DNA from: Clostridia bacterium
GTDB taxonomy: Bacteria > Bacillota > Clostridia > Christensenellales > CAG-138
Direction of reading: 5' to 3'
NCBI GenBank assembly: GCA_017619735.1
Contig: JAFZRT010000020.1
Coordinates: forward strand, 2,622 to 66,621
Length of the DNA stretch: 64,000 nt
In this document: piece after piece, positions 1 to 64,000 of the stretch
Layout: each line of letters starts with the position of its first letter
Position numbering within the stretch: the stretch's first letter is position 1
Made by a program: the position numbers and the translations under genes
Notes under the pieces: generated by a model
Database searches by the model: none
What the model was told of the DNA's origin: nothing
Seen by the model: only the letters and a program-made list of their open reading frames with translations

Positions 1-581
1 TCCCTGTATTTTGTCGTTGCGGCAGAAATGATCACGCCGACGCCCATGCCAAGTATCGCCATCTGCAGAATAAGCACAGGGGCCATGAGTACGTATGCGT
101 TGATACCGATCTTATACTGCGGGATAAACAGGTATATGACGAGGAACACTATGAACATAACGGCCTGTATTCCGAAGCTGATCATTCGACTGAGCACGGT
201 GGAAATGGGCACGCACAGTCTCGGAAAATAGACCTTGCCCATCATGCCTCTGTGCAATACGAAAGTATTTGCCGTTCCGGAAAGACAGCCGGCAAAGAAC
301 TGCCATGCGATATTGCCGCACATATAGAACAGGAACGTCGGAACAGCGCCGCAGTCGGCCAGCTTTGCAACGTTTCCGAAGATAAATGTAAATACTATGG
401 TCGTCAGCAAGGGCTGTATGATCGCCCATGCCGGTCCCAGTATCGTCTGCTTGTATCTCGAAACAAACTCCCTCTTTACAAGGAGGAATATCAGGTCACG
501 ATACTTCCAAACCTCCTTGAAATTGAAGCCGATGCCCTTTGCATCCGCCGATATCAGTTTGTAATGGATTCCTTTTTTCAC
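1..581 (-). CDS. ABC-2 type polysaccharide/teichoic-acid export permease (Wzm/TagG-like); the 3' end runs off the left edge
   Basis: Absent from the supplied ORF track because there is no stop inside the window. My own minus-strand translation from GTG at 581 (alternative GTG at 623; GGAAAGGAAAA upstream) gives VKKGIHYKLISADAKGIGFNFKEVWKYRDLIFLLVKREFVSRYKQTILGPAWAIIQPLLTTIVFTFIFG... This is the typical N-terminal signature of ABC-2 Wzm/TagG permeases. Hydrophobic helices continue to position 1. Confidence 0.75.
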   Translation of the reverse strand, partial: MKKGIHYKLISADAKGIGFNFKEVWKYRDLIFLLVKREFVSRYKQTILGPAWAIIQPLLTTIVFTFIFGNVAKLADCGAVPTFLFYMCGNIAWQFFAGCLSGTANTFVLHRGMMGKVYFPRLCVPISTVLSRMISFGIQAVMFIVFLVIYLFIPQYKIGINAYVLMAPVLILQMAILGMGVGVIISAATTKYR

Positions 582-636
582 ATCCGTTTTCCTTTCCGTG
601 CCGCGGGTTTCTCGATCATTCACCGATCATCCAGCG

Positions 637-1704
637 TCACCGTTTTCGAAAATCGCCCATCGTCTTCTTTATCGCGACCGCTATTCCGTGACGGATCCTC
701 GTTTTTATTCTTTTTATGCGCAGCCGCCGGCTTTTTAGGTTATAAAGAAGCATGCCGTATTCGTTGTCCCAGATCCTCTCCGAAAGCCGGTGAGAATCGA
801 TCCAACTCCGGAAATCGCGGCAAACGGAGTCCGTTTCTTCCATAGACGCGCAGCTTATCTTCTCCCTTGCAAGAACCATGTGCAGAAAAAGCAGGATATC
901 GTCCGATCCGCCAAAGGGAACAAGCGCGTCCTCGATTTTGTCGACTATCTCCGGGATATGAGCGACCCGCTTCAATCTGCGTCCGGCGTTGCCTTCATCT
1001 CCCGCCTGGCGGTAACGGTAGATCGGTTCACGGCAGAAACAGATCTTCCCGCACTCCGCCATAAGCCGAAGTGAGAATTCAAGATCCTCATAGAGGAACA
1101 TGTCCTCCCTGAGCCGTATCCCCGTTTTCTCAATTATACTCCTTCTTATGAGTTTATTCCAGAGCGGGCTTATCGCATTGTCTTTGAACAGCGGGTACAG
1201 TTTATTGCTGCATTCGTCAAATGAAACCGTCCCCTCGATGCCAGGGAGCGCGATATCCCTTCGGTATATCCTGTCCCCGGAATAGTAATCGAACGACAAC
1301 CCGAATACCGCCATGTCGACCGGGTCGCCCTCCGAGACAGTCCGCATGAGTTCCGCCAGCTTCACCGGCTCGACCGTGTCATCGGAATCGACGAAAAGCA
1401 CGAATGTGCCGGCTGCGGCCTGCAACCCCGCGTTTCTTGCAGCTGAGACTCCCTTGTTGGGTTGGTGGACGACGAGTACCTTACAGCGATCCGTGCTTTC
1501 AGTTTTCGCAATTATATCGCAAAGCTCCGATGATCCGTCCGAAGAACCGTCGTCGACAAGTATGATCTCACTCACGATCATTGCGCCGCAGTGATCGTTT
1601 ACCGCGATAACGGACGCAACGCAGTTTTCCAAATGATCCTTGCTGTTGTAAACCGGGATGATGACGCTCAACGATTCCATTTTTTGACCTCTCAGCGCTG
1701 CCAC
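637..1704 (-). CDS. Glycosyltransferase family 2
   Basis: SVIIPVYNSKDHLENCVASV ... LVDDGSSDGS ... FVDSDD motifs (GT-A fold, DxD). The likely true start is ATG at 1680 (MESLSVIIPVYN). Confidence 0.85.
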   Translation of the reverse strand: MAALRGQKMESLSVIIPVYNSKDHLENCVASVIAVNDHCGAMIVSEIILVDDGSSDGSSELCDIIAKTESTDRCKVLVVHQPNKGVSAARNAGLQAAAGTFVLFVDSDDTVEPVKLAELMRTVSEGDPVDMAVFGLSFDYYSGDRIYRRDIALPGIEGTVSFDECSNKLYPLFKDNAISPLWNKLIRRSIIEKTGIRLREDMFLYEDLEFSLRLMAECGKICFCREPIYRYRQAGDEGNAGRRLKRVAHIPEIVDKIEDALVPFGGSDDILLFLHMVLAREKISCASMEETDSVCRDFRSWIDSHRLSERIWDNEYGMLLYNLKSRRLRIKRIKTRIRHGIAVAIKKTMGDFRKR

Positions 1705-2792
1705 AAGAACCGATACGGCATATACACGGATGAATTATTGACCGTCGTCAGGAATCGCCATATCGCAAAAGCGCAAACGACTACCGTCGCGTAATCCAAC
1801 AGCTTTTCGTTCTGCACCAGATTGCCCTGCGATCTGGTCTTTCCTCCCTTTTCGAAGATCGAAGGGATCAGAATAATCGAAGTATGGAAATAGTAGTCCG
1901 CCAAACGCTCGAAGATATTGTTGTAACCGCAGAATGTCTGGAAAATGATCGCAACGCCCAAGAACATCAGTAAAGAGTTGTATAAAGAAAACTCCCGCTC
2001 CGGCGGCCTAATAAAGACCGCGAAAACCGCAAGAGCTATCATGATCAGCACTTTATTGCGCAGGAATCTGATACCTTCCATAGTTACTCCACTGTCTCCC
2101 TCGCCATACGCCCTTAGCATAAGTGTAATCAATTGATCCCTGAACGCATATGTCAACACAAGCAGGACCGCCAGCAGAAGCAGATAATTCCTGCCGATCC
2201 TCATCCGGCCTATCCAGTATGCGGGCAGAAAGACCAGCGCCGGGAAATGGAACGCAGCGGCAAGCACCGTAAGTATGATGAACTTTATAGGTTTCTTCTC
2301 CATTATCCCGTCGAATGCAAAGAGCAGTATTGCCATTGCGATCCCCTGTTTCAGCGCATCGAACAGGAAGGGGTAGTACAGCAGCCCCAGAAAGCACAGC
2401 ACGCTCTGGATAGGGGAAGGAGCATACTTCAGAATAAAGCGCGAGTACGAGATCATTACGAACAGAGAAATGATCGTAACAAAGGCCTGATAGTTTCCTT
2501 CTGTCAGCACATAGATCAGCTTTGTAAGGTAGTTGAATCCGATATTATAGTTTTTTAAGCTCTTGCCGCCTATCGCTCCCCATGCTGTATTGCCCTCACG
2601 GCGGAAAATGATAGGATACGACCCATGAGTTCCCGATGCATCGCTTCCGAAGGCATTCACGTCCCTCAAGCCCATCACGATAAAGAGGAGCAGGAACGCG
2701 ATTATCATGAATTGCGTACTGCGCTTCTGATTGCCGCGGAACATCAGCGCCGCGGCAACGAGCAATATTACAAGCCATGTGTATGCTGTCAT
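1692..2792 (-). CDS. EpsG-family polysaccharide polymerase-like polytopic membrane protein
   Basis: 366 aa and highly hydrophobic, with multiple TM helices and a GLRDVNAFGSD...Y segment resembling the EpsG/Wzy-type signature. A 4-nt ATGA overlap links it to the upstream GT4 gene. Confidence 0.65.
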   Translation of the reverse strand: MTAYTWLVILLVAAALMFRGNQKRSTQFMIIAFLLLFIVMGLRDVNAFGSDASGTHGSYPIIFRREGNTAWGAIGGKSLKNYNIGFNYLTKLIYVLTEGNYQAFVTIISLFVMISYSRFILKYAPSPIQSVLCFLGLLYYPFLFDALKQGIAMAILLFAFDGIMEKKPIKFIILTVLAAAFHFPALVFLPAYWIGRMRIGRNYLLLLAVLLVLTYAFRDQLITLMLRAYGEGDSGVTMEGIRFLRNKVLIMIALAVFAVFIRPPEREFSLYNSLLMFLGVAIIFQTFCGYNNIFERLADYYFHTSIILIPSIFEKGGKTRSQGNLVQNEKLLDYATVVVCAFAIWRFLTTVNNSSVYMPYRFLWQR

Positions 2793-3925
2793 TGGTTCAA
2801 AAGCTCCTCGAAAAATCGCTCAGTGGCGTCCGTCAGTTTATCAGCGGAGAAATCCATGCCCCGCGCAGAAGCCGACTGCGCATACTTATCCCTTGATCCG
2901 GCGTCCGCCAGCATGCGCTTCAATCCGCAATAGAACTCTTCGTCGTCATCACCGACTATCAGGCCGTATTCCGAAGCTCCGAGCAGCTCACGCATGCCGG
3001 ATACGTCCGTGGTCACTATGGGTTTGCCGAGTATCACTCCCTCGGTCATGAATGTGCTGTACCCCTCGTAGATCGAGGAGCAGGCCAGAAGATCCGCCTC
3101 CCGCATAAAGGGATAAGGATTCTGCACGAATCCCGGCATCAGGACGGAATCGGATAAACCGTTATCAGTAACGAACCGCTCGAGCATCGGCCTTTCGGGG
3201 CCTTCACCGAGTATCCAGACGTCATGCTCCAGCCCCTCGTCCAAAAGCCTCTTGTGTGCCTTGAGGAGGCGTGTGAATCGCTTCTGCGCTGTGAATCTTC
3301 CCACTGAGAGCACGGTGAATCTCTTTTTTCGCACTCCGTCGGGCAGCGGCAGCTTTGCCTTTTCTCTTATTGCCGCGTCGTCGATAACGTTGTAGATCAC
3401 ATCTGTATCGAAACGGCCGCAGAACAGCTCGTCGAATCGGTCCTTCACGGTCTGCGAGACGCATATCACCCGATCGAACTTATCATACCATAACGCGGTC
3501 TTTTCCGCAAACGCCTTCGTGTCGGAAACCGCGCGTGTAAGATCGCAGTGCACCCAAGCAAGCTTCTTCGCTTTTTTGTTGGTGGAGGCGGATATCACCT
3601 TTGTCGATCCCATTTCAAGGTATGCGCACTCGATATCACTGTTCGGCCTGATGTGCAGCCTGTATGCAAGACCGCAAGCCGCTTCCAGTCTGTATCGGAA
3701 GCTGTTGAATCTGCTGCGGGACGGATACATCGATCTGTATCGGACGCCCGGCGCAAGGCTGCGCGCTGCGCCGCTCGGCCAAACGGTCATCACCGTGACG
3801 TCAAATCTTGTCAGATCCATATGGTCGACCAGATCGCGGAGGACCTTTTCGGCCCCGCCGCCTTCCAGCGTCTCTATGAAAAACAATACTTTTATCATCT
3901 GTTTCAGTACTATTGTGGAGTGCAT
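2789..3925 (-). CDS. Glycosyltransferase family 4 (GT-B)
   Basis: N-terminal FFIETLEGGGAEKV and C-terminal SSIYEGYSTFMTEGVILGKPIVTTDVSGMRELL (E-x7-E type motif). The start could instead be ATG at 3898. Confidence 0.85.
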   Translation of the reverse strand: MHSTIVLKQMIKVLFFIETLEGGGAEKVLRDLVDHMDLTRFDVTVMTVWPSGAARSLAPGVRYRSMYPSRSRFNSFRYRLEAACGLAYRLHIRPNSDIECAYLEMGSTKVISASTNKKAKKLAWVHCDLTRAVSDTKAFAEKTALWYDKFDRVICVSQTVKDRFDELFCGRFDTDVIYNVIDDAAIREKAKLPLPDGVRKKRFTVLSVGRFTAQKRFTRLLKAHKRLLDEGLEHDVWILGEGPERPMLERFVTDNGLSDSVLMPGFVQNPYPFMREADLLACSSIYEGYSTFMTEGVILGKPIVTTDVSGMRELLGASEYGLIVGDDDEEFYCGLKRMLADAGSRDKYAQSASARGMDFSADKLTDATERFFEELLNQ

Positions 3926-4003
3926 TCTCGAAAGTGTGATTATTGATGCATCCCCTCCGCAAAGGCGTTATCATGATGCATCGACCGTTGCCGATTCCGT
4001 CCG

Positions 4004-4897
4004 CTACTTCAGCGGAATCATTTTCTTGATTTTCCTTAATACTCGGTAGCTTATTGCGCCAAGATCATAAATCCATAAGTATGCCTTCGCAATCTTTGTT
4101 TTGAAAAGAAACCTGCTTATCCTTGAGCTCTTGCCCAAAAACGCTTTCATTCTGCCGATTTCAAATTTGTAAAGGGACTTCCGGGTACAGTAATTGCTCC
4201 AATGTAAAAGGCTGAAGTTGTGAGGATCACCTCTGCGTTTGGCGATCCCTTTTACAATATCAACTGTAACATCTTTGGGTTTTGGCGCAAACAACAGTTC
4301 TTGCTTGTTAAGCGGCCTGCAGCCGCATACAGCCATACCAAGAGCAAGTACAGGCTCGTCCGCGGGTTTGGAAAAACCCGCGAACTCATAGTCATAATAA
4401 TGATCAGCACAATACTGTGCAATGCGAAAAACCTCGGCGCATTTTTCCGTATTGCGCAAATAATAGAGTCCGCCGTTATATGTCGGAACGAAAGAGATCC
4501 TGTCAGCGAACTCCTTCATTCCCTTTGGATGAAACCACCCATGTTTTGTATCCATGTCTTCAATAGCATATCCAAATACAGAGAAATCACCTGCCGTCTC
4601 GAATAATTCCCACCACTCATCTATGTTCCCATACACCAAACAGTCTGCGTCAATAAAAATCGTTTCTTCGAAAGGAATGAATTCATAGAGACGCAGCTTA
4701 TCCATATAGCTGTTTGACGGATGATCCATCAGAATAACTTTGTCGAATGCCTCTGTATACTCGTTCTTCCTGTCGCAAATAACGGCAAACGGATACTTCC
4801 CCGCATTCATACGATAAGAGCAGAGGAGATTGTTTGCAATCTTATAATAAAGTTCATTCCCTGTCGCTATTGTGACAAAGCCTCTCGTCGCTGTCAT
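4004..4897 (-). CDS. Putative GT8-like nucleotide-diphospho-sugar transferase
   Basis: FVTIATGNELYY ... IFIDADCLVYGNIDEWW (DxD in a GT-A-like context). I moved the start to ATG 4897, which is preceded by GGAGGGAG. The track ORF extends to 5044, which would overlap the upstream gene. The gene is visibly AT-rich. Confidence 0.55.
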   Translation of the reverse strand: MTATRGFVTIATGNELYYKIANNLLCSYRMNAGKYPFAVICDRKNEYTEAFDKVILMDHPSNSYMDKLRLYEFIPFEETIFIDADCLVYGNIDEWWELFETAGDFSVFGYAIEDMDTKHGWFHPKGMKEFADRISFVPTYNGGLYYLRNTEKCAEVFRIAQYCADHYYDYEFAGFSKPADEPVLALGMAVCGCRPLNKQELLFAPKPKDVTVDIVKGIAKRRGDPHNFSLLHWSNYCTRKSLYKFEIGRMKAFLGKSSRISRFLFKTKIAKAYLWIYDLGAISYRVLRKIKKMIPLK

Positions 4898-4955
4898 CAA
4901 AGCTCTCCCTCCGTTAAACAAGTGATGCCAACCGACAGAATAAACCGGTTGCGTT

Positions 4956-6086
4956 TCATCTGTTCCGATATTCCTTCCGTGCTGATGCTTCCCTATAGAT
5001 ACTGTATATCGGGGCATATGCCGTCTTATTGCTGTACCCGGCATCTTCGATCTTCAGCGAATACCGTTTCGGATCGACCCGTTTTGCATTGGTCAGCGCT
5101 TTGCGCCATGCCGCCTCGTCGTCTAGGGGAAGCGGCTGTACAAGATCCGTCAGTATCGCGTCGTCCGGGATCCTGTCGGATATTATGCAGGGAAGGCCGT
5201 TTGCCTGCGCCTCGATCAGCGCAAGCGGCGTCCCCTCCCTCAGAGACGGGAACGCGAATACGTCCATCGCGCTCAGGCACTCGTTCGCATTCATGACCCC
5301 TCCGCAGAAAAGAACAGCTTCGGTCACGCCGCATTCCTTCGCCGCCCTCTTCAAGCGTTCAAGCTCCGCTTCTTCGCCTCTGCCGAGGAGCATTAGCCGC
5401 GCATTCGGGATGGTCTCCCTAATCTTCGGGAGCATCCTGATCAGGAACTCCTGATTCTTCAGCCGCAGAAGCGTGCCGGCATGTCCTATTACGAACGCAT
5501 CCGACGGTATGCCGTACTTCTCACGGATAGCGCTTCGATCCCCCTCTGAATAAGCGAACGCGTCGGTATCTATGCCGTTGCGGATCACGCGTCCGCGCTT
5601 TGCGAACGCCTTCGCGCCAAAGAGCCATTCGCCCGCCTCAACTCCGCATGCGAGCAGATCCGTAGCGGACCACAGTATCGCCTTCTGCATGAATCGCTCA
5701 TAGAGCTTCTGCGATCTGGAGACCCTTTTCTCCGTCTTTGTGGTATGCGAATGCGCTATCCTGACGGGCACGCCCATGAGCTTCGCAACGCCGAGGTTTA
5801 TTCCAGAGTTGAACATCGTGTGCGAGTGGACGACGTCATAGCGGTTCTCTTTGATCAGTTCCCTCAGCTTCCGAACGTACGCGCGATAACCCGAAGCGGG
5901 TACAGGCGCGGTCAAAACCTTTCCGCCCCGCGCTTCGATCTCGCGGCCGTAAACGTTCTCATGGCCCTCAAACACCAAGTAATGAAATTCGAATTCACCC
6001 TCCGGAGCGTTGGTGCTAATGTTTGCCGCCACCCGCTCCGCGCCGCCCATTTGAAGGCCGCCGGGTATGATAAGGATCTTTTTCAT
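4956..6086 (-). CDS. Glycosyltransferase family 4 (GT-B)
   Basis: MKKILIIPGGLQMGGAERVAANIS ... FPSLREGTPLALIEAQANGLPCIISD. I moved the start to ATG 6086; the first 73 codons of the track ORF look like non-coding read-through. Confidence 0.85.
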   Translation of the reverse strand: MKKILIIPGGLQMGGAERVAANISTNAPEGEFEFHYLVFEGHENVYGREIEARGGKVLTAPVPASGYRAYVRKLRELIKENRYDVVHSHTMFNSGINLGVAKLMGVPVRIAHSHTTKTEKRVSRSQKLYERFMQKAILWSATDLLACGVEAGEWLFGAKAFAKRGRVIRNGIDTDAFAYSEGDRSAIREKYGIPSDAFVIGHAGTLLRLKNQEFLIRMLPKIRETIPNARLMLLGRGEEAELERLKRAAKECGVTEAVLFCGGVMNANECLSAMDVFAFPSLREGTPLALIEAQANGLPCIISDRIPDDAILTDLVQPLPLDDEAAWRKALTNAKRVDPKRYSLKIEDAGYSNKTAYAPIYSIYREASARKEYRNR

Positions 6087-6133
6087 TTTGAATGACCTTC
6101 GCCCATCTGTTGCATTTGCGGCAGTTGCCGTGT

Positions 6134-7132
6134 TCAATCTTCGGCGCCGCGGGTAAGCTTCCACGCCATAGCGTCGATCACCAGTGTGAGATACAGCCGC
6201 ACCGGCAGAGTGATAAGTCTGCAGTAGGTTGTCTTGGGATACTTCATATGCTTCCCGTTGATCCTTCTGCACAGCCGCATCAGTTCCTTTTGACGGCAAA
6301 ACCAACCCTTTCTGTCTTGGATCATCAGCTTGGCGTCGTGATAGATCCCCCTGCAGTGACCGAAATCTATCGCTCTGCGGTAGCTGTCCTTTTCCTCGTC
6401 CGGTATTCTTGCCTCTGCAAGCTTTCGATCGAGATACGAGTCGGCGATATCGAACTGCCTGTCCAGATCTTTATGCCTTTTTCGCGACAGGGAGTTTTCA
6501 TTTTGCGTATCGAGTACATACCCGACGTATCCGTATCCTGCAGCGCTTTTGGCAAAAAAGGAATAAACGATATTGAATACCCTGTCCTCTCCCACGGAAG
6601 CGCCTTCAGGAAATCTGATATTATGCTCTTCGATTATGGAACGCTTATACAGCTTTGCCCACGGACCGTTGATCGCTTTGCTGCAGATATCATTTACTAT
6701 ATGCGGCAGCAATTCCTCCCTGGAACGGTAACTGAAACGCCCGCACGTGTTTTCTTTTTTTTCCGTTCCGTTATCGACGCAGACCGAAAACCTGATCCAG
6801 TCCGCATCCTCAGTATCGACCATCCGGTCGATGTTGGCGAACAGATCCGGAGCGACATGATCGTCGCTGTCAACAAACAGCACGTATTCTCCTGTCGCGG
6901 CGTCGAGTCCGGCATTCCTTGCCGATGACACCCCGCCGTTCTCTTTTTCAATATAGTGAACGCAATTATGCTCGGCGGCATACGCCTTGCAGATATCGCC
7001 GCTGGAGTCTTTGGATCCGTCGTTGACTAAAACGATCTCAATATCGCTTCGTTTTTGTTCCAACAAACTGTCAACGCAGCGGTTGATCGTTTTTTCTGCG
7101 TTATAGGCCGGTATGATTACAGAATACTTCAA
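6134..7132 (-). CDS. Glycosyltransferase family 2
   Basis: KYSVIIPAYNAEKTINRCVDSL ... LVNDGSKDSS ... FVDSDD. TTG start at 7132 preceded by GGAGG with a 6-nt spacer. Confidence 0.85.
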   Translation of the reverse strand: MKYSVIIPAYNAEKTINRCVDSLLEQKRSDIEIVLVNDGSKDSSGDICKAYAAEHNCVHYIEKENGGVSSARNAGLDAATGEYVLFVDSDDHVAPDLFANIDRMVDTEDADWIRFSVCVDNGTEKKENTCGRFSYRSREELLPHIVNDICSKAINGPWAKLYKRSIIEEHNIRFPEGASVGEDRVFNIVYSFFAKSAAGYGYVGYVLDTQNENSLSRKRHKDLDRQFDIADSYLDRKLAEARIPDEEKDSYRRAIDFGHCRGIYHDAKLMIQDRKGWFCRQKELMRLCRRINGKHMKYPKTTYCRLITLPVRLYLTLVIDAMAWKLTRGAED

Positions 7133-7162
7133 TCCTAACCTCCGAAATTTTACAACTCACGA

Positions 7163-8026
7163 TCATCCAAAATACAACTGACTGATATGTTTCTCCTCCT
7201 CCGTTATCTCCTCATAATTACGATTGAAATCCACTAGGATCGGATGATGTGTCCATACGCGCTTATTCTCAGGAGGAAGCGTCTTGTAGTCTCTGTAAGC
7301 AACGCTTAAGTATCCATCATAATCTTTAACAGCTTCGTATTCTTTGCCTTGGAATTCGATTCTGTGAAGATCGTCAAACAAGCCAGCAGGGTAAAGCTTA
7401 TTGCAGGAAACGGGGGTCGCCGGGAAGATAATATGATTGTTCTTTAAGTGATTCCAACGTCTGCCTCTTTTACCAAACCAAACGCTCAGTTTTCTGTATG
7501 CACATTTGGGAGTAATCATGAGAAGTGTCTTATCAATGATGCCCATTGCGCCTGGTTTTCCGCTCGGATAACCGCGGTTATAAAGAAGGCTCAGCAGAAA
7601 CTCGACCTTCTGTATCTTCCTGTTTAGTCTTCCGGATGCTTGACGGTCAGCCGGAAAAATATCCACAAAAAAGCCTTTATGAATGGAGCGAGTTCTTTCA
7701 AAGTCGAATTGCAGGAATGTAGTATGATCCTTGCGGATTTTTGTAAAGTTGTTTACACTATCATCTTCGACAGTCTCATCCTGAAGGATAAAGCCATTAG
7801 GAGGTGAGTTTCTCCAAATAGTTTTAAACTTTTCATAATCCTCTCTCGGCATCATGATATCGATATCATCGTCCCAGGGAATGAAGCCCTTGTGCCGAAC
7901 GGCGCCGAGCAGAGTACCGTAAGCGAGCGAATACCTGAGGCCGTTTTCCGTGCATACGCGGTCGATCTCGTCCAATATCTCCAGTTCGACTTTCCAGATG
8001 TCTTCAAGCTTAATGTTCTGATCCAT
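7163..8026 (-). CDS. LicD-family phosphotransferase (transfers a phospho-alcohol or phospho-amine from a CDP-activated donor to a glycan)
   Basis: YSLAYGTLLGAVRHKGFIPWDDDIDIMMPREDYEKF is the classic LicD/FKTN-type nucleotidyltransferase-fold motif. The gene is AT-rich relative to its neighbours. Confidence 0.8.
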   Translation of the reverse strand: MDQNIKLEDIWKVELEILDEIDRVCTENGLRYSLAYGTLLGAVRHKGFIPWDDDIDIMMPREDYEKFKTIWRNSPPNGFILQDETVEDDSVNNFTKIRKDHTTFLQFDFERTRSIHKGFFVDIFPADRQASGRLNRKIQKVEFLLSLLYNRGYPSGKPGAMGIIDKTLLMITPKCAYRKLSVWFGKRGRRWNHLKNNHIIFPATPVSCNKLYPAGLFDDLHRIEFQGKEYEAVKDYDGYLSVAYRDYKTLPPENKRVWTHHPILVDFNRNYEEITEEEKHISQLYFG

Positions 8027-8027
8027 T

Positions 8028-9167
8028 TTATTTTGCCGATCCTTCCTTGAGGATGAGTTCCCTTATCTCGTTCGATACGGATGAAACCTTGTAATCCTGT
8101 GCCTTTTTGCGGCCTGCTTCGCCCATGAGCATCCTCTCTTCGGTACCGCGGGACAGCAGGAGTATCGCATCCGCGAAGCCGTCCGCGTCTGCGGGCTCCA
8201 GCAGGACGCCGGTAACGCCGTCCTCCACCAGTTCGTCATGGCCGCGGTTATGCGACGCGACGACCGGCTTTTTGCAGAGCATCGCCTCGATAATGTTGAG
8301 TGGCATGCCCTCGCGGAAGCTGCAGGATACGACCAGATCGACGGCCGGGACGACGCGCTCGAGATCGGTGCGGTAGCCCAAGAGCTTGACCGTGTCCCGG
8401 AGCCCCGAAGCGGCTATCTGATCCCACAGAGCCTGCTCCGCGGAGCCGTTGCCGGCAAGCAGCACCTTGAGGTTCGGGATCCTGTCCGCGAGCTTCGCCG
8501 CGGCGGCAACGAGCGTTTTCTGGTTCTTGTTCTCGTTGAGCTCGCCGGTGCAGAGGATAACGAAATCGTCCGCGCCGAGGCCCTCCGCCTCGCGCATGAC
8601 GCGCTGTTCCTCCACCGTCGCGGGGCGGTAGCGCTCTTCATCGACGCCCACTCCGTGGATATGTGCTATCTCGGTACGGCTGCCGAACCGCTCCTTTGCA
8701 AGAGCATAGTCCTCCTCGTTGACCGTGATCAGGAGGTCACAGTACTTCGCCATGTGCTTTTCAATGGGATAGTACACGAGCCAGCCGGTCTTCGAAGCGC
8801 CCTTGAAGAAATGGAAGCCGTGGGCCATATAGACGACCCTCGTCCCCTGTTTGCGTGTCTTCTTCGCGGCGAGCCTCGTCACTATGCCGCCCATGGGCGT
8901 GTTGCAGAGTATCACGTCGTAGTGCTCCTCCGCGAGCAGCTTTTTGAGCTTTCTGTAGGCCTTCAGGTTGTTCGGGCTCTTGGGCGAGCGGTCGAACGGT
9001 ATCTCCATGAATCTGTCGCAGTTTTTGAGCTGCAGGCCGTTCTTGACGGCAAGATTGTCGTGCGCGGCGGCGTGCACCTCCCAGCCCTGCTCCCGAAGCA
9101 TCTTCATGTGCGGCAGGTGGAACTGGCAGATATGGCTCAATACGGTTGCGGTGTAGAGGATCTTCAT
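8028..9167 (-). CDS. Glycosyltransferase family 4 (GT-B)
   Basis: SFREGMPLNIIEAMLCKKPVVASHNRGHDELV (E-x7-E) and a GT4-type N-terminal domain. Confidence 0.85.
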   Translation of the reverse strand: MKILYTATVLSHICQFHLPHMKMLREQGWEVHAAAHDNLAVKNGLQLKNCDRFMEIPFDRSPKSPNNLKAYRKLKKLLAEEHYDVILCNTPMGGIVTRLAAKKTRKQGTRVVYMAHGFHFFKGASKTGWLVYYPIEKHMAKYCDLLITVNEEDYALAKERFGSRTEIAHIHGVGVDEERYRPATVEEQRVMREAEGLGADDFVILCTGELNENKNQKTLVAAAAKLADRIPNLKVLLAGNGSAEQALWDQIAASGLRDTVKLLGYRTDLERVVPAVDLVVSCSFREGMPLNIIEAMLCKKPVVASHNRGHDELVEDGVTGVLLEPADADGFADAILLLSRGTEERMLMGEAGRKKAQDYKVSSVSNEIRELILKEGSAK

Positions 9168-9231
9168 TGTAATCGGTCCCTGTTTGTATCAGTAAATGAT
9201 CTGTTCTCATCTGCTGCCTTGGCTACTGCAG

Positions 9232-10788
9232 TTACCAAGGCAAAAGGTTGTTTATATTGTAATAGATTCGCTCCAGCATCTCTCTTTGTTTGGTCTCGTT
9301 TCCATTCACTACGTGGATGCCGAGTTTCTCGATACGATCATCCATAAGGCGGATCATGTCCTTATGAAGATCGTCGTGCATCCTTTTTTCAAGAGGTGTA
9401 CGAAGCATCATTTCCAAAAGTGCCCTGTTGTTATACGGAACAGTTATCTCGTTCGTCAACATATGCTCGCCGGTCAAAGCAAGTCCGCCCCATCCGCCGA
9501 ACACTATCTCCCATACAAAGAATTCTGTCCACGGATATCCAAAGTCGTCTATTGCCTGTCTTAACCCGGTTTTCTCCAGATATTCGTTGAACTTTTTATC
9601 CGTCCTCAGGGCGTTTCCTCGGTCAAAAGCAAAGAGCTTATACATCGATGTCAGCATTCTTGGGCGAATCTTGTCGGGGAACTTCTTCTTGCCGTATCTT
9701 CTGTAGCGGCTTGCTCTGGCTACCTCAGACACCCAGGATTTCACCTCGACATCATAATCGAACTGTTCCTTCAGTACGATCCTTTTGCAGACATCGTTTG
9801 CATTTGCTTTTCCGAGATAAGAGTAGTGCCTATTGATCAAAGCCGAAACTTCTTCGTACTCCTCATAAGCGGACGGGTCCGGGTCGACCGTAAATATCCT
9901 GTGCTCAAGTCCCAGCGCCTCGCAGATCTGTTTGGCAGCAAGCGCGTCGTTTTCTTCCCGGGGAAGAGAAACATAGCTGAAATATGAGAACCGTTCCTGA
10001 ACGCCTTTCGCGCATGCGAGCGTCGTTTTGCTGTCGGTACCGCCCGTCAGCGAGATCGCGGGACTCTTCCATTTTTCTGCGGCAATCCGCAGATTATTGT
10101 TCATTATCGTACAGATATTCTTGACCTGTTCTTCATAGGATTCATCCCCGACTTCCGAATACTTTTTCCGCGGATAAAACCTGTTGACGCTCGCCTTTTT
10201 CCTTATCACTGTCTCGGTATTGGGGACAATGCGTTTGACCTCCTGGTAAGGGGTAAGATCTCCCGGAAGGTACCAGCCATACCAATGGAACAGCTTTGAT
10301 CTCTTCAGCTTCGTTATGTATGGATCCTCTGTTAAGCCATAGATTTCTGCGATCATCTGGCTGTATGCGCTGAAGCATTTGTTTCCGTTAATGACCGCAT
10401 AGTTTGCTCCAAGCATTCCCGCGCAGTCGCAGGTAGCGGATATAGTGTCCTTATCTATCACCGCAAAGAAAAACACGCCTGTCAGCTGGTCGAAATAGTC
10501 TCTGTATCTCTCCGAACCGTACGCAAAATCGGAAAGGTGTTTCAGAATATCGTTTTCATCCCGTTCCATCGAAAACGGATTATACGCATGCCCTACAAGA
10601 AGGAAAGTGCGATCCGATTTTTCGCAAATATAGAACTTCTGTTCGTTATGAACGAACAGAGTGTACCCATTAACAAACTTGCTCTTCCACTCATTGAGGA
10701 AAGCGAGACGTTCCGTGGCTTGTCCCGGATCATCCGTAAGCAAGTATCCGAACGTGTATAAACTTTTGCTCCAATCCGTCATGCTCAT
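9232..10788 (-). CDS. Asparagine-synthase-like (PP-loop) amidoligase lacking the N-terminal catalytic Cys
   Basis: GVFFFAVIDKDTISATCDCAGMLGANYAV resembles the AsnB N-domain pattern. SLTGGTDSKTTLA is an SGGxDS-type PP-loop. The N-terminus is MSMTDW..., with no Cys2. A 4-nt overlap links it to the upstream ATP-grasp gene. Confidence 0.55.
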   Translation of the reverse strand: MSMTDWSKSLYTFGYLLTDDPGQATERLAFLNEWKSKFVNGYTLFVHNEQKFYICEKSDRTFLLVGHAYNPFSMERDENDILKHLSDFAYGSERYRDYFDQLTGVFFFAVIDKDTISATCDCAGMLGANYAVINGNKCFSAYSQMIAEIYGLTEDPYITKLKRSKLFHWYGWYLPGDLTPYQEVKRIVPNTETVIRKKASVNRFYPRKKYSEVGDESYEEQVKNICTIMNNNLRIAAEKWKSPAISLTGGTDSKTTLACAKGVQERFSYFSYVSLPREENDALAAKQICEALGLEHRIFTVDPDPSAYEEYEEVSALINRHYSYLGKANANDVCKRIVLKEQFDYDVEVKSWVSEVARASRYRRYGKKKFPDKIRPRMLTSMYKLFAFDRGNALRTDKKFNEYLEKTGLRQAIDDFGYPWTEFFVWEIVFGGWGGLALTGEHMLTNEITVPYNNRALLEMMLRTPLEKRMHDDLHKDMIRLMDDRIEKLGIHVVNGNETKQREMLERIYYNINNLLPW

Positions 10789-11759
10789 CCCTCCAGCAAG
10801 TCGGTAAATAGTGTTCGGTGCCCTCGGTTAAACAAAGTTTGTTCCGGATAGAATTCTGCGTCCCAGTTGCCTTCTATCATGATTGGTCCTTCGTTCGTTA
10901 ATGCAACATCCCACGATGTATATCTGAGCTCCGGTGTAACCATGGAAGCACGTCTAGCTAGATCACATATAGCTTCCCATTGAGGAATTACAATGCCTGT
11001 GATCGGCTTGTCGGTCTCAGGATGAATCGAGTACCGCATAAAGTGTTTATCCATGGCAAGCGTTTCGATACGACCAGTCTTTACGTTAATGCCTGCCGCA
11101 ATCCCTCCTGAATGGATGTTGTCAACAATGGTATTGTTTCCAAACCGGATAATTGCGGTAACTATTATGGGAGTACTCGGCGTCTGCAGTACGGTAACCT
11201 TAATAGTATTCAAAGAGTTGGGATAAATCTCTCTTAACAGGTCATGATTAATTATTACGGGCTCCACGACTTCGTTTTCACCCAAATAGCCCCATACTCG
11301 CGCTGCATCTTCCTCACATAAAACCCTTTCTTTTCTTGCGCCTTCGCCGCCCCAGCCAACTGCTCTCTTGATAAACAGATCTGGATGTCGGGACGTAAAC
11401 TCAAGGAATGCTTCGAATCCATCGCTCTTTGTACATTGTTCCCTCTTCATGAAATCGGCGTAGTATTTTGCGGCAAGTGATTTGTCGCCGATCCTGCACC
11501 GCAGTTCCTGCGGGTTGTAGCGATCAAAAAAGCGAAACATGTACCGTCTTGTCATATAAGTACGCTTTTCGCTGTGCTTCTTTGCATAGAAACGATAGCC
11601 GGCATATTCCGAGAAGCTCGTCCCGTAGATCAGATAACTGATCACTGCTCCGACAGAAAACGCTGTGGAGCTGATATGCTTTTCTTTGATCAATTCATCT
11701 CCCGCGCTTACTAGATCGTTATAATAGCCTTTCAGTTTTTTGATGTCGGAAAGCTGCAC
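10785..11759 (-). CDS. TupA-like (sugar-transfer-associated) ATP-grasp ligase
   Basis: FIKRAVGWGGEGARK ... NIHSGGIAAGINVKTGRI ... TSWDVALTNEGPIMIEGNWDAEF. This layout is typical of the ATPgrasp_TupA family. A paralog lies at 42523-43581. Confidence 0.65.
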   Translation of the reverse strand: MQLSDIKKLKGYYNDLVSAGDELIKEKHISSTAFSVGAVISYLIYGTSFSEYAGYRFYAKKHSEKRTYMTRRYMFRFFDRYNPQELRCRIGDKSLAAKYYADFMKREQCTKSDGFEAFLEFTSRHPDLFIKRAVGWGGEGARKERVLCEEDAARVWGYLGENEVVEPVIINHDLLREIYPNSLNTIKVTVLQTPSTPIIVTAIIRFGNNTIVDNIHSGGIAAGINVKTGRIETLAMDKHFMRYSIHPETDKPITGIVIPQWEAICDLARRASMVTPELRYTSWDVALTNEGPIMIEGNWDAEFYPEQTLFNRGHRTLFTDLLEG

Positions 11760-11760
11760 G

Positions 11761-12672
11761 TCATTTTTCTCCTGAGATTATAGTTAGGTTTTCGAGTATC
11801 ACTCCTGCCAGTCGCTCCCCGTTCCCGTCGCCGACGAAGCTGTTGTGAGGGGTGGCGATGAGGTTCGGCGCGTCCCAGAGGGGGCTGTTCTCCGGGAGGG
11901 GTTCGGTCTCGAACACGTCGAGGACCGCTCCTGCTGCGCTGCCATCGTACAGCATATCGCAGAGGGCGTTCTCGTCGAGCACTCTGCCGCGCGAGATGTT
12001 TACGACGACCGCGCCGCGGGGAAGCAGCGCGAGGCGGCGCGCGTCGATGAGGCGGACTGTCTCTTCCGTCAGCGGGACGGTCAGCACCAGCACATCCGTC
12101 CGGGGCAGCGTCAAGTCCAGCTTATCGAGGGGCAGCATGGCGTCGTACGCGGCGTCCTCCCGCGGGAAGACGTCTATGCCCGTTACCCGGCAGCCGAACG
12201 CTTTGAAGCGTTTGGCGCATTCGGTGCCCACGCTCCCGCAGCCGACTATCGTCGTTCTTTTGCCGAAAAGCTCCATAAGGCCGCGGTGTTTTTCCCATCT
12301 GTGCGCCTGCTGGCCTTCCCGGAAGAACCGCGCCTGCTTGTAGAGCTGAAGCACGCCCGACACGGCGAACTCCGCCATGGGGACGCTGTAAACGCCGCGC
12401 GCATTTCGGATCTCGATCCCGTGCGAGCGGACATATCCCTTATCCACGCGGTCGAAGCCCGCGCTTGTGAGCTGTATGAAGCGGAGATTCCCGAACTCCG
12501 CGATGGGATGGTAAAGGAACAGGCCGTTGCAGACGACGCCCTCGACCCACCCGGGATCGCAGGGGAGCTCGTCCCTTTCCTGCTGCAAGAACGCTATGCT
12601 GTTGCCGAGCGCTTCAAGCTCCGCGAAATGGGCTTTCGCGCCTGCCCATGCGCCGGTTATCAGCAGATTCAT
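11761..12672 (-). CDS. NAD-dependent D-isomer-specific 2-hydroxyacid dehydrogenase
   Basis: TIVGCGSVGTECAKRF (GxGxxG), RGRVLDENAL and the TPHNSF catalytic His region. Confidence 0.85.
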   Translation of the reverse strand: MNLLITGAWAGAKAHFAELEALGNSIAFLQQERDELPCDPGWVEGVVCNGLFLYHPIAEFGNLRFIQLTSAGFDRVDKGYVRSHGIEIRNARGVYSVPMAEFAVSGVLQLYKQARFFREGQQAHRWEKHRGLMELFGKRTTIVGCGSVGTECAKRFKAFGCRVTGIDVFPREDAAYDAMLPLDKLDLTLPRTDVLVLTVPLTEETVRLIDARRLALLPRGAVVVNISRGRVLDENALCDMLYDGSAAGAVLDVFETEPLPENSPLWDAPNLIATPHNSFVGDGNGERLAGVILENLTIISGEK

Positions 12673-12710
12673 GTCGCCTTTTCCTTTCCAGCCGCGGCCG
12701 AAACCCGTTT

Positions 12711-13547
12711 TCAGGCGTCGGTCCTGCGGCAGATCTCGTCCACGAGCCGTATGAGCTGCTTCTCGTTATCGTAGAAGAAGCTGCTGTGCTTTTCACATTC
12801 CTTCTCAAGGTCGCGGATCTCCCGCACGCCGCGAATGAACGTCGCGTTGATTATGCCTATATGATGCTGTTTCGTGACGTCGCAGAAGCTCCTTGACAGT
12901 ATCACGAAGCTCGACCCGAGACGGTAATGCTCCTTTATTATGAATTCGGAGGGCAGCATGCCGTTGCCGAGCGATGCGATGCCGCCGAAGCCGAACGGAA
13001 TGCCCTTCTTGCGGAACTTGAAGCAGAGCTGTTCCACGGTGCCGTCGGCCAGTATCTCGAACATGAACCTGCGGCCGTAGCCGAGGCTCAGGTCGTTGAG
13101 GCCGATATGGATCTCGTCAACGCCGGGTATCTCGAGTATCTCGTCGATGATCTCGACCGCTTCGGGCGTTTCGAGGAGGAGCATGGTCCTTGCTCTGCCG
13201 CCGACGAGCTTTATGAAGGTCCTGACCTCCTCCGCCGTTTTGAAATACGGGAGCATTATTATATCCGCGCCCGCTTCGACAACGGCGTTTATCTCGTCCT
13301 CGGAGGAGAAATAGTCGGGCAGCGCGTCGTGTATCGGGTTGACCCTCACGAGCACGTCTGCCTTTTCGACGCTCTGCTTGATCCTTGCCGCATCCTGCAC
13401 GGTATGATGGGATTTCACGGTATCCAGACCGTTCTGCCGGGCATCCTTGCCTATGAACTCCATGTCGACGAATATCCGATCCACTCCCGCTGATTCCGCT
13501 ATCTGCGCGATCTCGGGCATATTGGTGATGTACATGAGCTTTAGCAT
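12711..13547 (-). CDS. HpcH/HpaI aldolase / citrate-lyase-beta family protein
   Basis: TIM-barrel-like pattern: GVDRIFVDMEF ... VRVNP ... GADIIMLPYFKTAEEV ... LLLETPEAV ... VDEIHIGLNDLS. Confidence 0.6.
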   Translation of the reverse strand: MLKLMYITNMPEIAQIAESAGVDRIFVDMEFIGKDARQNGLDTVKSHHTVQDAARIKQSVEKADVLVRVNPIHDALPDYFSSEDEINAVVEAGADIIMLPYFKTAEEVRTFIKLVGGRARTMLLLETPEAVEIIDEILEIPGVDEIHIGLNDLSLGYGRRFMFEILADGTVEQLCFKFRKKGIPFGFGGIASLGNGMLPSEFIIKEHYRLGSSFVILSRSFCDVTKQHHIGIINATFIRGVREIRDLEKECEKHSSFFYDNEKQLIRLVDEICRRTDA

Positions 13548-13593
13548 ATACGTCTCCCCCCGGCGGAGATCGGTCCTCCGCCCTTTTGTTTTA

Positions 13594-14241
13594 TTAAACC
13601 GTGGCTCCCTTGTTTTCGTTGTCGGCGTTGGTGAACACCTTGCCGACGGTGACGAAGAGTATCCTTACGTCCAGAGGCAGGGACACGTGGTCCACGTACC
13701 AGACGTTCAGTTCTATGCGCTTATGCCACTCCACGTCCTTGCGGCCGTGCACCTGCGCCCAGCCGGTGATGCCGGGGCGCACTTCGAACATGCGCAGCTG
13801 CTCCGGGGTGTAATCCTCCACCGGCCAGGGGTGGTATGTGAGCGGCGGGCGGGGCCCTATGAGGGACATGTCGCCCTTCAGTATGTTGACGAGCTGCGGC
13901 AGTTCGTCTATCGACGTCTTCCTTAGCAGATTGCCTATCTTCGTCATGCGCGGATCCTTGTTGTCGCTGTACACGCCGGAGCCGGTGTGCTCGCTGTTCA
14001 CGCGCATGGTGCGGAACTTGTAGATGGTGAACTCCTTTGCTCCCAAGCCGAGCCGCTTCTGCTTGAATATCGCGGGGCCTTCGGAGGTGAGCTTGACCGC
14101 TGCCGCGGATACCAGCATTATCGGGGACAGTACCACGAGCGCGACCGCCGATATCACGACGTCGAAGGCGCGCTTCACGACCCGGTTATAGAAGCCGCGC
14201 GAGGCCTTTTTCCCTTCCAAGCGTTTTTCGTCCCTGTCCAT
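13594..14241 (-). CDS. Undecaprenyl-phosphate sugar phosphotransferase (priming bacterial sugar transferase, small PGT type)
   Basis: KRAFDVVISAVALVVLSPIML ... IYKFRTM ... DELPQLVNILKGDMSLIGPRPP ... RPGITGWAQV. Confidence 0.9.
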   Translation of the reverse strand: MDRDEKRLEGKKASRGFYNRVVKRAFDVVISAVALVVLSPIMLVSAAAVKLTSEGPAIFKQKRLGLGAKEFTIYKFRTMRVNSEHTGSGVYSDNKDPRMTKIGNLLRKTSIDELPQLVNILKGDMSLIGPRPPLTYHPWPVEDYTPEQLRMFEVRPGITGWAQVHGRKDVEWHKRIELNVWYVDHVSLPLDVRILFVTVGKVFTNADNENKGATV

Positions 14242-14278
14242 TCCTTGATCCCCCCGAAGACTGTTTTTTCAGTCGATA

Positions 14279-15766
14279 TCAGTCTTTTTTCTTGCTGTCC
14301 TTGCTGCCGTAGCTGCCGTAATGGCTGTAACCGTAGCGGCTGTACCCGTAACGGCTGTAACCGTAGCGGCCGTAGCCGTACTTGCCGTAGCTGCCGTAAT
14401 AGCCGTACCTGCCGGAATGTGTGCTTCCTCCGTTCAGTATGCAGCCGGCGATGTTCGCGCCGCCCGAGGTGAGCTCCTCGATGCCGTCGAATATGTAGCG
14501 GCGGCGGGCGTAATCGCACATTATGACGTACGCGACGGCGTCGACGTGCTTGACGAGTATCATGGCGTCGACGAGCACCGCGGAGGGAGGCGTGTCGAGT
14601 ATGACGACGTCCGCACGTTCCTTGAGCTGTTCGATGAGACGGCTCATCTCCTCGCTGCCGAGTATCTCGACCAGGCGGGACGGCGTATCGGCGCCGGGCA
14701 TGAGGAAGAGGCCGGTGGATTCGTCGTTGTGCTTGACCTCGCAGAGCGCTTCGTCGATCGTCGCTTCGCCCTTCAGCACGGCGACGAGGCCGGGATAGCT
14801 TTCTTCGATGTGGAATATCTTGCCGGATGAGGGGTTCCTGAGGTCGCAGTCGACGAGAATGACCTTCTTGCCCTTCAGCGCCATGGATATCGCGAGGTTC
14901 GCGGAAACGGTGGATTTGCCCTCGCCCGCGACGGAGCTCGTTACCATGAGCACCTTACCGCCCGCCATGCGGCGTTCGAGCCTCGTCCTTATGAGGCGCA
15001 TGGACTCAACGTAGTCGCCCTTGTCGTTGTCGGTGAGTATGTTGATCTCCATCCTTGTATTCTTGCTGCGCTTTTTCCTGCTGCAGACGGGCAGTGTGCC
15101 GAGGCAGGGAACGTTGACGAGATCCCTGAGCTCCGACTCGCTGCGGACCGTCCTCGACAGCGCGGCCCTTACTACGACTATCGCAAGGCCTATCGCAAGT
15201 CCGATGAGCGCGGCGTTCCTTACAGAGCCCCTTATGACCGCCGTGCGGCCGGTATCCTGGGGAATGCCGCTCTCGTCGATGACGGTGAGCTCCGCCTGAC
15301 CGACGACGTACTGCGCTACCTCGGGGTAGTTCTTGAGCACCGACTGGAGGATGTTATAGGCAGTCTCGGCCTTGGAGGCGGTGGCGCTTATCGTAAGAAG
15401 GTTGGTTCCCTTGATGTTCTTCGCCGAAATGGTGCCCGGCACGCTCCTGGTGCCGAGGTCGGAGGCGATGACGTCGGAGAGGGCGCCGCTCGTCAGTATG
15501 TAAGGGAATATGAGGCCCATCTGCTCGGCCGTGTTGCGGTTGGCGTAGGTGCCGCCGTTTACCAACTCGACCGATACCGTGGCGTCTGCGACGTACCTCG
15601 GAGTATATGTCGTCGTCACCCGGTAGTAGGCGAACGCTACCGCAGCCGCGGTTATAAGCGCGACCAGGGGCCACATCCTTTTGAGGCTGTGGAGAAAATC
15701 CCTCAGGAACGCAAACAGGTCGACGCCCTTTACTTCCTGATTCTCAGTGGATACTTTTTCGCTCAT
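14279..15766 (-). CDS. Fused Wzz-type chain-length determinant / BY-tyrosine kinase (CpsC-CpsD fusion), copy B
   Basis: N-terminal Wzz-like domain with TM helices. Walker A VTSSVAGEGKSTVSANLA, Walker A' ILVDCDLRNP, Walker B VVILDTPP. The C-terminal tail carries 14 Tyr. Confidence 0.85.
   Translation of the reverse strand: MSEKVSTENQEVKGVDLFAFLRDFLHSLKRMWPLVALITAAAVAFAYYRVTTTYTPRYVADATVSVELVNGGTYANRNTAEQMGLIFPYILTSGALSDVIASDLGTRSVPGTISAKNIKGTNLLTISATASKAETAYNILQSVLKNYPEVAQYVVGQAELTVIDESGIPQDTGRTAVIRGSVRNAALIGLAIGLAIVVVRAALSRTVRSESELRDLVNVPCLGTLPVCSRKKRSKNTRMEINILTDNDKGDYVESMRLIRTRLERRMAGGKVLMVTSSVAGEGKSTVSANLAISMALKGKKVILVDCDLRNPSSGKIFHIEESYPGLVAVLKGEATIDEALCEVKHNDESTGLFLMPGADTPSRLVEILGSEEMSRLIEQLKERADVVILDTPPSAVLVDAMILVKHVDAVAYVIMCDYARRRYIFDGIEELTSGGANIAGCILNGGSTHSGRYGYYGSYGKYGYGRYGYSRYGYSRYGYSHYGSYGSKDSKKKD
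14303..14413 (-). repeat. Coding tandem repeat (15-nt and 9-nt periodicity) for the Tyr-rich tail of kinase B
   Basis: The plus strand reads gctgtaaccgtagcggctgtacccgtaacggctgtaaccgtagcggccgtagccgta... It encodes RYGYYGSYGKYGYGRYGYSRYGYSRYGYSHYGSYGS. Confidence 0.9.
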
Positions 15767-15778
15767 ATCCGTCCCCCA

Positions 15779-17314
15779 TCACTTGGCGCTGTCCTTTTTG
15801 GACTGTTCGCCGTAATGTCCGTAGTAGCCGTAGTTGCCGTAGTGTCCGTAATTGCCGTACTTGCCGTATTTGCCGTAGCGGCCGTACCTGCCGTAGTTGC
15901 CGTAATGACCGTACCTGCCGTATCCGCCGTAGCCGACGACCGTCCTCCTCTCGCCCGGGAGCGCGCGCACCTGGTTCAGTACGCAGCCCTCGAACTCGGC
16001 GCTGCAGTTGCGCAGCGAGTCAATGGCGTCGTTGATATCGGGGGCCAGTATGGTATCGTACTTGACGACCAGTATCGAGAGGTCGGAAAGATCGGCCATG
16101 ACCTCCGCGTCGGCCATGAGCGACATGGGCGGCGAGTCGATGATCACGTATTCGTACTTCGATTTCGCCTCGTCGATGAGGTGGCTCATCGCCGCGGAGG
16201 ATACTATATCGGTGGAGTTGGAATAGTTCCTGTCGTTGAGGAGAAGGTGTATGTCGCGCTTCTCGTCGAAGTATATGGCCTCGTCGAGCGTCAGACCGCC
16301 CGTGAGGAACTCGGGCATGCGGGCGTTCTCCTCCTCGCCCTTTTCGAGGAACAGGCTGTTAAGGGTCGGGCGGCGGAGGTCGCCGTCGATCAGCAGCACG
16401 CTGTGCGCCTGCTGTGCGAGCGACAGAGCGAGGTTTGCGGAGACAGTCGATTTGCCCTCGTGCTCCTGCACGCTGGTAACGAGTATCACCTTCGCCCCGC
16501 GGTGCTTCGCCTGCGCGGCTACGAGCGCCGCGACCTTCTTGTTCCTTTCGACGAATTCGAACTTCGCGTCCAGCTCGGTGATGAGGAGCTTCTTCTTTTT
16601 CCTGCTGAACAGGCTCTTCAGGGACTTGCTGCCGTTGTAGTAGAACATGCCGAGGGTATGCGCGTCGAGCTTCTCCTCCATGTCCTTTTCGCTCTTTATG
16701 GTGTCCTTCCTGTAGGAGAGGAACGCGAACACCGCCGCGAAGGCGAGGCCCGCTATCACCGCGGCCTTTACCGTCTGTCTGCGGGAGGATACCGCAATAT
16801 CCGACTTGGTCGGGACCGTCGGCTCCTGCAGGACCTCCATGACCATGTCGGTCGAGACGTACCCCGCGAGGTCGGCGACGTTTTTCATGACCGAGCGTAT
16901 TATCTTATACGTGTTCTCCGGGGTGTCGGAGGTCACGCGGAGCGTCATGAGGTTGGTGTCGCTTATGACCTTCGCGCTCATGGTCGCGTTGAAGCTGTCG
17001 ACGTTAAGATCGCGGCAGACCTTCTTTTTGAGCAGATTGCTGTTGAGTATGTTGGAGTAGCTCGTGGCCATCGTGGACGCCGCGGACAGATTGCTGTACG
17101 CGTAGTTGCCGGACGTCCTCGACGTGACGACGAACATCGCTTTGGTCGAATACGTGCTCTGTATCTTCGACCGCACCGACATATTGACTATGAGGCCCAC
17201 GGCGATCGCGCCGAGCGCGATGACCCACGCGTTCCTTAACAGGTCCCTGATTATGCTGTACAGATCGAGCTTTTCGAGGAGCGTTGAGGTTTCCTGTTTC
17301 GTTTCCATACTCAA
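15779..17314 (-). CDS. Fused Wzz-type chain-length determinant / BY-tyrosine kinase, copy A
   Basis: Wzz-like N-domain with TM helices. Walker A VTSVQEHEGKSTVSANLA, A' LLIDGDLRRP, B YVIIDSPP. The C-terminal tail carries 15 Tyr. Confidence 0.85.
   Translation of the reverse strand: MSMETKQETSTLLEKLDLYSIIRDLLRNAWVIALGAIAVGLIVNMSVRSKIQSTYSTKAMFVVTSRTSGNYAYSNLSAASTMATSYSNILNSNLLKKKVCRDLNVDSFNATMSAKVISDTNLMTLRVTSDTPENTYKIIRSVMKNVADLAGYVSTDMVMEVLQEPTVPTKSDIAVSSRRQTVKAAVIAGLAFAAVFAFLSYRKDTIKSEKDMEEKLDAHTLGMFYYNGSKSLKSLFSRKKKKLLITELDAKFEFVERNKKVAALVAAQAKHRGAKVILVTSVQEHEGKSTVSANLALSLAQQAHSVLLIDGDLRRPTLNSLFLEKGEEENARMPEFLTGGLTLDEAIYFDEKRDIHLLLNDRNYSNSTDIVSSAAMSHLIDEAKSKYEYVIIDSPPMSLMADAEVMADLSDLSILVVKYDTILAPDINDAIDSLRNCSAEFEGCVLNQVRALPGERRTVVGYGGYGRYGHYGNYGRYGRYGKYGKYGNYGHYGNYGYYGHYGEQSKKDSAK
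15809..15934 (-). repeat. Coding 9-nt tandem repeat for the (Y-G-x)n tail of kinase A
   Basis: The plus strand reads gccgtaNNN repeated about 14 times (gccgtaatgtccgtagtagccgtagttgccgtagtgtccgtaattgccgtacttgccgtatttgccgtagcg...). It encodes GYGGYGRYGHYGNYGRYGRYGKYGKYGNYGHYGNYGYYGHYG. Confidence 0.9.
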
Positions 17315-18174
17315 TCCTCCACTATCACTATGAGGGTCGCCGTGCCGAGCGCCTGGCGCTCCGCATCGAAGAGCTGATATGTCACGGTGTATGTCCCGGG
17401 CACCTTAAGGTTCATGCCGCCCTCGAACACCGCGATATCCGTATCGGGGTTGAAGCGCGTGTTCGCGAATGGCGTTGTCTTGCCGGCGGACCATACGCCG
17501 TTGAGGAAGCTGCGCAGATCGATCCTGCCGCCGCACGGGACGTACGTGACGTATTCCTTGAGGGAGGGCGACGGCTGGCTGTAGGTCGCGTAATCCTCCA
17601 TGCTTATCGTGAGCTCGAGCACGGCGCTGTCGCCGCAGCTGTTGGTGACCTGGATATTGACCTTCTGAACGGAGGAGGTCTCGCTTGTGGCGGTGGTCTT
17701 GCCGAAGCTGATCTTCATCTGCTGAGTGAGGTTGCCGTCGATGCAGTCCTCGGCGAAAATGTGCTCGAGATAATCGATGCCTGTCGTGCCCGTGACGTAG
17801 CGGAGCGGCTGATAGATGTGGAAATGGGGCGAAACGTAATCGAGATACGTGACCTCGCGCACGTAGGTGCCGACGTTCCGGCTGTTGTCGAACGCGGCGT
17901 AGTTGACGTGCCTCGTGCCCTTCGAAATGAACTTGCTCTTCGAGACCACGACGAGGGAATCCGTAACGTCCCCGTCGATGTTATCCCTCGCTGTCATGCC
18001 TTCGAGCAGATCCTCATCCGTTGAGGATACCGTGACGACTATCGAATCGCTTTCGGCATTAATGACCGGCGCATGATAATCGAGCGTCAGACGGTGACGG
18101 ATGTAGGTGTAGGAGAATACCGCCGCCACCACGACGAAAAACAGCACTATCAGTATTCTTAGTCTTCTGATCAT
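17311..18174 (-). CDS. Membrane-anchored hypothetical protein with Ig-like (DUF5011-like) ectodomains
   Basis: N-terminal TM helix (ILIVLFFVVVAAVFSY), then beta-rich repeats with ARDNIDGDVTDSLVV, which resembles bacterial Ig-like domains. An ATGA overlap links it to kinase A. Confidence 0.45.
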   Translation of the reverse strand: MIRRLRILIVLFFVVVAAVFSYTYIRHRLTLDYHAPVINAESDSIVVTVSSTDEDLLEGMTARDNIDGDVTDSLVVVSKSKFISKGTRHVNYAAFDNSRNVGTYVREVTYLDYVSPHFHIYQPLRYVTGTTGIDYLEHIFAEDCIDGNLTQQMKISFGKTTATSETSSVQKVNIQVTNSCGDSAVLELTISMEDYATYSQPSPSLKEYVTYVPCGGRIDLRSFLNGVWSAGKTTPFANTRFNPDTDIAVFEGGMNLKVPGTYTVTYQLFDAERQALGTATLIVIVED

Positions 18175-18192
18175 TCTTCCCTCCGCTGCGCG

Positions 18193-18942
18193 TCAGTAGA
18201 TCGGTATGGGCTCGTAGCCCAGGAGCTCCCTGCCACGGAGTATCCTCGACGGGTTCTCCTCAAGGAGCAGTTTCATGTATTCCTCGCCGAAATTGTCGGT
18301 CAGATATTCCCGTATCTCGGCCATGTGCGTCGTGCGTTCCATGGGGCTGTGCGCGTCGCTCGCGATGCAGGCGCAGAGCCCGTGATCGAGCAGCAGCTCC
18401 GCGATGCGCATTGGCCTCGGCCCGAAGCGCCCCAGCAGGCTGCCCTTGTTCACCTGCAGGCCGTAGCCCCTCGTGCACCAGTCGTACGCGATCTCCGGTA
18501 TCTCCTGTACGAACACGTACCGCTCCGGATGGGCGATTATCGGGCTGAAGCCCGCGGCGGAGCATTTGCGCAGTATCCTGTCGCAGTAATCGGGATCCTC
18601 CGTGAACGCAAACTCGGTCAGGAAGTACTTCGTCCCGTTGAGCGTCCACACCCTGCCCTCCTCGAGCAGGCGGGGCGTCTCCTCCGTTGCGAACACCTCC
18701 GCTCCGCGGCAGAGCTCCACCGGTATCCCGGCGCGCTCCGCCCCCCGGACGAGGCTTTGGAATCTCTCCTCCAGCTCTGGCGACGCGAGATTCATGTATT
18801 CGCCCGGGATATTGCAGTGCGGGGTCGCGACTATGGTCTTCACCCCGCTCTCGGCCGCCATGGTCAGGAGCGCGAGCGAATCCTCCATGGTCTCGGAGCC
18901 GTCGTCTATTCCGGGTATAATATGTGCGTGGATATCGATCAT
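18193..18942 (-). CDS. cpsB: CpsB/CapC-type PHP-family protein-tyrosine phosphatase
   Basis: MIDIHAHIIPGIDDGS ... ATPHCN ... IAHPERY ... ASDAH. These are the conserved metal-binding motifs of CpsB/YwqE. Confidence 0.9.
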   Translation of the reverse strand: MIDIHAHIIPGIDDGSETMEDSLALLTMAAESGVKTIVATPHCNIPGEYMNLASPELEERFQSLVRGAERAGIPVELCRGAEVFATEETPRLLEEGRVWTLNGTKYFLTEFAFTEDPDYCDRILRKCSAAGFSPIIAHPERYVFVQEIPEIAYDWCTRGYGLQVNKGSLLGRFGPRPMRIAELLLDHGLCACIASDAHSPMERTTHMAEIREYLTDNFGEEYMKLLLEENPSRILRGRELLGYEPIPIY

Positions 18943-18951
18943 TTTCCCTTA

Positions 18952-20745
18952 TCAGAAGTTCATCAGCGCTTCGCCGGATTCCTTCTCGTCGAGTTCCGTT
19001 ACGCTCCCCTCCATGACGCGGTAGACGCGCTGGCAGAGGTTGATGACGGTGGGCCTGTGCGTGGTGACGATGCAGGTCTTGTTCGGACGCTGCTGTATTA
19101 TGTTGCGCAGCACCTGACGCTCCGTCGCGACGTCGAGAGCCGAAGTCGCCTCGTCGAGCAGCAGTATCGGCGCGTCGCGCAGCACTGCGCGCGCTATCGC
19201 AAGTCTCTGCGCCTGTCCTTCCGAGAAGCCCTTGCCGCGTTCGCCGACCTTGCGGTCGATGCCGTCGGGGTGCTTCGAGACGAAATCCCAAGCGCAGGCG
19301 ATCTTCAGCGCCTCGATTATCTCCTCGTCGGTCGCGTCCTCCTTGACGAGGCGCATATTGTCGGCGACGGTGCCGGAGATCATCGTATTGCCCTGCGGCA
19401 CGTAGGAGAACAGCGAGCGGCTGTCGGCGTTCATGCCGACCTCCGTGCCGTCGGAGGCTCGGAGGTAAGCCGTGCCGCTGTCGGGGTGGATGAGGCCGAG
19501 CATGAGGCGGATCATGGTCGTCTTGCCTCCGCCGGAGGGGCCGATGAGGGCGACTATCTCGCCCGGGGCGGCCTTGAAGCCCGAATCCACGATCACCTGC
19601 TTGTCCTCCACGTAGGCAAAGTTCACGCCGTCCATGCGCACCTCGAACCCGTTATCGGCGAGCGCCTTGAGCTGCTCGCTCTCGGGAAGGTGGATCTCCC
19701 TCGGCAGCTCGATGAGCTCCCTTATGCGGTGAGCCGAAACGGAGCTCGTCAGGAAGGAGGGCACTATGCCGACAACGCTGTTGAAAGCGTTGGAGAGGCG
19801 GCCCCTCTGCTCAAGGAAGAGCGTCATCGTGCCGTAGGTTATCTGATGCGTCCACAGGAGGAACAGGCAGTAGCCGAACGCGGCGTACTGGACGATGAGG
19901 CCCAGCACCGACATGAATATGTTCGTCTTGATGGTGAACATATTGTATTCGAGGGAGATCTTCTTCAGCTTCTGCTGCCATTCGCGCAGCTTGCGGGCGC
20001 AGGTCTCCATAACGCCGAAGGACTTTATCGTGTCGAAATTGTAGAAGGTCTCGACCTCGAAGGCCATTTTCTTGCTCCCGGTCTCCTTCACGCGCTTCGC
20101 GAAGTCGCGCTGCTTGGTGATGAAGTACTTGCTGAGGAGCAGCATGACGGGCGCGCTGGCAAAGGCGAGGAGAGACATTACCTTATTATAATGCCAGATG
20201 AGGGCGAAGGTCACGATGAAGTTGTACACCGCGATTATTATCGACGGCAGCCAGCTTATCGCGTTGGAGCTGACGGTGCGGACGTCCGTATTGAAACGGT
20301 TGAGCAGATCGCCGCTCGAGTATTCGCTGATCGATTTCCAGTCGACGTCGATTATGCGGTCGAATATGTCCGCCTGGATATCATTATTTATATAGATGCT
20401 TATTTTCGCGTTGAGGCGGCTGATGAGGCTCGAAAAGAGCAAGCTGAAGCCGGCGCTGCCCAGCATTATCGCGATCAGCAGTCCCAGCTTCGAGGTCTGA
20501 TACCCCGTGATGATGTCGATCAGGTGCTTCCCCGCGACGCTTGCCACAAGTCCGAAAGTGGTCGAGAATATCCCGAGCACCGTGTAAAACAGTACGGCGA
20601 ACTTATGACGCTTCGTGTAGGTGAATATCCAGCGCCAGTCGTCGAGTATCTCGCGAAGGCCGCCTTCCTTCTTCCTGTCACGAAGTATCCTGAGCGATTT
20701 GAAGAACGCGCGATCGTTCCGGCTCTTATCGTTAGTCTCCATCAA
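18952..20745 (-). CDS. ABC exporter with fused TMD and NBD (MsbA/PglK-like half transporter)
   Basis: Six-helix TMD, then Walker A GPSGGGKTT, signature FSEGQAQRL and Walker B ILLLDEATSALD. Confidence 0.9.
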   Translation of the reverse strand: MMETNDKSRNDRAFFKSLRILRDRKKEGGLREILDDWRWIFTYTKRHKFAVLFYTVLGIFSTTFGLVASVAGKHLIDIITGYQTSKLGLLIAIMLGSAGFSLLFSSLISRLNAKISIYINNDIQADIFDRIIDVDWKSISEYSSGDLLNRFNTDVRTVSSNAISWLPSIIIAVYNFIVTFALIWHYNKVMSLLAFASAPVMLLLSKYFITKQRDFAKRVKETGSKKMAFEVETFYNFDTIKSFGVMETCARKLREWQQKLKKISLEYNMFTIKTNIFMSVLGLIVQYAAFGYCLFLLWTHQITYGTMTLFLEQRGRLSNAFNSVVGIVPSFLTSSVSAHRIRELIELPREIHLPESEQLKALADNGFEVRMDGVNFAYVEDKQVIVDSGFKAAPGEIVALIGPSGGGKTTMIRLMLGLIHPDSGTAYLRASDGTEVGMNADSRSLFSYVPQGNTMISGTVADNMRLVKEDATDEEIIEALKIACAWDFVSKHPDGIDRKVGERGKGFSEGQAQRLAIARAVLRDAPILLLDEATSALDVATERQVLRNIIQQRPNKTCIVTTHRPTVINLCQRVYRVMEGSVTELDEKESGEALMNF

Positions 20746-20905
20746 TTTATCATTATACTACATATAAGAAGAGATTGCAACACCGTCAACGCCTCGGAAG
20801 ACGATCTCATTCATTTATTTACGCGCACTATTATAATATGTAGTTTCCGCCCGGCGGGGCAAAGAGCCGCGTTAAGGGGCCGCCGGCTGCCCGGCGGGAG
20901 CGTTT

Positions 20906-20922
20906 TGTCACATTGTGACAAC
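20906..20922. promoter_or_regulatory. Perfect 17-bp palindrome TTGTCACA-T-TGTGACAA (candidate operator)
   Basis: Read directly from the sequence. It lies in the divergent intergenic region between the EPS operon and the large surface-protein gene. Confidence 0.5.
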
Positions 20923-21012
20923 TGTATTCCGAACATGCGTTTCTTTGTGAAAAATCCAGAACGCTCCTGCAAAATATAATCTTCAAAATCTTCAAAACAT
21001 TCGTTCAAACTG

Positions 21013-21041
21013 TTGACATAATTGCTGCGGCATGATAAAAT
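21013..21041 (+). promoter_or_regulatory. Sigma-70-type promoter (TTGACA, 17 nt, TAAAAT) for the large surface-protein gene
   Basis: TTGACA at 21013-21018, a 17-nt spacer, TAAAAT at 21036-21041. A perfect 9-bp hairpin follows at 21042-21066 (ggcatagta/tactatgcc). Confidence 0.6.
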
Positions 21042-21140
21042 GGCATAGTATAAGGTTTACTATGCCATGGTATTGGTAAAAATCCGCGGCAATGTGAAAA
21101 AACCTTGATGAAACAGATATTCCCAAAGGAGGATAGAACA

Positions 21141-24100
21141 TTGAAAAAGCGTTTTGCGAAGTTCCTTGCTCTGGCCCTCGTGCTGGTCATGGTCCTTTCC
21201 GCCATCCCCTTCTCTGCCATCGCGCAGGGGTTCGTGAATGACGGCAACGAGACCACCGCCATCGGCGATCTCTGGAGCAAACTCAGGGGCGGTCTGAATG
21301 ATTTCTTCAGGCCCCGTCCCACGACCCCGCCCACGACCGATGGAAGAAGCTTCACCGGTGTTACGGAGAGCGGCCTTACCGTCAACGTCGACGCTCCCGC
21401 CGGCGCTTTCATGAACGGTACGACCATGACCGTCCGCGAGGTCGCGAATATGCAGGCAGTGCAGGATGCCGTCGATAACACCGATGGCGTATCCGGTACC
21501 GTCCTTGCTGCCGTCGATATCACCTTCATGCTTCGCGGCAGGGAAGTCCAGCCCACGAAGGATATCACCGTCAGCATCACCTCCGACGCTCTCGCTTCCG
21601 TGAGCAACCCCTCCGTCGTCCATATCGACGCGAGCGCGGATGAGCTCGGCGGCGAAGAGGACGCGGATCTTGTAGCCAACGTCAAGTCCGGCAACAGCAC
21701 CGTCACCTTCGAGGCGGACAGCTTCTCCATCTACGCGGTCATCGACGACGGCCAGGAGGGCGATCTCGCTCGTTTGGAGATCAATTTCTATAAGCCCTCC
21801 TATTCTGAAGGTCAGATGAGCTACGAACTCGTTGCGACTGTCTACGTCAAGAACTCCGATCAGCTCCTCGGCGACGGCGAACGTGTAGAAACCGTCCAGT
21901 ATATCGAGGATATCGTGTACGATCCCGGCGTGGGCGGCACCCTCGGCGATGGACTGCTCTTCGGCGGCTGGACCATCGACTCTGCCGACGCCAACCCGAC
22001 AGGCAGCACCAACTACGGCAAAAACTATGACGTCGACACCACGGTCTACACCATTCCCGGTATCTGCAAGTATCTCGCGCAGAAGAAGGTCGGCCATATT
22101 GCAGAGGGCGACAAGCTCGATATCTACGCTCTCATCTACAAGGTATTCGACGTGACCTATAAGGACTCGCACGACATCGTTCTTGCGTCCGACATAGTCA
22201 TGATGCCCCTTAACGCTACCTCCGGTTCCTTCACCATCAAGGAGACCTACAAGCCCAACGATCAGATCACGAACTTCGAAGGCTGGCAGGTGGCGGAAGG
22301 CGCGAGCAATATCTCCAACGCCAGCAAACCCGCGCCCTACCCCCAGGGCACGACCATGGATCTCTCCGGCGACGTCGTGTTCTCCACCGTGCTTGTCAGC
22401 GGCCACTGGCTCGTTTACGAGGAGAACGGCTACGGCGCGACCTATAATGCGCCCGCGTTCATCAAGTCCAACGAGCTGACCCATGCGCCCGCCCTTGAGA
22501 TGACCCGTCCCGGCTACACCTTCGGCGGCTGGTACACCGACGCCGCCTGCACCGCCGGCAACGAGTATCCTTTCAATCTGCCCCTTGAAGACCGTCTCAC
22601 CGTCTACGCGAAGTGGACCATGGCTACCACCGCCGACTATACGGTCATCATCTGGAAGGAGAACATCGACTGCGACGGCTACGATTACGTGGGATCCATC
22701 TCCATGAACGGCACTACGCAGTCCCCCATCAGCCCGATCACGAAGGTCAACGATACCACCGCGAGGGTAGACGGCACGAGCTACAGCTACACCGGCTTCG
22801 AAGTCGGTGACTATGACTCCAACGTCACCATAAAGCCCGCCGGCGGTTCCGTGCTCAATGTTTACTTTGACCGTATCGAGTATACGCTGACCTTTAAGGT
22901 TACCAATATTGCTTATACTTATAATGGTAGTGGATATGTAGATGCTCCTGTCGGTACCACTGCAGTAACCAATAGTAGTAACATTAATACGCTCAACAGC
23001 AACCAGAGAACGATCTCCGGATATCAAGTGTCGTATTACGGTAGTAATTATTATAACCGAACATATTGCGTAAAGGTTGGCTCTTCCTGGTACCCGATAA
23101 CTTCTAGAGGTTATAACGTTTACAATGCGAGCAACATTACTGCGGTTCCCGTTCCCGGCAACCCTGTTGTAAAAACAATCACTGCGGCTTTCGAGCAAGA
23201 TATTTCCGCTGAGTTCCCGATTGTTGCCGAAAACGGTGTTATCTATCCCACGGGAACCCGTTGGAACCCCGATAGTGGCTTGACTGTTGACGGCACAACG
23301 TACTTTACTCACGATGTCGTTGTCGCTTTTATCGATAAGATGACTCCCGGCGATATGGAGTTTGAGATAAGCGACCCGGGCAGTAGAACAGAAAAGACGA
23401 TGGTCTACTGGGTCGAAACCATCAACAACACTCCAACGGAAGGAAAAGCCACAAAAACATACAAGGGTGTTTTGTATGAAGAATACAAAACGGTACGTGC
23501 TCATTATACCGGCGTTACGATAGAGGACTATATTGAGCTTAACGGGTTCTCTCATTTGGAAGCTGACCAGTCCCTCGGCTATACATCCAACGGAACAACC
23601 TATTATGGCACGTCGTCCGGTGCAGCAACTGAGGTCAATTTCTACTACACTCGCAATCAGTATAGCATCATCTACTTTGACGGCGTCTACTACAACAGGG
23701 ACGGTATCATGACTGAAGACATGCCCGAGGATCAGGGCGAGCTCCATGTCGATAGCAGTATCTATTTCAACGCCGACATCAGCAGCTACGGTGAGGGCGG
23801 CGTCCATTACTATACCCCCACCTGCCCCCCCGGTTTCATTTTCGACGGCTGGTACCTCAACAAGGAGTGCTCTGATGGAGCCGAAGCCGACTTCGACAAG
23901 ATGCCCCTCGGCGGCATGAAGGTCTACGCCAAGTGGAGACTGATCGAATACCGCGTGTTCCTGAAGCCCAACGCCCTCCTGAACGGCACAAGAGACAACA
24001 CTCTTGACTGGGGTAAAGATGATCAGGCGACCAACTTCCGTATCGACTACAACAAAAAGGTCTCCTGCCCCACCGGTCTGAGGTACGGCTTCGAGTTCGG

Positions 24101-25976
24101 CGGCTGGTATACCGATCCCGACTTCAACTACATGTTCGACGACTCCACCAAGCTCACCGACTCCACCGTCCCCGAAACCCCGGTCTACGACAAGACGACC
24201 GACTTCACCGACGGTGCAGGCAACGTTGAGATGGATAAGTGGGGCCTCATCCCCGACGGAGCAACGCCCATCAACAAGGACGTTGACCGTTACTGGATCA
24301 CCCGCAAGCTCAACCTCTACGCCCGCTGGAGCAAGATCATCCCCGGCGCGAGCGGCGTTGGTCTCATCTACAACGCCAACGGCGGCACCAACGCCCCCGA
24401 TGACACCCGCCTCTACAAGGACAACGTCAAGGCGATCGCTCAGGCGGCTTCCACCGCACCCAATACGAACCAGCAGTTCCTGTACTGGGTAGTGCAGAAG
24501 TATGACACCGCGACCGGTACGTACGTAGACGCCATGAAGAGCGACGCCGGAGATCTCGACGAAGGCGAAGAGGACGGCCTCCTCATCGTCTATCCCGGCG
24601 AGCGTTTCAGCGTATTGCTCGACCTTGCCAAGCAGGAGCCCAGACTTGACGATAACGGGCAGCAGATGATCGACTACACCGATCCCGAGCATCCCCAGCC
24701 CCTCTGGGTCTACACCGTGGAGCTCAAGGCGATGTACGGCCCGAAGGCCGCTCCCACCCCGACCCATATCTCCTGGTTCTCCGGTCTGTACGACATCGAC
24801 GGCGGTTCGTTCGAGCTTGATTCCGTAACCCATCCCGGCACCGCCATCCAGGCCAACGCCACGACCGGCGGCATCGGCTGGGTCATCACCAACCCCAACC
24901 TGCAGATCAACCAGGCCGTTGATATCATGGCTGCCGACACCTACTCCATACCCGGCTACAAGTTCATCGGCTGGGCGAGGATCAACAACGAGACCGGCTA
25001 TCCCGGCAATAACGATCCCACCAGCATCACCATGGACGATATGTTCCTCGAGTACAGGGACGGCAAGTTCTATGCGAAGGCAAACTCCCGCGATACCGAG
25101 TTCACCGTTGAGGTGACCAAGGTCGCCGCGGACGAGGCGCATTCCTACCATGACCTCTACGCCATGTGGGTGCCCGAATACTTCTACGTATTCCACTCCT
25201 CCACCGGCAAGCTCGAGGCCATCAAGATGCCTCACTCCCTCTCCGAGACCTGCAACCTCGTTGCCAAGGTCCCGAGTACCCACCTCTACGGCGGTTACTA
25301 CAAGACCTACGGCGGCGTAACCCTCGAGAATATCGAGGCGGCCAAGAGCGGCGCGAAGTCCGCTACCACGCACGAGATCGAAGTCACCGGCGCCGTGACC
25401 TACGACGGTTCCAACCTCAAGAACGGCACCACCCGCTTCTGGACGAAGGCAGACGCCTACGGCATGAATCCCGGCGAGACCATCGGCAGCGCGCTGCAGC
25501 CCACGGCGGAGACCGTCTACTACCTCAAGGAGGTCCCGAAGAAGTATCTTGGCGTACATGCCAGGTGGATCTACAACTGGTACTACGACAACAGGATCGA
25601 TAATCTCTATCTCCTGACCGTCGTCGACGACCTCAACTACACCTCGGTCGGCTATACCGTTGCCTCCGATGATGAGATCGCAAGGCTCGTTTCGTCCTTC
25701 ACCTTCGTTCCGACCGCGTCCAACACCGGTGCGAATGCGAAGAGGGTCAAGATCACGGCCAACGACCTCATCGGGCAGCGCGGCTACCTCGGCGTCGTGG
25801 ATGCGACCGAATACATCGAAAGCATTGTCGCAAGCGGTACTGAAGGCATCCAGCTCAACCCGTTCTGGGTCACCATCGACGGCGTTGAAGTCAACAACGT
25901 GTACTACACCTTCGGCTGCAGCGGCGGCGACACGCTCACGACTGAGAACTTCACTCACGTGGTCTGCAATCCGTAA
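21141..25976 (+). CDS. Large secreted surface protein with Listeria-Bacteroides (Flg_new / InlB B-repeat-like) repeats; no LPXTG or other obvious anchor
   Basis: I placed the start at TTG 21141, 7 nt after AAAGGAGGA. That gives the signal peptide KKRFAKFLALALVLVMVLSAIPFSAIAQG. Recurrent modules are present: GYTFGGWYTDAACT...VYAKW, GFIFDGWYLNKECS...VYAKW, GFEFGGWYTDPDF and GYKFIGWARI. The C-terminus ends ...FTHVVCNP. Confidence 0.85.
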   Translation: MKKRFAKFLALALVLVMVLSAIPFSAIAQGFVNDGNETTAIGDLWSKLRGGLNDFFRPRPTTPPTTDGRSFTGVTESGLTVNVDAPAGAFMNGTTMTVREVANMQAVQDAVDNTDGVSGTVLAAVDITFMLRGREVQPTKDITVSITSDALASVSNPSVVHIDASADELGGEEDADLVANVKSGNSTVTFEADSFSIYAVIDDGQEGDLARLEINFYKPSYSEGQMSYELVATVYVKNSDQLLGDGERVETVQYIEDIVYDPGVGGTLGDGLLFGGWTIDSADANPTGSTNYGKNYDVDTTVYTIPGICKYLAQKKVGHIAEGDKLDIYALIYKVFDVTYKDSHDIVLASDIVMMPLNATSGSFTIKETYKPNDQITNFEGWQVAEGASNISNASKPAPYPQGTTMDLSGDVVFSTVLVSGHWLVYEENGYGATYNAPAFIKSNELTHAPALEMTRPGYTFGGWYTDAACTAGNEYPFNLPLEDRLTVYAKWTMATTADYTVIIWKENIDCDGYDYVGSISMNGTTQSPISPITKVNDTTARVDGTSYSYTGFEVGDYDSNVTIKPAGGSVLNVYFDRIEYTLTFKVTNIAYTYNGSGYVDAPVGTTAVTNSSNINTLNSNQRTISGYQVSYYGSNYYNRTYCVKVGSSWYPITSRGYNVYNASNITAVPVPGNPVVKTITAAFEQDISAEFPIVAENGVIYPTGTRWNPDSGLTVDGTTYFTHDVVVAFIDKMTPGDMEFEISDPGSRTEKTMVYWVETINNTPTEGKATKTYKGVLYEEYKTVRAHYTGVTIEDYIELNGFSHLEADQSLGYTSNGTTYYGTSSGAATEVNFYYTRNQYSIIYFDGVYYNRDGIMTEDMPEDQGELHVDSSIYFNADISSYGEGGVHYYTPTCPPGFIFDGWYLNKECSDGAEADFDKMPLGGMKVYAKWRLIEYRVFLKPNALLNGTRDNTLDWGKDDQATNFRIDYNKKVSCPTGLRYGFEFGGWYTDPDFNYMFDDSTKLTDSTVPETPVYDKTTDFTDGAGNVEMDKWGLIPDGATPINKDVDRYWITRKLNLYARWSKIIPGASGVGLIYNANGGTNAPDDTRLYKDNVKAIAQAASTAPNTNQQFLYWVVQKYDTATGTYVDAMKSDAGDLDEGEEDGLLIVYPGERFSVLLDLAKQEPRLDDNGQQMIDYTDPEHPQPLWVYTVELKAMYGPKAAPTPTHISWFSGLYDIDGGSFELDSVTHPGTAIQANATTGGIGWVITNPNLQINQAVDIMAADTYSIPGYKFIGWARINNETGYPGNNDPTSITMDDMFLEYRDGKFYAKANSRDTEFTVEVTKVAADEAHSYHDLYAMWVPEYFYVFHSSTGKLEAIKMPHSLSETCNLVAKVPSTHLYGGYYKTYGGVTLENIEAAKSGAKSATTHEIEVTGAVTYDGSNLKNGTTRFWTKADAYGMNPGETIGSALQPTAETVYYLKEVPKKYLGVHARWIYNWYYDNRIDNLYLLTVVDDLNYTSVGYTVASDDEIARLVSSFTFVPTASNTGANAKRVKITANDLIGQRGYLGVVDATEYIESIVASGTEGIQLNPFWVTIDGVEVNNVYYTFGCSGGDTLTTENFTHVVCNP

Positions 25977-25996
25977 GTAAGGCCCAAGCATCATTT

Positions 25997-26025
25997 CCTC
26001 CGGATGGGTCTCCCCCATCCGGAGG
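25997..26025 (+). promoter_or_regulatory. Perfect 12-bp GC-rich hairpin (cctccggatggg/cccatccggagg) overlapping the SD of the next gene
   Basis: Arms at 25997-26008 and 26014-26025 with a 5-nt loop and no U-tract. The 3' arm contains GGAGG, the only SD-like sequence upstream of ATG 26041. Confidence 0.6.
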
Positions 26026-26040
26026 GGTGAACGATAATCA

Positions 26041-26364
26041 ATGAAAAACACTACTAAAAAGATCATACTGCTTATCGCGATAATCCTTGTCGCTGCGGCG
26101 ATAATCACGGTTATCATCCACCCGTGGAAGCCCGCGGATCCCGGATCTGCCGATCCTACGCATCCCGCGGCGGATCCCACACCGGCCCCCACTCAGGCGG
26201 CCGACGATCCGGACGAAACTCCCGCTCAAACGGCGGAAGCAACGCCGGACGGTTTCACTCCCTCCCCCACCGAAGGCGGAGAGGATGACCCGGATGATGA
26301 GCCCGTGGTTACGGAGGAATTCGTAGTTGACCTCACCGAAGGTCAAGGCATAGGCGGTTTTTGA
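26041..26364 (+). CDS. Small membrane-anchored protein with an acidic Pro/Thr/Asp-rich ectodomain
   Basis: N-terminal TM helix (IILLIAIILVAAAIITVII), then PADPGSADPTHPAADPTPAPTQAADDPDETPAQTAEATPDGFTPSPTEGGEDDPDDEP. Confidence 0.6.
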   Translation: MKNTTKKIILLIAIILVAAAIITVIIHPWKPADPGSADPTHPAADPTPAPTQAADDPDETPAQTAEATPDGFTPSPTEGGEDDPDDEPVVTEEFVVDLTEGQGIGGF

Positions 26365-26385
26365 TCGAAAGAAAGGAGATAAAAA

Positions 26386-26649
26386 ATGGCAAATCCTCAA
26401 GCTGGTGATTCCTATTACGGCCTTACTGACGCTGCTTACTCTGCGCTGATCGGAATGGGCGGAGATATCGCGGCATGGGTGCAGGAGTATTTCGGCAGCG
26501 AATCGCTCAACGGTTTCCACGCCCTCAAGAACGAGGAATACGTGGATGATTTCTACGATTTCCTGCTCGAAAACAACCTTTCCGAAGACGCGTATCCCCT
26601 TGAGTTCTTCACCTATTACAAGTCTACGCAAGGCCTTGGAAATCTGTAA
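26386..26649 (+). CDS. Small acidic cytoplasmic-type hypothetical protein (87 aa, no Cys)
   Basis: Strong RBS AAAGGAGA 7 nt before the ATG. Aromatic/acidic-rich composition. A clear intrinsic terminator follows. Confidence 0.6.
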   Translation: MANPQAGDSYYGLTDAAYSALIGMGGDIAAWVQEYFGSESLNGFHALKNEEYVDDFYDFLLENNLSEDAYPLEFFTYYKSTQGLGNL

Positions 26650-26661
26650 TACGCTTTTTTC

Positions 26662-26692
26662 GAAAGGACCCCTCGCAGGGTCCTTTCTTTTT
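26662..26692 (+). terminator. Rho-independent terminator
   Basis: gaaaggaccc-ctcgca-gggtcctttc followed by TTTTTG. Confidence 0.8.
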
Positions 26693-26694
26693 GT

Positions 26695-27456
26695 GTGGAT
26701 ATGTTGTATAATCAATACATGATGAACAAGCGATACAGCATAACGATCGATCTTGCGGGCGTGCCGTTGAAGCTCTGCCTCGATTCGGAGGAAAGCCTGC
26801 GCTTTTTCGCGCCGTATAAGGCGGCCGACGGCGTTCGTCCCTTTGCGAAGGTCTCCGTCCCGGACGAGGCGTGGGCGTACATCCGCCGCCGCGGCTTTGT
26901 CGAGGACGAATTGAGCGAAGCCGGGCTCATCACGGCCTACGCCTCCGACGCGCTGCTGGAGACCGGCATGTGCCTCATACACGCCGTCGCGGTCCGCAAG
27001 GGCGACGGAGCATGGCTCATCGCCGCCCCGTCCGGCGTCGGCAAATCCACGCAGGTACGCTATCTCGACATGCTCTTCCCCGGCGAGTTCTCCGTTATTT
27101 GCGGGGACAGGCCCGTACTGCAGCTCGTCGGCGACGACAAGGTGCTCGTGCATCCCTCCCCGTGGAACGGCAAGGAGGGTTGGAAGGGCGCCGATTCCGC
27201 GCGGCTGGACGGCGTGATCTGCCTTAAGCGCGGCGAAGAAAACATTGTCGAGCCCATGAAAAAGACCGAAGCCGTGATACCCGTGTTCGAGGCGCTGATC
27301 CATTCCGGCAGCACCGCCGAGCAGGTCAGGCAGCTTGCCGCCTTTGAGGATGAGCTCCTCCGGCGCACGACCGTCTGGCGCATGATCAACCTCGGCGTGC
27401 CGTATTCGACCGATCTTTTATACAACACGCTTTTCGTACAGGAGGACCGGAAATGA
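26695..27456 (+). CDS. HPr-kinase-C-domain-like P-loop kinase (HprK-related peptide/protein kinase candidate)
   Basis: WLIAAPSGVGKSTQ (P-loop) followed by VICGDRPVL, in the position of the HprK xADD motif. The start is uncertain (GTG 26695; ATG 26701, 26719 or 26722) and no SD is visible. A TATAAT lies at 26707-26712. Confidence 0.6.
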   Translation: MDMLYNQYMMNKRYSITIDLAGVPLKLCLDSEESLRFFAPYKAADGVRPFAKVSVPDEAWAYIRRRGFVEDELSEAGLITAYASDALLETGMCLIHAVAVRKGDGAWLIAAPSGVGKSTQVRYLDMLFPGEFSVICGDRPVLQLVGDDKVLVHPSPWNGKEGWKGADSARLDGVICLKRGEENIVEPMKKTEAVIPVFEALIHSGSTAEQVRQLAAFEDELLRRTTVWRMINLGVPYSTDLLYNTLFVQEDRK

Positions 27457-27749
27457 AATACAAGCTTCGCGAAGGCATTGTACAGACCAAGATCTGCGGC
27501 GTATTCCTGCTCGTGCCCACGCGCGCGGCATCCGAATCGTGTCCGCATATTCAGAAGGTCGGCCTGCTCCTGTACTCCGCGATCGAGCTGCTGGAGCGCG
27601 GCGAACCCATCGAAAAGATCTATCAGATGTATCAGATACTGACAAAGAAGTCCGACGAGGAAGTCCGCGAGTTAGTGGACGGTCAGCTTGAAACCCTGCG
27701 GGAGAAGGGGTTCCTCGTTGCAGCGGAGGACGATCATGAGCAGGGTTGA
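27453..27749 (+). CDS. PqqD-family (RRE-type) peptide-binding protein
   Basis: 98 aa. YKLREGIVQTKICGVFLLVP ... LLLYSAIELLERGEPIEKIYQMY ... LRELVDGQLETLREKGFLV fits the PqqD winged-helix pattern. An ATGA start/stop overlap links it to the kinase gene. Confidence 0.6.
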   Translation: MKYKLREGIVQTKICGVFLLVPTRAASESCPHIQKVGLLLYSAIELLERGEPIEKIYQMYQILTKKSDEEVRELVDGQLETLREKGFLVAAEDDHEQG

Positions 27750-28959
27750 AACTGCTTTTTTCGACGCCCTGTGTGTGGGCGTCCGCGGCGGGGAGCTGCC
27801 GCGCGAATACGATCTCACCGCCGACGAGTGGGAGGATCTGCTGCTTCTTTCCTCGGAGCAGGAGGTGCTGCCACTCGTTTACGATGCCGTCTGCAGCTGC
27901 TCGAGCTTCCACAGGATCGACCGCGAAAGGCGTAAATACCTGCGCGATAAGGCGTTATCCGTCGCGATCCGTCAGATAGTGCAGACCAACGAATTCCTCA
28001 ATCTGATCCTGCATGCGCACGAAAAGGGGCTCGACCCCGTAGTGCTGAAGGGGATCACGATACGTTCCCTGTATCCGAAGCCGATGCTCCGGCCCTCCGT
28101 CGACGAGGACCTCCTCGTTCCAAGCGGCGAGATGCGGAAGTACCACGATTTTCTTGTTTCCGAGGGTCTGGAGCCGGACGACAAGGAACTGCCGCCTGAC
28201 GGCGCACCGGAACTGAGCTACCACCGTCCGAACTCCCCCACCTATATCGAGCTTCATTCGACCGCATTCCCCTCCTCCCCCGCCTACGGCGACTGTAACG
28301 AGCCGTTCGTCGGCGCGGCGGAGCGGAGCACGGAGGTCACGATCGAGGACGTGACGATGCGCACGCTCTCGCACACGGATCACCTCTTGTACCTCATTCT
28401 GCACGCATACAAGCACTTTCTGCACGGCGGATTCGGCATTCGCCATGTCTGCGATATGGGCATGTTCGCGGAGCATTGGGGCGCCCGGATCGACGCGGGA
28501 TACGTCATGGCGCAGTGTGAGAAGCTTCACATCGGCCGCTTTGCCGCGGCGCTCTTCCGCATTTGCGAGGAGCAGCTCGGCTTCGGCGATCTCGGCCTCT
28601 TCCCCGGCGTCGAGGTCGATACCGCGCATCTGCTTGACGACATCATATCGGGCGGCCTGTACGGCGCGAACGACATCAACCGTATGCACTCGTCCACACT
28701 CACGCTCGAGGCGGTCGCATCCCAGCGCGAGGGCAGGAAGCGCAGGAGCGCGCTCCACTCGGTGTTCCTTCCGAGAAAGGATCTGGATGGCCGCTATCCG
28801 TACCTCCGCAAACGCCCCTGGCTGCTCCCTGCGGCGTGGGCGCAGCGGATATGGAAATATGTGTTCGACCGCAGGGGAGGCCGCGTAAGCGCCTCTGAGA
28901 GCCTTAAAATAGGCCGTGACAGGATCGAACTGCTGAAAGAATACGACATCATAGAATAG
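27736..28959 (+). CDS. NTP_transf_5 (PF14907-like) nucleotidyltransferase family protein
   Basis: LLLLSSEQEVLPLVYDAV ... DPVVLKGITIRSLYPKPMLRPSVDEDLLVP ... IELHSTAF is typical of the uncharacterised nucleotidyltransferase family seen in lasso and other RiPP clusters. I moved the start to ATG 27736, a 14-nt overlap with the PqqD-like gene. Confidence 0.6.
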   Translation: MSRVETAFFDALCVGVRGGELPREYDLTADEWEDLLLLSSEQEVLPLVYDAVCSCSSFHRIDRERRKYLRDKALSVAIRQIVQTNEFLNLILHAHEKGLDPVVLKGITIRSLYPKPMLRPSVDEDLLVPSGEMRKYHDFLVSEGLEPDDKELPPDGAPELSYHRPNSPTYIELHSTAFPSSPAYGDCNEPFVGAAERSTEVTIEDVTMRTLSHTDHLLYLILHAYKHFLHGGFGIRHVCDMGMFAEHWGARIDAGYVMAQCEKLHIGRFAAALFRICEEQLGFGDLGLFPGVEVDTAHLLDDIISGGLYGANDINRMHSSTLTLEAVASQREGRKRRSALHSVFLPRKDLDGRYPYLRKRPWLLPAAWAQRIWKYVFDRRGGRVSASESLKIGRDRIELLKEYDIIE

Positions 28960-28967
28960 GCGGTATC

Positions 28968-29636
28968 ATGGAAAAGAAAAGCACGGCTGCGGGCGTCATT
29001 GGCGGCGCCGCATCCATTGTCATCATCGCACTGTTCGCCGCGGTGCTGATATTCCCCGCCCCGCGCGAGGTGTTCAAATCCCTCTCCTCCGGCCATCCGT
29101 ACATAATGGGCTTCGTCAAATTCGCCCTGCTCGCTACCGTGGGTGAGGTGCTTGCCCTGAGGATAAGGGCGCGCGCGTGGCTCCTTCCCTGCTACGTCGG
29201 CTGGCGCATGCTGATATGGGGACTTATCGGCGTCGCGATAACATTCATGATGAAGACATATTCGTACGGCGTGGCGGGCATGATGGAAGCGAAGCTGCTG
29301 CCCGGCGCGGGCGACGGGTTCCTCAGCCGCCTGCTCAAGGCGTTCTACACCGCCGCGGTCATGAACCTGACATTCGGGCCGACCTTCATGGCGACGCACA
29401 AATGCACCGACAAATATCTCGAGCTACGGCACGAGGGCGTCAGAAAGCCGGGGCTGAAGGGCGTCGTGAACGGCGTAGACTGGCACTCGTTCGTGAGCTT
29501 CACGCTGTTCAAGACCATACCGCTGTTCTGGATCCCCGCGCACACGCTGACCTTCCTACTGCCCGCGGAGTATCAGGTGATCGCCGCAGCGGCGCTCTCC
29601 ATAGCGCTGGGGCTAATACTGAGCCTGAAAAAATGA
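28968..29636 (+). CDS. Polytopic membrane protein, possibly Mpv17/PMP22-like
   Basis: 4-5 predicted TM helices. The C-terminal FWIPAHTLTFLLPAEYQVIAAAALS resembles the W-P-x-x-Q-x-x-N-F-x-x-V-P-x-x-x-R motif of Mpv17/PMP22, a weak by-eye match. It lies 8 nt after the nucleotidyltransferase stop. Confidence 0.5.
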   Translation: MEKKSTAAGVIGGAASIVIIALFAAVLIFPAPREVFKSLSSGHPYIMGFVKFALLATVGEVLALRIRARAWLLPCYVGWRMLIWGLIGVAITFMMKTYSYGVAGMMEAKLLPGAGDGFLSRLLKAFYTAAVMNLTFGPTFMATHKCTDKYLELRHEGVRKPGLKGVVNGVDWHSFVSFTLFKTIPLFWIPAHTLTFLLPAEYQVIAAAALSIALGLILSLKK

Positions 29637-29654
29637 GTGCTGTAATATGGAACC

Positions 29655-29677
29655 GGATGGCTCGTGCCATCCTTTTT
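29655..29677 (+). terminator. Weak intrinsic terminator after the cassette
   Basis: ggatgg-ctcgtg-ccatcc followed by TTTTT. Confidence 0.5.
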
Positions 29678-29683
29678 CATATG

Positions 29684-29712
29684 TTGAAAGCCATACGTGT
29701 TTTTGATAAAAT
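29684..29712 (+). promoter_or_regulatory. Sigma-70-type promoter (TTGAAA, 17 nt, TAAAAT) upstream of the ECF sigma gene
   Basis: Read directly: TTGAAA at 29684-29689 and TAAAAT at 29707-29712. Confidence 0.55.
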
Positions 29713-29773
29713 CAATGCAAGGTTTTTTGCGTTTTTCTGTCTTATATGGTGAAGGGACCTTCAAACAGACCCG

Positions 29774-30352
29774 ATGGAGGAGCTTATGACCGATGAACGG
29801 ATAATCGAACTGTACTTTTCGCGGGATGAAGCGGCGATAAGCGAGACCGACCTGAAATACGGCGGCTACTGCTTTTCGATAGCCGAAAACATCCTTGCGG
29901 ACAGGCGCGATTCGGAGGAGTGCGTGAACTCGACCTGGTTCGCGGCGTGGAATGCCATGCCCCCGAAGAGGCCGAACGTGCTCAAGCTGTTCCTCGCAAG
30001 GATCACACGGGGACTCGCGTTCAACCGCTACAACGAGCGCGCGGCAAAGAAGCGCGGCGGAGGCGAGATGAGCCTTGTTCTCGACGAGCTTTCGGAAGTC
30101 GTGGGCGAAGGCAATGCGGCGGATGAGGCCGAACTTGAAGACCTTAAAGCTGCCGTCGCGCGGTTTGTCAGAGCGCTCCCCGAACGCGAAAGGAACGTGC
30201 TCGTAAGGCGCTGTTTCTACACCGAATCCATCGGATCCATCGCCGCTCGCTACGGCATATCCGGCTCCGGCGTTATGAGCGCCCTTTCACGGGCAAGGAA
30301 AAAACTCAAATACTTTCTTATTAAGGAAGGGTTTTTAGATGAACGCAAATGA
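29774..30352 (+). CDS. ECF-type RNA polymerase sigma-70 family factor
   Basis: Region 2 (IIELYFSRDEAAISETDLKYGGYCFSIAENIL) and region 4 HTH (RNVLVRRCFYTESIGSIAARYGISGSGVMSALSRARKKL). Confidence 0.85.
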   Translation: MEELMTDERIIELYFSRDEAAISETDLKYGGYCFSIAENILADRRDSEECVNSTWFAAWNAMPPKRPNVLKLFLARITRGLAFNRYNERAAKKRGGGEMSLVLDELSEVVGEGNAADEAELEDLKAAVARFVRALPERERNVLVRRCFYTESIGSIAARYGISGSGVMSALSRARKKLKYFLIKEGFLDERK

Positions 30353-31250
30353 CCTTTACAAGAGCTTTGACGCTGTTGATGACGATACCCTCGCAAACAG
30401 CGAGACCGATCGGACCCGCGGAAACAGGCTCGTTAAGTGGATCTCCGCCGCGGCGGCGGCGATGGTGCTGGGCTTCGGCATATTCGCAATAAGCCATATT
30501 ATCAAAAGCAGCGGAGATGATCCCCATGTGGTGAAGCCCACGGAGCAGACGACCGATGATCCGGGATCCCTGGCCGCCGCTTTCGCCGAGATCTTCAAGA
30601 ACGCCGTCCTTTTACCCTCCGCAGACCGCATCATGTTCGATGGCGGGCTCGAAAGCTGGAAGGCGTTTTACGATAATAAAGGCATTCCGTACTCCGCCGT
30701 CGAGGGCGAAGTCATATCCACAAGATATTATCTTTACTGGCTCAACGACGAGCACGGCCGCTCTGTCGCCTGGGGAGCGGCGGTCTCCGAAGTCATGCTC
30801 GGAAGCGTTCCGGCGGAGCTCAACAAGCTCGGTCTTGCGGCAGGAGAGACCGTGTATGTTTACGACTCGGTCGAAATGGTCCCCGCGGATAACGATTGCT
30901 TCAGACTGATGAGCGCAAAGACCGGAAAGAACATAACTTGCGTTGAGGATCTCGAGGATGTGGAAAGCTTCCTGTTCGAGATAACCGCAGACGATCTTGT
31001 AAACTACAGCTTTGAGCCGATCGTTCGCGACGACACGCTTCCGAAAGAGATCGGCAGGAAGTATTACATGCTCGTCGTTCGTTCTTCCGGGGAGGCAGGA
31101 AGCCGTCTCGGGAACGCTTATGAGCAGCTCCTGTACTGTGCCGTATCCGTTCCGACGGACGAGACCCTCGGATCGCTGCACGCCGCATACGGATTCCGTT
31201 TCGATCAGGATATCGTGCTGATCTCCGAGGAGCTCAGCAGGATCTTTTGA
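30339..31250 (+). CDS. Putative anti-sigma factor (single-pass membrane protein)
   Basis: Overlaps the sigma gene by 14 nt. Short cytoplasmic N-terminus, one TM helix (WISAAAAAMVLGFGIFAISHII) and an extracytoplasmic domain. Confidence 0.5.
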   Translation: MNANDLYKSFDAVDDDTLANSETDRTRGNRLVKWISAAAAAMVLGFGIFAISHIIKSSGDDPHVVKPTEQTTDDPGSLAAAFAEIFKNAVLLPSADRIMFDGGLESWKAFYDNKGIPYSAVEGEVISTRYYLYWLNDEHGRSVAWGAAVSEVMLGSVPAELNKLGLAAGETVYVYDSVEMVPADNDCFRLMSAKTGKNITCVEDLEDVESFLFEITADDLVNYSFEPIVRDDTLPKEIGRKYYMLVVRSSGEAGSRLGNAYEQLLYCAVSVPTDETLGSLHAAYGFRFDQDIVLISEELSRIF

Positions 31251-31262
31251 CGGGATCGAGCG

Positions 31263-31292
31263 AGGGGAGAGCTTCGGCTCTCCCCTCCTTTT
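31263..31292 (+). terminator. Intrinsic terminator
   Basis: aggggagagc-ttcg-gctctcccct followed by CCTTTTG. Confidence 0.8.
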
Positions 31293-31378
31293 GTATTGGC
31301 TTTCGCTCCCGGCTCGAACCGCCGTATACACGGCAAAAGCCGCGGCCGAATACCAGGCCGCGGTCAAGTAATGCCCGT

Positions 31379-32074
31379 TCATTTCTCCGCGCGCTGTATC
31401 ACGCCGTCCTTCATCCTTATTATCCGGTCGCAGCGCTCGGCTACTGACATATCGTGAGTGACTATCACCACCGTCCTGCCATCGTTCCTGCAGAGGTCCA
31501 GCAGCAGGTTCATCACGATATCCCTGTTCTGCGCGTCCAGCGAGCCCGTTGGTTCGTCGGCGAGTATCATCGGCTGCCCGCAGACGATCGCCCGGGCGAT
31601 GGCGGCGCGCTGTCTCTCCCCGCCGGACAGCTGCGCCGGACGCCTGCGGAGCTTATCGGCAATACCGAGGCGTTCCGCCGCCTCGCGGACACGGCTTTTG
31701 TATTCGGAGGGCCGGATGCTTTTATTGTAAAGCATGGGCAGGCGGATATTGCAGTAGACGCTCTCGCCGTCGAGCAGAGCGAAATCCTGCATGACATAGC
31801 CGAAATTCGCGCTGCGGAAGCGACAGCTTTTACCGTCCGGCATGCCGTCGATGCGCTCCCCGTCCATCTCGATACTGCCCGAGTCCGGCGTTATGATCAG
31901 TCCGAGCATATTGAGCAGCGTCGATTTGCCGGATCCGGACGGCCCGACTATTGCGACTATCTCGCCCGCGCGGATCGTGAGCTCCACGTTCCTTACCGCC
32001 CTTACGACGGAATCTCCCGGGGAACGGTAGCTCTTCGAAAGCCCTTTGACGCATAAGCTTTTCAAATCATTCAC
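31379..32074 (-). CDS. ABC transporter ATP-binding protein (MacB/LolD/FtsE-like)
   Basis: Walker A GPSGSGKST, signature LSGGERQR, Walker B ILADEPTGSLD. Confidence 0.9.
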   Translation of the reverse strand: MNDLKSLCVKGLSKSYRSPGDSVVRAVRNVELTIRAGEIVAIVGPSGSGKSTLLNMLGLIITPDSGSIEMDGERIDGMPDGKSCRFRSANFGYVMQDFALLDGESVYCNIRLPMLYNKSIRPSEYKSRVREAAERLGIADKLRRRPAQLSGGERQRAAIARAIVCGQPMILADEPTGSLDAQNRDIVMNLLLDLCRNDGRTVVIVTHDMSVAERCDRIIRMKDGVIQRAEK

Positions 32075-33263
32075 CTCTCCTTCCTTCGGCGGATCCGGCG
32101 TTGGATCTGCAGAACTCGTATAGGGATATAGCGAGCACGAAAACGGTTATAAGCCCCGTCGCAAGCGCCGTCCGGCCGACACCGGCAAGCGATATCGTCC
32201 CGCGCGCCTTTTCCGTCACCTCGGTCCCGTCCGCGTAATACGTCACGGAATACGCGGCGGGGAAAAGCGCCGTATACCACAGATAGAGTATCGCAGGCAG
32301 GTTGTATCCAAGCCCGAAAAGCGCCATCCTGGCGAATATGAACGGCCGCGGAGCCCCGAAAAGGCGGTGTATCGAATACTCCGGCTCCCAGCGGCGTATC
32401 GCCCGCGACACGTTCATCGCCATAGCCGCGATGAGCGCGGCGGCCGCGCCTATGCTGAAAATCATGCCGGTATAGTTTCTCATGCGGTTCGTCTGCGCGC
32501 CAAGGTATTCCTCCATGGTCTGGACGAAAGCGAACTTCCCCGTCTCCCTTTCGATCGCGGCGACGAGCTCCGCAAGCTCCTCCTCGTCCGCGCCGAACGA
32601 CAACAGGCAGTTGTTGACGAAGTTCGTCGGGCCGTACCAGAACACCCGCCGCAGGCTTTCATAGTCCCTTATAAAAACGAACAGCGCGCCGGAATGATTG
32701 GCGGAAAGCTCCGGGTGGACCGGGTGATAGATCATGGCGTCATTCGGAATAACCCCCGAAACCAGAAGCTCGGCGCCTTCGACGGAAACGGTCTTTCCTA
32801 CGAGCCCGGCGTTCTCCTCCGTAACGCAGATATAGTAATCGCAGTCCTCCGGTACGTCGACCGGGGCGAGATCGACGTATCTGCCCACGAAATAGACATA
32901 CTTCGTTTCGGATGAATAAGGATCCCTCTCCGCGGCCCAGCATCCGAGACTGCCGCCCCTCGAAAAGCCCTCCCGGAATATCTCCTTCAGGGAGCGTCCC
33001 GTATAAGGTCCTGGCCTGTCTCCGGATCCGGCGCGCGCGGAATCCGGCACGCTGCTGAGCTTGAGGCCCTTAACGAGTATCATGCTGATATCGGCCATGC
33101 GCATATACTCCTCGGTCTCCTGCATTTCCTTGACCGAGGCCGACGTCAGTCCGCCCAGTATGCCCGGCAGGGCGCTGAGCACCATGCTCGCGAGCACACT
33201 GTAGACCGCGAGCCATATCAGCTCCCGGCGAAGATCGTTCACGACCTGACGAATAAGCTTCAT
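32067..33263 (-). CDS. FtsX-like ABC transporter permease
   Basis: N-terminal TM helix, a large extracytoplasmic loop and C-terminal helices with the FtsX-type pattern. I moved the start to ATG 33263 (ATGA overlap with the upstream permease). Confidence 0.7.
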   Translation of the reverse strand: MKLIRQVVNDLRRELIWLAVYSVLASMVLSALPGILGGLTSASVKEMQETEEYMRMADISMILVKGLKLSSVPDSARAGSGDRPGPYTGRSLKEIFREGFSRGGSLGCWAAERDPYSSETKYVYFVGRYVDLAPVDVPEDCDYYICVTEENAGLVGKTVSVEGAELLVSGVIPNDAMIYHPVHPELSANHSGALFVFIRDYESLRRVFWYGPTNFVNNCLLSFGADEEELAELVAAIERETGKFAFVQTMEEYLGAQTNRMRNYTGMIFSIGAAAALIAAMAMNVSRAIRRWEPEYSIHRLFGAPRPFIFARMALFGLGYNLPAILYLWYTALFPAAYSVTYYADGTEVTEKARGTISLAGVGRTALATGLITVFVLAISLYEFCRSNAGSAEGRRGE

Positions 33264-34300
33264 TTTGCGCCTCCCCTGCTCCGTCCCGCGAGCATCGCCG
33301 CTCCGCACGCTGCGACTGCCGCAGCGAGCAGCAGCAGTATCACCGCGAACGCCGCCATGAAACGGACCACGTGCCGCGCCTCATAGAACCAGAACGCTTT
33401 TGCGGCGGAGGCGATCAGGAAGAACAGCGCGAGACCCGACACGACCGTGAGCAGGGATACGGACGCAAAAACCAGCATCATGCGGCCGCGGGACATTCCG
33501 AAGATATGGCGCACGGAAAAGCGCCTCAGCTCGTCGCGGCATAGCATGAGCCCCGCGTAGACGCAGGCAAGCATGAGCGAAAGTATCCCGTAAGCGGTCG
33601 GCCGCATATCCGCGCTGAACGGATCGTCATGCGTGAAGCACTCCCCGATGCCCTCAAAAAGCCCTATCGGCCGGGAGACGATATCGACGTTCAATTCCTC
33701 GCGGTAGCCGCTTTGCTTAATAAGCTCGGCGAGCTCGCCGACCCTTTCCGTGCCCGACACTATCTGCCACACGGGGGAATCCATGGCTCCTCCGCGCTTC
33801 GTGAACATGCTCATGGGACATATGAAGCCCATGTTGCGAAGGCCGCGCGGCATTCTGTTCTCGTCATACATGCCTACTACGCGCACGTCGAGCTTCCCGC
33901 GCATGAAAACGCCGTCCGTGACGCAGTGCCGGACGTCCGGCGCGGAGCTGACTATAACGCCACGCCCTTCAATGAGATCGGCGCTTCTGCCGCTTATCAG
34001 GACGGAGTCGAGCCAGCCGGTATCGCCGCCCAGCGCTATGCCCGCGGCATCCGTCCGTGAGAGCAGCATGAGCGAGCCGTCCTCGTCCGCAAAAGCCGAA
34101 AGTCCGTTTACAAAGCTCTCGAAGGCGGCGTCCATCTGCTTCTCCTCTCCGGCGTAATAATTTCGGCTGTTTGCCTGCAGGGTCGTGCAGCCGTCGATCG
34201 GGAGCTTGAAGTATGCAGAATAGACGCTCATTACGCCGAAGCCGAGCGCCGCCTCCATAACGCATATCATCAGCAGTATCGCAATGCTTTTGAGCTTCAT
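33260..34300 (-). CDS. FtsX-like ABC transporter permease (second subunit)
   Basis: Same topology as the neighbouring permease; ...IFGMSRGRMMLVFASVSLL... is a C-terminal FtsX-type helix. Confidence 0.65.
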   Translation of the reverse strand: MKLKSIAILLMICVMEAALGFGVMSVYSAYFKLPIDGCTTLQANSRNYYAGEEKQMDAAFESFVNGLSAFADEDGSLMLLSRTDAAGIALGGDTGWLDSVLISGRSADLIEGRGVIVSSAPDVRHCVTDGVFMRGKLDVRVVGMYDENRMPRGLRNMGFICPMSMFTKRGGAMDSPVWQIVSGTERVGELAELIKQSGYREELNVDIVSRPIGLFEGIGECFTHDDPFSADMRPTAYGILSLMLACVYAGLMLCRDELRRFSVRHIFGMSRGRMMLVFASVSLLTVVSGLALFFLIASAAKAFWFYEARHVVRFMAAFAVILLLLAAAVAACGAAMLAGRSRGGAK

Positions 34301-34550
34301 GCCGCTCCTTTCGGGGAATGCGCGGCTCCGCCCGCGGTCCCTTCAACAGTAAACTCGCAAAAGGATCCCTTTTGTGACGCGCACGATCGGTCAAAACGTA
34401 ATATATTATCGCTGCCGAGAAAGCCGCGGCTCAAAGCCCGCATAAGGAGCGGCGAGCGCCGACAAAAAAAGACCCGGGGATAAACGGATCATCCCCGGAT
34501 CTTATGTTTTTGCCGAAAACCGCTGTGCGGGATCTCCCGCGGGGCGTGCC

Positions 34551-36014
34551 TCAGTTGTCGGCCCTGTTGTAGCCGTTCTTCATGGTCTTCTGGGATTCGA
34601 GAAGGACGTTGTTCAGGGCCTTCGTCGATTCCTCCTTCGCCATCTTCGCAAGCTCGGCGTTCGCCTTCTCGCAGAGGGAGATACCGCCCGACGCCGCTAT
34701 CTTCGCGTCGTATTCGCGGATGATGCGCCTGCCCTCGGTCATGACCCTCGCCTGATAGCGCTGGATATGCTGTATGCAGGTGTTGTAGCTGTGGTCCGCA
34801 AGCGCGCCGATGAGGCAGCTGGCCCAATAGAAGTTCTCCGTCGAGACGTCGAGCGTGACGTCGGAAAGATACGGGGGCATCTTATGCACGTTGGGATAGA
34901 CGGGCAGGAGCGCGTCGAAGGTGGTGGAGCCGAAGCAGATCCACTCTATGCCGCGTATGGGCTCCGGCGCGTCCTTCCTTATCTGACAGACGGAGGTGAC
35001 GCCGGTGCGGTTGATGCCGATGGAGCGGTACTTGCCGCGCACGCCCGTATCCTGATTGAGATAGGGGTTATAGGGCGTGCCCTGATAATTGGAGGAGAGC
35101 ATGTATTTGACGTCCTCCACCGCGATCCTGCGGTCGGGCACGAAGCACCAGGGGATATTGTCGCTCTCCGGGCCGAATTCGGCGTTCTCGTCATCCCATC
35201 TGTGGGAATAGGGGGTAAGGAAGCGGCCCATGAACCATGCGCGCGGGGTGTTGTAGATATGGTCCTGATCCGAATGCGAGCCGAATATGTCGCGCGGGTC
35301 GAATCTGCCGCCCTGATTGCAGTCGAGGCGGTTGTCCGCAATGAACTCCCTAAGGTCGGCGGAGCAGATATGCGTCTTCTGCTTTCCTAAGGCGTCCTCC
35401 ATATCGAAAGAGTCCATGCCGAACTGATTGGGCATCACCACGACCGCGTCGTCGGGCACGCGCTTCGCCATCCAGTGATGGCCGCCGATGGTCTCCATCC
35501 ACCAGATCTCGTTCTCGTCATTGAACGCTATGCCGTTGGATTCGTACGTTCCGTACTTTTCGAGAAGCGCGCCGAGGCGCAGCACGCCCTCCCGCGCGGT
35601 CCTTATATAGGGGAGCACGAGCACAACGATATCCTCCTCGCCGATGCCTCCGGGGGTATCCTTTTCGCCGCGCTTCTTCGCCTTTTTGGGGACCACGAGT
35701 GGATCCGCCGAGAGCACGCGGGGATTCGAAGTGATGGTCTCCGTCGCGGTCATGCCGACGCCCGCGGCGTTGATGCCCGTCGCGGCCCAGACGCCGTTCT
35801 TCGTATCGACGCTGGGACAGGCGGTATAGCGCATGGGCTCCTCATTGAGCTCGATCTCGACATGGGAGATGACGGACTTGTATTTCCGCTTCTGATCCTT
35901 CGGTTCGACCACTATGAGCTTTTTGGTGTCGAAATGGCCGTCGTCCGTGCGGGCGATCATTGTTGAGCCGTCGTTCGAGGCCTTTCTTCCGACGAGTACT
36001 GTCGTGCAGGGCAT
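34551..36014 (-). CDS. C69-family dipeptidase
   Basis: MPCTTVLVGRKASNDGSTMIARTDD (N-terminal nucleophile Cys) and the expected length. Confidence 0.85.
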   Translation of the reverse strand: MPCTTVLVGRKASNDGSTMIARTDDGHFDTKKLIVVEPKDQKRKYKSVISHVEIELNEEPMRYTACPSVDTKNGVWAATGINAAGVGMTATETITSNPRVLSADPLVVPKKAKKRGEKDTPGGIGEEDIVVLVLPYIRTAREGVLRLGALLEKYGTYESNGIAFNDENEIWWMETIGGHHWMAKRVPDDAVVVMPNQFGMDSFDMEDALGKQKTHICSADLREFIADNRLDCNQGGRFDPRDIFGSHSDQDHIYNTPRAWFMGRFLTPYSHRWDDENAEFGPESDNIPWCFVPDRRIAVEDVKYMLSSNYQGTPYNPYLNQDTGVRGKYRSIGINRTGVTSVCQIRKDAPEPIRGIEWICFGSTTFDALLPVYPNVHKMPPYLSDVTLDVSTENFYWASCLIGALADHSYNTCIQHIQRYQARVMTEGRRIIREYDAKIAASGGISLCEKANAELAKMAKEESTKALNNVLLESQKTMKNGYNRADN

Positions 36015-36083
36015 ATAGTTACCTTCCTTCCGTATAGTATCAGGAACGCGGCCTGAGGCCGCGTTCCTTCGTTTGTTATTCGG

Positions 36084-36830
36084 TTATTCCTCTTCCTCTT
36101 CCTCGGGAAGATTCGCGTTGTGGTAGACGTTCTGGACGTCGTCGTCGTCATCGAACATGTCGAGGAGCCGCTGCACCTTCATCACCATTTCGGGATCGGA
36201 GACGTCGACGGTGGTCTGGGGGATCATCTCGACCTCGCCGGAGAGGATGTTGAGGCCCATGCCCTCCAGCGCCTCGCGCACGGAGTAGTAATCGTTGGGC
36301 GCGGTGTACACCTCGAAGCAGTCGTCCTGCGGCACGAAATCCTCCGCGCCGGCATCGAGAGCGGTCATCATGAGCTCGTCCTCGTCGGAGTCGGAGGCGC
36401 GCTCGATAACGATGACGCCCTTCTTGTCGAACATGTAGGATACGCAGCCGGTGTTGCCCATGCCGTTGCCGTACTTGTCGAAGATGTGGCGGAGCTCCGC
36501 GGCGGTGCGGTTCTTGTTGTCGGTGACGACCTCGACTATGAGGGCGATGCCGGCGGGACCGTAACCTTCGTAGGTGCCCTCCTCGTAGTTGACGCCGGCG
36601 CCTTCGCCGACGGCCTTCTTGATGGAGCGGTTGATGTTGTCGTTGGGCATGTTCGCGGCCTTCGCCTTTGCGATGACGTCGCGAAGCTTGGAGTTGTTGG
36701 CGGGATCGCCGCCGCCCTCCTTGACGGCTATGGCTATTTCACGGCCGATCTTCGTGAAGATCTTTCCCCTCGCGTTATCGGTCTTTTCCTTCTTGTTCTT
36801 GATATTGGCCCATTTGGAATGTCCGGACAT
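36084..36830 (-). CDS. yebC: YebC/PmpR-family transcriptional regulator
   Basis: [32 protein letters not shown]... is the canonical sequence. Confidence 0.95.
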
Positions 36831-36860
36831 ATTGTTTGTACCTCCCGTACGATAGATTGT

Positions 36861-37589
36861 TTACTGTATTGGTTTGCAGATCGCGACTACCCTCGTTTTT
36901 GACATCTGCAGATCGTAATCGAAGTCACCCAGACAGGTGATGAGGGTCAGCCTCGTTTCGCCGCCCTGCTCCATGACGGAGGCGGGCACGGCGTCATATC
37001 GGTATTGCTGTATTGATTCGACCTCATAAAACACGCAGTTCCCGTTTTCCATCGTGACGCACACGCGGTCCCCGATCTCAAGGCCCTTATGCAGTATGGA
37101 GAAGAGCCCCTTTTGACCGTGATACCTGTTGTGCCCCGCGATGATGCAGTTGCCGGGGGAGTTCGGCGCAGCGCCGAGCTCGTACCAGCCCGCGATGTTG
37201 TAGACGGGGACGGTGTCCATCTCGCCCTTGTCGTTGATCCCGACGGGCACCACCGCAACGGCAATGTTGTGTCCCTCGAAATAGATGCTGACCGGCGGGG
37301 ACGGCGCTTCCTCCGTCGGCTCCGGCGTGGGCGCCGCTGTCGGCCCAGGGTCGTACGTGCCCGATGGCCCGGGGGTCGGCGTCGTCCGCGGTATGAGCGG
37401 CGGGAAAGTGACGTCCGGGATCTCGGCCGTGTTCCTGTTGAACAGGCCCGTCTGATCCCGCAGGATGATGAATACGCCGGTGAGTATCAAAAGAGCCGCG
37501 ACGATGTAAAGCACCGTGTTGAACCTGCGGTTCTTTTTGCGGCGCTCCTCGCGTTCGGTATCTTCGGTTTTGGGCATATTTTGCATCAT
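36861..37589 (-). CDS. Sortase-family transpeptidase
   Basis: N-terminal TM anchor, IIAGHNRYHG (His) and LTLITC (TLxTC catalytic Cys). Confidence 0.75.
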   Translation of the reverse strand: MMQNMPKTEDTEREERRKKNRRFNTVLYIVAALLILTGVFIILRDQTGLFNRNTAEIPDVTFPPLIPRTTPTPGPSGTYDPGPTAAPTPEPTEEAPSPPVSIYFEGHNIAVAVVPVGINDKGEMDTVPVYNIAGWYELGAAPNSPGNCIIAGHNRYHGQKGLFSILHKGLEIGDRVCVTMENGNCVFYEVESIQQYRYDAVPASVMEQGGETRLTLITCLGDFDYDLQMSKTRVVAICKPIQ

Positions 37590-37619
37590 ACCATGGTATT
37601 ATAACAAAATAATCGGGTA

Positions 37620-37648
37620 TTGGCAACATAAAAAAAATATGTTATAAT
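37620..37648 (+). promoter_or_regulatory. Sigma-70-type promoter (TTGGCA, 17 nt, TATAAT) for argS
   Basis: Read directly. A GC-rich ~130-nt leader follows. Confidence 0.6.
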
Positions 37649-37781
37649 GATTTGGTCATAATTATTTTGGGGCGATATGCCCCTGCGGGCGGGTGTTTCG
37701 CCCCCCGCGGCAGTATTTGAACAAACGGCCGGGCCCGGCCGGGAAAGGCCGCCCCTCATTCGGGCGGGCGGGATCAAGTTT

Positions 37782-39482
37782 ATGAACATCAAGGACAGTA
37801 TTGCGCTGAAGGTGAGCGAGCTTTCCGGAATCTCCGCGGAGGAGATAGCCGGCTGGTTCGAAACGCCCCCCACGCCCGACAAGGGCGATATCGCTCTCCC
37901 CTGCTTCAAGCTTGCGAGGACGCTCAGGAAGGCGCCGCCCATGATAGCGGCCGATCTCTCCGCCGCTTTCGCGGGATTTTCCGGCATAGTTAAGGCCGAG
38001 CCCGCCGGCGGCTACCTCAACTTCTTCCTCGACCGCACGGGCGAGGCGAAGAACCTTATACTGAAGGTGCTCGACGAGGGCTCCTCCTTCGGCTCCTCCG
38101 ACGAGGGCGGCATGAGGAACGTCTGCATCGACTTCTCCTCCATCAACATCTGCAAGCCCTTCGGCGTGCATCATATCACGACGACGGTCCTCGGACACTC
38201 CCTTTCGAGGATATTCAGACACCTCGGTTTCAACCCCGTCAGGATCAACCATCTCGGCGACTGGGGCACGCAGTTCGGCAAGATGCTCGTCGCCTTCAAA
38301 AAATGGGGCGACCGCGGGAAGATCGAAAACGCGGAGAGCCCCATGCGCGAGCTCGTCGATCTTTACGTCAAATTCCATCAGGAGGCTGAGGAGCATCCCG
38401 AGCTGGAGGATGAGGCGCGCGCCGCGTTCCGCTCCATCGAGCTGCACGATCCCGAAAACTGGGCGCTTTACGACTGGTTCAAGGAGATGACTCTGAAGGA
38501 GGCGCAGCGCACCTACGATCTTCTGGGAGTTGAGTTCGACAGCTATAACGGCGAGGCGTTCTATGAGGACAAGATGCCCGCCGTCATTAAGGAGCTGCAG
38601 GACAAGGGCGTCACCACCGTCGACAACGGCATGACGATAGTGGATCTTTCGGCCTACGACATGCCCCCCTGCCTCATTTTGAAATCCAACGGCGGCACCA
38701 TCTACCCCACGCGCGATATCACCGCCGCGATCTACCGCAAAAACACCTACGATTTCTATAAAAACCTTTACGTCGTCGCCTATCAGCAGAACCTCCATTT
38801 CAGGCAGGTGTTCAAGACGCTGGAGCTCATGGGCTACGATTGGGCGAAGGACTGTGTGCACGTCAACTTCGGCATGATCTCAATGCCCGAGGGGACTTTC
38901 TCCACAAGGAAGGGCAACGCCATCTACCTCGAGGACGTGCTTTTGAAGGCCATCGAAAAGACCAAGGCGATAATGACCGAGAAGAGCCCCGATCTGCCCA
39001 ACATGGACGAGGTCGCGCGCCAGATCGGCGTAGGCGCCGTCGTGTGGGGCCCGCTGTACTCCTCCCGCATAAAGGACTTCACGTTCAGCTGGGACAAGGC
39101 GCTGAACTTCGAGGGCGAGACCGCGCCCTACGCGCAGTACACCCACGCGAGGTGCTGCTCCGTATTGAGGAAGGCCGGCGCATATAACGTCGAAAAGGCC
39201 GATTGGAGCTGTCTTGAGAACGAGAGCTGCGTCGCCCTAATAAAGGCGATAGGCGCGCTGCCCGCCTCCATAGCGAGCGCGGCCGAGAAGTATGAGCCCT
39301 ACCTCATTTCGAGGAACGTCATCGACATCTGCTCCGCATTCAACAAGTTCTATTTCGAGAACCGCATAATGGACGACGACGAGGGCGTGAAAGCCGCCCG
39401 TCTCGCCCTTACCGACGCCGCAAGGACGGCGATCAAGACCGGTCTGTACCTCGTCGGGATAGAGGCGCCGGAGAGGATGTAA
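37782..39482 (+). CDS. argS: Arginine--tRNA ligase
   Basis: MNIKDSIALKV... N-domain, catalytic core and C-terminal anticodon-binding YAQYTHARCCSVLRKAG. I moved the start to ATG 37782. Confidence 0.95.
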   Translation: MNIKDSIALKVSELSGISAEEIAGWFETPPTPDKGDIALPCFKLARTLRKAPPMIAADLSAAFAGFSGIVKAEPAGGYLNFFLDRTGEAKNLILKVLDEGSSFGSSDEGGMRNVCIDFSSINICKPFGVHHITTTVLGHSLSRIFRHLGFNPVRINHLGDWGTQFGKMLVAFKKWGDRGKIENAESPMRELVDLYVKFHQEAEEHPELEDEARAAFRSIELHDPENWALYDWFKEMTLKEAQRTYDLLGVEFDSYNGEAFYEDKMPAVIKELQDKGVTTVDNGMTIVDLSAYDMPPCLILKSNGGTIYPTRDITAAIYRKNTYDFYKNLYVVAYQQNLHFRQVFKTLELMGYDWAKDCVHVNFGMISMPEGTFSTRKGNAIYLEDVLLKAIEKTKAIMTEKSPDLPNMDEVARQIGVGAVVWGPLYSSRIKDFTFSWDKALNFEGETAPYAQYTHARCCSVLRKAGAYNVEKADWSCLENESCVALIKAIGALPASIASAAEKYEPYLISRNVIDICSAFNKFYFENRIMDDDEGVKAARLALTDAARTAIKTGLYLVGIEAPERM

Positions 39483-39545
39483 CGGCCGGTATCGATCAGC
39501 GAACAAACACACCGACATATCAATAATTCGAAAGGAAGCAATATC

Positions 39546-40641
39546 ATGATCATCATGGATGAGTACCGTCAGCAGCTGACGGCTACCATTGCTGCCCTCA
39601 AGCAGGCGGGTGAATCCCTTTAAGGTCGCTGAGCTTGCAGAGGAAAAGAAACAGCTTGAAGAGGAAATGGGCAGGGACGGCTTCTGGGACGACGTCGAGA
39701 ACGCCAACAAGATCAACCAGCGCATGAAGTCCATATCCGGCAAGCTCGACAAATACGACAAGCTCAACGCCATGTGCGAGGATTTCGAAGTCCTCATGGA
39801 CATGGGCGAGGAGGACGAGGACATGGCGAACGAAGTCCCCGAGGCCTTTGAAAAGCTCAACAAGGCCGTGGAGGATTTCCATCTTGCTGCGCTCCTGACC
39901 GGCCCCTACGACAGCTATAACGCGGTGCTGTCGCTCCACGCCGGCGCGGGCGGCACCGAGGCGCAGGATTGGGTCAGCATGCTCTACCGCATGTACGTCC
40001 GCTACTGCGAAAGATGCGGCTACACCGTCAAGGAGCTCGACCTTCTGGATGGCGAGGAAGCCGGCATCAAGTCCGTCACATTCGAGGTGCAGGGCGAAAA
40101 CGCCTACGGCTACCTGAAGGCCGAGAAGGGCGTGCACCGTCTCGTCCGCATCAGCCCCTTCGACTCCTCGGGAAGACGCCACACATCATTCGCGTCCCTC
40201 GACGTGACGCCGATACTCACCGAGGACGACAACTCGATCGAGATAAAGCCCGAGGATATCCGCATCGACACCTATCGTTCCGGCGGCGCCGGCGGTCAGA
40301 ACGTCAACAAGGTCTCCTCCGCCATCCGCATAACCCACTTTGCGACGGGCATAGTCGTCCAGTGTCAGAACGAAAGGAGCCAGCTCCAGAACAAGGAAGT
40401 CGCGATGCGCATACTGAAGGGCAAACTCCTTGAGATCAAGGAGCGCGAGCGCATGGAGAAGATGGCGGACATAAAGGGCGAGCTCAAGAAGATCGAATGG
40501 GGCAGTCAGATCCGCTCATACGTCTTCCAGCCCTACACCATGGTCAAGGATCACCGCACCGGCTGCGAGACGGGCAATATCCAGGCAGTCATGGACGGCG
40601 AGATAGACGAGTTCATACATCAGTATCTGATAAAGATGTGA
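39546..40641 (+). CDS. prfB: Peptide chain release factor 2, made by a programmed +1 frameshift at 39618-39624
   Basis: Frame 0 reads ATG 39546 ... CTT TAA (stop at 39621-39623). The +1 frame continues AAG GTC GCT... into the 350-aa ORF carrying the SPF (RISPFDSSGRR) and GGQ (SGGAGGQNVNK) motifs. RBS AAAGGAAG lies upstream of the ATG. Confidence 0.9.
39618..39624 (+). other. RF2 autoregulatory +1 frameshift site CTT TAA G
   Basis: A CUU-U slippery codon followed by an in-frame stop, with the SD-like GGCGGGTG a few nt upstream. This matches the classical prfB motif, with UAA here instead of UGA. Confidence 0.85.
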
Positions 40642-40670
40642 GAAAAACCAACTGAACCTCGGAGGATACT

Positions 40671-42488
40671 ATGCAGGCAATCATACTTGCTGCCGGAATG
40701 GGCAAACGCCTTAAAGAATTGACAAAGGACAACACCAAGTGCATGGTGAAGGTCAACGGGGTCACATTGATCGACCGCATGCTCCACCAAATCGAAAAAT
40801 ACCGTCTGTCAAGGATAGTGATCGTTGTTGGCTATGAGGGGCAAAAACTTATTGACTATATCGGTACACTTGATATCAAAACGCCGATCGTTTATGTGAA
40901 TAATCCCATTTATGACGTTACCAACAACATCTACTCCCTGGCTTTAGCCAAGGACTGGCTGGCAAAGGAGGATACTCTGCTGTTCGAGTCCGATCTGATC
41001 TTTGAGGATTCAGTACTCGAGATGCTCGTCTCCGACCCGCGCGAATCACTTGCCTTGGTCGACAAATACGAATCATGGATGGACGGTACTTGCGTCAAGC
41101 TTGCCGACGACGATTCGATTTCCACGTTCGTTCCGGGTAAAAAACTTGATTTCAGCGAGACCGACGAGTATTTCAAGACCGTCAACATCTATAAGTTCAG
41201 CAAGCATTTTTCCGAGACCCATTACGTGCCTTTCCTCGTAGCATATCAATCCGCTTTGGGAAGAAACGAATATTACGAGCAGGTGCTTCGCGTAATCACC
41301 ATGCTCGACGATTCCGAGCTGAAAGCCAAACGTTTGTCCGGGCAAAGATGGTATGAGATTGACGATATCCAGGATCTTGATATAGCCGAATCAATTTTCA
41401 CTCCCGACGAGGATGAGCGCGTCAACCTCCTTCAGGGGAGATACGGGGGATATTGGCGTTATCCTAAACTGATGGATTTCTGTTATCTTGTCAATCCCTA
41501 TTTTCCTCCGAAACGGATGGTCGACGAGATGGCCGCCAATTTCGACACACTTCTGCGTCAGTACCCCAGCGGGATGAAAGTCAACTCCCTTCTTGCCGCA
41601 ATGAATTTCAACGTACACCAGGATAATATAGTGGTCGGCAACGGAGCTGCTGAACTGATCAAGTCCCTTGTTGAGAGTTTCACCGGGAAAACAGGAATTA
41701 TACGGCCTACATTTGAGGAGTATTCACATAGGTACGATCCCGAGAAACTCGTCGTGTACTGGCCCGATAATGATGACTATGCCTATTCTGCTCAGGATTT
41801 GATCGATTTCTTCGGTGATAAAGGCATCGACAACCTGATCCTCATCAACCCGGACAACCCCTCCGGCAACTATCTTGTCAAATCAGATGTCATTCGACTT
41901 ATCAGATGGACTGCCGAAAATGGTATTGTTCTGGTTTTGGACGAGTCCTTTGCCGATTTCGCGGACGAGCCCGATAACTCGTTCTTCGATCAAAAGCTGC
42001 TTGAAGCGAATCCACACCTATATGTAATGAAAAGCATTTCCAAATCGTTCGGTGTCCCCGGTTTAAGGCTCGGGGTGCTTGCCTCGGGAAATACAAATGC
42101 TATCGCACGCATGAAAAAGGACATCGCGATCTGGAACATCAACTCTTTCGCTGAGTTTTATCTGCAGATCGCTCAAAAATACAGGAAGGATTACTCTGGT
42201 GCTTTGGAGCTCTTCCGCGAGGAGCGAGCCCGATTCATTACGGAGCTTTCAAAGATACCCGGGCTTAGAGTTGTTCCCACTCAGGCAAATTACGTGATGG
42301 CTGAAGTCACAAACGGCATTAGCGCAGCTGAACTGACCAGAGTTTTGATTGCAAAACACAGTATCCTGATCAAAAATCTGAATTCAAAGATGGACAAAAA
42401 GAATCGACAGTTCATCAGGATTGCGGTAAGGGACGAATCAGACAACAATATGCTTATTTCTTCAATAAGAGAATCGTTTTCACTTTGA
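40671..42488 (+). CDS. Bifunctional LicC-like nucleotidyl(cytidylyl)transferase / class I-II PLP enzyme (HisC/CobD-like aminotransferase or decarboxylase)
   Basis: N-terminus MQAIILAAGMGKRLKELTKDNTKCMVKVNG (G-x-G-x-R-L NTP-transferase motif). C-terminal half has LINPDNPSGNY and SISKSFGVPGLRLGV (PLP-Lys motif of the HisC/CobD subgroup). The gene is AT-rich. Confidence 0.75.
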   Translation: MQAIILAAGMGKRLKELTKDNTKCMVKVNGVTLIDRMLHQIEKYRLSRIVIVVGYEGQKLIDYIGTLDIKTPIVYVNNPIYDVTNNIYSLALAKDWLAKEDTLLFESDLIFEDSVLEMLVSDPRESLALVDKYESWMDGTCVKLADDDSISTFVPGKKLDFSETDEYFKTVNIYKFSKHFSETHYVPFLVAYQSALGRNEYYEQVLRVITMLDDSELKAKRLSGQRWYEIDDIQDLDIAESIFTPDEDERVNLLQGRYGGYWRYPKLMDFCYLVNPYFPPKRMVDEMAANFDTLLRQYPSGMKVNSLLAAMNFNVHQDNIVVGNGAAELIKSLVESFTGKTGIIRPTFEEYSHRYDPEKLVVYWPDNDDYAYSAQDLIDFFGDKGIDNLILINPDNPSGNYLVKSDVIRLIRWTAENGIVLVLDESFADFADEPDNSFFDQKLLEANPHLYVMKSISKSFGVPGLRLGVLASGNTNAIARMKKDIAIWNINSFAEFYLQIAQKYRKDYSGALELFREERARFITELSKIPGLRVVPTQANYVMAEVTNGISAAELTRVLIAKHSILIKNLNSKMDKKNRQFIRIAVRDESDNNMLISSIRESFSL

Positions 42489-42522
42489 ATTGGCATGTCA
42501 TGATGTTAACGGGGATAATGAA

Positions 42523-43581
42523 ATGCAGATTATTAAACGGATAATAATACGGATCCTCATGATCCCGCAGAGATTGGTTGGCTTTATAAAGAGTATTAGC
42601 AAAGCAATGGAAAACTCATATTGGCCTGACGAACCGCACAAATCCAGATTCAAGCAGATCTGCGAATTGATTAACTGGAGGTTCAAGAACAAGGAAATAA
42701 ATGAGTTTTATACTCTTTATGGTTTCGATCGCAAAAACGAATCAATAGATCAGACCTCATACATTGACTACCGCTCATTTGCCGGTTTGCGTTGGAATGG
42801 AAATAAAAACGGTACTAATTATTCTCAAGTAGCTCTCCTGCGCGACAAGTATCTGTTTTTTAAGTTCATGTCCCTTAACCGGCTTCCGGTCCCGAAGGTC
42901 TTTGCTGAAAGGATTAGCGGTTGCTTTTTTGACAGCGATCTCAATCAAACGACGGTCGATTCTATTCTATCTCACGGAAGCTTCTTTGCCAAGTCACTTG
43001 ACGGTGAATGTGGCGAGAACGTTAAGCTCATTGAAGATCACTCCGCTTTCTCTCAGTACCTGTCTTCTGTGGAAAAAAGCGATCTTGTATTTCAGGATCG
43101 CGTCGTTCAGCATCATGAAATGAGCAGACTGAACCCCCATTCGGTCAACACCATCCGACTCGTTACAGTAAACAAAAACAATGATGTTCAGGTTTTCGGA
43201 GCATTGCTTAGGGTAGGCACTGTTGACAGTAAAGAAAGGGACAACACTTCACAAGGCGGTATCGCTATCGGCATCAACCCCGACGGTTCATTGACTCCCA
43301 TAGGTATCCGAAAGCCGAAGTATGGCGGCAGGATCGAAAAGCATCCCGATACCGGCGTTGTATTCTCGTCGTTTACGATACCTTACTATAAAGAAGCTGT
43401 AGAGCTGGCCTGCCGCGCTCACAGAGCATTTTACAGAGTCGGGTCTATCGGATGGGATATTGCTATTACTCCGGACGGGCCGGTATTCATTGAGGGAAAC
43501 GACAACTGGGAAATACAGTCATTTCAAGCTCTCTACGGCGGGTTAAGAGACCGCTGCAATGAGATGATGAGTGTCAAATAA
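42523..43581 (+). CDS. TupA-like (sugar-transfer-associated) ATP-grasp ligase, second copy
   Basis: FFAKSLDGECGENVKLIED ... NTSQGGIAIGINPDGSL ... IGWDIAITPDGPVFIEGNDNWEIQ. The start is uncertain (TTG 42490 or ATG 42523). Confidence 0.65.
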   Translation: MQIIKRIIIRILMIPQRLVGFIKSISKAMENSYWPDEPHKSRFKQICELINWRFKNKEINEFYTLYGFDRKNESIDQTSYIDYRSFAGLRWNGNKNGTNYSQVALLRDKYLFFKFMSLNRLPVPKVFAERISGCFFDSDLNQTTVDSILSHGSFFAKSLDGECGENVKLIEDHSAFSQYLSSVEKSDLVFQDRVVQHHEMSRLNPHSVNTIRLVTVNKNNDVQVFGALLRVGTVDSKERDNTSQGGIAIGINPDGSLTPIGIRKPKYGGRIEKHPDTGVVFSSFTIPYYKEAVELACRAHRAFYRVGSIGWDIAITPDGPVFIEGNDNWEIQSFQALYGGLRDRCNEMMSVK

Positions 43582-43607
43582 ACTATTATTATTTCGGAGA
43601 AACAGTT

Positions 43608-44570
43608 ATGAAGCTAATTACATTCAGCGATATTCAGTCTTTATCCATTCCCCCACGGACATGTTACGACTGGGTTGAAAAGGCCCTCCTCAGCAAGAGC
43701 AATTCTCTGCTGCCCCCCAAGATACACATGAACATGGACGGGAACATCTTTTGCAATGTTATGCCGAGCATCGTCAATCTTGACGGTTCCTCCTGGTGCG
43801 GCATCAAGACAGTAACCAGATATCCGCAGAACACTCCGTCTCTCGAAAGCAGGCTTCTGCTGCTTGATGCCGAGCGAGGAGAATACCTTGCGCTTATGGA
43901 CGCTACATGGATTACTGCGATGCGTACCGGAGCGGTCGCCGCTCATTCCATTATGACGTTTGCGAATCCCGGTTTCAAAACTATCGGAATGATCGGTCTC
44001 GGAAATACTGCAAGAGCTGCGTTGGAGATCCTTTCCTCGGTTGTCAACGGAGATCTCGATATCAAGCTCCTGCGGTACAAGGATCAGGCAGAGCAATTCA
44101 ATGACAGGTTTAGCGGCAATAATAAACTGCACTTCAGCATTGTCGACGATGTGAAAAACGTCGTTAAAGGGTCAGAGGTCGTTGTTTCCTGTGCGACCTA
44201 TTTTGCCGATGATATTTGCAGCGATGATTGCTTTGACGAAGGTGTGTTGGTCGTTCCCGTTCACACCCGTGGATTTACAAATTGCGATTTGTTCTTTGAC
44301 AAGGTCTTTGCGGATGACAGGGGCCATGTCGACCATTTTAAAAACTTCGCAAAGTTCAAATACTTTGCGGAAGTCAGCGACGTTATCTGCGGTAAAGCGA
44401 ATGGACGCACGAGCAACAAAGAGAGGATTCTCGCATATAACATCGGCATATCTTTACATGACGTCTATTTTGCGGCAGAGATATTCAATATGCTTAAAAA
44501 CCGAAGAGATGTGTTCGAATCGTTACTTGATCTCGAGTTTAATGAGCCGAAAGCCAAGTTCTGGGTATGA
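43608..44570 (+). CDS. Ornithine cyclodeaminase / mu-crystallin family NAD-dependent enzyme
   Basis: GIKTVTRYPQN ... DATWITAMRTGAVAAHS ... IGMIGLGNTARAALE (Rossmann) is typical of the OCD_Mu_crystall family. Confidence 0.8.
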   Translation: MKLITFSDIQSLSIPPRTCYDWVEKALLSKSNSLLPPKIHMNMDGNIFCNVMPSIVNLDGSSWCGIKTVTRYPQNTPSLESRLLLLDAERGEYLALMDATWITAMRTGAVAAHSIMTFANPGFKTIGMIGLGNTARAALEILSSVVNGDLDIKLLRYKDQAEQFNDRFSGNNKLHFSIVDDVKNVVKGSEVVVSCATYFADDICSDDCFDEGVLVVPVHTRGFTNCDLFFDKVFADDRGHVDHFKNFAKFKYFAEVSDVICGKANGRTSNKERILAYNIGISLHDVYFAAEIFNMLKNRRDVFESLLDLEFNEPKAKFWV

Positions 44571-44646
44571 AACAAAAACAATAACACGCTTTGAGAGTAC
44601 ATTTGCATACGTAGATGCAGGTTTTCGTGGCACTCAGTTAAAAAGC

Positions 44647-44688
44647 AAAAAAGATCCGAGGATATTCCTGATATCCACGGATCTTTTT
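44647..44688 (+). terminator. Bidirectional intrinsic terminator closing the low-GC island
   Basis: aaaaaagatccgaggatat-tcctg-atatccacggatcttttt, with one mismatch and A/T runs on both sides. Confidence 0.75.
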
Positions 44689-44771
44689 CTCTGTCGATGC
44701 CCGGCGGCAACCCGCATCTTCTTTTTGAATATGCTGTCCCGGGCGGTATTTTTCATGCTGCGGGGCGGTCT

Positions 44772-45602
44772 TCACTCCTCCTGGCGGGATTCCTCGGCAA
44801 GCTTATGGATCAGCTCGCTGCGCTCGGCCTCGGTGAGGAGCTTTGGGGATCTTTCGGCCTCGCGGGCGGCCTTTTCCGCGGCCTCGCGCTCCTGCTCGAC
44901 GCGGAGGATCTTCATGAAGCCCGCGGTGATTATGCCGGAGGGCAGCGCGATTATCGCTATGCCGAACATGGAGGAGATCATCGTGACGAGGCGGCCGACG
45001 GACGTTACGGGCGTAATGTCGCCGTAGCCCATGGTGGTCAGCGAGACCGTCGCCCAGTAGACCGCGTCGAGGAAGGTGTTGAAGAGATCCGGCTCGACGT
45101 TGAATATCACGAGCGCGGAGGCGACGACGTAACCGATCGCGAGCACGAAAACGGTGATGAGCGGCTTGCGCTCGATCACGAACACCTCCTTAATCATATT
45201 GATACTGTGGGAGTATCTGACGGCCTTGAACACGCGGAACACCCTGAGCGTCCTCAAAAGGCGGAACACCTTCAGCACGCGGAAGGCGCTGCTGATGATG
45301 CTTATCGAGGGCAGTATGCACAGAAGATCGATCAGCGCCATCGGCGTAAACGGATAAAGGACGAACGAAAGCGCGCCCTTTTTGAGCTTCAGATCGGCGG
45401 TGGCGAGCCTCAGCACGTAGTCGATAACGAATATCACCGCGGCGACCTTATCCATGATCACGAAGAACGGCGGCTCCTGCTTGAAGGCGAGCGGGACGAG
45501 GCTCAACACGATCACGATCATCATGAAAATATCGTAAACGTTGGATAGCCGGTCGTCCTCCTTGGCGGTCTCGATTATCTCAAAGAGTCTTTTTCGCATC
45601 AT
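44772..45602 (-). CDS. Voltage-gated-type (6TM) potassium channel
   Basis: S4-like RVLKVFRLLRTLRVFRVFKAVR and the selectivity filter TTMGYGD. Confidence 0.85.
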   Translation of the reverse strand: MMRKRLFEIIETAKEDDRLSNVYDIFMMIVIVLSLVPLAFKQEPPFFVIMDKVAAVIFVIDYVLRLATADLKLKKGALSFVLYPFTPMALIDLLCILPSISIISSAFRVLKVFRLLRTLRVFRVFKAVRYSHSINMIKEVFVIERKPLITVFVLAIGYVVASALVIFNVEPDLFNTFLDAVYWATVSLTTMGYGDITPVTSVGRLVTMISSMFGIAIIALPSGIITAGFMKILRVEQEREAAEKAAREAERSPKLLTEAERSELIHKLAEESRQEE

Positions 45603-45916
45603 TTTCTCCGTTTCCCGACCTCGTCCGCAATGGCCCTAATGATATTCGCGGTGAGCTCCGCGTCGTCGATATCCGCGAGCAGCATCGGCTTTGCCCCCTC
45701 GTACGGGATCTCGGAAGGAAGCTCCCGCCTGCAGTCCGAGATGAGCCGGAGAGCTGACTTTGCGGGCTTTAGCAGCAGGCGGTCGTCATACACGCCGCCG
45801 ACGAGCTTTCCGCCGTAATAGAGCAGATATTCGCCCATCATCGGCCGATATGTCACGCCCTCGAGCGGCGAAAGCTGATCGAGCACGAATTCGAGATATT
45901 CCTTATGGGTCGCCAT
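45599..45916 (-). CDS. TfoX N-terminal-domain protein
   Basis: MATHKEYLEFVLDQLSPLEGVTYRPMMGEYLLYYGGKLVGGVYDDRLLLKP. I moved the start to ATG 45916, which has a GGAGC RBS. Confidence 0.7.
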   Translation of the reverse strand: MATHKEYLEFVLDQLSPLEGVTYRPMMGEYLLYYGGKLVGGVYDDRLLLKPAKSALRLISDCRRELPSEIPYEGAKPMLLADIDDAELTANIIRAIADEVGKRRK

Positions 45917-45927
45917 ATCCGCTCCTT

Positions 45928-46554
45928 TCACGCATCCGTGAGCACATGCCAGATATCGTTTCCGGTAAAGCCGCAGCTCCTGTACAGGCGCTCGGGGACG
46001 CCTGCGCCTTTCGCCCTGCCGGAGACCGTCACAAACTCCGCTCTGCCCTTCAGCCGCTTCAGCAGCTCCGTCACGACGAGCCGCCCGAGGCCCCTGCCGC
46101 GGTACTCCGGGAGGGTCTGTATCCATTCGAGCGAGCCCTCGCCGGAGCGGACGTCGTATTCGGCCGTCCCGCAGGCAGCCGCGGCGCCGCTCCCGTTTTC
46201 GCAGACGAGCACCCACAGCCCGGGATCGAACTCCGGCCTTTTACGCAGGGCGAAAAGCCCCGCCTCCGAAATGCCGAAGTCCTCATACGAGCGGGCGATG
46301 ATATCCGCGATAACGGGGATATCCTCCTCCCCCGCCGTACGCACCGAAAAGCCCGCGCATTCGCAGGCTTCGACCTGAGCGAGGCGGTGTATGAGCCGGA
46401 AATACGGCTCGTCCCTTTTGCCCGCCGCGGTCTTCGGGTCGAAGTCCCTCCCGTGGACGACGGTCACTCCGTCTGGGACGGTCATGTTCACGGCCTTGTA
46501 ATAGGGTATCGAGAGCATGCCGCAGGGGTCCTTTTTGTACAGTTCGAGATCCAT
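45928..46554 (-). CDS. GNAT-family N-acetyltransferase
   Basis: LPEYRGRGLGRLVVTELLKRL (acetyl-CoA binding Q/R-x-x-G-x-G/A motif). The start is probably ATG 46554. Confidence 0.75.
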   Translation of the reverse strand: MDLELYKKDPCGMLSIPYYKAVNMTVPDGVTVVHGRDFDPKTAAGKRDEPYFRLIHRLAQVEACECAGFSVRTAGEEDIPVIADIIARSYEDFGISEAGLFALRKRPEFDPGLWVLVCENGSGAAAACGTAEYDVRSGEGSLEWIQTLPEYRGRGLGRLVVTELLKRLKGRAEFVTVSGRAKGAGVPERLYRSCGFTGNDIWHVLTDA

Positions 46555-46600
46555 ATAACAGCTCCGGGAAGGCGTGCGCCTTCCCGGTCTTTTCATTCCT

Positions 46601-49015
46601 TTACGCCCTCAATTCCGCGTTCAGACGGAACTTGAGGCTCTTCAGTATCGCGTTGACCGCCTGACCGATCTCATCATCCGTAAGGGTGTGATCGTCGGCC
46701 CTCAGCTGGAACGTGAACGCCATGCTCTTTTTGCCCATGGGGATGCCCTTGTCGCCGGGCAGCTTCGGGCGGTAGACGTCGAACACGCGGACGTTCTCGA
46801 CGAGGACGCGCGCCTTCGCCGCCTCTATGACGTCGATCACCTGCTGCGCCTCCATGCCGTCGTCCACTATGAGCGCGATATCGCGCTGCACCGCGGGATA
46901 TTTGGGCAGGGGCTTATACTTCCTAAGCCGCACCATGCTGCGGCGCAGAGCCGCGAAGTCGAGCTCCGCGATATAGGCGGGCGCGGAGAGCCCGAACGCG
47001 CGCTGCACCTTGGGATGTACGGCGCCGATCTCGCCCAGCTTTTCGCCTCCGACGGTCATTATCGCCTTCTGCGTGGGATGCAGATAGGGCGAGCCGCCCT
47101 TTTCGAAGCGGACGCGCTCGATGCCGAGCTTCTCGAACAGCGCCTCCAGAGTGCCCTTGAGGGTGAAGAAGCTCTCCTCCGCGCCTGTGTGGATGATGCC
47201 CAGGAGCTTTCTCTCCTCGGGCAGATCGCCGTTGTCGAAATGCACGTTGCCCACCTCGAAGAAGCGGCCGAAGCCGGTCTTCCTGTTGAGGTTGAGGCAT
47301 GCGGCCCTCAGAAGACCGCCCGCGAGCTCCGTGCGCATGAGGGACTGATCCTCGCCGAAGGGGTTCATGAGACGCACAGTCCTGCGGCGCTCGTCGTCCT
47401 CCTCTATCATGAGATCCTCGAGCTCCTTCGGGGAGATGAAGTTGTAATTGTAGAGCTCGAGGCAGCCCAGAGCCGCCATGGCGTCCTTGATGACGTCCTC
47501 ATCCTTGAACGCAAGGCCTATCCTGCCGCGGAAGGTATCGCCGCGCATGAGCGTGGGGGCGATGTTGGTATAGCCGTAGAGGCGGCCGACCTCCTCCGCG
47601 ATGTCCCAGTCGGTCTCTATGCCGTCCTCGATATCGGTGCGGAAATGCGGCACGCGGATCCTGAGCGCGTCGCCGACGGGCTCCGTGGGGATATTGATGG
47701 AGGAAAGCAGCTCCGCCATCCTCTCGGCGGTGAGATCGGTGTTGAGTATCTCGTTGATGTGGGAGACGGATGCGGCGACCTGCTTTTCCTTGAGGTCGGC
47801 GGCGCATACGTCTATCATGCCGCCCATGACGCGGCCGGCGTGCAGTTCCTCGACGAGCTCTATCGCGCGGTCAAGAGCGAGCGCCGCGTTGACGGGCTCG
47901 ACGCCCTTGATGAAGCGGGCGGCGGAATCCGTGACGTGGTGGAGGCGCCTTGCGGTGGATCTGATGTTCTCGGGGCGGAACACGGCGCTTTCGAAGAGCG
48001 TCGCTTTGGTGTTTTCGGTGATCTCGGAATTGAGGCCGCCCATAACGCCCGCCACGCCGACGCCCTTCGTGGGATCGGCGATGAGCAGCATATCGGCGCT
48101 CATGACGCGTTCCTTGCCGTCGAGGGTATAGACGATCTCGCCCTCCTTCGCGTTCCTGACGACTATGTGGTTATCCGCGACGCAGGCGAGGTCGAACGCG
48201 TGCATGGGATGGCCGTATTCGACGAGCACGAGGTTGGTGATATCGACAATGTTGTTTATGGGGCGCAGGCCGACCTGACGGAGCTTCCTCTGCATCCAGA
48301 GGGGCGAGGGCTCGATATTGAGGTCGGTGACCACGCGCGCGGTGTAGCGCGGGCAGAGATACGGGTTTTCGACGGTGACGGAGGCCACGTCGCGGCAGTC
48401 GCCGTATCCTTTGACCTCTTTTATCTCCGGCTCGCGGAAGGTCTGGCCGAGGGCGGCGGCCGCCTCGCGGCAGATGCCGATTATCGACTGGCAGTCGGGG
48501 CGGTTGGGCGTGAGCTCGATATCGAATATGCAGTCGTCGAGGTCGAGCGCCTCCTGTATCCGCTGGCCGTTGGGATGGCGCTCGGCAAATACCATAACGC
48601 CGCCGTTCTCGCAGCCGGGATACTCGACGTCGGTGATGCCGATCTCCTCATTGCCGCAGAACATGCCCGCGGAGGCCACGCCGCGCATCTTCGTCGGGTG
48701 GATCACGAGGCCGCCTGTGAGCGTCGCGTTGTCGAGAGCTACGGGGACCTGATCGCCGACCTTGACGTTCGTCGCGTTGGTGACGATCTGCAGGGACTCC
48801 TCCCCGCCGGCGTCGACCGTGCAGACGCGCAGCTTGTCGGCGTTGGGATGGGGCTCTATCGCGGTTATCTCGCAGACGTAAACGCCGTCTATGCCGTCCA
48901 TCTCGGGGATTATCTCCGCAACTTCGAAGCCGCGCAGGAGCATCCTCTCGGCGAACTCGGCGGGAGTGACATTGAAATCAACGTATTCTTTGAGCCATTT
49001 AAGGGGCAGTTTCAT
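46601..49015 (-). CDS. pheT: Phenylalanine--tRNA ligase beta subunit
   Basis: MKLPLKWLKEYVDF... with the tRNA-binding, B3/4, B5 and FDX-ACB domain order, 804 aa. Confidence 0.95.
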   Translation of the reverse strand: MKLPLKWLKEYVDFNVTPAEFAERMLLRGFEVAEIIPEMDGIDGVYVCEITAIEPHPNADKLRVCTVDAGGEESLQIVTNATNVKVGDQVPVALDNATLTGGLVIHPTKMRGVASAGMFCGNEEIGITDVEYPGCENGGVMVFAERHPNGQRIQEALDLDDCIFDIELTPNRPDCQSIIGICREAAAALGQTFREPEIKEVKGYGDCRDVASVTVENPYLCPRYTARVVTDLNIEPSPLWMQRKLRQVGLRPINNIVDITNLVLVEYGHPMHAFDLACVADNHIVVRNAKEGEIVYTLDGKERVMSADMLLIADPTKGVGVAGVMGGLNSEITENTKATLFESAVFRPENIRSTARRLHHVTDSAARFIKGVEPVNAALALDRAIELVEELHAGRVMGGMIDVCAADLKEKQVAASVSHINEILNTDLTAERMAELLSSINIPTEPVGDALRIRVPHFRTDIEDGIETDWDIAEEVGRLYGYTNIAPTLMRGDTFRGRIGLAFKDEDVIKDAMAALGCLELYNYNFISPKELEDLMIEEDDERRRTVRLMNPFGEDQSLMRTELAGGLLRAACLNLNRKTGFGRFFEVGNVHFDNGDLPEERKLLGIIHTGAEESFFTLKGTLEALFEKLGIERVRFEKGGSPYLHPTQKAIMTVGGEKLGEIGAVHPKVQRAFGLSAPAYIAELDFAALRRSMVRLRKYKPLPKYPAVQRDIALIVDDGMEAQQVIDVIEAAKARVLVENVRVFDVYRPKLPGDKGIPMGKKSMAFTFQLRADDHTLTDDEIGQAVNAILKSLKFRLNAELRA

Positions 49016-49034
49016 AGTATTATCTCCTTCCGTA

Positions 49035-50063
49035 TCACTTGAACTGCGAGAGGAACCTGCCGTCGCCCTCGTAGATGAGGCGGATGTCGCTTATGCCGTA
49101 CTTAAGGCACGCGACGCGGTCGACGCCGACGCCCCATGCGAACGCGCGCCACTCCTCGGAGGAATGTCCGCAGTTCTCGATCTCGTGCGGGTTGGTTATG
49201 CCGCAGCCCATTATCTCCATCCAGCCGGTGCCCTTGCAGGAGGAACAGCCCTTGCCGCCGCAGATGGTGCAGGAGATGTCGACCTCCGCGGAGGGTTCCG
49301 TGAAGGGGAAATAGCTGGGCCTGAGACGCGATTCGACGTTCTCGCCGAACACGGCCTTTACGAACGAATCGATGGTGCCCTTCAGATCGGCAAGCGATAC
49401 GTTGCGGTCGACCACGAGGCCCTCCATCTGCATGAACACGGGGCTGTGGGAAGCGTCCGGCTCGTCCACGCGGAAGCAGCGGCCGGGGATAACGAGGCGG
49501 AAGGGAAGATCGAGCGTCTTCAGCGCCCTCGCTTCACAGGGGGAGGTATGGGTCCTCAGGAGCACCCTGTCGTTTACGTAGAACGTATCCTGCATATCGC
49601 GCGCCGGATGGTTCGGCGGGAGATTGAGCAGTGTGAAATTGTACTCGTCGTACTCGACCTCCGGGCCTTCGAACGTGGTGAAGCCGAGGCCGATAAGCGC
49701 GTCGCGTATCTCACGGTAGACGAGCGTGAGCGGGTTGAGCGCGCCGGTCGGCACCGCGCGGCGCACGCCGGGGAGAGTAACGTCGATCGCCTCGCGCTCT
49801 ATTTTTCTCTGCTCCGCGAGCTCCGAGAGCTTCGCCCTGCGCTGCTCGAAGAGCTCGGTGAGCTCCTGCTTTACGGCGTTCGCGCGCTTGCCCATTTCGG
49901 CCCTCTCCTCCGCGGAGAGCTTGCCCATGGTGCGCAGTATCGCCGTCAGCTTACCGCCGCGGCCCAATACCGAGGTGGAGAGCTCGTTGAGGCCTTCTTC
50001 GGATTCGATCCGCTGAAGCTCGCCGAGAGCCGCCTCCCTTATTGCCAAAAGTTCCTCAAACAC
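49035..50063 (-). CDS. pheS: Phenylalanine--tRNA ligase alpha subunit
   Basis: GTG start at 50063, 8 nt after GAAAGGAG. Class II motifs are present (FRVDEPDASHSPVFMQMEG, GWMEIMGCG). Confidence 0.95.
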   Translation of the reverse strand: MFEELLAIREAALGELQRIESEEGLNELSTSVLGRGGKLTAILRTMGKLSAEERAEMGKRANAVKQELTELFEQRRAKLSELAEQRKIEREAIDVTLPGVRRAVPTGALNPLTLVYREIRDALIGLGFTTFEGPEVEYDEYNFTLLNLPPNHPARDMQDTFYVNDRVLLRTHTSPCEARALKTLDLPFRLVIPGRCFRVDEPDASHSPVFMQMEGLVVDRNVSLADLKGTIDSFVKAVFGENVESRLRPSYFPFTEPSAEVDISCTICGGKGCSSCKGTGWMEIMGCGITNPHEIENCGHSSEEWRAFAWGVGVDRVACLKYGISDIRLIYEGDGRFLSQFK

Positions 50064-50089
50064 TATTAAAACTCCTTTCAGATATTCTG

Positions 50090-50340
50090 CTGATAAAAAA
50101 GCCCGCGCCGTCCCGAGGGACGGCGCGGAGCCGTGGTACCACCCTGATTCACGCGGGCCATGAGAATCCCGCGCCTCATTGACGCTGTAACGGGCGCACC
50201 CGCGGACGGCTACACATCGAAACTTCACCGTCAGAGCTCCGGGGCGAACTTTGCGCTTTCACGGCGGCAGCGCGCTTTCAGCCGGCGGCGCGCCTCTCTT
50301 TCGCAGCAGTGGGAAGCTTTTCCCCATCAAAGCCTGTACA
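50090..50340 (-). promoter_or_regulatory. T-box leader (Phe; specifier UUC) with terminator, upstream of pheST
   Basis: The minus strand has the T-box sequence AATCAGGGTGGTACCACGG (plus 50131-50150) and an AGAGA motif in stem I. The candidate specifier loop GAAAGCGCAAAG-UUC-G places UUC at plus 50246-50248. The terminator is ccgcgccgtccc-tcg-gggacggcgcgg plus a U-run (plus 50095-50129). The promoter is TTGACA (50370-50375) and TAAAAT (50348-50353). Confidence 0.85.
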
Positions 50341-50394
50341 AATTGTTATTTTACCACAAAAATCACAGGTGTCAAGGGGGATATTGTCCGCGCC

Positions 50395-51558
50395 TCAGTT
50401 TGCGCCGCTTTGTCTTTCGTAAAAGGCCTTCCTGATGCCGTCGTAGTCCGGGGTGGAATCGTATGCCCTTCTGCACACGAGCGCGCCTTCGCCGTCGAAT
50501 ACCGAATAGACGGTCTCCGTATAGTACCAGATCGCGCTGACGGTGGGCGGGGTCATCTCATACATGCCGGTATTGTTTTCCGACACGATGAGCACGTATC
50601 CCCCGCACTCTAAAGCGAGCGTGACGTATCCGGGCACTTCGTAACCGACGCTCTCGTAATAGATCTCGCTCCCGCGGATGACGCCGACAGGCAGCATGCT
50701 GCCGTAAAAATAATCCTGCTTTGCGAGCTCCATTTCCTTCTTTTCGAGATCCGGGCTGACAGCCAGAGTGAAATACCGGCTGCAGTGCATGCCCTTCTCA
50801 CCCTTTATCGGGAAGAAATCCCCGCTGCGGGATTGGGAATCGATGTGCAGTACGAAGCCGTCCTCCGTCTGCGTCACGCGCCGGATAGAGTCGAAATCCT
50901 CTCCGGCGACGGTGTTCCTCGCAAGCTCCGTTCCGTCCGCGCCGAGCTTGAGCATTACGATATGATCGTAGGAATCACGGGGCGCCTCCGGATACTCGCC
51001 GAAGAAGTAATAGGCGCCGTCCCTCTCGATCATGCGGAGGAACGCGCGGTGTGTGAGCCGCGGGAACTCCCTTTCCCATTCGGCGCCGCCGTCCGGGCCG
51101 CATTTGACGACCTTCGAACAGATGCCGCCGTCGCTCAGCCAGCTGCCGTCGACGAGCTGGAGATCCATGAATCCGAGTACGTATATGAAGCCGCCGTCCT
51201 CGGTCGGGCAGGCGAAGCAGGCGGAGCGCCGCGTATCCTCCTGGACTGCACGCTCCGCAAGGAGCTTTCCGTCCGCGGCGTAAAGCTTTACCGCCGCGCC
51301 GTCCGCCGACGTTTCGATAACGGCGACGCGCCCGCAGGCGGGGTAAAGGCCGCGCGTGCGGAAGCTCTTTTCGCCCCCGCTCCGCACGGAGAACAAGTTG
51401 CCTTCGATCACGCCGCGAAGCTCGCTTGGGATATCGCCGAACGGCTCCGCGCGATCAAAGCCGTCCACGCGGAATACCTCTGACGGATCCGGGCGCTTTT
51501 TCGTGCAGCCGGAAACGAGCAGGAGCGAAGCCAGTACTATAAGCAGCGCTTTTTTCAT
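50395..51558 (-). CDS. Lipoprotein of unknown function
   Basis: MKKALLIVLASLLLVSGC lipobox. Confidence 0.7.
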   Translation of the reverse strand: MKKALLIVLASLLLVSGCTKKRPDPSEVFRVDGFDRAEPFGDIPSELRGVIEGNLFSVRSGGEKSFRTRGLYPACGRVAVIETSADGAAVKLYAADGKLLAERAVQEDTRRSACFACPTEDGGFIYVLGFMDLQLVDGSWLSDGGICSKVVKCGPDGGAEWEREFPRLTHRAFLRMIERDGAYYFFGEYPEAPRDSYDHIVMLKLGADGTELARNTVAGEDFDSIRRVTQTEDGFVLHIDSQSRSGDFFPIKGEKGMHCSRYFTLAVSPDLEKKEMELAKQDYFYGSMLPVGVIRGSEIYYESVGYEVPGYVTLALECGGYVLIVSENNTGMYEMTPPTVSAIWYYTETVYSVFDGEGALVCRRAYDSTPDYDGIRKAFYERQSGAN

Positions 51559-51690
51559 GTTTTCGGGTCCTTGCCTTTCCCGCGGTATTTGACGGAGCCG
51601 ACTCTGCGCTTAACTTCCGCCTCCCCCCGCGCGTTATGCTTATACCATCGTTCGGGAGCGGAGAATCTTACATGCCTGCCGCCGGCGGGG

Positions 51691-52491
51691 TCAATACCCG
51701 TACACGCTCTTGCGGAGCTTCCTGTTTATCCCGCGGCCTATCGCTCCGCCTATGAGCTCTGCGGCGAGGAACAGCACAGGAGGCACGAGCAGATACGCGA
51801 CCTCCTTGGACTCCGGCACGTTCCACGTCGTGCGGTATGTGGTGTACACGATGAAATAACCGAAATAGATCAGCAGACTTATCACGAACGTCGCGACATG
51901 CGTGCCCTTCGACCATGCGTCGGAAGCTCTGCCGAATATGCTCGAAAGGAATATCCCCGCGGTCAGGAGCGCGGCCAACAGAACAAGCCCGGAAGGGAGC
52001 TTTTTCACGAATATCGCCGCCGCGCAGTAAAGCGCGGGCAGCAGGAACGAGAGCACGGCGGGAGCCGTATACTTGGCCTCGAGGCCGTGGAGCTTCTTTT
52101 CCAGCGGGCTCATCGAGTAATGCTTCGGTCCGTTCACCGCGGTATATGCGGAGCGGTCGTCCCCCTGCGGGATGCCGGCGTTCATGCTCTCGGAATAGCC
52201 GATGACGCGTCCGTCCGCGCCGAGGAGCGCGTCGTTTCCGAGCGCGTCTGCGCCGAGACGCGCGATCACGCGCCCGTTCGGATCGGTGACGACGTCGTTG
52301 CCAAGGGCGTCCTTGGTGAAAATGCCCTTCGTGCGGCCCTCCGCGTCCTTTATCACCCTGTTTCCGAGCACGTCGGTATCGAAGCGCGCGGCGACGCGGC
52401 CGGAGGCGTCCCTTATCACGTCATTGCCGATCGCGTCCTTCGAGACAGTTCCCGTCCTTTTATACGAGCTGTCGTACAGTCTTTCGTCCAT
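51691..52491 (-). CDS. Membrane protein with four N-terminal ~21-aa D-x-L-G-N-D-V-x-x-D-x-x-G-R-V repeats
   Basis: I moved the start to ATG 52491 (MDERLYDSSY...). The repeats are DAIGNDVIRDASGRVAARFDT, DVLGNRVIKDAEGRTKGIFTK, DALGNDVVTDPNGRVIARLGA and DALGNDALLGADGRVIGYSES. About 4 TM helices follow. Confidence 0.6.
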   Translation of the reverse strand: MDERLYDSSYKRTGTVSKDAIGNDVIRDASGRVAARFDTDVLGNRVIKDAEGRTKGIFTKDALGNDVVTDPNGRVIARLGADALGNDALLGADGRVIGYSESMNAGIPQGDDRSAYTAVNGPKHYSMSPLEKKLHGLEAKYTAPAVLSFLLPALYCAAAIFVKKLPSGLVLLAALLTAGIFLSSIFGRASDAWSKGTHVATFVISLLIYFGYFIVYTTYRTTWNVPESKEVAYLLVPPVLFLAAELIGGAIGRGINRKLRKSVYGY

Positions 52492-52649
52492 TGGATAAAC
52501 CGCCTTTCGCAGATCGCCGTCTGAGCGGCTTTTGCGTTTATTATATCCGAACATTTCCGCCCGCGCAATACCGCGGACGGGGCGTCTGTCGGTTGAGCGC
52601 GGACGCAAAATGTGCTATAATCCTCATATCAAGTTCAGGAGGGTGCATC

Positions 52650-54587
52650 ATGCCCTTTATCAGCGCATTCCACGATTCACGTCAGCTCCGCTTCCGCGAG
52701 CCCTTCGGCGCAGTGCCGACGGGCGGGAGCGTCACTCTGCGGCTCCATGTATGGGGGCCCGCCGCGGACCGCGCGGACGCCTCGCTGCGCACGTGGAACG
52801 GCGAGGAACGATTCTGGAAGGGCAGTTCGCGCTGGGTCTCCGGCACGCGCGTTTTCGAGTTCACCGTCACCGTGCCCGACTCCCCCTGCGTGCTGTGGTA
52901 CAATTTCCGTCTGAAGGCGGATGGCAGGCTGTGGTACGTCGGCGTGCGCGACGCGGAGCTCCGCTCCGGCGAGAGCGAGCTTACGCGCGATATCCCCCAC
53001 GATTTCAGGATCACCGTTTACGACCGCGATTTCACGACGCCGGAGGCCTTCTGCGGCCGCACGGCTTACCAGATATTCCCCGACAGATTCGCCCGGGGCG
53101 AATACCCCGGCCTTGAGGCGGGCATAGCGCATCACAGGCGCATGGGCCGCAGGGTGACCGAGAAGGAATGGAGCGAGGAGGTCGACTTCATGCCCCGCGG
53201 CGGAGAGCGCTTCTACTCCCCGCAGGATTACTATTTCGGCAATTTTCAGGGCATCATCGACAGGATACCCTATCTTGCCTCGCTCGGGGTCAGGATACTC
53301 TACCTCAACCCGATATTCGAATCGGCATACGATCACCGCTACAGCATATCCGATTATATGAGGGTCGACCCTCTGCTCGGGAGCGAGGAGGATTTCGTGC
53401 GGATGGCTTCCGCCCTGCACGGGGCGGGGATAAAGCTCATGCTCGACGGCGTGTTCTCCCACACGGGCGACGACAGCATCTATTTCGACCGCAGGGGCAA
53501 TTACGGCGGCGGCGCTTACGGCGACCCGTCCTCCCCGTACCGCGAGTGGTACGATTTCGATAAGAAATACCGCCACGGCTTCCGCTGCTGGTGGGATTTC
53601 GAAACGCTCCCCGAGGTGGAGGAGCTTACCCCTTCTTACATGGAGTTCACGGCGTCCGTGCTTGAAAAATGGATCCGCCTCGGCGCGGACGGATGGCGGC
53701 TCGACGTAGCCGACGAGCTTCCCGACGAGTACATCAAGTTCCTGAGGCGCAGGCTGAAGGCCGTATCCCCCGACGCGGTGCTTATAGGCGAGGTCTGGGA
53801 GGACGCCGCGCTGAAGCGCGACGGCCGCGGACGCCGCCGCGAGTACGTGAACGGCGAGGAGCTGGACGGCGTTATGGATTACCCCTTCCGCGACGCTGCG
53901 GTCGATTTCCTGCTGCGCCGCGGGGATTCCGCGCTGCTGAAGGCGCGGCTCGGCGCGCAGCTCGAGGGATATCCCCGCTGCTTCATGCGGGCGCAGCTCG
54001 GCATGCTCGGCTCGCACGATACCGAAAGGATACTCTCCGTGCTCTCCGGCTGTCCCGTGAAGGGCGCTCTCCCCCGCCCGCTGCAGGCGCACTGGCGCCC
54101 GACGGAGGAGAACGCGGCGCTCGGGCGGAAGCTGCTGAAGCTCGCCTCCTGTCTGCAGTTCGCCATGCCGTTTTCGCCCTGCATCTACTACGGCGACGAG
54201 GCGGGCCTTGCCGGGCTCGCGGATCCCTTCTGCCGCCGCCCCTACCCGTGGGGACGCGAGGACGGGGAGTTCATGGCGCATTACCGCCTGCTGACGCGCG
54301 TGCGCGGCGGGAACGCGGTTTTCGAGTACGGATCGACGGCATTCGCCTCCCCCCACAAGGACGTGTTCGCGGTCGCCCGCACGGGCCGCGGCGAGGCGCT
54401 GACCGTGATAAACCGCGGCGGCGCGAAGCGCGTTTCGCTTTCGAGGGACGACTTCTCCGAAGGCGAGGCGGCGCCCCTCCTTTCCGGCCGCTACCGCGAC
54501 GAAGTCACGGGCGATACCTTCGAGGCCGCCGGAACGCTTACCCTCGATATGCCCGAATACGGCTTTGCGCTGCTTATTCTTGAGTAA
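52650..54587 (+). CDS. GH13 alpha-amylase-family glycoside hydrolase (neopullulanase/cyclomaltodextrinase-like)
   Basis: Conserved regions DGVFSHT, DGWRLDVADEL, GEVWED and LGSHDTERI. I moved the start to ATG 52650, after CAGGAGGG. Confidence 0.85.
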   Translation: MPFISAFHDSRQLRFREPFGAVPTGGSVTLRLHVWGPAADRADASLRTWNGEERFWKGSSRWVSGTRVFEFTVTVPDSPCVLWYNFRLKADGRLWYVGVRDAELRSGESELTRDIPHDFRITVYDRDFTTPEAFCGRTAYQIFPDRFARGEYPGLEAGIAHHRRMGRRVTEKEWSEEVDFMPRGGERFYSPQDYYFGNFQGIIDRIPYLASLGVRILYLNPIFESAYDHRYSISDYMRVDPLLGSEEDFVRMASALHGAGIKLMLDGVFSHTGDDSIYFDRRGNYGGGAYGDPSSPYREWYDFDKKYRHGFRCWWDFETLPEVEELTPSYMEFTASVLEKWIRLGADGWRLDVADELPDEYIKFLRRRLKAVSPDAVLIGEVWEDAALKRDGRGRRREYVNGEELDGVMDYPFRDAAVDFLLRRGDSALLKARLGAQLEGYPRCFMRAQLGMLGSHDTERILSVLSGCPVKGALPRPLQAHWRPTEENAALGRKLLKLASCLQFAMPFSPCIYYGDEAGLAGLADPFCRRPYPWGREDGEFMAHYRLLTRVRGGNAVFEYGSTAFASPHKDVFAVARTGRGEALTVINRGGAKRVSLSRDDFSEGEAAPLLSGRYRDEVTGDTFEAAGTLTLDMPEYGFALLILE

Positions 54588-54658
54588 AAGGGCTTGCGCA
54601 GCGCGCGGTGTTTGAGTTATAATAGATTGAGAAATTATGAACCTGACGGAGGAAGTGC

Positions 54659-55501
54659 ATGGAAAAGTATTTCTATAAGCTTCACGGCCTCGGCAACGAC
54701 ATGATCGTCATCGACGACCGCGATAACGCCATCGCCCCCTACGACATGCCCCGCGTCGCGAGGAAGCTCTGCAACCGCAGGACGGGCATAGGCGGCGACT
54801 GTCTGCTCGTCGCAAAGAGCAGCGACATCGCCGATATCGCGATGCTCGTCTACAATTCCGACGGCACGCAGGCGCAGATGTGCGGCAACGGCATTCGCTG
54901 CTTCTCCAGGGTCGTTTACGAGACCGGCATGATCCCCTTCGACGGGTTCACCGTCGACACGCTCTCCGGCATTAAGAAGCCCCAGCTCCTGCTGATGGAC
55001 GGCGAGGTCAAGGCCGTGAGGGTCGATATGGGCAAGCCCAACTTCCTGACGGGCGAGATACCGATGGACGTCGATACCGAAGAGTTCGTCAGGCAGCCCA
55101 TCACCGCGGCGGGCAGGGAGTTCATCGCCACCGCCGTCAATACAGGCATACCGCAGCTCGTGGTATTCGTCGACAACGTCCGCAAGCTCGATATAGAAAA
55201 ATACGGCCTTGCGCTCGAGCATCACGAGTTCTTCCCCGAAAAGACCAACGTCTCCTTTGTGGAGATCGAGGACCGCCGCTCGGTCGTGACCCGCGCATGG
55301 GAGCGCGGCTGCGGCGCCACGCTCTGCTGCGGGACGGGCGCTACCGCCGTCGCCGCGGCGTGCATAAAGTCCGGCCTCACCGACAAGGTCGTCTCCGTGC
55401 GCGTGCCGCTGGGCGCTCTGCGCATCGAGTGGGACGGCGAGAACAATATCTACATGTCCGGCCCCGCCGAAAAGGTTTTCGAGGGCAAGGTAATAATCTG
55501 A
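54659..55501 (+). CDS. dapF: Diaminopimelate epimerase
   Basis: LHGLGNDMIVID, MCGNGIRCF and CGTGATA (the two catalytic Cys motifs). Confidence 0.9.
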   Translation: MEKYFYKLHGLGNDMIVIDDRDNAIAPYDMPRVARKLCNRRTGIGGDCLLVAKSSDIADIAMLVYNSDGTQAQMCGNGIRCFSRVVYETGMIPFDGFTVDTLSGIKKPQLLLMDGEVKAVRVDMGKPNFLTGEIPMDVDTEEFVRQPITAAGREFIATAVNTGIPQLVVFVDNVRKLDIEKYGLALEHHEFFPEKTNVSFVEIEDRRSVVTRAWERGCGATLCCGTGATAVAAACIKSGLTDKVVSVRVPLGALRIEWDGENNIYMSGPAEKVFEGKVII

Positions 55502-55517
55502 CAGGAAGAGGAACGAA

Positions 55518-55766
55518 ATGCATTACACCTACAAGACTCAGGGCACCTGCTCCACGAAGATCGATTTCGATATAGTGGACGGCAAGCTTCACAACATCGT
55601 ATTCACAAACGGCTGCAACGGCAATCTGCAGGCGCTGGGCCGCCTCCTTGAGGGCGCGGATCCCCGGTTCGCCATCGACCGCCTTGAAGGCATTCGCTGC
55701 TCCGGAGGCCCGACCTCCTGCGGCGATCAGCTGGCACAGGCAATCAAGCAGGCGATAAATGGCTAA
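55518..55766 (+). CDS. TSCPD-domain small protein (TIGR03905-like)
   Basis: 82 aa: GTCSTKIDFDIVDGKLHNIVFTNGCNGNLQALGRLLEG ... RCSGGPTSCGDQLA. Confidence 0.75.
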   Translation: MHYTYKTQGTCSTKIDFDIVDGKLHNIVFTNGCNGNLQALGRLLEGADPRFAIDRLEGIRCSGGPTSCGDQLAQAIKQAING

Positions 55767-56334
55767 AAAGGATACCGGTTCCAATCCGCTCGGCACCGTC
55801 CGGCGGTCCATATGGTACGTGCTTCGCGCGGTGCTCGTCGTGAGCCTTCTTTTGGGGCTCGCGTTCGCCGTGTTCACCGAGTGCATGTACATAACCAATA
55901 TGGGCATAATCGTCACCTCCGGCATGAAGCTGCGCGCCGAGACCATCCTCAAAAACGGCGCGGTGGCGGATCTGCGCCAGTACTTCACAGAGGAGCATCT
56001 CAATACCGACCCCGACATACTGGGGAACCCCTATTCGGATTTCATAGTCGATTCATACGACTACCGCTATTCGATAAAGGGGATAAGCGTGCTCCCCTGG
56101 GCGAAGACCGGCAGCGTCACCTATATAGAGCGCATACCGTCCATAATCGCCAACCCCGTATCGGACGAGGTGACGGGCCCCGTCAAGCCGTGGACGCCGA
56201 TGCTCTACAAGATTCAGCTCGTCAAGGTCGACGGCTGCTGGCTGATCGACCGGCTCATAGTCATTGAGGAAAATCCCGAGGAGGAGGCAAAGCCGACTCC
56301 CGATTACAGTCAGCTCGAAGACAAGAACAAGTGA
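55759..56334 (+). CDS. Hypothetical membrane-anchored protein
   Basis: One N-terminal TM helix (VLRAVLVVSLLLGLAFAVF). It is coupled to its neighbours by 8-nt and 4-nt overlaps. Confidence 0.5.
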   Translation: MAKKDTGSNPLGTVRRSIWYVLRAVLVVSLLLGLAFAVFTECMYITNMGIIVTSGMKLRAETILKNGAVADLRQYFTEEHLNTDPDILGNPYSDFIVDSYDYRYSIKGISVLPWAKTGSVTYIERIPSIIANPVSDEVTGPVKPWTPMLYKIQLVKVDGCWLIDRLIVIEENPEEEAKPTPDYSQLEDKNK

Positions 56335-57329
56335 CCCTTCCCGTATTCAAAAAGCATGACCCGCCCGCGGTGCTCGCGCCGATGGCGGGTATTTCCGACG
56401 CCGTATTCCGCCGTATCTGCGTGGAACACGGCTGTGATTTCACTTATACGGAAATGGTCAGCGCCAAGGGCCTTTTCTACGGCGGCAGGAAGACGCGGGC
56501 GCTCATCCGCGTTTCCGAGGCGGAAAAGCCCTGCGCGGTACAGCTTTTCGGGAGCGATCCCGGCATAATCTCCGAGATGATAAAGGCGCTCGCCGACGAA
56601 TATGCCGGCGAGATAGCCATGATCGATATCAATATGGGCTGCCCCATGCCCAAGATAACCGGCAACGGCGAGGGCTCGGCGCTGATGCGCGATATCCCGC
56701 GGGCGGCGGCTGTCGCGGAGGCGGCGGTCAAGGCCTCCCCCCTGCCCGTGAGCTGCAAGTTCCGCAAGGGCTGGGACGATAACTCAGTCAACGCGGTCGA
56801 GTTCGCGCGGGCAATGGAGGAGAGCGGCGTTTCGCTGCTCACCGTCCACGGCAGGACGCGCGAGCAGCTCTATCACGGCCCGGCGGACTGGGACATAATA
56901 GGCGAGGTGGTCTCCCGCGTAGGCGTGCCCGTGCTGGGCAACGGCGACGTTTTCTCCGGTGAGGCGGCGAAAAAGCTCATATCCCACACCGGCTGCGCTG
57001 GCGTGATGGTCGCGCGCGGCGCGGAGGGCAACCCCTTCATATTCGAGGAGATACGCGCGGCGCTGGACGGCCGGCCCTACTCCCCGCCCACCGAATACGA
57101 GCGCATGACCGAGGCCATTCGGCATACGGAGGAGTTCCTTGAGGAGAAGGGCCCGCGCCTCTTCCCCGAGATGCGCAAACACCTCTCCTGGTACACGAAG
57201 GGCATGCGCGGCTCGCTGGATTTCCGGCGCGCGGTCAACACCGTTCGCAGCCCCGAAGAGATGCTGGAGCTGCTCCGTTCCTTCAGGGATCAGCTCGTCT
57301 GCGGCGAAGCGGGCGAAAAAACTCTTTGA
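56331..57329 (+). CDS. dusB: tRNA-dihydrouridine synthase
   Basis: LAPMAGISDAVFRRI, DINMGCP and TVHGRT. GTG start with a GTGA overlap on the upstream stop. Confidence 0.9.
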   Translation: MTLPVFKKHDPPAVLAPMAGISDAVFRRICVEHGCDFTYTEMVSAKGLFYGGRKTRALIRVSEAEKPCAVQLFGSDPGIISEMIKALADEYAGEIAMIDINMGCPMPKITGNGEGSALMRDIPRAAAVAEAAVKASPLPVSCKFRKGWDDNSVNAVEFARAMEESGVSLLTVHGRTREQLYHGPADWDIIGEVVSRVGVPVLGNGDVFSGEAAKKLISHTGCAGVMVARGAEGNPFIFEEIRAALDGRPYSPPTEYERMTEAIRHTEEFLEEKGPRLFPEMRKHLSWYTKGMRGSLDFRRAVNTVRSPEEMLELLRSFRDQLVCGEAGEKTL

Positions 57330-57348
57330 AGATATACAGAAATTATGC

Positions 57349-57377
57349 TTGACACGGAGGCCCCTCCTTAATATAAT
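57349..57377 (+). promoter_or_regulatory. Consensus sigma-70 promoter (TTGACA, 17 nt, TATAAT) for greA
   Basis: Read directly from the sequence. Confidence 0.7.
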
Positions 57378-57429
57378 TCATAGGCGGGTCACCGCATTGA
57401 TTTGAAATAATTGAAAGGAATCACATAAA

Positions 57430-57900
57430 ATGGCAGAGGTTTATCTAACTCCTGAAGGCAAGAAGGAACTGGACGACAAGCTGGCATATCTCAAGAACAT
57501 CCGCAGGACCGAGATCGCGGAGCTCATCTCCGAGGCGCGTGCGCAGGGCGACCTTTCCGAAAACGCCGAGTATGACGCCGCCAAGGAGCTTCAGGCGAAG
57601 AACGAGTATGAGATCGCCGAGGTCGAGGCCATGCTCAAGAACGCCATAGTCATCGACAGCACCTCCGCGAACTCCAACACGGTCGTTGTGGGCGTTACCG
57701 TAATGCTCCGCAACCTGACCGCGAAGAAGGACGTCGAGTATCAGATCGTCGGCGCGGCGGAGGCCGATCCCTTCAAGAAGCGCATATCCAACAACTCCCC
57801 CGTCGGCAACGGCCTCATCGGCCATAAGGTCGGCGAGACGGTCGATATCGTCACCCCCGGCGGCATCGTCAGCTTCAAGATCAAGGGTATCAAGAGCTGA
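57430..57900 (+). CDS. greA: Transcription elongation factor GreA
   Basis: LTPEGKKELDDKLAYLKNIRRTEIAELISEARAQGDLSENAEYDAAKE is the canonical sequence. Confidence 0.95.
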   Translation: MAEVYLTPEGKKELDDKLAYLKNIRRTEIAELISEARAQGDLSENAEYDAAKELQAKNEYEIAEVEAMLKNAIVIDSTSANSNTVVVGVTVMLRNLTAKKDVEYQIVGAAEADPFKKRISNNSPVGNGLIGHKVGETVDIVTPGGIVSFKIKGIKS

Positions 57901-57920
57901 AAACATATTCCGGATAACCG

Positions 57921-57948
57921 AAAAGCGGCCCTTACGGGCCGCTTTTTT
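57921..57948. terminator. Bidirectional intrinsic terminator
   Basis: aaaagcggccc-tta-cgggccgctttttt, between convergent greA and the HD-domain gene. Confidence 0.85.
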
Positions 57949-57956
57949 CATGCCTG

Positions 57957-58523
57957 TCATTCCCTGCTCTTCTCTATCTTTGCCTCCGTCTCGGCGCGGA
58001 TCGCGCTGCGCAGCTTGGTGAGATACCCGGAGAACGCGACCCTGTCCCATGCGTAGTTGAGGTTCAGGTCGTATTCGTGGGGCTCCCATGTCGAGATTTC
58101 GGACTCGTTGTGCTGTATGACGGCCTCCAGACTGTCCATGGACTTGTAGATGCGGGCTTCGACGGTGCTGCGCTGCTTCATCTCCTCATAGAGGGCGGTC
58201 ATCTCCGAAGCGTAGGGCTCGGGCAGCGACGCCGTCCAGTCCATGAGCAGCCGTTCCTCGCGGGCTTCGTCCTCCTCCGTCTTCGCAAAAACGGGGATAT
58301 CGCCTGTGAACGCCTCGCCCAGGTCGTGTATGAGGCACATCTTTATCACCCTGTCCATATCGGCGTCGGGGAACTCGTCCTTAACGAGGTACGCCATCAG
58401 CGCCGTGCGCCAGCTGTGCTCGGCCACGCTCTCGCGCCGCCCGCCCGACGTCACGCAGTGCCGCGGCACGTCCTTCAGTTTTTCGGCAAGGTGGAGGATC
58501 TCCAGAAGTTTATTCGCATCCAT
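57957..58523 (-). CDS. HD-domain phosphohydrolase (YfbR-like 5'-deoxynucleotidase)
   Basis: ESVAEHSWRTALMAYL ... CLIHDLGEAFTGDIP. Confidence 0.8.
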   Translation of the reverse strand: MDANKLLEILHLAEKLKDVPRHCVTSGGRRESVAEHSWRTALMAYLVKDEFPDADMDRVIKMCLIHDLGEAFTGDIPVFAKTEEDEAREERLLMDWTASLPEPYASEMTALYEEMKQRSTVEARIYKSMDSLEAVIQHNESEISTWEPHEYDLNLNYAWDRVAFSGYLTKLRSAIRAETEAKIEKSRE

Positions 58524-58539
58524 AGCTTTCCTTTCCCTG

Positions 58540-59064
58540 TCAAAGGGTCACGATCTTCGCGTTCACGCCGCTGTTGTCGATCTCCAGTACGGCGAAGCTG
58601 CGTTTGGCGCTCCCGCGCGGGCGCGAGGGGCTGCCGGGATTGAGCATGAGCAGGCTGCCGTAAGCCGAAAGCCCGCCCCTGTGCGTGTGGCCGTAAAGCG
58701 CGGCGGCGCAGTGCTTTTCCTCCGCGCGGTAACTCAAGGTGTACGGGCCGAGGTCGACGTCGTACATATGACCGTGGCAGAGGAGTATCCTCACCCCGCC
58801 GACCGTAACGACCCTTTCGGAGGCCGAATCCCGCTGCGGCGCGGGAAAGACGTCCTCCGCCTCCCCGCCGAAGCCCCAGCCGTCGCAGTTGCCGAGCACC
58901 GAATAGACGGGCTTGCCTGTGAGCTCGCGGAGCTTTTTTGCGTCGGAGGCGTAGTCGCCAAGGTGGAACCAGCCGTCGACATCGCTTGCAAGGCCGACGC
59001 AGGCTTCGACAGCGGCGAAGCTCCCGTGCGTATCGGAAATGACGCCTATCCTTATCATGTTCAC
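58540..59064 (-). CDS. YfcE/MJ0936-family metallophosphoesterase
   Basis: RIGVISDTHGS, LGDY, GNCD and YGHTH. Confidence 0.85.
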   Translation of the reverse strand: MNMIRIGVISDTHGSFAAVEACVGLASDVDGWFHLGDYASDAKKLRELTGKPVYSVLGNCDGWGFGGEAEDVFPAPQRDSASERVVTVGGVRILLCHGHMYDVDLGPYTLSYRAEEKHCAAALYGHTHRGGLSAYGSLLMLNPGSPSRPRGSAKRSFAVLEIDNSGVNAKIVTL

Positions 59065-59666
59065 GAAAGCGCCGCGAGCACTAGCGCCAGCGCGTTCCTG
59101 CGGTGGCTTACGGCGTTCTTCTCGTCGGCGTCCATCTCGGCAAAGGTCTTGCCTGCGGGCCCGTACAGGAACAGCGAATCGTAGCCGAAGCCGTTATCGC
59201 CGCGCTCGTCAAACGTTATGGAGCCGTAGACGCGGCCCGTCGCGCGGACGGCGGGGGCGTCCTTTCTGACAAGCACCATGGCGGTCGCGAAATGCGCGCC
59301 GCGCCTTTCCCCGGGGACTCCGTCAAGCTCCCGAAGCAGTTTTTCGCGGTTGGCGGCGTCGTCATGTCCGTCGGTGGCGTAGCGGGCAGATCTGACGCCC
59401 GGGGCTCCGCCGAGGGCGTCTACGAGCAGGCCGGTATCGTCGGCGAGCACCGCGTCGCCCGGTTCCATCAAGCCCATGGAATCGGCGAGGGCGAATACCT
59501 CCTCCGCCTTCTTCTGCGCGTTGCCCTCGAGGGTGTCGGCGTCCTCGACGACGTCGAGCTCGAGCCCGGCCTCACGCTGGCCGAGAACGCGCTCGAACCT
59601 TGCGCCGAGCATGGATCTGATCTCCTCGATCTTATGCCTGTTGTTTGATGCGATGATAAGCTTCAT
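59061..59666 (-). CDS. rdgB: XTP/dITP diphosphatase (RdgB/HAM1)
   Basis: KLIIASNNRHKIEEI ... EDADTLEGNAQKKA ... FGYDSLF. Confidence 0.9.
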   Translation of the reverse strand: MKLIIASNNRHKIEEIRSMLGARFERVLGQREAGLELDVVEDADTLEGNAQKKAEEVFALADSMGLMEPGDAVLADDTGLLVDALGGAPGVRSARYATDGHDDAANREKLLRELDGVPGERRGAHFATAMVLVRKDAPAVRATGRVYGSITFDERGDNGFGYDSLFLYGPAGKTFAEMDADEKNAVSHRRNALALVLAALS

Positions 59667-59710
59667 TATAGTCCTCTTTTCAAAAAAGGCGGCTGAGCCG
59701 CCCTTTGTTT

Positions 59711-61141
59711 TTATTCGAGTCCCGCCTTTTTGAACTCCGCGGCGAGTCTTTCGCGCCAGTCGCCCACCGGCCTCAGGAAGTCGATGAACATGTGCTCCTC
59801 GACGCTCTCGTCCTCCCAGCGCATGGCGCCGATCATTTCGCGGTGCTCATAGAGCCAGATCACGCGGTCGACGACATACTTGATATGGGAGAGGGTGTAG
59901 ACCCTCCTGGGGACGGCGAGACGTACGAGCTCGAACGGGGCGATGGAATCCTCCGGCGCTTCGCTGGAAAGGCCGCGCTCCATTCCCCTCGCGCCGCTGA
60001 CGACGTATATAGCCGCCGCGAGCGCAGCGCCGCGGAAGTCCTTTTTGCCGAGGTGCGCGCAGAACCTGTCCGCGTCGAGGTGGCAGCCGAGGCCGCCCGC
60101 GGGGGTGATCACGGGCACGCCGTGCTTTTTGAACTCATCGACCATGTATTCGATGAAATCGGGGCCCTGGGAGATGACGTCCTCGTCCATGGTGTCGTCG
60201 AAGCCGACGCACATTACCTCCATCTCGGCGGAGCTCATGCCGCCGAAGGAGGGGAAGCCCTCGAAGCAGGAGACGTTGTTGCGCACCTTGATATAGGCGT
60301 CGTGATCGTTCATGCAGATACCGCCGCCGCGCGCAAAGCCCAGCTTGCGGCCGCTGAAATAGATCATGTCGACGGCGTCCGCCATTTCGCGGATTATCTC
60401 GCGGACGGTCATATCCCTGCGCTTTTCGTCGCGGGTCTTTATGAAGTGCAGATTGTCCATCACGAGGCTCATATCGAGGAGCGTCATAATGCCGTGCTTC
60501 TTTGCGATGGCGGAGACGGCGAGTATGTTATCCATCGATATCGGCTGACCGCCGATGAGGTTGGTGCCGGCTTCGAGCCTTATCATGGGCACGCGGTCCT
60601 TCGGGGTCTCGTCAAGGAACCTTTCGAGCTTTTCGAGATCGTAATCGCCCTTGAAGCCGTCGTCGCCGGTGGTGACGAGGCCCTTTTCCTGCAAGAACTC
60701 GACGAGGTTGCCGCCGCGGAGGCGGACCTGCGTGAGGAAGGTGCAGAAGTGGAAATTGGTGGGGATGAGGTCGCCTTCCTTGACGAAGGAACGGGCGATC
60801 ATCTGCTCGCACGCGCGGCCCTGATGCACGGGGAGAAAATAGTCCTTGCCCAGTATCTCCTTGACCTTGGCGGCCATCTTATAATAGGTGGTGCTGCCCG
60901 CGTAGGCGAAATCGGCGAGGTGGAACGCGCCCGCCTGCGCGTCGCTCATGGCGTTGAAGCCCGAATCGGTGACCATGTCGATAAACACGTCTTCGGACTT
61001 GAGGTTATATGAACAGTTGCCCGCCTCGTCAAGGGCGGCAATCCGGTCCTCGACGGGGATGAGCCTTATGGGGTGCACCGTCGATACCCTGTGCATTTCT
61101 ATTGGAATGATCTCTCCGCTGTGAAGCCTGACTTTGGACAT
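59711..61141 (-). CDS. Beta-eliminating lyase (tryptophanase / tyrosine phenol-lyase family)
   Basis: The length and motifs of the TnaA/Tpl family are present (IPIEMHRV..., ...YFSGRKLGFARGGG... PLP-Lys region). The start is at ATG 61141, after AAAGGAGAAG. I cannot tell Trp from Tyr specificity by eye. Confidence 0.8.
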   Translation of the reverse strand: MSKVRLHSGEIIPIEMHRVSTVHPIRLIPVEDRIAALDEAGNCSYNLKSEDVFIDMVTDSGFNAMSDAQAGAFHLADFAYAGSTTYYKMAAKVKEILGKDYFLPVHQGRACEQMIARSFVKEGDLIPTNFHFCTFLTQVRLRGGNLVEFLQEKGLVTTGDDGFKGDYDLEKLERFLDETPKDRVPMIRLEAGTNLIGGQPISMDNILAVSAIAKKHGIMTLLDMSLVMDNLHFIKTRDEKRRDMTVREIIREMADAVDMIYFSGRKLGFARGGGICMNDHDAYIKVRNNVSCFEGFPSFGGMSSAEMEVMCVGFDDTMDEDVISQGPDFIEYMVDEFKKHGVPVITPAGGLGCHLDADRFCAHLGKKDFRGAALAAAIYVVSGARGMERGLSSEAPEDSIAPFELVRLAVPRRVYTLSHIKYVVDRVIWLYEHREMIGAMRWEDESVEEHMFIDFLRPVGDWRERLAAEFKKAGLE

Positions 61142-61225
61142 TTCCGTCTTCTCCTTTAGCAACTTACTGTATTATAATTATACAACATATTCCGCTAAAC
61201 TGCAAATAATATCGCATATTTAGCG

Positions 61226-61828
61226 TTACCAGCCGACCGTGAAGCCGATCACCATGCCCGCCGCGGCGGCGATCGCTATGAACACGAGCGGGTGGAGCTT
61301 CTTCAGGGGCTTCAGGTTCGTCAGCACCATCATCACCGCGAAGAGCGCTGTCTCCGGCAGGCAGAACGCCGCGCCGAACGTCGATGCGGTGAAGTTGAAG
61401 AGGGTCGTGCCGATCACGCTCCATGCGGCGGCAGCGATGAGGCCGGCGACCGCGGGACGCAGCGTCGAGAACGCGGAGTCCACGATGCTGCTGTTCTTGT
61501 ATTTGTCGAGCACGCGGCTGACGATGAGTATCACGATGAACGAGGGCGCGACGAGCGACGCCGTGGCGGTGAAAGCCGTGGTGACGCCCATGAGCTCGCT
61601 CCCGCCGAAGGTGTTGAAGCCGGCCATGTAGCCCGCGTAGGTGGCCATGTTGATACCGAGCGGGCCGGGCGTGGACTCCGAAAGGGCGACCATCTGGCTT
61701 ATCATGTCGGAGGTCAGCCACTCGTATTTGTCGGCGAGCGCGCTCAAAAACGGGAGCGTCGCAAGCCCGCCGCCCGCGGCGAAGAGGCCGATCTTGAAGA
61801 ATTCATAGATGAGTATGAGGTAGATCAT
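61226..61828 (-). CDS. Chromate-transporter (ChrA) family half protein
   Basis: LFAAGGGLATLPFL motif and 6 TM helices. A 4-nt overlap links it to the upstream gene. Confidence 0.8.
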   Translation of the reverse strand: MIYLILIYEFFKIGLFAAGGGLATLPFLSALADKYEWLTSDMISQMVALSESTPGPLGINMATYAGYMAGFNTFGGSELMGVTTAFTATASLVAPSFIVILIVSRVLDKYKNSSIVDSAFSTLRPAVAGLIAAAAWSVIGTTLFNFTASTFGAAFCLPETALFAVMMVLTNLKPLKKLHPLVFIAIAAAAGMVIGFTVGW

Positions 61829-63267
61829 TTCGTCTTACCTCCCATCCTGCCGCGGATCACGCCGATGAGCGCCGCGCCGATGACCACGAAAACGGGCGAT
61901 ATGCGGAACGGGAGCTTGAACGTCTGCGGCAGAGCCACGAGCAGGAACGCGGCCGCCGCAAGCACGTAGCCCAGCGGATCCTTTATCTTTTCCTTTACGA
62001 GCTTTATTACGGTGTTGAGTATGAGCACGCCGACCGCGACCCTAATGCCGTGCAGGGCGTATTTGACCGCGGGGATATCGGCGAAATTGGCGAGCAGCGC
62101 CGTCAGCACGCAGATTATGACGAACGACGGGAGAACGACGCCCGCAGTCGCGCAGAACGCGCCCCAGAAGCCCCTCTGCTTTTTGCCGACGAATGTCGCG
62201 GTGTTGACCGCGATCACGCCGGGCGTGCACTGGCCTATCGCGAAATAGTCGAGCAGCTCGTCGTGGGAGACCCACGAGGTCTTTTCCACGCACTCGCGCT
62301 CCAGCATGGGGAGCATGGCGTAGCCGCCGCCGAACGTGAACGCGCCTATGCGCATGAAAGCGGAAAAGAGCTTCCACAGACTCGGACGGTCTTCTGCCCC
62401 CTCCCGCTCCTTCAGCACGGCGAGATACCCCTCCATGCCGTCGGAGCAGCTGACGCGGAGCTCGTCCCTTCCGATGAGCTCCATCGCCCTTGCAAGTATG
62501 TACGCGCCGTAGAGTATCACGTCGTGGCGCTCGCGGAGAAGGGGATGCTCCCTGCGCGCGCCGCCCATGAGTATCAGCTTTTCTATGAGTTCCTCCACGT
62601 CCGAGCGGGTAAGCACGGATCCGTCGACCGCTTCGGCGGTGAACTCCTTGATATCCGCCTTGAGCGCGGCGAGGGTCGTGATGGTGCCGCCAACGCCCGT
62701 AAGATCGCCGTGCAGGCCGTCGGGGACCGTCACTGCCCCGTCCATGTATTCGATAACGGCGTCCCTCTGGGCCAGCGGGTCGGTATCGCAGTCGGGAGCG
62801 CCGGTCGCCTCCCGCGCGATATCGCCGCAGCGGACGCAGCCCGCTCTGAAGCTGACGCCGCCGTCCTTCGTCACTATCTGCATCGACGCGCCGCCGATAT
62901 CGAGCATTATCCCGCCGCCCGCTGCACCGCGGAAGGCGAAGCGCGCCTCGTCCTCACCCGACAGGATCTCGACCGGTACGCCGCACTCCCTTTCCGCGCG
63001 GTCGGCAAAATCGCGCCCGTTGGAGGCGTCGCGAACGGCGCTCGTCGCGTAGGCGCGCGGAATGAGCCCGTTCCCCTTTGCGCGGGAAGCGAGCTCCTTG
63101 ATAACCGCTATGCTCTTTTCCATCGTATCGTCCGCAAGTCTGCCCGTGCTGTTGAGGCCCGAACCCAGACGGGTCGTATAGACCTCCTTTCGGGGGAACG
63201 AGCCGTCATGCTCCTCCCCGTAACGGATGGAGTTGCTGCCGATATCTATGACCGCGTATTTATTCAC
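61825..63267 (-). CDS. Ppx/GppA-family phosphatase N-domain fused in frame to a ChrA-family half transporter
   Basis: N-terminus MNKYAVIDIGSNSIRYGE ... MLDIGGASMQIV ... GVGGTITTLA (ASKHA-fold Ppx/GppA motifs). From about residue 297 comes LWKLFSAFMRIGAFTFGGGYAMLPMLERE plus TM helices (ChrA half). There is no stop between the two parts. Confidence 0.7.
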   Translation of the reverse strand: MNKYAVIDIGSNSIRYGEEHDGSFPRKEVYTTRLGSGLNSTGRLADDTMEKSIAVIKELASRAKGNGLIPRAYATSAVRDASNGRDFADRAERECGVPVEILSGEDEARFAFRGAAGGGIMLDIGGASMQIVTKDGGVSFRAGCVRCGDIAREATGAPDCDTDPLAQRDAVIEYMDGAVTVPDGLHGDLTGVGGTITTLAALKADIKEFTAEAVDGSVLTRSDVEELIEKLILMGGARREHPLLRERHDVILYGAYILARAMELIGRDELRVSCSDGMEGYLAVLKEREGAEDRPSLWKLFSAFMRIGAFTFGGGYAMLPMLERECVEKTSWVSHDELLDYFAIGQCTPGVIAVNTATFVGKKQRGFWGAFCATAGVVLPSFVIICVLTALLANFADIPAVKYALHGIRVAVGVLILNTVIKLVKEKIKDPLGYVLAAAAFLLVALPQTFKLPFRISPVFVVIGAALIGVIRGRMGGKTK

Positions 63268-63565
63268 CGGAGCCTTCCCTTATGTCGTCCGGGCCGATGT
63301 AGCCGAGGTTGTCCCTTGCGTACTGCAGGAGCCCTTCCAAGCTCTTGACGTATTCGAGATTGCTCTGCAGGCGCTCCTGCTCCCTTGCGAGGGCGTCGAG
63401 CTCGTCGTTCAGGCGCTGTTTCTCCTGCATGAGCTCGGCGAGCTTCCTCTGCTGTGAGCGGAGCTGAGTGAATATGAACGCGATGAATCCGAGGAACAGC
63501 GCGACGCAGACTATTATCGCGATCACGCGGACGGTTCCTTCCTTGAAGAGGCGTCCTTCTTTCAT
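63260..63565 (-). CDS. Septum formation initiator (FtsB/DivIC family)
   Basis: One TM helix, then the coiled coil QQRKLAELMQEKQRLNDELDALAREQERLQSNLEYV. The start is probably ATG 63565. Confidence 0.75.
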   Translation of the reverse strand: MKEGRLFKEGTVRVIAIIVCVALFLGFIAFIFTQLRSQQRKLAELMQEKQRLNDELDALAREQERLQSNLEYVKSLEGLLQYARDNLGYIGPDDIREGSGE

Positions 63566-63720
63566 TATTACCTCCGGCGGGTGCATATTCCAACATTTAT
63601 ATTATGCACCATGGATGCGGGCTTTTCAAGTGCTTTTCCCGCCGCGCGCGGGTTTTTTGGGCATATACTTTTCCACTTCTCCGCCGTTTCGTATATTTTG
63701 CCCGTTTTTGATATTTGCCC

Positions 63721-63749
63721 TTGACAACCCCCCGCCCCCTATGTATAAT
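63721..63749 (+). promoter_or_regulatory. Consensus sigma-70 promoter (TTGACA, 17 nt, TATAAT) for tRNA-Gly
   Basis: Read directly from the sequence. Confidence 0.7.
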
Positions 63750-63783
63750 AATGTCTGTTCCATTCGGAGCGGCAACTGAATAT

Positions 63784-63859
63784 GCGGGAATAGCTCATTT
63801 GGTAGAGCGCCGCCTTGCCAAGGCGGAGGTGGCGGGTTCGAGCCCCGTTTCCCGCTCCA
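63784..63859 (+). tRNA. tRNA-Gly (anticodon GCC), with CCA encoded
   Basis: I folded the cloverleaf by hand. Acceptor GCGGGAA/TTCCCGC, D-arm GCTC..GAGC, anticodon stem CCGCC/GGCGG with loop TTGCCAA, T-arm GCGGG-TTCGAGC-CCCGT, discriminator T, then CCA. Confidence 0.95.
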
Positions 63860-63862
63860 ACG

Positions 63863-63891
63863 AGAGAATGGCTTTCAGCCATTCTCTTTTT
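63863..63891 (+). terminator. Intrinsic terminator after tRNA-Gly
   Basis: agagaatggc-tttca-gccattctct followed by TTTT. Confidence 0.8.
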
Positions 63892-64000
63892 CGTTGGAGC
63901 GGGAAACGGGGGTCTTTCTGTCCGCGTTGAGCTTAGCGAAACGCGGGTTTGAGGTTCAAAGCCGGTTGCCGCAGGCAATTTCGACCGTCCGGTGAACGGT

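Follow-up and report, generated by a model that had tools for sequence, protein, structure and literature searches.

The 64,000-nucleotide stretch of Clostridia bacterium DNA analysed here (the window) carries, all on the minus strand, a gene for a small monotopic priming phosphoglycosyl transferase (PGT; 13594-14241, PF02397), four consecutive open reading frames located exactly where an initial annotation had placed them, and a GT4 glycosyltransferase gene (8028-9167). The four encode, in the direction of transcription, a barrel protein of a distinct pyruvate-aldolase-like subfamily (12711-13547; PF03328, 1.7e-12), a D-2-hydroxyacid dehydrogenase (11761-12672; PF02826, 9.7e-51), an ATP-grasp protein of the sugar-transfer-associated type (10785-11759; PF14397, 1.3e-42), and a Cys-less ligase of the AsnB fold (9232-10782; PF00733, 1.2e-6). 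The PF03328, PF02826, and PF00733 models all matched the proteins for which that annotation had expected them, the last over the PP-loop stretch only, and the dehydrogenase has its catalytic Arg/Glu/His set complete (GxGxxG at 144, RG at 228-229, E257, H276). The 1-nt gap at 11760 is present in the sequence, as is the 4-nt ATGA overlap at 10785-10788, but the overlap becomes a 2-nt gap if the AsnB-like gene, whose longest frame starts at 10788, begins at its second ATG (10782). This second ATG is probably the true start, giving a protein of 516 aa, because a GGAGG motif lies 7 nt before it and 1 nt before the first ATG, and because 516 aa is also the length of the protein in the database and in most of its close relatives. 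Judged by its position, the GT4 enzyme is probably the first extender of the lipid-linked starter sugar; a GT4 gene follows the module in most loci of the family.

The neighbourhoods of related genes contradict the view that these four genes form one module. Across 181 related loci (near-duplicates L068/L069, L204/L206, and L219/L221 were kept; the set excludes L062-L066, which repeat family loci, L229, which is the same locus as L053, and L235-L240, which were added later), the conserved core is the PGT, which the initial annotation had left outside its block, followed by the aldolase and an enzyme that tailors a 2-oxo acid, and the ligases are optional, present in only a subset of loci. Three types of tailoring enzyme occur: a 2-hydroxyacid dehydrogenase, as in the present locus (90 loci), a class IV aminotransferase (27 loci), and a canonical AsnB (21 loci). 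Each works on a 2-oxo acid or on the carboxylate of one, and no two of them occur together within 4 kb; the canonical-AsnB loci form a single aldolase clade, so their mutual exclusion counts as one event. Of 95 well-flanked loci, 88 have a PGT gene no more than 3 kb from the aldolase, and eight have none of the three tailoring partners. Among the 90 dehydrogenase-type loci, 87 have the PGT at most 300 bp upstream of the aldolase, and 83 have the dehydrogenase at most 300 bp downstream of it.

The ligases are nested within this arrangement. In 201 genomes sampled from the family, the aldolase occurs in 20, the AsnB-like gene in 13, and close relatives of the ATP-grasp in four, always adjoining the aldolase and the AsnB-like gene, so that the ATP-grasp is the outermost add-on. 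The AsnB-like gene is tied to the dehydrogenase type (31 of the 32 loci carrying it also have the dehydrogenase), and its close subfamily was found only in aldolase genomes (13/13 in the family sample and 5/5 in the order sample, with three genomes shared). Of 60 well-flanked dehydrogenase loci, 38 lack an AsnB-like gene in the surrounding 3 kb (two of the 38 have one just beyond), and the PGT-aldolase-dehydrogenase series is also present in two genomes whose AsnB-like gene is unlinked. In a sample of the phylum, 5 of 301 genomes carry the aldolase.

The aldolase subfamily comprises 680 representatives at 50% clustering (E ≤ 1e-30). It shares with the class II pyruvate aldolases HpaI and YfaU the barrel, an invariant Arg68, and a metal-binding Glu and Asp stretch that aligns with HpaI chains, but differs in its low identity to them (17-24%), an invariant GKxxRQ motif of its own, its biosynthetic glycan context, and the ketone acceptor proposed below. 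Invariant positions are D28, E30, K34, R37, Q38, R68, E126, and D152, with E126 and D152 found in 104 of 104 relatives and R68 in 103. We take R68 to be the counterpart of the catalytic Arg of HpaI, a mapping that follows HpaI numbering; in HpaI, His45 comes after the DxE motif. In this subfamily the residue after D28-x-E30 varies (T, I, K, or V), an apparent further difference from HpaI and YfaU, and H48 is 92% conserved; the alignment to HpaI spans the Glu and Asp stretch. The aldolase scores 25 bits against the HpaI equivalog TIGR02311 (cut-off 368.8), and its fold resembles pyruvate kinase (Z 20.5) as much as HpaI (Z 19.4), a point against the branching role proposed below. An ESM Atlas search returned generic names only.

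Fusions, together with co-segregation of the PGT with the tailoring enzyme, tie the aldolase to the priming sugar. A scan of 21 long proteins from 150 representatives of the aldolase family found five PGT-aldolase fusions, one PGT-GT4-aldolase, one GT4-aldolase, two aldolase-2-hydroxyacid dehydrogenase, two aldolase-PLP decarboxylase, and one aldolase-Ldh_2 (cluster of 4), in which the reductase is unrelated to the 2-hydroxyacid dehydrogenase. One further fusion (cluster of 3) joins the aldolase to a PglF catalytic domain 43% identical to the PglF encoded in the genome of the present locus. In six of the 21 the scan showed either no further domain or one of an unrelated kind, and assembly artefacts may therefore account for some of the fusions; the PGT-aldolase fusion is a continuous reading frame in L119 and L240 too. 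Trees were compared on 35 loci, chosen after the first tree had been seen. On the aldolase tree the tailoring type switches six times, and an aminotransferase-type clade was rejected (p-AU 2e-5); on the PGT tree it switches twice, which is the minimum, with support of 98 and 95. The present PGT belongs to the dehydrogenase-linked clade, and 2 of 18 aminotransferase-labelled PGTs are placed elsewhere in the full PGT tree. That PGT clades track the tailoring gene could reflect mere physical linkage.

Counting against the starter-sugar route proposed below, the present locus contains no dehydratase gene, and the genome (92% complete) encodes a PglF-type 4,6-dehydratase on another contig (C22:7983-9935), beside a PGT of its own. 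Within loci, PglF is found in 9/68 of the dehydrogenase type, 11/20 of the aminotransferase type, and 2/13 of the AsnB type. At the genome level, a strong PF02719 match occurs in 20/20 aldolase genomes of the family sample vs. 99/181 others, which is weak evidence because of kinship, as aldolase genera mostly have PglF anyway; a single-protein PglF search missed three genomes found by the Pfam model. The search for a DegT aminotransferase in the genome gave three partial matches (27-38 bits) and no full-length protein, and DegT occurs in 2/68 dehydrogenase-type loci.

From the observed gene identities, folds, motifs, neighbourhoods, fusions, and tree patterns we infer substrates, products, and an order of steps by which these genes would make and load a C-branched starter sugar through an aldol route, a reading to which we assign a probability of roughly 0.6. 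The PglF-type dehydratase, acting in trans, would provide UDP-4-keto-6-deoxy-GlcNAc. The aldolase, predicted to be Mg-dependent, would then attach pyruvate, through its methyl carbon, at the C4 ketone of the UDP- or lipid-linked 4-keto-6-deoxy-GlcNAc, giving a 4-C-(CH2-CO-COOH) branch with the carbon skeleton of shewanellose; the dehydrogenase would reduce the 2-oxo group of this side chain to CH2-CH(OH)-COOH, and the PGT would transfer the product to polyprenyl phosphate. Loading most likely comes after tailoring, though the lipid-linked sugar could instead be the form that is tailored. In the two least certain steps, the Cys-less AsnB-like ligase might adenylate the branch carboxylate, leading to amide formation, with ammonia or an amino acid as partner, or to ring closure, and the ATP-grasp might attach a further amide-linked unit.

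The sugar whose skeleton this branch would share, shewanellose, is found in a Morganella morganii O-antigen. It also occurs, with an 8-epilegionaminic acid derivative, in the O-polysaccharide of Shewanella putrefaciens A6 and is described there as 4-C-(3'-carboxamide-2',2'-dihydroxypropyl) 2-acetamido-2,6-dideoxy-galactose (PMC4052302). It is thus a 2-acetamido-2,6-dideoxyhexose branched at C4, and the skeleton of the branch, CH2-C(O)-C(O), is the one that aldol addition of pyruvate would leave. Loci that combine the aldolase with a canonical, Cys-bearing AsnB and no reductase fit shewanellose: NeuB or amidotransferase genes are present in 6 of 10 long loci of this kind vs. 0 of 117 other loci, and the remaining four have no nonulosonate gene within the sequence covered. 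Since a keto-acid reductase and a Cys-less ligase replace canonical AsnB in the present locus, its product would be a reduced, differently amidated shewanellose analogue. A literature search, whose scope took in few subscription journals, returned no shewanellose biosynthetic pathway; one paper uses the word for a fish disease. No aldolase is mentioned in the main text of a Morganella serotyping paper, and no Shewanella or Morganella is named among the best 120 relatives of the aldolase of Pseudohalocynthiibacter, which also has a canonical AsnB.

Elements of the proposed route have counterparts in known systems. In yersiniose A (YerE/YerF), erwiniose, and caryophyllose, as described in PMC9306805, a C-C bond is formed at C4 of a 4-keto-deoxy nucleotide sugar, and the side chain of such acyl-branched sugars is reduced or transaminated after branching. 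In those systems branching is the work of a ThDP enzyme, and an aldolase, where there is one, does no more than provide the free donor, whereas here no ThDP carboligase was found and the aldolase itself is the proposed branching enzyme. The PglF-PglE-PglD-PglC pathway to diNAcBac, WreU/WreQ, and UDP-yelosamine likewise combine a 4,6-dehydratase, C4 tailoring, and a small monotopic PGT, and tailoring of starter sugars can take place on the UDP- or the lipid-linked form (PMC11257628). In the proposed C4 slot, the aldolase would take the place of an aminotransferase or reductase; the words ‘aldol’ and ‘branched’ are absent from the main text of PMC11257628.

The AsnB-like protein indeed lacks the N-terminal nucleophile Cys, starting MSMTDW or MTDW depending on the ATG used. 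Only 6 of 74 relatives have any Cys among residues 1-12, with no conserved N-terminal Cys column, whereas M1-C2 is invariant in the canonical AsnB of related loci; the amine would therefore not come from a glutaminase of its own. The PP-loop S-x-x-G-G-x-D-S (S244, G247, G248, D250, S251) is invariant in 74/74 relatives and aligns with the canonical LSGGVDSS (probability 96), and the structural model (pLDDT 95.6) contains an Ntn-like and a synthetase domain. Foldseek places the model near CarA (9e-17), TsnB9, ASNS, and beta-LS (TM 0.5-0.64 over the full length). Compared by sequence with solved structures, the protein alone gave nothing significant, and as a profile it gave PP-loop matches only. 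The PP-loop and the two-domain fold, shared with AS-B, WbpS, beta-lactam synthetase, and CarA at 10-14% identity to solved family members, support the view of this protein as a predicted carboxylate-activating ligase. The ATP-grasp, called TupA-like in the initial annotation, belongs instead to ATPgrasp_ST (PF14397; 146 bits vs. a gathering score of 31.4), with an ExN metal motif, EGN, at 296. The TupA model PF14305 gave no match to it at E ≤ 0.01 and does match another protein in related loci.

A different use of the same enzymes, close to the earlier idea of a free small hydroxy acid, would have pyruvate and a small aldehyde converted by the aldolase and dehydrogenase into a 2,4-dihydroxy acid, which the AsnB-like ligase, the ATP-grasp, or an acyltransferase would then link to the repeat unit through an amino or hydroxyl group. 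The nearest solved aldolases, HpaI and YfaU, take aldehyde acceptors, 10 of the 181 loci carry an Acyl_transf_3 gene no more than 3 kb away, and two ligases are present here, all of which count in its favour. An ATP-grasp precedent in the UDP-yelosamine pathway is cited in PMC11257628. N-acylation of that type requires a DegT-type 4-aminotransferase, and the genome has no full DegT to provide a 4-amino acceptor. We nevertheless consider a free-acid product unlikely, as most dehydrogenase loci lack the AsnB-like ligase within 3 kb and as it leaves unexplained both the PglF and PGT fusions and the PGT clades that track the tailoring enzyme.

The annotation had also remarked on the AT-richness of the two ligase genes, which is real: their GC is 0.469 and 0.457 and their GC3 0.57 and 0.48, compared with a GC of 0.58-0.60 and GC3 of 0.81-0.85 in the kinase genes, a level shared by the aldolase (GC3 0.78) and dehydrogenase (0.79). 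This difference points to two layers. On one reading of them, the core trio would act on the starter sugar, and the AsnB-like and ATP-grasp enzymes would form amides on uronic acids at other places in the repeat unit, as WbpS and Cj1438 do. A UDP-sugar dehydrogenase gene on another contig of the genome (C34), three further ATPgrasp_ST genes elsewhere in it, and glycan loci that have a distant AsnB-like relative (23-26% identity) but no aldolase, one such relative lying next to wecBC, are in keeping with such a division. It is, however, quite improbable given that the close AsnB-like subfamily was found only in aldolase genomes and travels with the dehydrogenase type, and the uronic-acid amidation predicted earlier gains nothing from UDP-sugar dehydrogenase genes, which are not enriched (2/23 AsnB-like loci vs. 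4/38 dehydrogenase loci without the AsnB-like gene). Two layers would concern the ligases alone and would be compatible with the proposed route from dehydration to loading.

That the aldolase merely makes a free 4-hydroxy-2-oxo acid for use by a ThDP carboligase, in the manner of erwiniose and caryophyllose, or a ulosonic acid for CMP activation, finds some encouragement in the aldolase/citrate lyase family genes of branched-sugar clusters (PMC9306805) and in a CMP-synthetase in 5/21 canonical-AsnB loci, but is largely excluded for this genome, which has no PF02776 match (the positive control matched 14/14), as have none of the locus genes, and no CMP-synthetase by an HMM built from five sequences (0/90 dehydrogenase and 0/27 aminotransferase loci; elsewhere it comes with its own NeuB), while ThDP acyl-anion chemistry should not yield a CH2-linked branch.

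Of the earlier reading, then, the decoration of a glycan stands, and the branched starter sugar remains our preferred account of it. Were only the free-acid explanation to hold, the genes would still represent a very common, if less interesting, glycan-tailoring cassette. It is an even bet that this widespread, uncharacterised aldolase subfamily as a whole uses pyruvate to branch 4-keto-6-deoxy nucleotide sugars at C4 and so gives rise to a family of products. Where the partner is AsnB, the product would be shewanellose; where it is the aminotransferase, with or without a decarboxylase, it would be an amino or decarboxylated form; and here it would be a hydroxy-acid form with a short amide-linked side chain built by the Cys-less AsnB and the ATP-grasp. 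The enzyme would be a pyruvate aldolase acting on a nucleotide-sugar ketone, and pyruvate aldol branching would be a route distinct from the SAM- and ThDP-dependent ones. It would also explain the origin of the rare sugar shewanellose, which becomes testable with two enzymes. Finally, the proposal gives candidate substrates to uncharacterised small-PGT clades and leads us to expect two or more undescribed starter sugars in surface glycans, both of Clostridia from gut and rumen and of other phyla.

ORF and Pfam annotation of the window bore out the four minus-strand ORFs of the initial annotation, within a polysaccharide locus made up of CpsB phosphatase, two tyrosine kinases, a small PGT (PF02397, 13594..14241), aldolase (PF03328, 12711..13547), D-2-hydroxyacid dehydrogenase (11761..12672), ATP-grasp (10785..11759), AsnB-like ligase (9232..10782), GT4 (8028..9167), LicD, further GTs, an EpsG-type polymerase and ABC-2 genes. 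The ATP-grasp had been called TupA-like, and its Pfam match is PF14397 instead; the likely start of the AsnB-like gene is 10782, giving 516 aa. The AT-richness ascribed to the two ligase genes is real (GC3 0.48 for ATP-grasp, 0.57 for AsnB-like), and PGT, aldolase and dehydrogenase have genome-like values (0.84, 0.78 and 0.79), so the block splits into a genome-like and an AT-richer part. Close relatives are named as Clostridia or Oscillospiraceae, many of them from ruminant metagenomes.

The AsnB-like protein lacks the N-terminal Cys, as was first noted, both in its sequence and in the alignment of its relatives. All 74 relatives keep its PP-loop unchanged, and its structure model (pLDDT 95.6) matches CarA, TsnB9, ASNS and beta-lactam synthetase over the full length. 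The aldolase model (pLDDT 95.8) is a barrel of the pyruvate kinase/HpaI kind; HpaI and YfaU are its nearest solved relatives by sequence, its score falls well under the HpaI equivalog cut-off, and D28, E30, K34, R37, Q38, R68, E126 and D152 are invariant across 108 aligned sequences. The dehydrogenase retains its NAD-binding and catalytic motifs. Elsewhere in the genome, and not in a glycan locus, lies a tandem pair of ATPgrasp_ST-like genes (C27:26286-28628) with at most 29% identity to the ATP-grasp described here.

Other features of the window were recorded. Two full-length, genus-conserved Wzc-like kinases lie in tandem (14279-17314, minus strand), the first carrying a long tail rich in Tyr. 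The locus holds both ABC-2 transporter genes (3-623, and C25:1011-2306) and the EpsG-type polymerase (1692-2792); no Wzx-type flippase was seen as far as the end of the contig, which holds a pyruvyl-transferase-family gene. In seven related loci (L021, L026, L028, L030, L031, L034, L038) a polysaccharide pyruvyl transferase recurs after GT4 beside an FrhB-like 4Fe-4S protein, possibly a pyruvyl-to-lactyl ether pair. An AT-rich 346-aa protein (4004-5044, minus strand), whose true start is probably internal, has no Pfam match and has relatives in L024 and L072. A 1623-aa ORF with Listeria-Bacteroides repeats (21105-25976, plus strand) has on its opposite strand a 1710-aa open frame with no family match. 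At 40671-44570 (plus strand) lie a nucleotidyltransferase-aminotransferase fusion, an ATPgrasp_ST and an ornithine cyclodeaminase/mu-crystallin protein; since the fusion and mu-crystallin families stand immediately before LicD in L024's EPS locus, these two genes may supply a CDP-donor for the window LicD (7163-8026), perhaps, by analogy, of an N-carboxyethyl aminoalcohol phosphate.

The four genes had been taken as one module, which the distribution of the ligases contradicts. Among 201 family genomes, treated as one sample, 20 carry the aldolase, 13 of these also the AsnB-like gene, and 4 of those a close ATP-grasp as well. The comparison drew on 181 aldolase loci: the window itself, 19 from the family, 75 of the 80 in one batch, one on a plasmid, 80 of a second batch and 5 more. 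The HMMs that labelled them were made from these very loci once Pfam had supplied names. Where at least 3 kb flank the aldolase on both sides, a PGT lies within 3 kb in 88 of 95 loci; the partner is a dehydrogenase in 60, a class IV aminotransferase in 16 (14 with a PLP decarboxylase), canonical AsnB in 11 and none in 8. None of the 181 loci has two of these three partners within 4 kb. Of 32 loci with the Cys-less AsnB-like gene, 31 also have the dehydrogenase and none has canonical AsnB; eight of nine ATP-grasp loci contain the AsnB-like gene, and the ninth is cut by a contig end. AsnB-like genes standing alone in non-glycan surroundings in two other families at first seemed to be counter-evidence, but both genomes carry PGT-aldolase-dehydrogenase-GT4 elsewhere. 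In L068, L069, L074-L076 and L082 no glycan cluster surrounds the PGT-aldolase(-dehydrogenase) set, which has mntP on one side and yqeC/AIRS-family genes on the other and thus moves as a self-contained unit.

Gene fusions tie the aldolase to the priming sugar. Of 21 long aldolase proteins picked out of 150 representatives, five join the aldolase to PGT (plus one PGT-GT4 fusion), one to GT4, two to the N-terminal part of PglF, one to the PglF catalytic domain (a cluster of three members; 43% identity to the genome's PglF vs 33% to its short paralogue), two to 2-hydroxyacid dehydrogenase, one to the unrelated reductase Ldh_2 and two to PLP decarboxylase; six were uninformative. When 35 chosen loci are compared, the aldolase tree shows six changes of partner type and the PGT tree two. 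The aldolase can thus be exchanged from one type to another, and the PGT stays with the tailoring enzyme, although on the full PGT tree 2 of 18 PGTs labelled aminotransferase lie apart from their clade. Recognition of the tailored group by the PGT would lead one to expect this; physical linkage could also produce it. A PglF-type dehydratase is present in 20/20 aldolase genomes vs 99/181 others in the family sample, a comparison confounded by kinship. It lies within the locus in 9/68 dehydrogenase, 11/20 aminotransferase and 2/13 canonical-AsnB loci; in the window's genome it sits on another contig (C22) beside its own PGT. DegT is nearly absent from the loci and from this genome, which means that the slot is not taken by the usual C4 amination. 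In-frame stops were seen in one in-locus PglF (TGA; G050, L031:4521-6429) and one AsnB-like gene (TAG; G100, L028:9053-10675).

We propose, with a probability of about 0.6, that the aldolase branches the starter sugar. PglF, acting in trans, would convert UDP-GlcNAc to UDP-4-keto-6-deoxy-GlcNAc, the aldolase would turn this into a 4-C-(2-oxo-2-carboxyethyl) sugar and the dehydrogenase would reduce that to the 2-hydroxy acid, before loading by the PGT and extension by GT4. Tailoring might instead follow on the lipid-linked sugar, for which the part of PMC11257628 consulted offers WreU/WreQ as precedent. The ligase step is more tentative: the Cys-less ligase would most likely adenylate the branch carboxylate, and we favour an amino-acid amide open to extension over ring closure or an ammonia-derived primary amide, because the ATP-grasp depends on the AsnB-like ligase and a Mur-type ligase follows it in L028 and L096. 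A free hydroxy-acid substituent is an unlikely product, as it leaves the ligase-free majority of loci and the fusions unexplained. Amidation of uronates by the ligases appears somewhat less probable still: the genome does encode a UDP-sugar dehydrogenase, but AsnB-like loci are not enriched for one.

A further clue to branching comes from an aldolase clade, among whose members are two named Alphaproteobacteria plasmids that share the locus. Its partners are a Cys-bearing AsnB, a small PGT and a flippase, and neither a reductase nor a class IV aminotransferase is present. Six of ten long canonical-AsnB loci carry NeuB or an amidotransferase-HisF/HisH set, vs 0/117 of other types. As a putative link, these gene sets match the structure of shewanellose, whose branch we read as CH2-C(OH)2-CONH2 (reportedly the structure given in the original work), the outcome that would be expected from aldol addition of the pyruvate methyl carbon to a 4-keto sugar followed by glutamine-dependent amidation. 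The portion of a review consulted (PMC4052302) gives the sugar as 2-acetamido-2,6-dideoxy-4-C-(3'-carboxamide-2',2'-dihydroxypropyl)-D-galactose and places it in S. putrefaciens A6, alongside a derivative of 8-epilegionaminic acid. The published way of making longer branches uses ThDP enzymes, which in the portion of PMC9306805 consulted give acyl-linked branches, whereas the proposed aldolase route would give a CH2-linked one. No ThDP enzyme was found in the window's genome, and ThDP or CMP-ulosonate routes are highly improbable, as searches of this genome did not turn up their key genes.

Each of the four proteins has a Pfam name, and modifying 4-keto-6-deoxy nucleotide sugars at C4 is a known kind of step. 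An aldolase that itself makes the branch, and the reduced and aminated products, had no description in the literature searched, whose scope left out most subscription journals. A variant in L090, L107, L108, L165, L182, L192, L208, L219, L221, L227 and L231 combines the aldolase and PGT with a PLP decarboxylase and a class IV aminotransferase, in many cases with PglF immediately before; it predicts an amino-acid or aminoethyl branch.

Follow-up and report, generated by a model that had tools for sequence, protein, structure and literature searches.

A Clostridial kinase, RRE and nucleotidyltransferase cassette at the head of a capsule locus: probably related to the linear polyphosphorylated peptide pathway but lacking its peptidase

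Described systems with an HprK-like kinase and a PqqD-type protein

Several described gene sets combine an HprK-like kinase with a PqqD-type RiPP recognition element (RRE), a kind of domain that binds short N-terminal leaders. The SynChlorMet (SCM) cassette contains ScmC (TIGR04249), a PqqD homologue and two radical-SAM/SPASM enzymes, and the HPr-rel-A system of Proteobacteria (TIGR04352), which has a PqqD partner, places a kinase-like/PqqD-like/nucleotidyltransferase trio beside exopolysaccharide genes. In the paeninodin and pseudomycoidin lasso-peptide clusters (PadeK/PsmK, PsmN, B1), the addition of hexose to phosphoserine depends on PsmN and on the DxD motif of that enzyme. The linear polyphosphorylated peptide (LPP) clusters of Bacilli, a family first described in 2026, have the composition lppA-K-B-S-D-N and are located in capsule loci (Popov et al., Nat Commun 2026, PMC13381572). 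In the RRE-dependent pathway that they encode, LppK polyphosphorylates Ser3, and a SipW-like signal peptidase I was the defining bait for these clusters (PMC13381572).

We compared these systems with a cassette found in a 64,000-nucleotide stretch of DNA from a Clostridia bacterium (the window). On balance, our analysis favors reading it as a Clostridial, peptidase-less relative of the LPP pathway, set in the head of a capsule locus; most likely, its products phosphorylate a small protein, perhaps attach sugar as well, and export it, all encoded next to capsule genes. As in LPP clusters, the module contains a discrete PqqD-type RRE, an HprK-like kinase (TIGR04249/04352/04355), an NTP_transf_5 enzyme and an MsbA-like exporter (TIGR02203/02204), has no macrolactam cyclase, is embedded in a capsular polysaccharide locus, and carries a putative precursor gene with a 35-200 aa product just 5' of the kinase gene. 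Judged by sequence, the gene set matches this recently described kind, with a differing precursor and no peptidase. The LPP leader motif [Y/W]xxPx[L/V/I] also occurs in relatives of the window that we call type B, whereas the remaining leader consensus, HQxIxFETxxS, is absent here. Further differences from LPP are the lack of a SipW-like signal peptidase I, a candidate precursor in the window that has no YxxP motif, is paired with a divergent RRE and carries its conserved Ser near the C-terminus, the co-conservation of a giant Flg_new protein and a membrane-anchored acidic protein, and hosts outside the Bacilli, namely uncultured Clostridia of rumen and gut.

The lasso clusters share with the window the HprK-like kinase, the PqqD-type RRE and an uncharacterized nucleotidyltransferase, but the window contains neither a cyclase nor a B2 protease, its candidate substrate has 87 aa instead of the ~40 aa of a lasso precursor, and the proposed acceptor is not a C-terminal Ser. 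Unlike SCM, the module has no radical-SAM/SPASM enzymes, and it differs from HPr-rel-A in phylum and surrounding system.

Gene layout and the three enzymes

Six plus-strand ORFs encode products of 107 aa (26041-26364), 87 aa (26386-26649), 245 aa (26719-27456, counted from ATG 26719, with alternative starts at ATG 26701 and GTG 26695), 98 aa (27453-27749), 407 aa (27736-28959, from an ATG, with TTG at 27688 also open) and 222 aa (28968-29636). The ORF listing and direct reading of the sequence place the ORFs, overlaps, motifs and terminator where the initial annotation had located them: the last four ORFs are spaced by an ATGA overlap (27453-27456), a 14-nt overlap (27736-27749) and an 8-nt gap (28960-28967), and APSGVGKST, ICGDR and VLKG...DEDLLVP are present in the translations. 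Our observations concern the families and folds to which the proteins were assigned, the order and conservation of the genes, and regulatory signals. Orthologue profiles and folds support the earlier grouping of the trio as HprK-like, PqqD/RRE and NTP_transf_5 proteins, although the direct PF07475 and PF05402 matches by which that annotation had hoped to establish it were absent for the window proteins at E<=1.

For comparison, we assembled 46 distinct related loci in Clostridia of the rumen and gut. The conserved module comprises the giant Flg_new surface protein, a small acidic protein, the kinase, the RRE, a membrane-anchored acidic protein, NTP_transf_5, the MsbA-like ABC exporter and capsule (CPS) genes; because this order recurs in 46 distinct loci, the association is more than chance. 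The RRE gene lies 3' of the kinase gene in 42/45 loci, and NTP_transf_5 is present in 29/37. As the initial annotation had noted for the window, the conserved module is free of lasso cyclase, B2 protease and radical-SAM genes. A SipW-like leader peptidase was likewise not found in the module, which counts against an LPP-like reading.

The kinase-like protein (26719..27456, plus strand) was placed by folds and orthologue profiles because the direct match to PF07475 (HprK_C) fails in the Pfam scan. Its best NCBIfam match is ScmC (E=1e-5; 25 bits against a cutoff of 125), followed by HprK_rel_A (E=0.013; 14.7 bits against a cutoff of 200) and HprK_rel_B (E=0.11), all below cutoff; the same TIGRFAMs define the "HprK kinase" class of LPP clusters, which supports the likeness to LPP. 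Precomputed Pfam labels assign the orthologues to ScmC, a new family (PF27840). The AF2 model (pLDDT 95) resembles PEPCK and HprK/P (Foldseek probability 1.0, E about 1e-6), with which it shares the fold and a conserved His-x-P-loop followed by a G/D-D motif, but it differs from HprK/P in its low identity (~10-16%), its N-terminal domain and its family. H88, G108-K109-T111, G129-D130 and W149-N-G-K-E153 are invariant among the orthologues. On the strength of model and sequence, we propose that this HprK/PEPCK-fold P-loop protein is a peptide Ser kinase equivalent to LppK.

The 98-aa protein (27453..27749, plus strand) matches neither PF05402 (PqqD) at E<=1 nor any NCBIfam model, and the failed PqqD match counts against the LPP-like reading. 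Among its orthologues, 13/31 match Pfam PqqD (best E=9e-14), and the best PDB sequence match of their profile is LppB itself (9x8z_B, E=7.5e-4), followed by TbiB1. The AF2 model (pLDDT 89.6) has lasso B1 proteins as its nearest structural neighbors (TM 0.75-0.87 to the RREs TbiB1/TfuB1). The protein is thus predicted to be a divergent equivalent of LppB and the lasso B1 proteins and to share their RRE fold. Across the loci, RRE subtype co-varies with the leader motif (10/10 versus 4/16, Fisher 2e-4, not phylogeny-corrected).

The nucleotidyltransferase (27736..28959, plus strand; PF14907, E=1e-47) appears equivalent to PsmN and LppN. K105-G106, D123-x-D125 and E172-x-H174 are invariant across 41 orthologues, so that the DxD motif required in PsmN is retained in the window-type enzymes. 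LppN, however, was inactive even in the published LPP system, which counts against the LPP-like reading (PMC13381572). The 222-aa polytopic membrane protein (28968..29636, plus strand) is uncharacterized and has no significant match in Pfam, NCBIfam, PDB or PADLOC; the suggested likeness to Mpv17/PMP22 exists as a weak match below threshold (E=0.021). Because only 3/46 related loci carry it (79-86% identity, always between NTP_transf_5 and the ABC exporter), this protein is, by its distribution, an accessory component.

The capsule locus and the exporter

The cassette is not stand-alone, as had been thought: it heads a capsular/exopolysaccharide locus (1692..18942, minus strand), and near it lie the divergently placed gene of an MsbA-like exporter and a giant Flg_new gene that is conserved along with it. 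None of these had been connected to it in the initial annotation. According to Pfam scans, the capsule locus encodes a CpsB phosphatase, an Ig-like 287-aa protein, two Wzz/tyrosine-kinase fusions, a Bac_transf priming transferase, HpcH-like, 2-Hacid_dh, ATPgrasp_ST and Asn-synthase-like proteins, three GT1 and one GT2 glycosyltransferases, LicD and an EpsG polymerase; no Wzx was recognized among its products. The same CPS head genes lie 3' of the cassette, on one strand, in loci L004, L007, L009, L012, L027, L033 and L038.

The exporter (597 aa, ABC_membrane and ABC_tran; 18952..20745, minus strand) best matches TIGR02204 (2.4e-73) and TIGR02203 (9.7e-70) in NCBIfam, the models that label the LPP "MsbA transporter", and its gene is directly 3' of NTP_transf_5 in many relatives. 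We propose from its sequence that it is the LppD equivalent. Two points count against the LPP-like reading: Pfam detects no C39 peptidase domain, and the transporter might instead serve the capsule, as its flippase for lipid-linked glycans, an alternative that follows from its additional NCBIfam matches to PglK and glucan exporters together with the lack of a recognized Wzx.

It is unlikely, though worth weighing, that the trio serves capsule biosynthesis or control without making a peptide product; in one version, a sugar, lipid carrier or polymer would be the target of the P-loop protein and the nucleotidyltransferase, with the PqqD-like and small proteins as regulators or adaptors, resembling the unexplained HPr-rel-A genes beside Proteobacteria EPS loci. 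The consistent linkage of the module to CPS genes and an MsbA/PglK-like exporter, the lack of a leader peptidase and of a recognized Wzx, and the fact that nucleotidyltransferase activity on peptides has never been reconstituted in vitro all fit such a role. Against it, a ribosomal peptide is the phosphorylation target of the closest characterized homologous gene set, that of LPP; a peptide ligand is suggested by the RRE fold and by the canonical leader motifs of type-B loci; and four loci with the exporter after the cassette (L008, L011, L013 and L026) have no CPS genes detected downstream.

Candidate substrates and the proposed pathway

The 87-aa gene (26386..26649, plus strand), immediately 5' of the kinase gene, is the best precursor candidate on sequence grounds. 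It has a strong SD (AAGGAG), and its product is acidic and Cys-free, as annotated. The motif SYYGLTDAAYSAL lies in the N-terminal part of the protein, and its Ser80, within ...YYKSTQGLGNL, is conserved. The expected co-occurrence of a small upstream gene with the cassette was borne out: in all 26/26 loci examined, this position is occupied by a gene with a strong SD. In type-B relatives, the gene directly 5' of the kinase encodes the RRE-binding motif [YFW]xxPx[LIVMF] at residues 5-13. Three results count against the LPP-like reading: the 87-aa protein has no YxxP leader, its true relatives number only two among 1.84 billion representatives, and HMM cross-scores between type-A and type-B small proteins are under 4 bits, so that homology is not demonstrable. 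A search of the region from 18 to 36 kb turned up no concealed ORF with a YxxPxL leader.

The initial annotation had named both upstream products as candidate substrates. The 107-aa protein (26041..26364, plus strand) has the described N-terminal hydrophobic anchor and P/T/D/E-rich linker, followed by a conserved C-terminal strand and an EGQGIGGF tail. At least 25/46 loci have a counterpart, in many cases with a lipoprotein lipobox; its gene lies upstream in type-A loci and between RRE and NTP_transf_5 in type-B loci. As an exported lipoprotein or TM-anchored component, the 107-aa protein is unlikely to be the substrate of a cytoplasmic kinase. The giant secreted protein (1623 aa; 21105..25976, plus strand) combines a signal peptide with a Listeria-Bacteroides (Flg_new) repeat (PF09479, 1.5e-16; TIGR02543) and has no LPXTG motif. 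A homologous gene lies directly 5' of the kinase in 27/34 loci having at least 2 kb upstream, and in L028 it is duplicated along with precursor and kinase.

This co-conservation and joint duplication, the wide occurrence of the anchored protein with its conserved C-terminal ...Q-G-S/I-G-G-F/L tail, and the similar tails of the 107-aa and 87-aa sequences would also suit a trio that phosphoglycosylates one of the larger exported proteins, the giant or the anchored one, before secretion. We regard this as less probable again than a purely capsular role: both proteins carry Sec or lipoprotein signals, which place their conserved parts outside the cytoplasm, while the enzymes lack signal peptides; the canonical leader motif of type-B loci sits in a small cytoplasmic protein and in neither the anchored nor the giant one, and RREs are known binders of short N-terminal leaders. 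A decayed lasso cluster, with cyclase and B2 protease lost and the typical Firmicute tailoring genes (HprK-like kinase, PqqD B1, NTP_transf_5) left as remnants, is highly improbable, given that the cyclase-less module is kept with intact catalytic residues in 46 loci, that neither the window nor any locus has an SGGxDS PP-loop ORF of 350 aa or more, and that the Asn-synthase-like gene that might be taken for a cyclase relic (9232-10788) scores 37 bits against the TIGR01536 cutoff of 267, lies 15 kb off among glycosyltransferases and is absent from related loci.

Returning to the LPP-like reading, the autonomous RRE-guided phospho-(glyco)sylation postulated earlier gains from the finding that the same gene set phosphorylates a peptide in Bacilli, while its description as an unidentified kind is outdated (PMC13381572). 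We infer the biochemical steps in this organism, the substrate and the acceptor residue as follows. A promoter 5' of the giant gene would drive a single transcript, on which the strong SD and an attenuating terminator after the 87-aa gene would yield the small protein in excess over the enzymes. The 98-aa RRE would bind the 87-aa protein through its N-terminal part and hand it to the ScmC-type HprK-fold kinase, which would phosphorylate a conserved Ser, possibly several times, with Ser80 in ...KSTQG... as the candidate. The NTP_transf_5 enzyme would then elaborate the phosphate, the probable addition being a sugar drawn from the nucleotide-sugar pool of the capsule pathway. The MsbA-like transporter would export the product, which may act outside the cell with the capsule, the giant surface protein and the anchored 107-aa protein.

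The divergent promoter region (20752..21041) contains consensus matches only, one promoter-like site on the minus strand (20780-20752) and one on the plus strand (21013-21041; TTGACA-17-TAAAAT, 11/12, TG). The annotated terminator after the 87-aa gene was recovered by the scan at 26662-26687 (10-bp stem, 6 G-C pairs, TTTTTGTGTG tail), and we propose that the hairpin and T-run (26662..26697, plus strand), between precursor candidate and kinase genes, form an attenuator; equivalents follow the small gene in 17/26 loci. The TATAAT at 26707-12 is present, but the consensus scan calls no promoter there or elsewhere between 26662 and 26719. Of the two options raised earlier, read-through of the putative attenuator is therefore favored over a leaderless transcript. 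A terminator-like hairpin (29655..29672, plus strand) closes the operon, and the next promoter-like site (29684-29712) lies 5' of an unrelated ECF sigma gene.

Layout, neighbours and conservation of the cassette

We recovered all six ORFs of the initial annotation on the forward strand, encoding a 107-aa anchored acidic protein (26041-26364), an 87-aa protein (26386-26649), a 245-aa kinase-like protein (26719-27456), a 98-aa PqqD-like protein (27453-27749), a 407-aa NTP_transf_5 protein (27736-28959) and a 222-aa membrane protein (28968-29636). The sequence itself shows that neighbouring genes overlap as ATGA at 27453-27456 and by 14 nt at 27736-27749, and are separated by 8 nt at 28960-28967; the translations contain the APSGVGKST, ICGDR and VLKG...DEDLLVP motifs. 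The cassette had been described as stand-alone, which does not hold, because a giant gene, a divergent exporter gene and a capsule locus adjoin it. The giant gene (21105-25976, + strand) encodes a secreted protein of 1623 aa with Flg_new repeats (Pfam); an MsbA-like ABC exporter (18952-20745, - strand; TIGR02204 2.4e-73, TIGR02203 9.7e-70) diverges from it, whereas in related loci the exporter gene adjoins the NTP_transf_5 gene. The capsule/exopolysaccharide (CPS) locus follows at 1.7-18.9 kb on the - strand and comprises CpsB, an Ig-like protein, two Wzz/tyrosine-kinase fusions, a priming transferase, glycosyltransferases, LicD, ATP-grasp and EpsG. Downstream of the cassette, positions 29774-36014 carry genes for an ECF sigma factor and a putative anti-sigma protein (303 aa), an ABC ATPase and a C69 peptidase, together with two membrane-protein-like ORFs that have no annotation. 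This block is missing from the closest related locus, L001, in which genes for dCMP deaminase, YebC and a sortase come after the 222-aa gene, and we therefore regard it as an insertion unrelated to the cassette.

The cassette is real and conserved. A scan of species-representative genomes yielded 45 loci in 42 MAGs, almost all of them rumen or gut Oscillospiraceae, Ruminococcaceae, Lachnospiraceae or Erysipelotrichaceae, and metagenome contigs added more; locus counts were taken over 46 distinct loci. HMM-based maps gave a recurrent order of giant Flg_new gene, small gene(s), kinase, RRE, anchored acidic protein (in some layouts), NTP_transf_5, the optional 222-aa gene, MsbA-like exporter, CpsB, Ig-like protein, two Wzz/kinase genes and priming transferase. 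The RRE gene lies directly after the kinase gene in 42/45 loci, NTP_transf_5 is within 1.5 kb in 29/37, and the giant gene is directly upstream in 27/34; the fetched flanks contain the exporter in 21 and CPS genes in 16 of the 46 loci. The comparison of neighbourhoods proposed in the initial annotation bore fruit: across the 26 loci examined, a small gene in the precursor position recurs upstream of the cassette kinase.

Several loci depart from this plan. In locus L028 (1965-20693) the unit of giant Flg_new gene, type-B small gene and kinase gene is present twice in tandem, with small proteins that are paralogous yet distinct. L007 (10721-14355) has a single kinase followed by two RREs, one divergent and one of the canonical PqqD type, and two NTP_transf_5 genes. 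Two cassette contigs without the giant gene, L016 and L024, were binned as Bacteroidales/Prevotellaceae, which reflects either cross-phylum transfer or a binning error; L016 carries two kinase genes in opposite orientation.

Placement of the cassette proteins

The kinase-like and 98-aa proteins were placed by orthologue scans, profile searches and structure models in place of direct Pfam matches; one structure-prediction alignment was drawn from database proteins. Direct membership of the kinase-like protein in PF07475 (Hpr_kinase_C), as the initial annotation anticipated, was not borne out, with no match at E ≤ 1 and a similarity confined to the level of the fold. Its sole NCBIfam matches were ScmC (1e-5), HprK_rel_A (0.013) and HprK_rel_B (0.11), all sub-threshold: the protein reaches 25 bits against the ScmC equivalog cutoff of 125, and 14.7 bits against the cutoff of 200 for TIGR04352 (HPr-rel-A). 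Many of its 397 database relatives are labelled with the new Pfam family PF27840, 'ScmC', and a His, the P-loop G-K-[ST]-T-Q, a G-D pair and W-N-G-K-E are invariant in 38 aligned relatives. The AlphaFold model (pLDDT 95.1) matches PEP carboxykinase and HprK/P with a Foldseek probability of 1.0. Placement among PDB sequences with the 38-orthologue profile was discarded, as it returned generic P-loop matches only (guanylate kinase, E about 0.1).

The 98-aa protein likewise fell below detection against PF05402 (PqqD) on its own (E ≤ 1), and it had no match in NCBIfam. Its assignment to the PqqD-like/RRE class nevertheless stands on orthologues, profile and fold. PF05402 is matched by 13 of 31 positional orthologues (best 9e-14), and database relatives go by the name 'PqqD family protein'. 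A profile of the orthologues found LppB (9x8z_B, E = 7.5e-4) as its best PDB match, with TbiB1 and TfuB1 also among the matches, and the model (pLDDT 89.6) superposed on lasso B1 RREs at TM 0.75-0.87, followed by other RRE domains.

The 407-aa protein is, as first proposed, a solid member of PF14907 (E = 1e-47). K105-G106, D123-x-D125 and E172-x-H174 are invariant across 41 orthologues, a set that, judged by sequence, is the catalytic pattern of a nucleotidyltransferase. The pseudomycoidin literature agrees with what the initial annotation states on PsmK and PsmN: the phosphate sits on the C-terminal Ser and bears one or two hexoses, which require PsmN. The DxD pair essential in PsmN is the same pair that is invariant in the family of the 407-aa protein. 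The other literature mention of PF14907, in a phosphonate cluster, is unrelated.

The accessory 222-aa membrane protein had no significant match in Pfam, NCBIfam, PDB sequences or PADLOC, and its gene occurs in 3 of 46 distinct loci. It belongs to no known family and is far more conserved than its neighbours, with 79-86% identity between loci (28968-29636; L001, L009, L038) where the kinases share only 40-67%.

Small genes, precursor candidate and expression

Two layouts of small genes were distinguished. In type A, represented by the window and about 15 other loci, an acidic protein that is TM-anchored or a lipoprotein, with a short hydrophobic strand and ...EGxG-I/V-GG-F/N at its C-terminus, precedes a cytoplasmic acidic protein of 74-93 aa, which has an N-terminal [ST]YYxL[ST]xx[DE]YxxL motif and a conserved Ser 7-12 residues before its C-terminus (...KSTQGxGG[FN] or ...SxQ...hhP). 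In type B, a single upstream protein of 78-108 aa carries [YFW]xxPx[LIVMF] at residues 5-13, the type of motif that lasso and LPP (linear polyphosphorylated peptide) RREs bind, followed by a Gly/Ser/Thr-rich linker, often with G-[ST]-x-Q-G, and a dockerin/EF-hand-like DxNGDGxVDxxDY loop; here the anchored acidic protein is encoded between the RRE and NTP_transf_5. Type-B candidates (L027-L034, L038, L041, L043) contain a single such calcium-loop motif and then WW..NGF..AW..NP, which points to a small, folded module that binds calcium and not to a short core peptide. Homology between the two types, suspected from a DY..WW..NGF..AW-like centre, was not supported, since reciprocal HMM searches stayed under 4 bits.

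The RRE subtype follows the leader motif. A canonical PqqD-type RRE is present in 10/10 loci with the canonical motif and a divergent subtype in 12/16 loci without it, the window included (Fisher 2e-4, not phylogeny-corrected). The [YFW]xxP motif is absent from the window's 87-aa protein, and near the cassette, at 18-36 kb, no overlooked short ORF encodes a YxxP leader. An exhaustive phmmer search returned two real relatives of the 87-aa protein, which has almost none detectable beyond its nearest neighbour; three further matches, to giant Ig-repeat proteins (He_PIG, Big_1, TIG), were set aside because they look compositional or repeat-driven. The 107-aa and 87-aa proteins have similar tails, ...EGQGIGGF (26330-26364) and ...STQGLGNL (26620-26649), and such tails co-vary by clade (L001, L004, L006, L013, L017, L030 and others), GGF occurring with GGF and GGN with a hydrophobic-hydrophobic-Pro terminus; none of the known signals for sorting or processing fits.

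The 87-aa gene has the strong RBS ascribed to it, an upstream AAGGAG, and reading and scanning of the sequence agree on a terminator of its own at 26662-26697, the hairpin GAAAGGACCC-CTCGCA-GGGTCCTTTC followed by TTTTTGTGTG. A strong SD precedes all genes in the precursor position, and a hairpin with a T-run follows 17/26 of them; by analogy, this is the classic arrangement that overproduces a RiPP precursor relative to its enzymes. Consensus scans placed a strong promoter-like site (11/12, with TG) at 21013-21041 ahead of the giant gene and a second terminator at 29655-29672, 3' of the 222-aa gene, and called no promoter in the interval from the internal terminator to the start of the kinase gene. 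From these signals, the six cassette genes and the upstream 1623-aa gene look like a single operon with an internal attenuator. The initial annotation had left the kinase gene with either a leaderless mRNA or terminator read-through. We favour read-through because the hairpins are conserved 3' of the precursor gene, and disfavour a leaderless mRNA from the TATAAT at 26707-26712, which has no -35 element and no promoter call.

Relation to LPP clusters, candidate function and capsule genes

LPPs were described in Bacilli in May 2026, from clusters embedded in capsule loci (Popov et al., Nat Commun; PMC13381572). Their conserved core includes a SipW-like signal peptidase I and an MsbA-like exporter, the precursors are of 35-200 aa with the leader YxxPxVLxHQxIxFETxxS, and NTP_transf_5 is annotated in the clusters (PMC13381572). 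The kinase LppK places one to four phosphates on core Ser3 and the peptidase LppS takes off the leader; the NTP transferase LppN was inactive (PMC13381572). In the supplementary table, the 'HprK kinase' class consists of matches to TIGR04249, TIGR04352 and TIGR04355, with one Hpr_kinase_C match only, and the exporter class of TIGR02203/02204 (PMC13381572).

The window shares much of this set. It encodes a discrete PqqD-type RRE, recognised through its orthologues and fold, an NTP_transf_5 protein, an MsbA-like exporter of TIGR02204/TIGR02203, and a kinase-like protein that matches the same three TIGRFAMs below threshold and has the HprK/PEPCK fold; the cassette sits beside CpsB, two Wzz/BY-kinases, Bac_transf, glycosyltransferases and EpsG. 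Because its proteins match exactly the LPP-class models, the cassette would work like an LPP cluster and is probably related to one. Two defining LPP features are missing. A motif-based search for a SipW-like peptidase (TIGR02228) found no SxSMxP ORF in a plausible frame in the 64-kb window and 49 loci, and no gene of signal-peptidase size in the conserved module is left unassigned. The LPP leader is absent from the window candidate, and the type-B relatives have [YFW]xxPx[LIVMF] without HQxIxFET. Conversely, LPPs are not reported to have the anchored acidic protein or a giant Flg_new gene.

By analogy with LppK, kinase-dependent polyphosphorylation of a precursor Ser is a candidate activity of the window system. 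We infer for this organism a six-step route that, taken whole, seems to us reasonably probable. The 87-aa protein would be made in excess, its N-terminal region would be bound by the RRE, and the ScmC-type kinase would phosphorylate the conserved Ser, with Ser80 as the candidate; NTP_transf_5 would further modify the phosphate with capsule-pathway nucleotide sugars, the MsbA-like transporter would export the product, and at the cell surface the product would act jointly with capsule, giant protein and anchored stalk. The initial interpretation was right in outline; it was also incomplete, and the LPP paper has pre-empted part of it. Our data extend that just-described family to gut Clostridia with conserved partners: beyond the Bacilli, its enzymes occur in Clostridia of rumen and gut, in at least 42 species-level genomes, and there the signal-peptidase step is lacking. 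The nucleotidyltransferase step could not be reconstituted for the LPPs. Synteny here with a giant surface protein, an anchored acidic protein and genes of capsule export and regulation offers concrete, testable partners for the function of phosphorylated peptides, and points to cell-surface or capsule biology, not antibiosis.

Other readings are less probable. It is unlikely that the trio has a non-peptide role in making or controlling the capsule. Somewhat less likely again is that the trio modifies the exported giant protein or the anchored protein. We would give little credence to a further reading, in which phospho- or pyrophospho-Ser on the small protein is a peptide analogue of undecaprenyl phosphate, a primer or anchor for capsule glycan. 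NTP_transf_5 and capsule glycosyltransferases would then build or attach a glycan on the phospho-Ser, the MsbA/PglK-like transporter would export the phosphodiester-linked glycopeptide, and the product would connect the capsule with both the giant Flg_new protein and the acidic stalk anchored in the membrane; the small protein's C-terminal QGxGG[F/L/N] tail is common to these proposed partners. If true, this would amount to protein-primed or peptide-anchored capsule assembly in Gram-positive gut bacteria.

Rules used in genome mining may misread loci of this kind as partial lasso clusters. A decayed lasso cluster is very improbable: consistent with the initial annotation, neither a lasso cyclase nor a B2 protease accompanies the cassette, as no Asn-synthase PP-loop ORF of ≥350 aa occurs in the window or any locus, nor Transglut_core3 among 36 scanned window proteins. 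With 37 bits, the only Asn-synthase-like gene of the window falls short of the TIGR01536 cutoff of 267; it sits among CPS glycosyltransferases and is missing from related loci. A radical-SAM domain, the partner in SCM cassettes, was likewise absent from the scanned neighbours, as first noted, and a defence-system reading drew no PADLOC matches.

The capsule locus has features of its own. No Wzx flippase was recognisable among its scanned genes (1692-18942), an EpsG-type polymerase is present, and the MsbA/PglK-like ABC transporter (18952-20745) could fill the Wzx role. A 346-aa ORF at 4004-5044 matched no family. The Asn-synthase-like/PP-loop gene and a 'sugar-transfer associated' ATP-grasp gene show translational coupling (9232-11759, - strand), and the pair may perform amidation or amino-acid ligation on the polysaccharide. 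Another ATPgrasp_ST gene is found at 42490-43581. Genes for an ATP-grasp protein and a fusion of NTP_transf_3 with an aminotransferase occupy a low-GC island at 40671-43581 (0.45-0.51 vs about 0.59), which may be a unit for sugar modification gained by horizontal transfer.

Follow-up and report, generated by a model that had tools for sequence, protein, structure and literature searches.

Between prfB and a K+ channel gene of this Clostridia genome, three co-directional genes of low G+C content interrupt the 64-kb stretch analyzed here (the window). The locus raises the question of what these genes make and on which cell structure their product is placed. From their domains, the original prediction had proposed an amino-alcohol-phosphate substituent for a cell-surface glycan.

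A low-GC insertion behind prfB

The trio lies on the plus strand and comprises a fusion gene (40671-42488, 605 aa), an ATP-grasp gene, AG1 (42523-43581), and an OCD-family gene (43608-44570, 320 aa). The fusion ATG at 40671 is separated by 29 nt from the prfB stop codon (40639-40641) and is preceded by a GGAGGA ribosome-binding site (40661-40666, plus strand, 4 nt before the ATG, read from the sequence); the ORF list and the sequence agree in this with the first description. Neither a hairpin nor a promoter-like site was found in these 29 nt, so transcription by read-through from argS-prfB is likely. Downstream, the bidirectional intrinsic terminator that had been claimed folded on both strands (44648-44688; dG −22.2 and −24.3 kcal/mol, z −4.8 and −4.2), with A and T runs on its flanks, and 0 of 200 shuffles folded equally well. 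Its stem corresponds to inverted repeat I4 (94% complementary) and contains a bulge, owing to which a simple terminator scan missed the hairpin.

The inserted segment, a low-GC cassette in a variable hotspot, extends from the prfB stop to the stop of the K+ channel gene (40642-44771). The trio region has a GC content of 0.456-0.459, the lowest of any 3.9-kb stretch of the window (median 0.585), and a GC3 of 0.51-0.57 versus 0.79-0.86 for argS, prfB, the K+ channel gene, and pheT. The spot counts from which a sharp shift in composition had been deduced (23/60 and 36/60) were exact, and sliding GC and GC3 agree with them. In the nearest species representative (L013; ArgS 85% and PrfB 95% identical to the window) the site is empty: prfB is followed by a terminator, and the K+ channel gene comes some 80 nt behind prfB; in two other relatives, the site is occupied by a CotH/dockerin gene. 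Beyond the prfB stop codon, L013, L015, and L055 show no homology to the window until the 3' end of the K+ channel gene is reached. With this site vacant in the nearest relative and filled with other genes in further relatives, the trio is a foreign-looking insertion at a variable hotspot, and the synteny comparison thus bears out the suspected island. A search around the inserted segment turned up neither an integrase nor meaningful flanking repeats, as had been stated beforehand.

Predicted activities of the three proteins

Pfam matches of the fusion protein to NTP_transf_3 (39 bits), NTP_transferase (35 bits), and Aminotran_1_2 (97 bits) confirmed the proposed pairing of a LicC-like domain with a CobD/HisC-like pyridoxal phosphate (PLP) domain. 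The N-terminal part (about residues 1-245) is a predicted LicC/PntC-like phospho-alcohol cytidylyltransferase with PDB matches to 6pd1 (PntC-AEPT, 6e-13) and LicC 1jyk (5e-10). The C-terminal part (about residues 260-600) is predicted to be a CobD-like PLP enzyme. It matched 6oux (9e-42), presumably the phosphoserine decarboxylase SMUL_1544, and 1lc5 (8e-30), and its PLP-lysine motif, KSISKSFG, falls on the S-x-x-K lysine of CobD and 6oux in the alignment. The best chains labeled as histidinol-phosphate aminotransferases were 3ftb (2.7e-32), which we take to be a structural-genomics entry from Clostridium, and then 8bj1 (2e-19). Judged by sequence, the PLP domain groups with Thr-P/Ser-P decarboxylase-type structures. 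Its NCBIfam scores were below cut-off for both CobD (166 bits, cut-off 290.55) and hisC (146 bits); because the CobD score is far under its cut-off and the hisC score is nearly as high as the CobD score, an aminotransferase reaction, for example to serinol phosphate, may apply. More than 8000 fusion homologs share this architecture, thousands of them at about 75% identity, and every homolog listed unites the PLP domain with a LicC/PntC-type cytidylyltransferase in one protein. Public annotation names them 'aminotransferase class I/II' or 'histidinol-phosphate/aromatic aminotransferase/cobyric acid decarboxylase-like'.

AG1, previously called TupA-like, belongs instead to ATPgrasp_ST (PF14397, 170 bits) and is a predicted carboxylate-amine ligase of this family. 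The longest form of its ORF begins at 42490; the start is most likely the ATG at 42523 (352 aa), as public gene calls agree and almost all of 35 aligned homologs keep that Met. The AF2 model (pLDDT 92.5) has ArgX/LysX, RimK, and Ddl as nearest folds, a likeness at the fold level only.

The OCD gene has its own GGAG (43596-43599), and its product was assigned to PF02423 (OCD_Mu_crystall, 95 bits) in accordance with the family named originally. It is predicted to be an NAD(P)-dependent enzyme of the OCD/mu-crystallin family, its profile matching best SbnB (4m54, 2e-25), Pyr2C reductase (6t3e), and archaeal AlaDH (1omo) in the PDB. The family Lys (GIK67) and Arg (AMR106TGA) and the Rossmann motif GLGNTA are conserved. 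NCBIfam equivalog scores were all far under cut-off, including 80 bits for the archaeal AlaDH model TIGR02371.

Conserved neighborhoods and the LicD of the window

The module is recurrent and widespread in gut and rumen bacteria. In Spirochaetales, Erysipelotrichaceae, and Clostridia, fusion homologs occur in glycan loci alongside LicD, TagF-like phosphotransferases, or both. The order fusion-ATPgrasp_ST-OCD together with LicD recurs in L010, L011, L012, L097, L098, and L100, where AG1 homologs (44-55% identical) stand directly between fusion and OCD; variants were observed in L102, with a second ATP-grasp gene ahead of OCD, and in L174, with a TagF-like gene. The extra ATP-grasp genes of L010, L097, and L100 have phosphoesterase genes behind them, and the L006 module includes an amino-acid permease gene.

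OCD orthologs from metagenomes (47-65% identical) adjoin LicD and CDP/CMP-donor genes. Metagenome loci that carry an OCD ortholog with 3 kb or more of sequence on either side numbered 33. In 26 of them, the fusion or a stand-alone LicC/PntC-like nucleotidyltransferase (NTase) lay within 3 kb of OCD; LicD was within this distance in 19 and anywhere in the locus in 23, and an ATP-grasp was part of the module in 3. Most loci, and the nearest relative as well, have the core module fusion-OCD-LicD without any ATP-grasp. Where the fusion is missing, OCD adjoins a complete aminoethylphosphonate (AEP) pathway (L125 and L135) or a choline/ethanolamine-kinase-NTase fusion (L155), which are other ways to reach a cytidylyl-activated 2-aminoethyl head group. 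An octopine-DH-family gene occurs together with OCD in L001, L125, L126, and L167, a co-occurrence hard to explain if both are opine synthases. Homologs of all three genes reside in polysaccharide or teichoic-acid loci, which upholds the proposed link of the products to glycans. Full-text literature searches found no characterization of the trio or the module, in agreement with the remark that the combination was not recognizable as a characterized pathway, but it is recurrent rather than unique.

A Wzy-type EPS/CPS locus was identified by Pfam scans in the same window (640-18942, minus strand). In coordinate order (3' to 5') it encodes GT2, EpsG, GT4, an unknown protein of 346 aa, GT4, GT2, a LicD-family phosphotransferase (7166-8026, minus strand; PF04991, 132 bits), GT4, AsnB-like, a second ATPgrasp_ST (10788-11759), 2-hydroxyacid dehydrogenase, HpcH-like, priming Bac_transf, two CpsD-like kinases, an Ig-like-domain ORF (17314-18174), and CpsB phosphatase. 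The earlier reading had overlooked this matching LicD. Its GC3 is 0.49, like that of the trio, and LicD and the second ATP-grasp have a foreign composition in common with the trio.

The EPS locus is collinear with that of MAG RUI376 (L175) at 42-85% identity. RUI376 is the nearest relative, in which the empty prfB site (L013) and the EPS locus are on the same contig. Two differences were observed: RUI376 has fusion-OCD between GT4 and LicD (GT4-fusion-OCD-LicD-GT2), whereas LicD comes directly after GT4 in the window, an arrangement complementary to the content of the prfB sites; and the second ATP-grasp is window-only. The LicD ortholog of RUI376, located directly after fusion-OCD, is 63% identical to that of the window. 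The fusion and OCD of the window share only 68% and 58% identity with their RUI376 counterparts, less than the 75-85% of most of the conserved EPS genes that lie upstream of the module. On this evidence the trio is a distinct allele rather than one that was merely relocated. Compared with LicDs beside ATP-grasp-containing modules, the window LicD reaches only about 30-33% identity, and it is possible that the trio product serves another LicD or target (teichoic acid, glycolipid) beyond the 64-kb window.

Proposed pathway and known systems

Because fusion-OCD of RUI376 sits between GT4 and LicD and the GT4 of the window directly precedes LicD, the trio is read, with a probability of roughly 70%, as the donor-synthesis and tailoring arm, located outside the EPS locus, of a pathway in which LicD decorates the exopolysaccharide or capsule with a phospho-head group. 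In the scheme that we infer, together with its substrates, the sequence of steps 2-4, and the precise OCD and ATP-grasp reactions, the CobD-like domain would decarboxylate O-phospho-L-serine to 2-aminoethyl phosphate (phosphoethanolamine) or, less likely, O-phospho-L-threonine to aminopropanol phosphate (step 1), and the LicC/PntC-like domain would form CDP-ethanolamine with CTP (step 2). The OCD enzyme would then alter the free amino group with NAD(P)(H), most likely by reductive condensation with a 2-oxo acid to an N-(carboxyalkyl)aminoethyl phosphate, an opine-type group (step 3), the ATPgrasp_ST ligase would form an amide on the head group, at the new carboxylate or at the amine (step 4), and LicD (7166-8026) would move the phospho-head group to a sugar of the EPS repeat unit (step 5). 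There are precedents for a LicD-family enzyme that transfers phosphoethanolamine from CDP-ethanolamine (PMC11982090), for an analogous NTase-PLP fusion in PntC-AEPT (PMC6697681), and for alkylamination of 2-oxo acids by an OCD-family enzyme (PMC8446579); 2-[(R)-1-carboxyethylamino]ethyl phosphate is cited as a known glycan substituent (Perepelov 1999). In its main claims, the original prediction is supported.

Public labels of the homologs and the best NCBIfam matches, the CobD and hisC models, would place the fusion in cobalamin or histidine metabolism, beside prfB by chance. Both models remain far under their equivalog cut-offs, no cobalamin or histidine genes were found in the fusion-homolog contexts examined, nearly all of which are glycan loci, and an NTase fusion has no role in those pathways; this assignment is effectively refuted. 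It is unlikely, too, that OCD leaves the head group untouched and supplies or regenerates an amino acid, namely, alanine (AlaDH-like), proline or pipecolate (cyclodeaminase), or diaminopropionate (SbnB-like), for the ATP-grasp or as amino donor of a PLP transaminase forming serinol phosphate. The matches to archaeal AlaDH and SbnB, the L006 permease, and the co-occurrence with AEP pathways are consistent with such a supply, and AEP transaminases work with the alanine/pyruvate pair. An ATP-grasp to use the amino acid is, however, rare in OCD loci, the kinase-type route of L155 needs no amino donor, the equivalog scores are low throughout, and a dedicated glycan-cassette copy for abundant primary metabolites such as alanine and proline would be unusual.

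Amidation as in Campylobacter jejuni HS:2, in which the ATP-grasp would join the amine of ethanolamine or serinol phosphate made by the PLP domain to a uronic acid carboxylate of the polymer without CDP-activated phosphodiester transfer, is improbable as the main route. The pathway is documented (PMC12409886), an ATP-grasp gene is present, an ATPgrasp_ST homolog (45% identical) adjoins UDP-glucose dehydrogenase and ATPgrasp_TupA in L173, and the phosphoesterases behind extra ATP-grasps recall the Cj1435 phosphatase. On the other side stand the constant fusion of the PLP domain to a cytidylyltransferase, the LicD or TagF-like transferase accompanying the module in the contexts examined, the core module devoid of ATP-grasp, and the EPS locus of the window, in which Pfam scans revealed no UDP-glucose dehydrogenase. 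Of the make-and-ligate analogy drawn originally, the CobD-like PLP enzyme and the ATP-grasp stand, but ligation to glucuronate is less likely than phosphodiester transfer of a CDP-activated head group because of the fused NTase and the LicD partner. Amidation could be a side role of the ATP-grasp genes.

Compared with known systems, the decarboxylation-activation-transfer route preferred here combines several partial likenesses. O-phospho-amino-acid decarboxylases of the CobD/SMUL_1544/Cj1436 type gave the best C-terminal matches (6oux, 1lc5) and share the PLP-lysine motif, but the trio domain scores below the CobD cut-off, is fused to an NTase, and occurs in a glycan rather than a cobamide context. 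The imine-reducing or opine-type OCD members SbnB, CpIM1, and Pyr2C reductase are the best structural-sequence relatives of the third protein, with the substrate-carboxylate Lys and Arg kept; the trio OCD clade differs by its LicD-associated glycan context and its low equivalog scores. In HS:2 (Cj1435-Cj1438), a CobD/HisC-like PLP enzyme likewise yields an aminoalcohol phosphate for the capsule with involvement of an ATP-grasp amidoligase, but there an amide to glucuronate is followed by dephosphorylation, whereas NTase and LicD imply phosphodiester transfer; the ATP-grasp of C. jejuni, Cj1438, is TupA-like, that of the trio ATPgrasp_ST, and the core module has none. CpIM1 shows that the OCD/mu-crystallin family is able to N-alkylate amines with 2-oxo acids (PMC8446579).

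The Lic pathway (LicA/B/C/D; phosphocholine) of Streptococcus pneumoniae and Haemophilus shares the LicC-type domain, LicD, and a zwitterionic phospho-head group put on a surface glycan. Unlike it, the trio is without LicA kinase and LicB transporter, its phospho-alcohol is predicted to arise de novo by decarboxylation, and the OCD and ATP-grasp tailoring has no Lic counterpart. In PntC-AEPT (Tde1415, Treponema denticola, 6pd1; PMC6697681), an N-terminal LicC-like cytidylyltransferase is likewise joined to a C-terminal PLP enzyme making the 2-aminoethyl-phosph(on)ate that the NTase activates, LicD-like phosphotransferases are nearby, and orthologs of the window OCD also occur in AEP clusters. 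Its PLP part is, however, a class-V AEP transaminase and that of the trio fold-type-I class I/II, CobD-like (decarboxylase type); as the trio has no genes for PEP mutase and phosphonopyruvate decarboxylase, its product should be a phosphate ester, not a phosphonate.

A three-gene insertion behind prfB

The three co-directional genes placed behind prfB by the original prediction were recovered on the plus strand as open reading frames at 40671-42488 (605 aa), 42490-43581, and 43608-44570 (320 aa), encoding a fusion of a LicC/PntC-like cytidylyltransferase with a CobD-like PLP domain, an ATP-grasp ligase, and an ornithine cyclodeaminase/mu-crystallin-family (OCD) protein, respectively. The predicted 29-nt gap and GGAGGA ribosome-binding site behind prfB were confirmed by the prfB stop codon at 40639-40641, GGAGGA at 40661-40666, and the ATG at 40671; GGAG lies eight bases upstream of the OCD gene. 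The ATP-grasp frame is open from TTG 42490, and its start was set at ATG 42523 (352 aa, preceded by GGGGA) because this is also the start in public gene calls and its methionine hardly varies across 35 aligned homologs. The expected bidirectional terminator, a hairpin at 44648-44688 with A and T runs on its flanks, was not reported by a simple terminator scan and was revealed by direct folding, with dG of -22.2 and -24.3 kcal/mol and z of -4.8 and -4.2 on the two strands and 0 of 200 shuffles folding as well. No terminator or promoter-like site was found between prfB and the fusion gene, so the trio is likely transcribed by read-through from the housekeeping operon.

The predicted shift in composition rested on spot counts (23/60 and 36/60 G+C) that proved exact. 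No other 3.9-kb stretch of the window has a GC content as low as that of the trio region (about 0.456-0.459 versus a median of 0.585), and GC3 is 0.57, 0.51, and 0.56 in the fusion, ATP-grasp, and OCD genes compared to 0.79-0.86 in argS, prfB, the K+ channel gene, pheT, and other neighbors.

The host belongs to a Christensenellales-like Clostridia lineage known solely from rumen and gut MAGs. ArgS neighborhoods were taken from species-representative genomes, and the window proteins were mapped onto them; ArgS identity was 85-86% in four representatives, in three of which prfB lay within the fetched stretch. In the nearest relative, MAG RUI376 (PrfB 95% identical), the site (locus L013) is empty: prfB is followed after ~80 nt by the K+ channel gene and then pheT, with a terminator of its own. 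In two other comparison loci, L015 and L055, the gap between prfB and the K+ channel gene is occupied by a 598-aa CotH/dockerin gene, and a metagenomic contig with a fusion 83% identical to that of the window has the order prfB-LicD-fusion-octopine-DH-CotH-...-pheT. The metagenomic contigs P0002 and P0003 were read from gene tables. In DNA alignments, homology among the relatives ends at the prfB stop codon and picks up again at the 3' end of the K+ channel gene. The empty site, the different cargo, and this break in homology therefore identify a variable hotspot between prfB and the K+ channel gene and the trio as an insertion of foreign composition, in agreement with the insertion proposed for the argS-prfB neighborhood. 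Two marks of a horizontally acquired genomic island are present: the composition is atypical, and relatives lack the trio at the corresponding site. Inspection for an integrase or transposase and for flanking direct repeats yielded just the three ORFs and short, chance-level repeats; the original reading of the sequence had likewise noted no integrase or flanking repeats.

The CotH-domain secreted protein at the hotspot (L015 13631-15427, L055 ~13570-15510, and contig P0003) carries dockerin-like repeats, which suggests cellulosome-type surface display in this lineage.

Domain families of the encoded proteins

The domains anticipated in the fusion (NTP_transf_3/NTP_transferase and Aminotran_1_2) and in the third gene (OCD_Mu_crystall) were recognized by Pfam. 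The N-terminal domain of the fusion scored 39 bits with PF12804 (cut-off 27) and 34.9 bits with PF00483 (cut-off 21.2) and carries the nucleotide-binding signature G-x-G-x-R-L as LAAGMGKRL at residues 6-14. PDB matches to its 245 residues are the PntC domain of Tde1415 (6pd1, 6e-13), pneumococcal LicC (1jyk, 5e-10), and the Thermotoga nucleotidyltransferase 4jd0, which we take to be an inositol-phosphate cytidylyltransferase; an NCBIfam model related to the latter activity likewise matches. The relatives are CTP:phospho-alcohol (or phosphonate) cytidylyltransferases, and formation of a CDP or CMP head group is predicted for this domain.

The closest PDB matches of the C-terminal PLP domain were decarboxylase-type enzymes, the "threonine phosphate decarboxylase-like" 6oux (9e-42), presumably the phosphoserine decarboxylase SMUL_1544, CobD 1lc5 (8e-30), and 3fkd (7.5e-22), and among HisC-labeled chains 3ftb (2.7e-32), presumably a Clostridium structural-genomics entry, followed by 8bj1 (2e-19). 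The PLP-lysine motif S-x-x-K of the fold-type-I class I/II domain is present, KSISKSFGVPGLRLG aligning with KSLSKDFG of 6oux and RSLTKFYA of 1lc5. Scores of the fusion stayed below the cut-offs of both the CobD equivalog TIGR01140 (166.3 versus 290.55 bits) and the HisC equivalog TIGR01141 (146.4 versus 276.55 bits). The gene contexts examined, nearly all of them glycan loci, contained neither cobamide nor his genes, so the His or cobalamin setting named as contrary evidence in the original prediction was not encountered. With these scores and contexts, assignment of the PLP domain as a CobD or HisC equivalog was rejected. The ranking of PDB and NCBIfam matches favors a decarboxylase over an aminotransferase, two activities that the motifs do not separate.

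The ATP-grasp protein is not of the anticipated ATPgrasp_TupA family: PF14305 was absent at E <= 0.01, and the matches were PF14397 ATPgrasp_ST (170.2 bits, cut-off 31.4) and a weak RimK. The sequence search of solved structures yielded no relative, only spurious TPR matches. The AF2 model (pLDDT 92.5) matched ATP-grasp ligases with a probability of 1.00, among them ArgX/LysX, RimK, and Ddl with TM of 0.45-0.6; all fold matches were generic carboxylate-amine ligases that point to no particular substrate. The N terminus (42523-42610) forms a long basic, hydrophobic helix, MQIIKRIIIRILMIPQRLVGFIKSISK, with residues 2-28 helical in the model; it may be a membrane anchor, a location compatible with activity on a lipid-linked intermediate.

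The OCD protein (PF02423, 95 bits, cut-off 24) has its nearest relatives in SbnB, pyrroline-2-carboxylate reductase, and archaeal AlaDH, with which the segments GLGNTA, GIK67, and AMR106TGA, invariant in its orthologs, align. A Rossmann motif is present, as are the Lys and Arg with which the family holds the substrate carboxylate. The basic residues R71, H219, R221, H240, and R267 are invariant and specific to this clade, and they may line a phosphate pocket. By NCBIfam it is not a bona fide ornithine cyclodeaminase, SbnB, or archaeal AlaDH equivalog, the best scores among these models being 94, 80, and 67 bits against cut-offs of 417, 409, and 327.

Recurrence in surface-glycan loci and the EPS locus of the window

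More than 8000 fusion homologs share the same architecture, spanning Clostridia, Erysipelotrichaceae, and Spirochaetales of gut and rumen; the best 120 of these have identities of 72-84%, and some come from MAGs named Spirochaetales, Erysipelotrichaceae, and Firmicutes. Every fusion-homolog context examined belonged to a surface-glycan locus that also encodes LicD and/or TagF-like phosphotransferases together with flippases, Wzy, and glycosyltransferases. The order fusion-ATPgrasp_ST-OCD with LicD recurs in six comparison loci (L010, L011, L012, L097, L098, and L100) and as a variant in L102, and in L174 all three genes are present with other genes in between and a TagF-like gene.

A profile scan of metagenomes for OCD orthologs gave 80 loci, most commonly laid out as LicD-fusion-OCD, fusion-OCD-LicD, or LicD-OCD-fusion, the ATP-grasp-bearing form being a minority. 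Neighbors were counted in the 33 loci with at least 3 kb on either side of OCD. A fusion or a stand-alone LicC/PntC-like NTase lay within 3 kb of OCD in 26/33 loci, LicD within 3 kb in 19/33 and anywhere in the locus in 23/33, and an ortholog of the ATP-grasp of the window in 3/33. Where the fusion was absent, OCD stood beside a complete aminoethylphosphonate route (PEP mutase, TPP decarboxylase, class-V transaminase, and wHTH-NTase; L125 and L135) or a choline/ethanolamine-kinase-NTase fusion (L155). Judged from its position beside the fusion, phosphonate, or kinase routes, what unites the OCD clade is therefore the presence of LicD together with some route, of whichever kind, to a cytidylyl-activated 2-aminoethyl head group. 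By analogy, this argues that the fusion product would be phosphoethanolamine, the phosphate-ester analogue.

The OCD orthologs inside 2-aminoethylphosphonate clusters (L135 10001-14685, L125 6088-14014, and L126) are accompanied by a PntC-like wHTH-NTase, a class-V transaminase, PEP mutase fused to a cytidylyltransferase-like domain, and phosphonopyruvate decarboxylase, and in L125 and L126 additionally by an octopine-DH-family gene and LicD; this association is not mentioned in the PntC paper. A wHTH/NTP_transferase protein (~300 aa) followed by an Amidohydro_3 protein adjoins LicD modules in the unrelated loci L006 (12567-14873) and L155 (10982-13461), in the latter with the NTase-choline/ethanolamine kinase fusion after the pair. 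In L003-L005 of Erysipelotrichaceae (11846-13090), a DUF1015 protein follows the fusion in place of OCD or octopine DH and may be another head-group tailoring enzyme. The Christensenellaceae locus L173 (5717-11202) encodes UDP-glucose dehydrogenase, ATPgrasp_TupA, two ATPgrasp_ST proteins, and a dehydrogenase of the AlaDH/PNT family, a family that we take to include carboxyethyl-ornithine synthase and saccharopine dehydrogenases. Three dehydrogenase families adjoin ATPgrasp_ST in glycan loci, OCD, octopine DH, and AlaDH/PNT, and by our reading each includes opine-forming enzymes.

In the window, Pfam scans delimited a complete Wzy-type EPS/CPS locus of patchy foreign composition on the minus strand (about 640-18942). 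Its order (5'-3') is CpsB phosphatase, an Ig-like-domain ORF, two CpsD-like kinase genes, priming transferase, HpcH-like, 2-hydroxyacid dehydrogenase, a second ATPgrasp_ST, AsnB-like, GT4, LicD, GT2, GT4, an unknown 346-aa gene, GT4, EpsG, and GT2. LicD (7166-8026, minus strand; 132 bits) provides the genome with the phosphotransferase of a Lic-type system, a functional link to the trio being suggested by the arrangement. No CDP-donor gene is visible within the EPS locus, and neither a LicA kinase nor a LicB importer occurs in the trio or the Pfam-scanned EPS-locus genes. The best non-self homolog of this LicD (63%) is on a MAG contig that also has the empty prfB site. The EPS locus of this relative (L175) is collinear with that of the window (CpsD 69%, Bac_transf 85%, HpcH 82%, 2-hydroxyacid dehydrogenase 75%, AsnB-like 73%, GT4 80%, LicD 63%, GT2 65%, and GT4 76%), and its fusion-OCD sits between GT4 and LicD, with LicD immediately following. 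The layouts are complementary: the relative has the module in EPS and an empty prfB site, and the window has GT4 then LicD in EPS and fusion-ATP-grasp-OCD behind prfB. We infer from this arrangement, the strongest evidence available, that the trio serves the EPS LicD. In locus L012, the same backbone genes as in this EPS locus and the ATP-grasp-bearing module form one contiguous block.

Simple relocation of the trio from the EPS locus was ruled out, because the fusion and OCD (68% and 58% identical to those of the relative) diverge more than the conserved EPS genes upstream of the module, most of which are 75-85% identical, and because the fusion is closer to Spirochaetales homologs (75%). Instead, these identities indicate that the prfB hotspot acquired a different cassette allele, one that includes an ATP-grasp gene. 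The module genes including LicD have a foreign GC3 of about 0.49-0.57 in both the window and the relative. An argument from orthology of the EPS LicD with the LicDs beside ATP-grasp-containing modules was dropped, the identity being at most ~33%, in favor of the 63% ortholog beside fusion-OCD in the nearest relative.

The second ATPgrasp_ST (10788-11759), the AsnB-like amidotransferase (9235-10788), the D-2-hydroxyacid dehydrogenase (11764-12672), and the HpcH/HpaI-like aldolase (12714-13547), all on the minus strand, suggest a second decoration of acyl or amide type; the block of HpcH, dehydrogenase, AsnB-like, and GT4 recurs in L012 and L175. A partial ABC-2 type (Wzm/TagG-like) polysaccharide/teichoic-acid export permease (1-~620, minus strand, running off the window start; PF01061, 52 bits) borders the locus, L175 ends likewise with an ABC-2 type permease, and the EPS locus may have a second, ABC-transporter-dependent glycan pathway next to it. 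At 21060-26192 the window contains very long overlapping ORFs (1710 aa minus, 1623 aa plus), and the minus-strand translation had no Pfam match.

Proposed route and comparison with known systems

The proposed route builds on direct observations: the domain families, the inserted segment, and a linkage with LicD and with glycan loci that is conserved. The CobD-like domain would decarboxylate O-phospho-L-serine, a universal metabolite, with no kinase gene present in the module, and the LicC/PntC-like domain would convert the product to CDP-ethanolamine. LicD would then move phosphoethanolamine onto the EPS; a LicD-family enzyme transfers phosphoethanolamine in vitro (PMC11982090). OCD would alter the amino group, and ATPgrasp_ST would make an amide on the head group.

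For OCD, reductive condensation with a 2-oxo acid is favored on four grounds: imines adjacent to a carboxylate are reduced by members of the family; the substrate of the closest relative, SbnB, is an opine-like secondary amine; alkylamination of pyruvate is catalyzed by an OCD homolog (PMC8446579); and glycans are known to carry 2-[(R)-1-carboxyethylamino]ethyl phosphate as a substituent (Perepelov 1999). This step is weakened by the presence of OCD together with octopine-DH-family genes in some loci, and a role of OCD as an amino-acid supplier remains its rival. For the ATP-grasp, Campylobacter-like amide ligation to a uronic acid remains the rival of amide formation on the head group. The joint reading is tentative, with a probability of roughly 0.3: the LicD-associated OCD clade would be an opine synthase of a new kind, reductively joining a 2-oxo acid to the amine of cytidylyl-activated or free 2-aminoethyl phosphate or 2-aminoethylphosphonate, ATPgrasp_ST would extend the carboxylate in the variant found in the window, and the fusion would take phosphoserine to CDP-ethanolamine de novo with no need of a kinase.

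On bacterial surface glycans, zwitterionic phospho-head groups, phosphocholine, phosphoethanolamine, and aminoethylphosphonate among them, influence immune recognition, phage adsorption, and colonization. Known routes to such head groups depend on the import of choline or ethanolamine or on the phosphonate pathway. The fusion, with thousands of homologs at about 75% identity, would make CDP-ethanolamine self-sufficiently from phosphoserine, a common metabolite. The partners (OCD, octopine DH, and ATP-grasp) suggest that there is a family of head groups with further modifications and with a biosynthesis so far undescribed. Comparison with the nearest relative indicates that a decoration module can leave the polysaccharide locus and ride on a housekeeping operon, and serotype or glycan prediction based on the locus would miss such a detached module.

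The trio had not been recognized as a characterized pathway in the original prediction, and a full-text literature search likewise yielded no description of the CobD-like/LicC-like fusion, its OCD/octopine-DH/ATP-grasp partners, or the prfB placement. Decoration with CDP-activated phospho-head groups by LicC/LicD is already known, as is the PntC-AEPT analogue, and chemical work has placed 2-[(1-carboxyethyl)amino]ethyl phosphate in the Proteus O14 antigen since 1999. Set against these systems, the OCD clade would, if the reading is true, provide the first biosynthetic route to head groups of the latter kind, ATPgrasp_ST would, in the variant of the window, add an amine or amino acid to the carboxylate to give a peptide-like phospho-decoration on the capsule, and the fusion would be a bacterial phosphoserine-to-CDP-ethanolamine route that is de novo and independent of a kinase.
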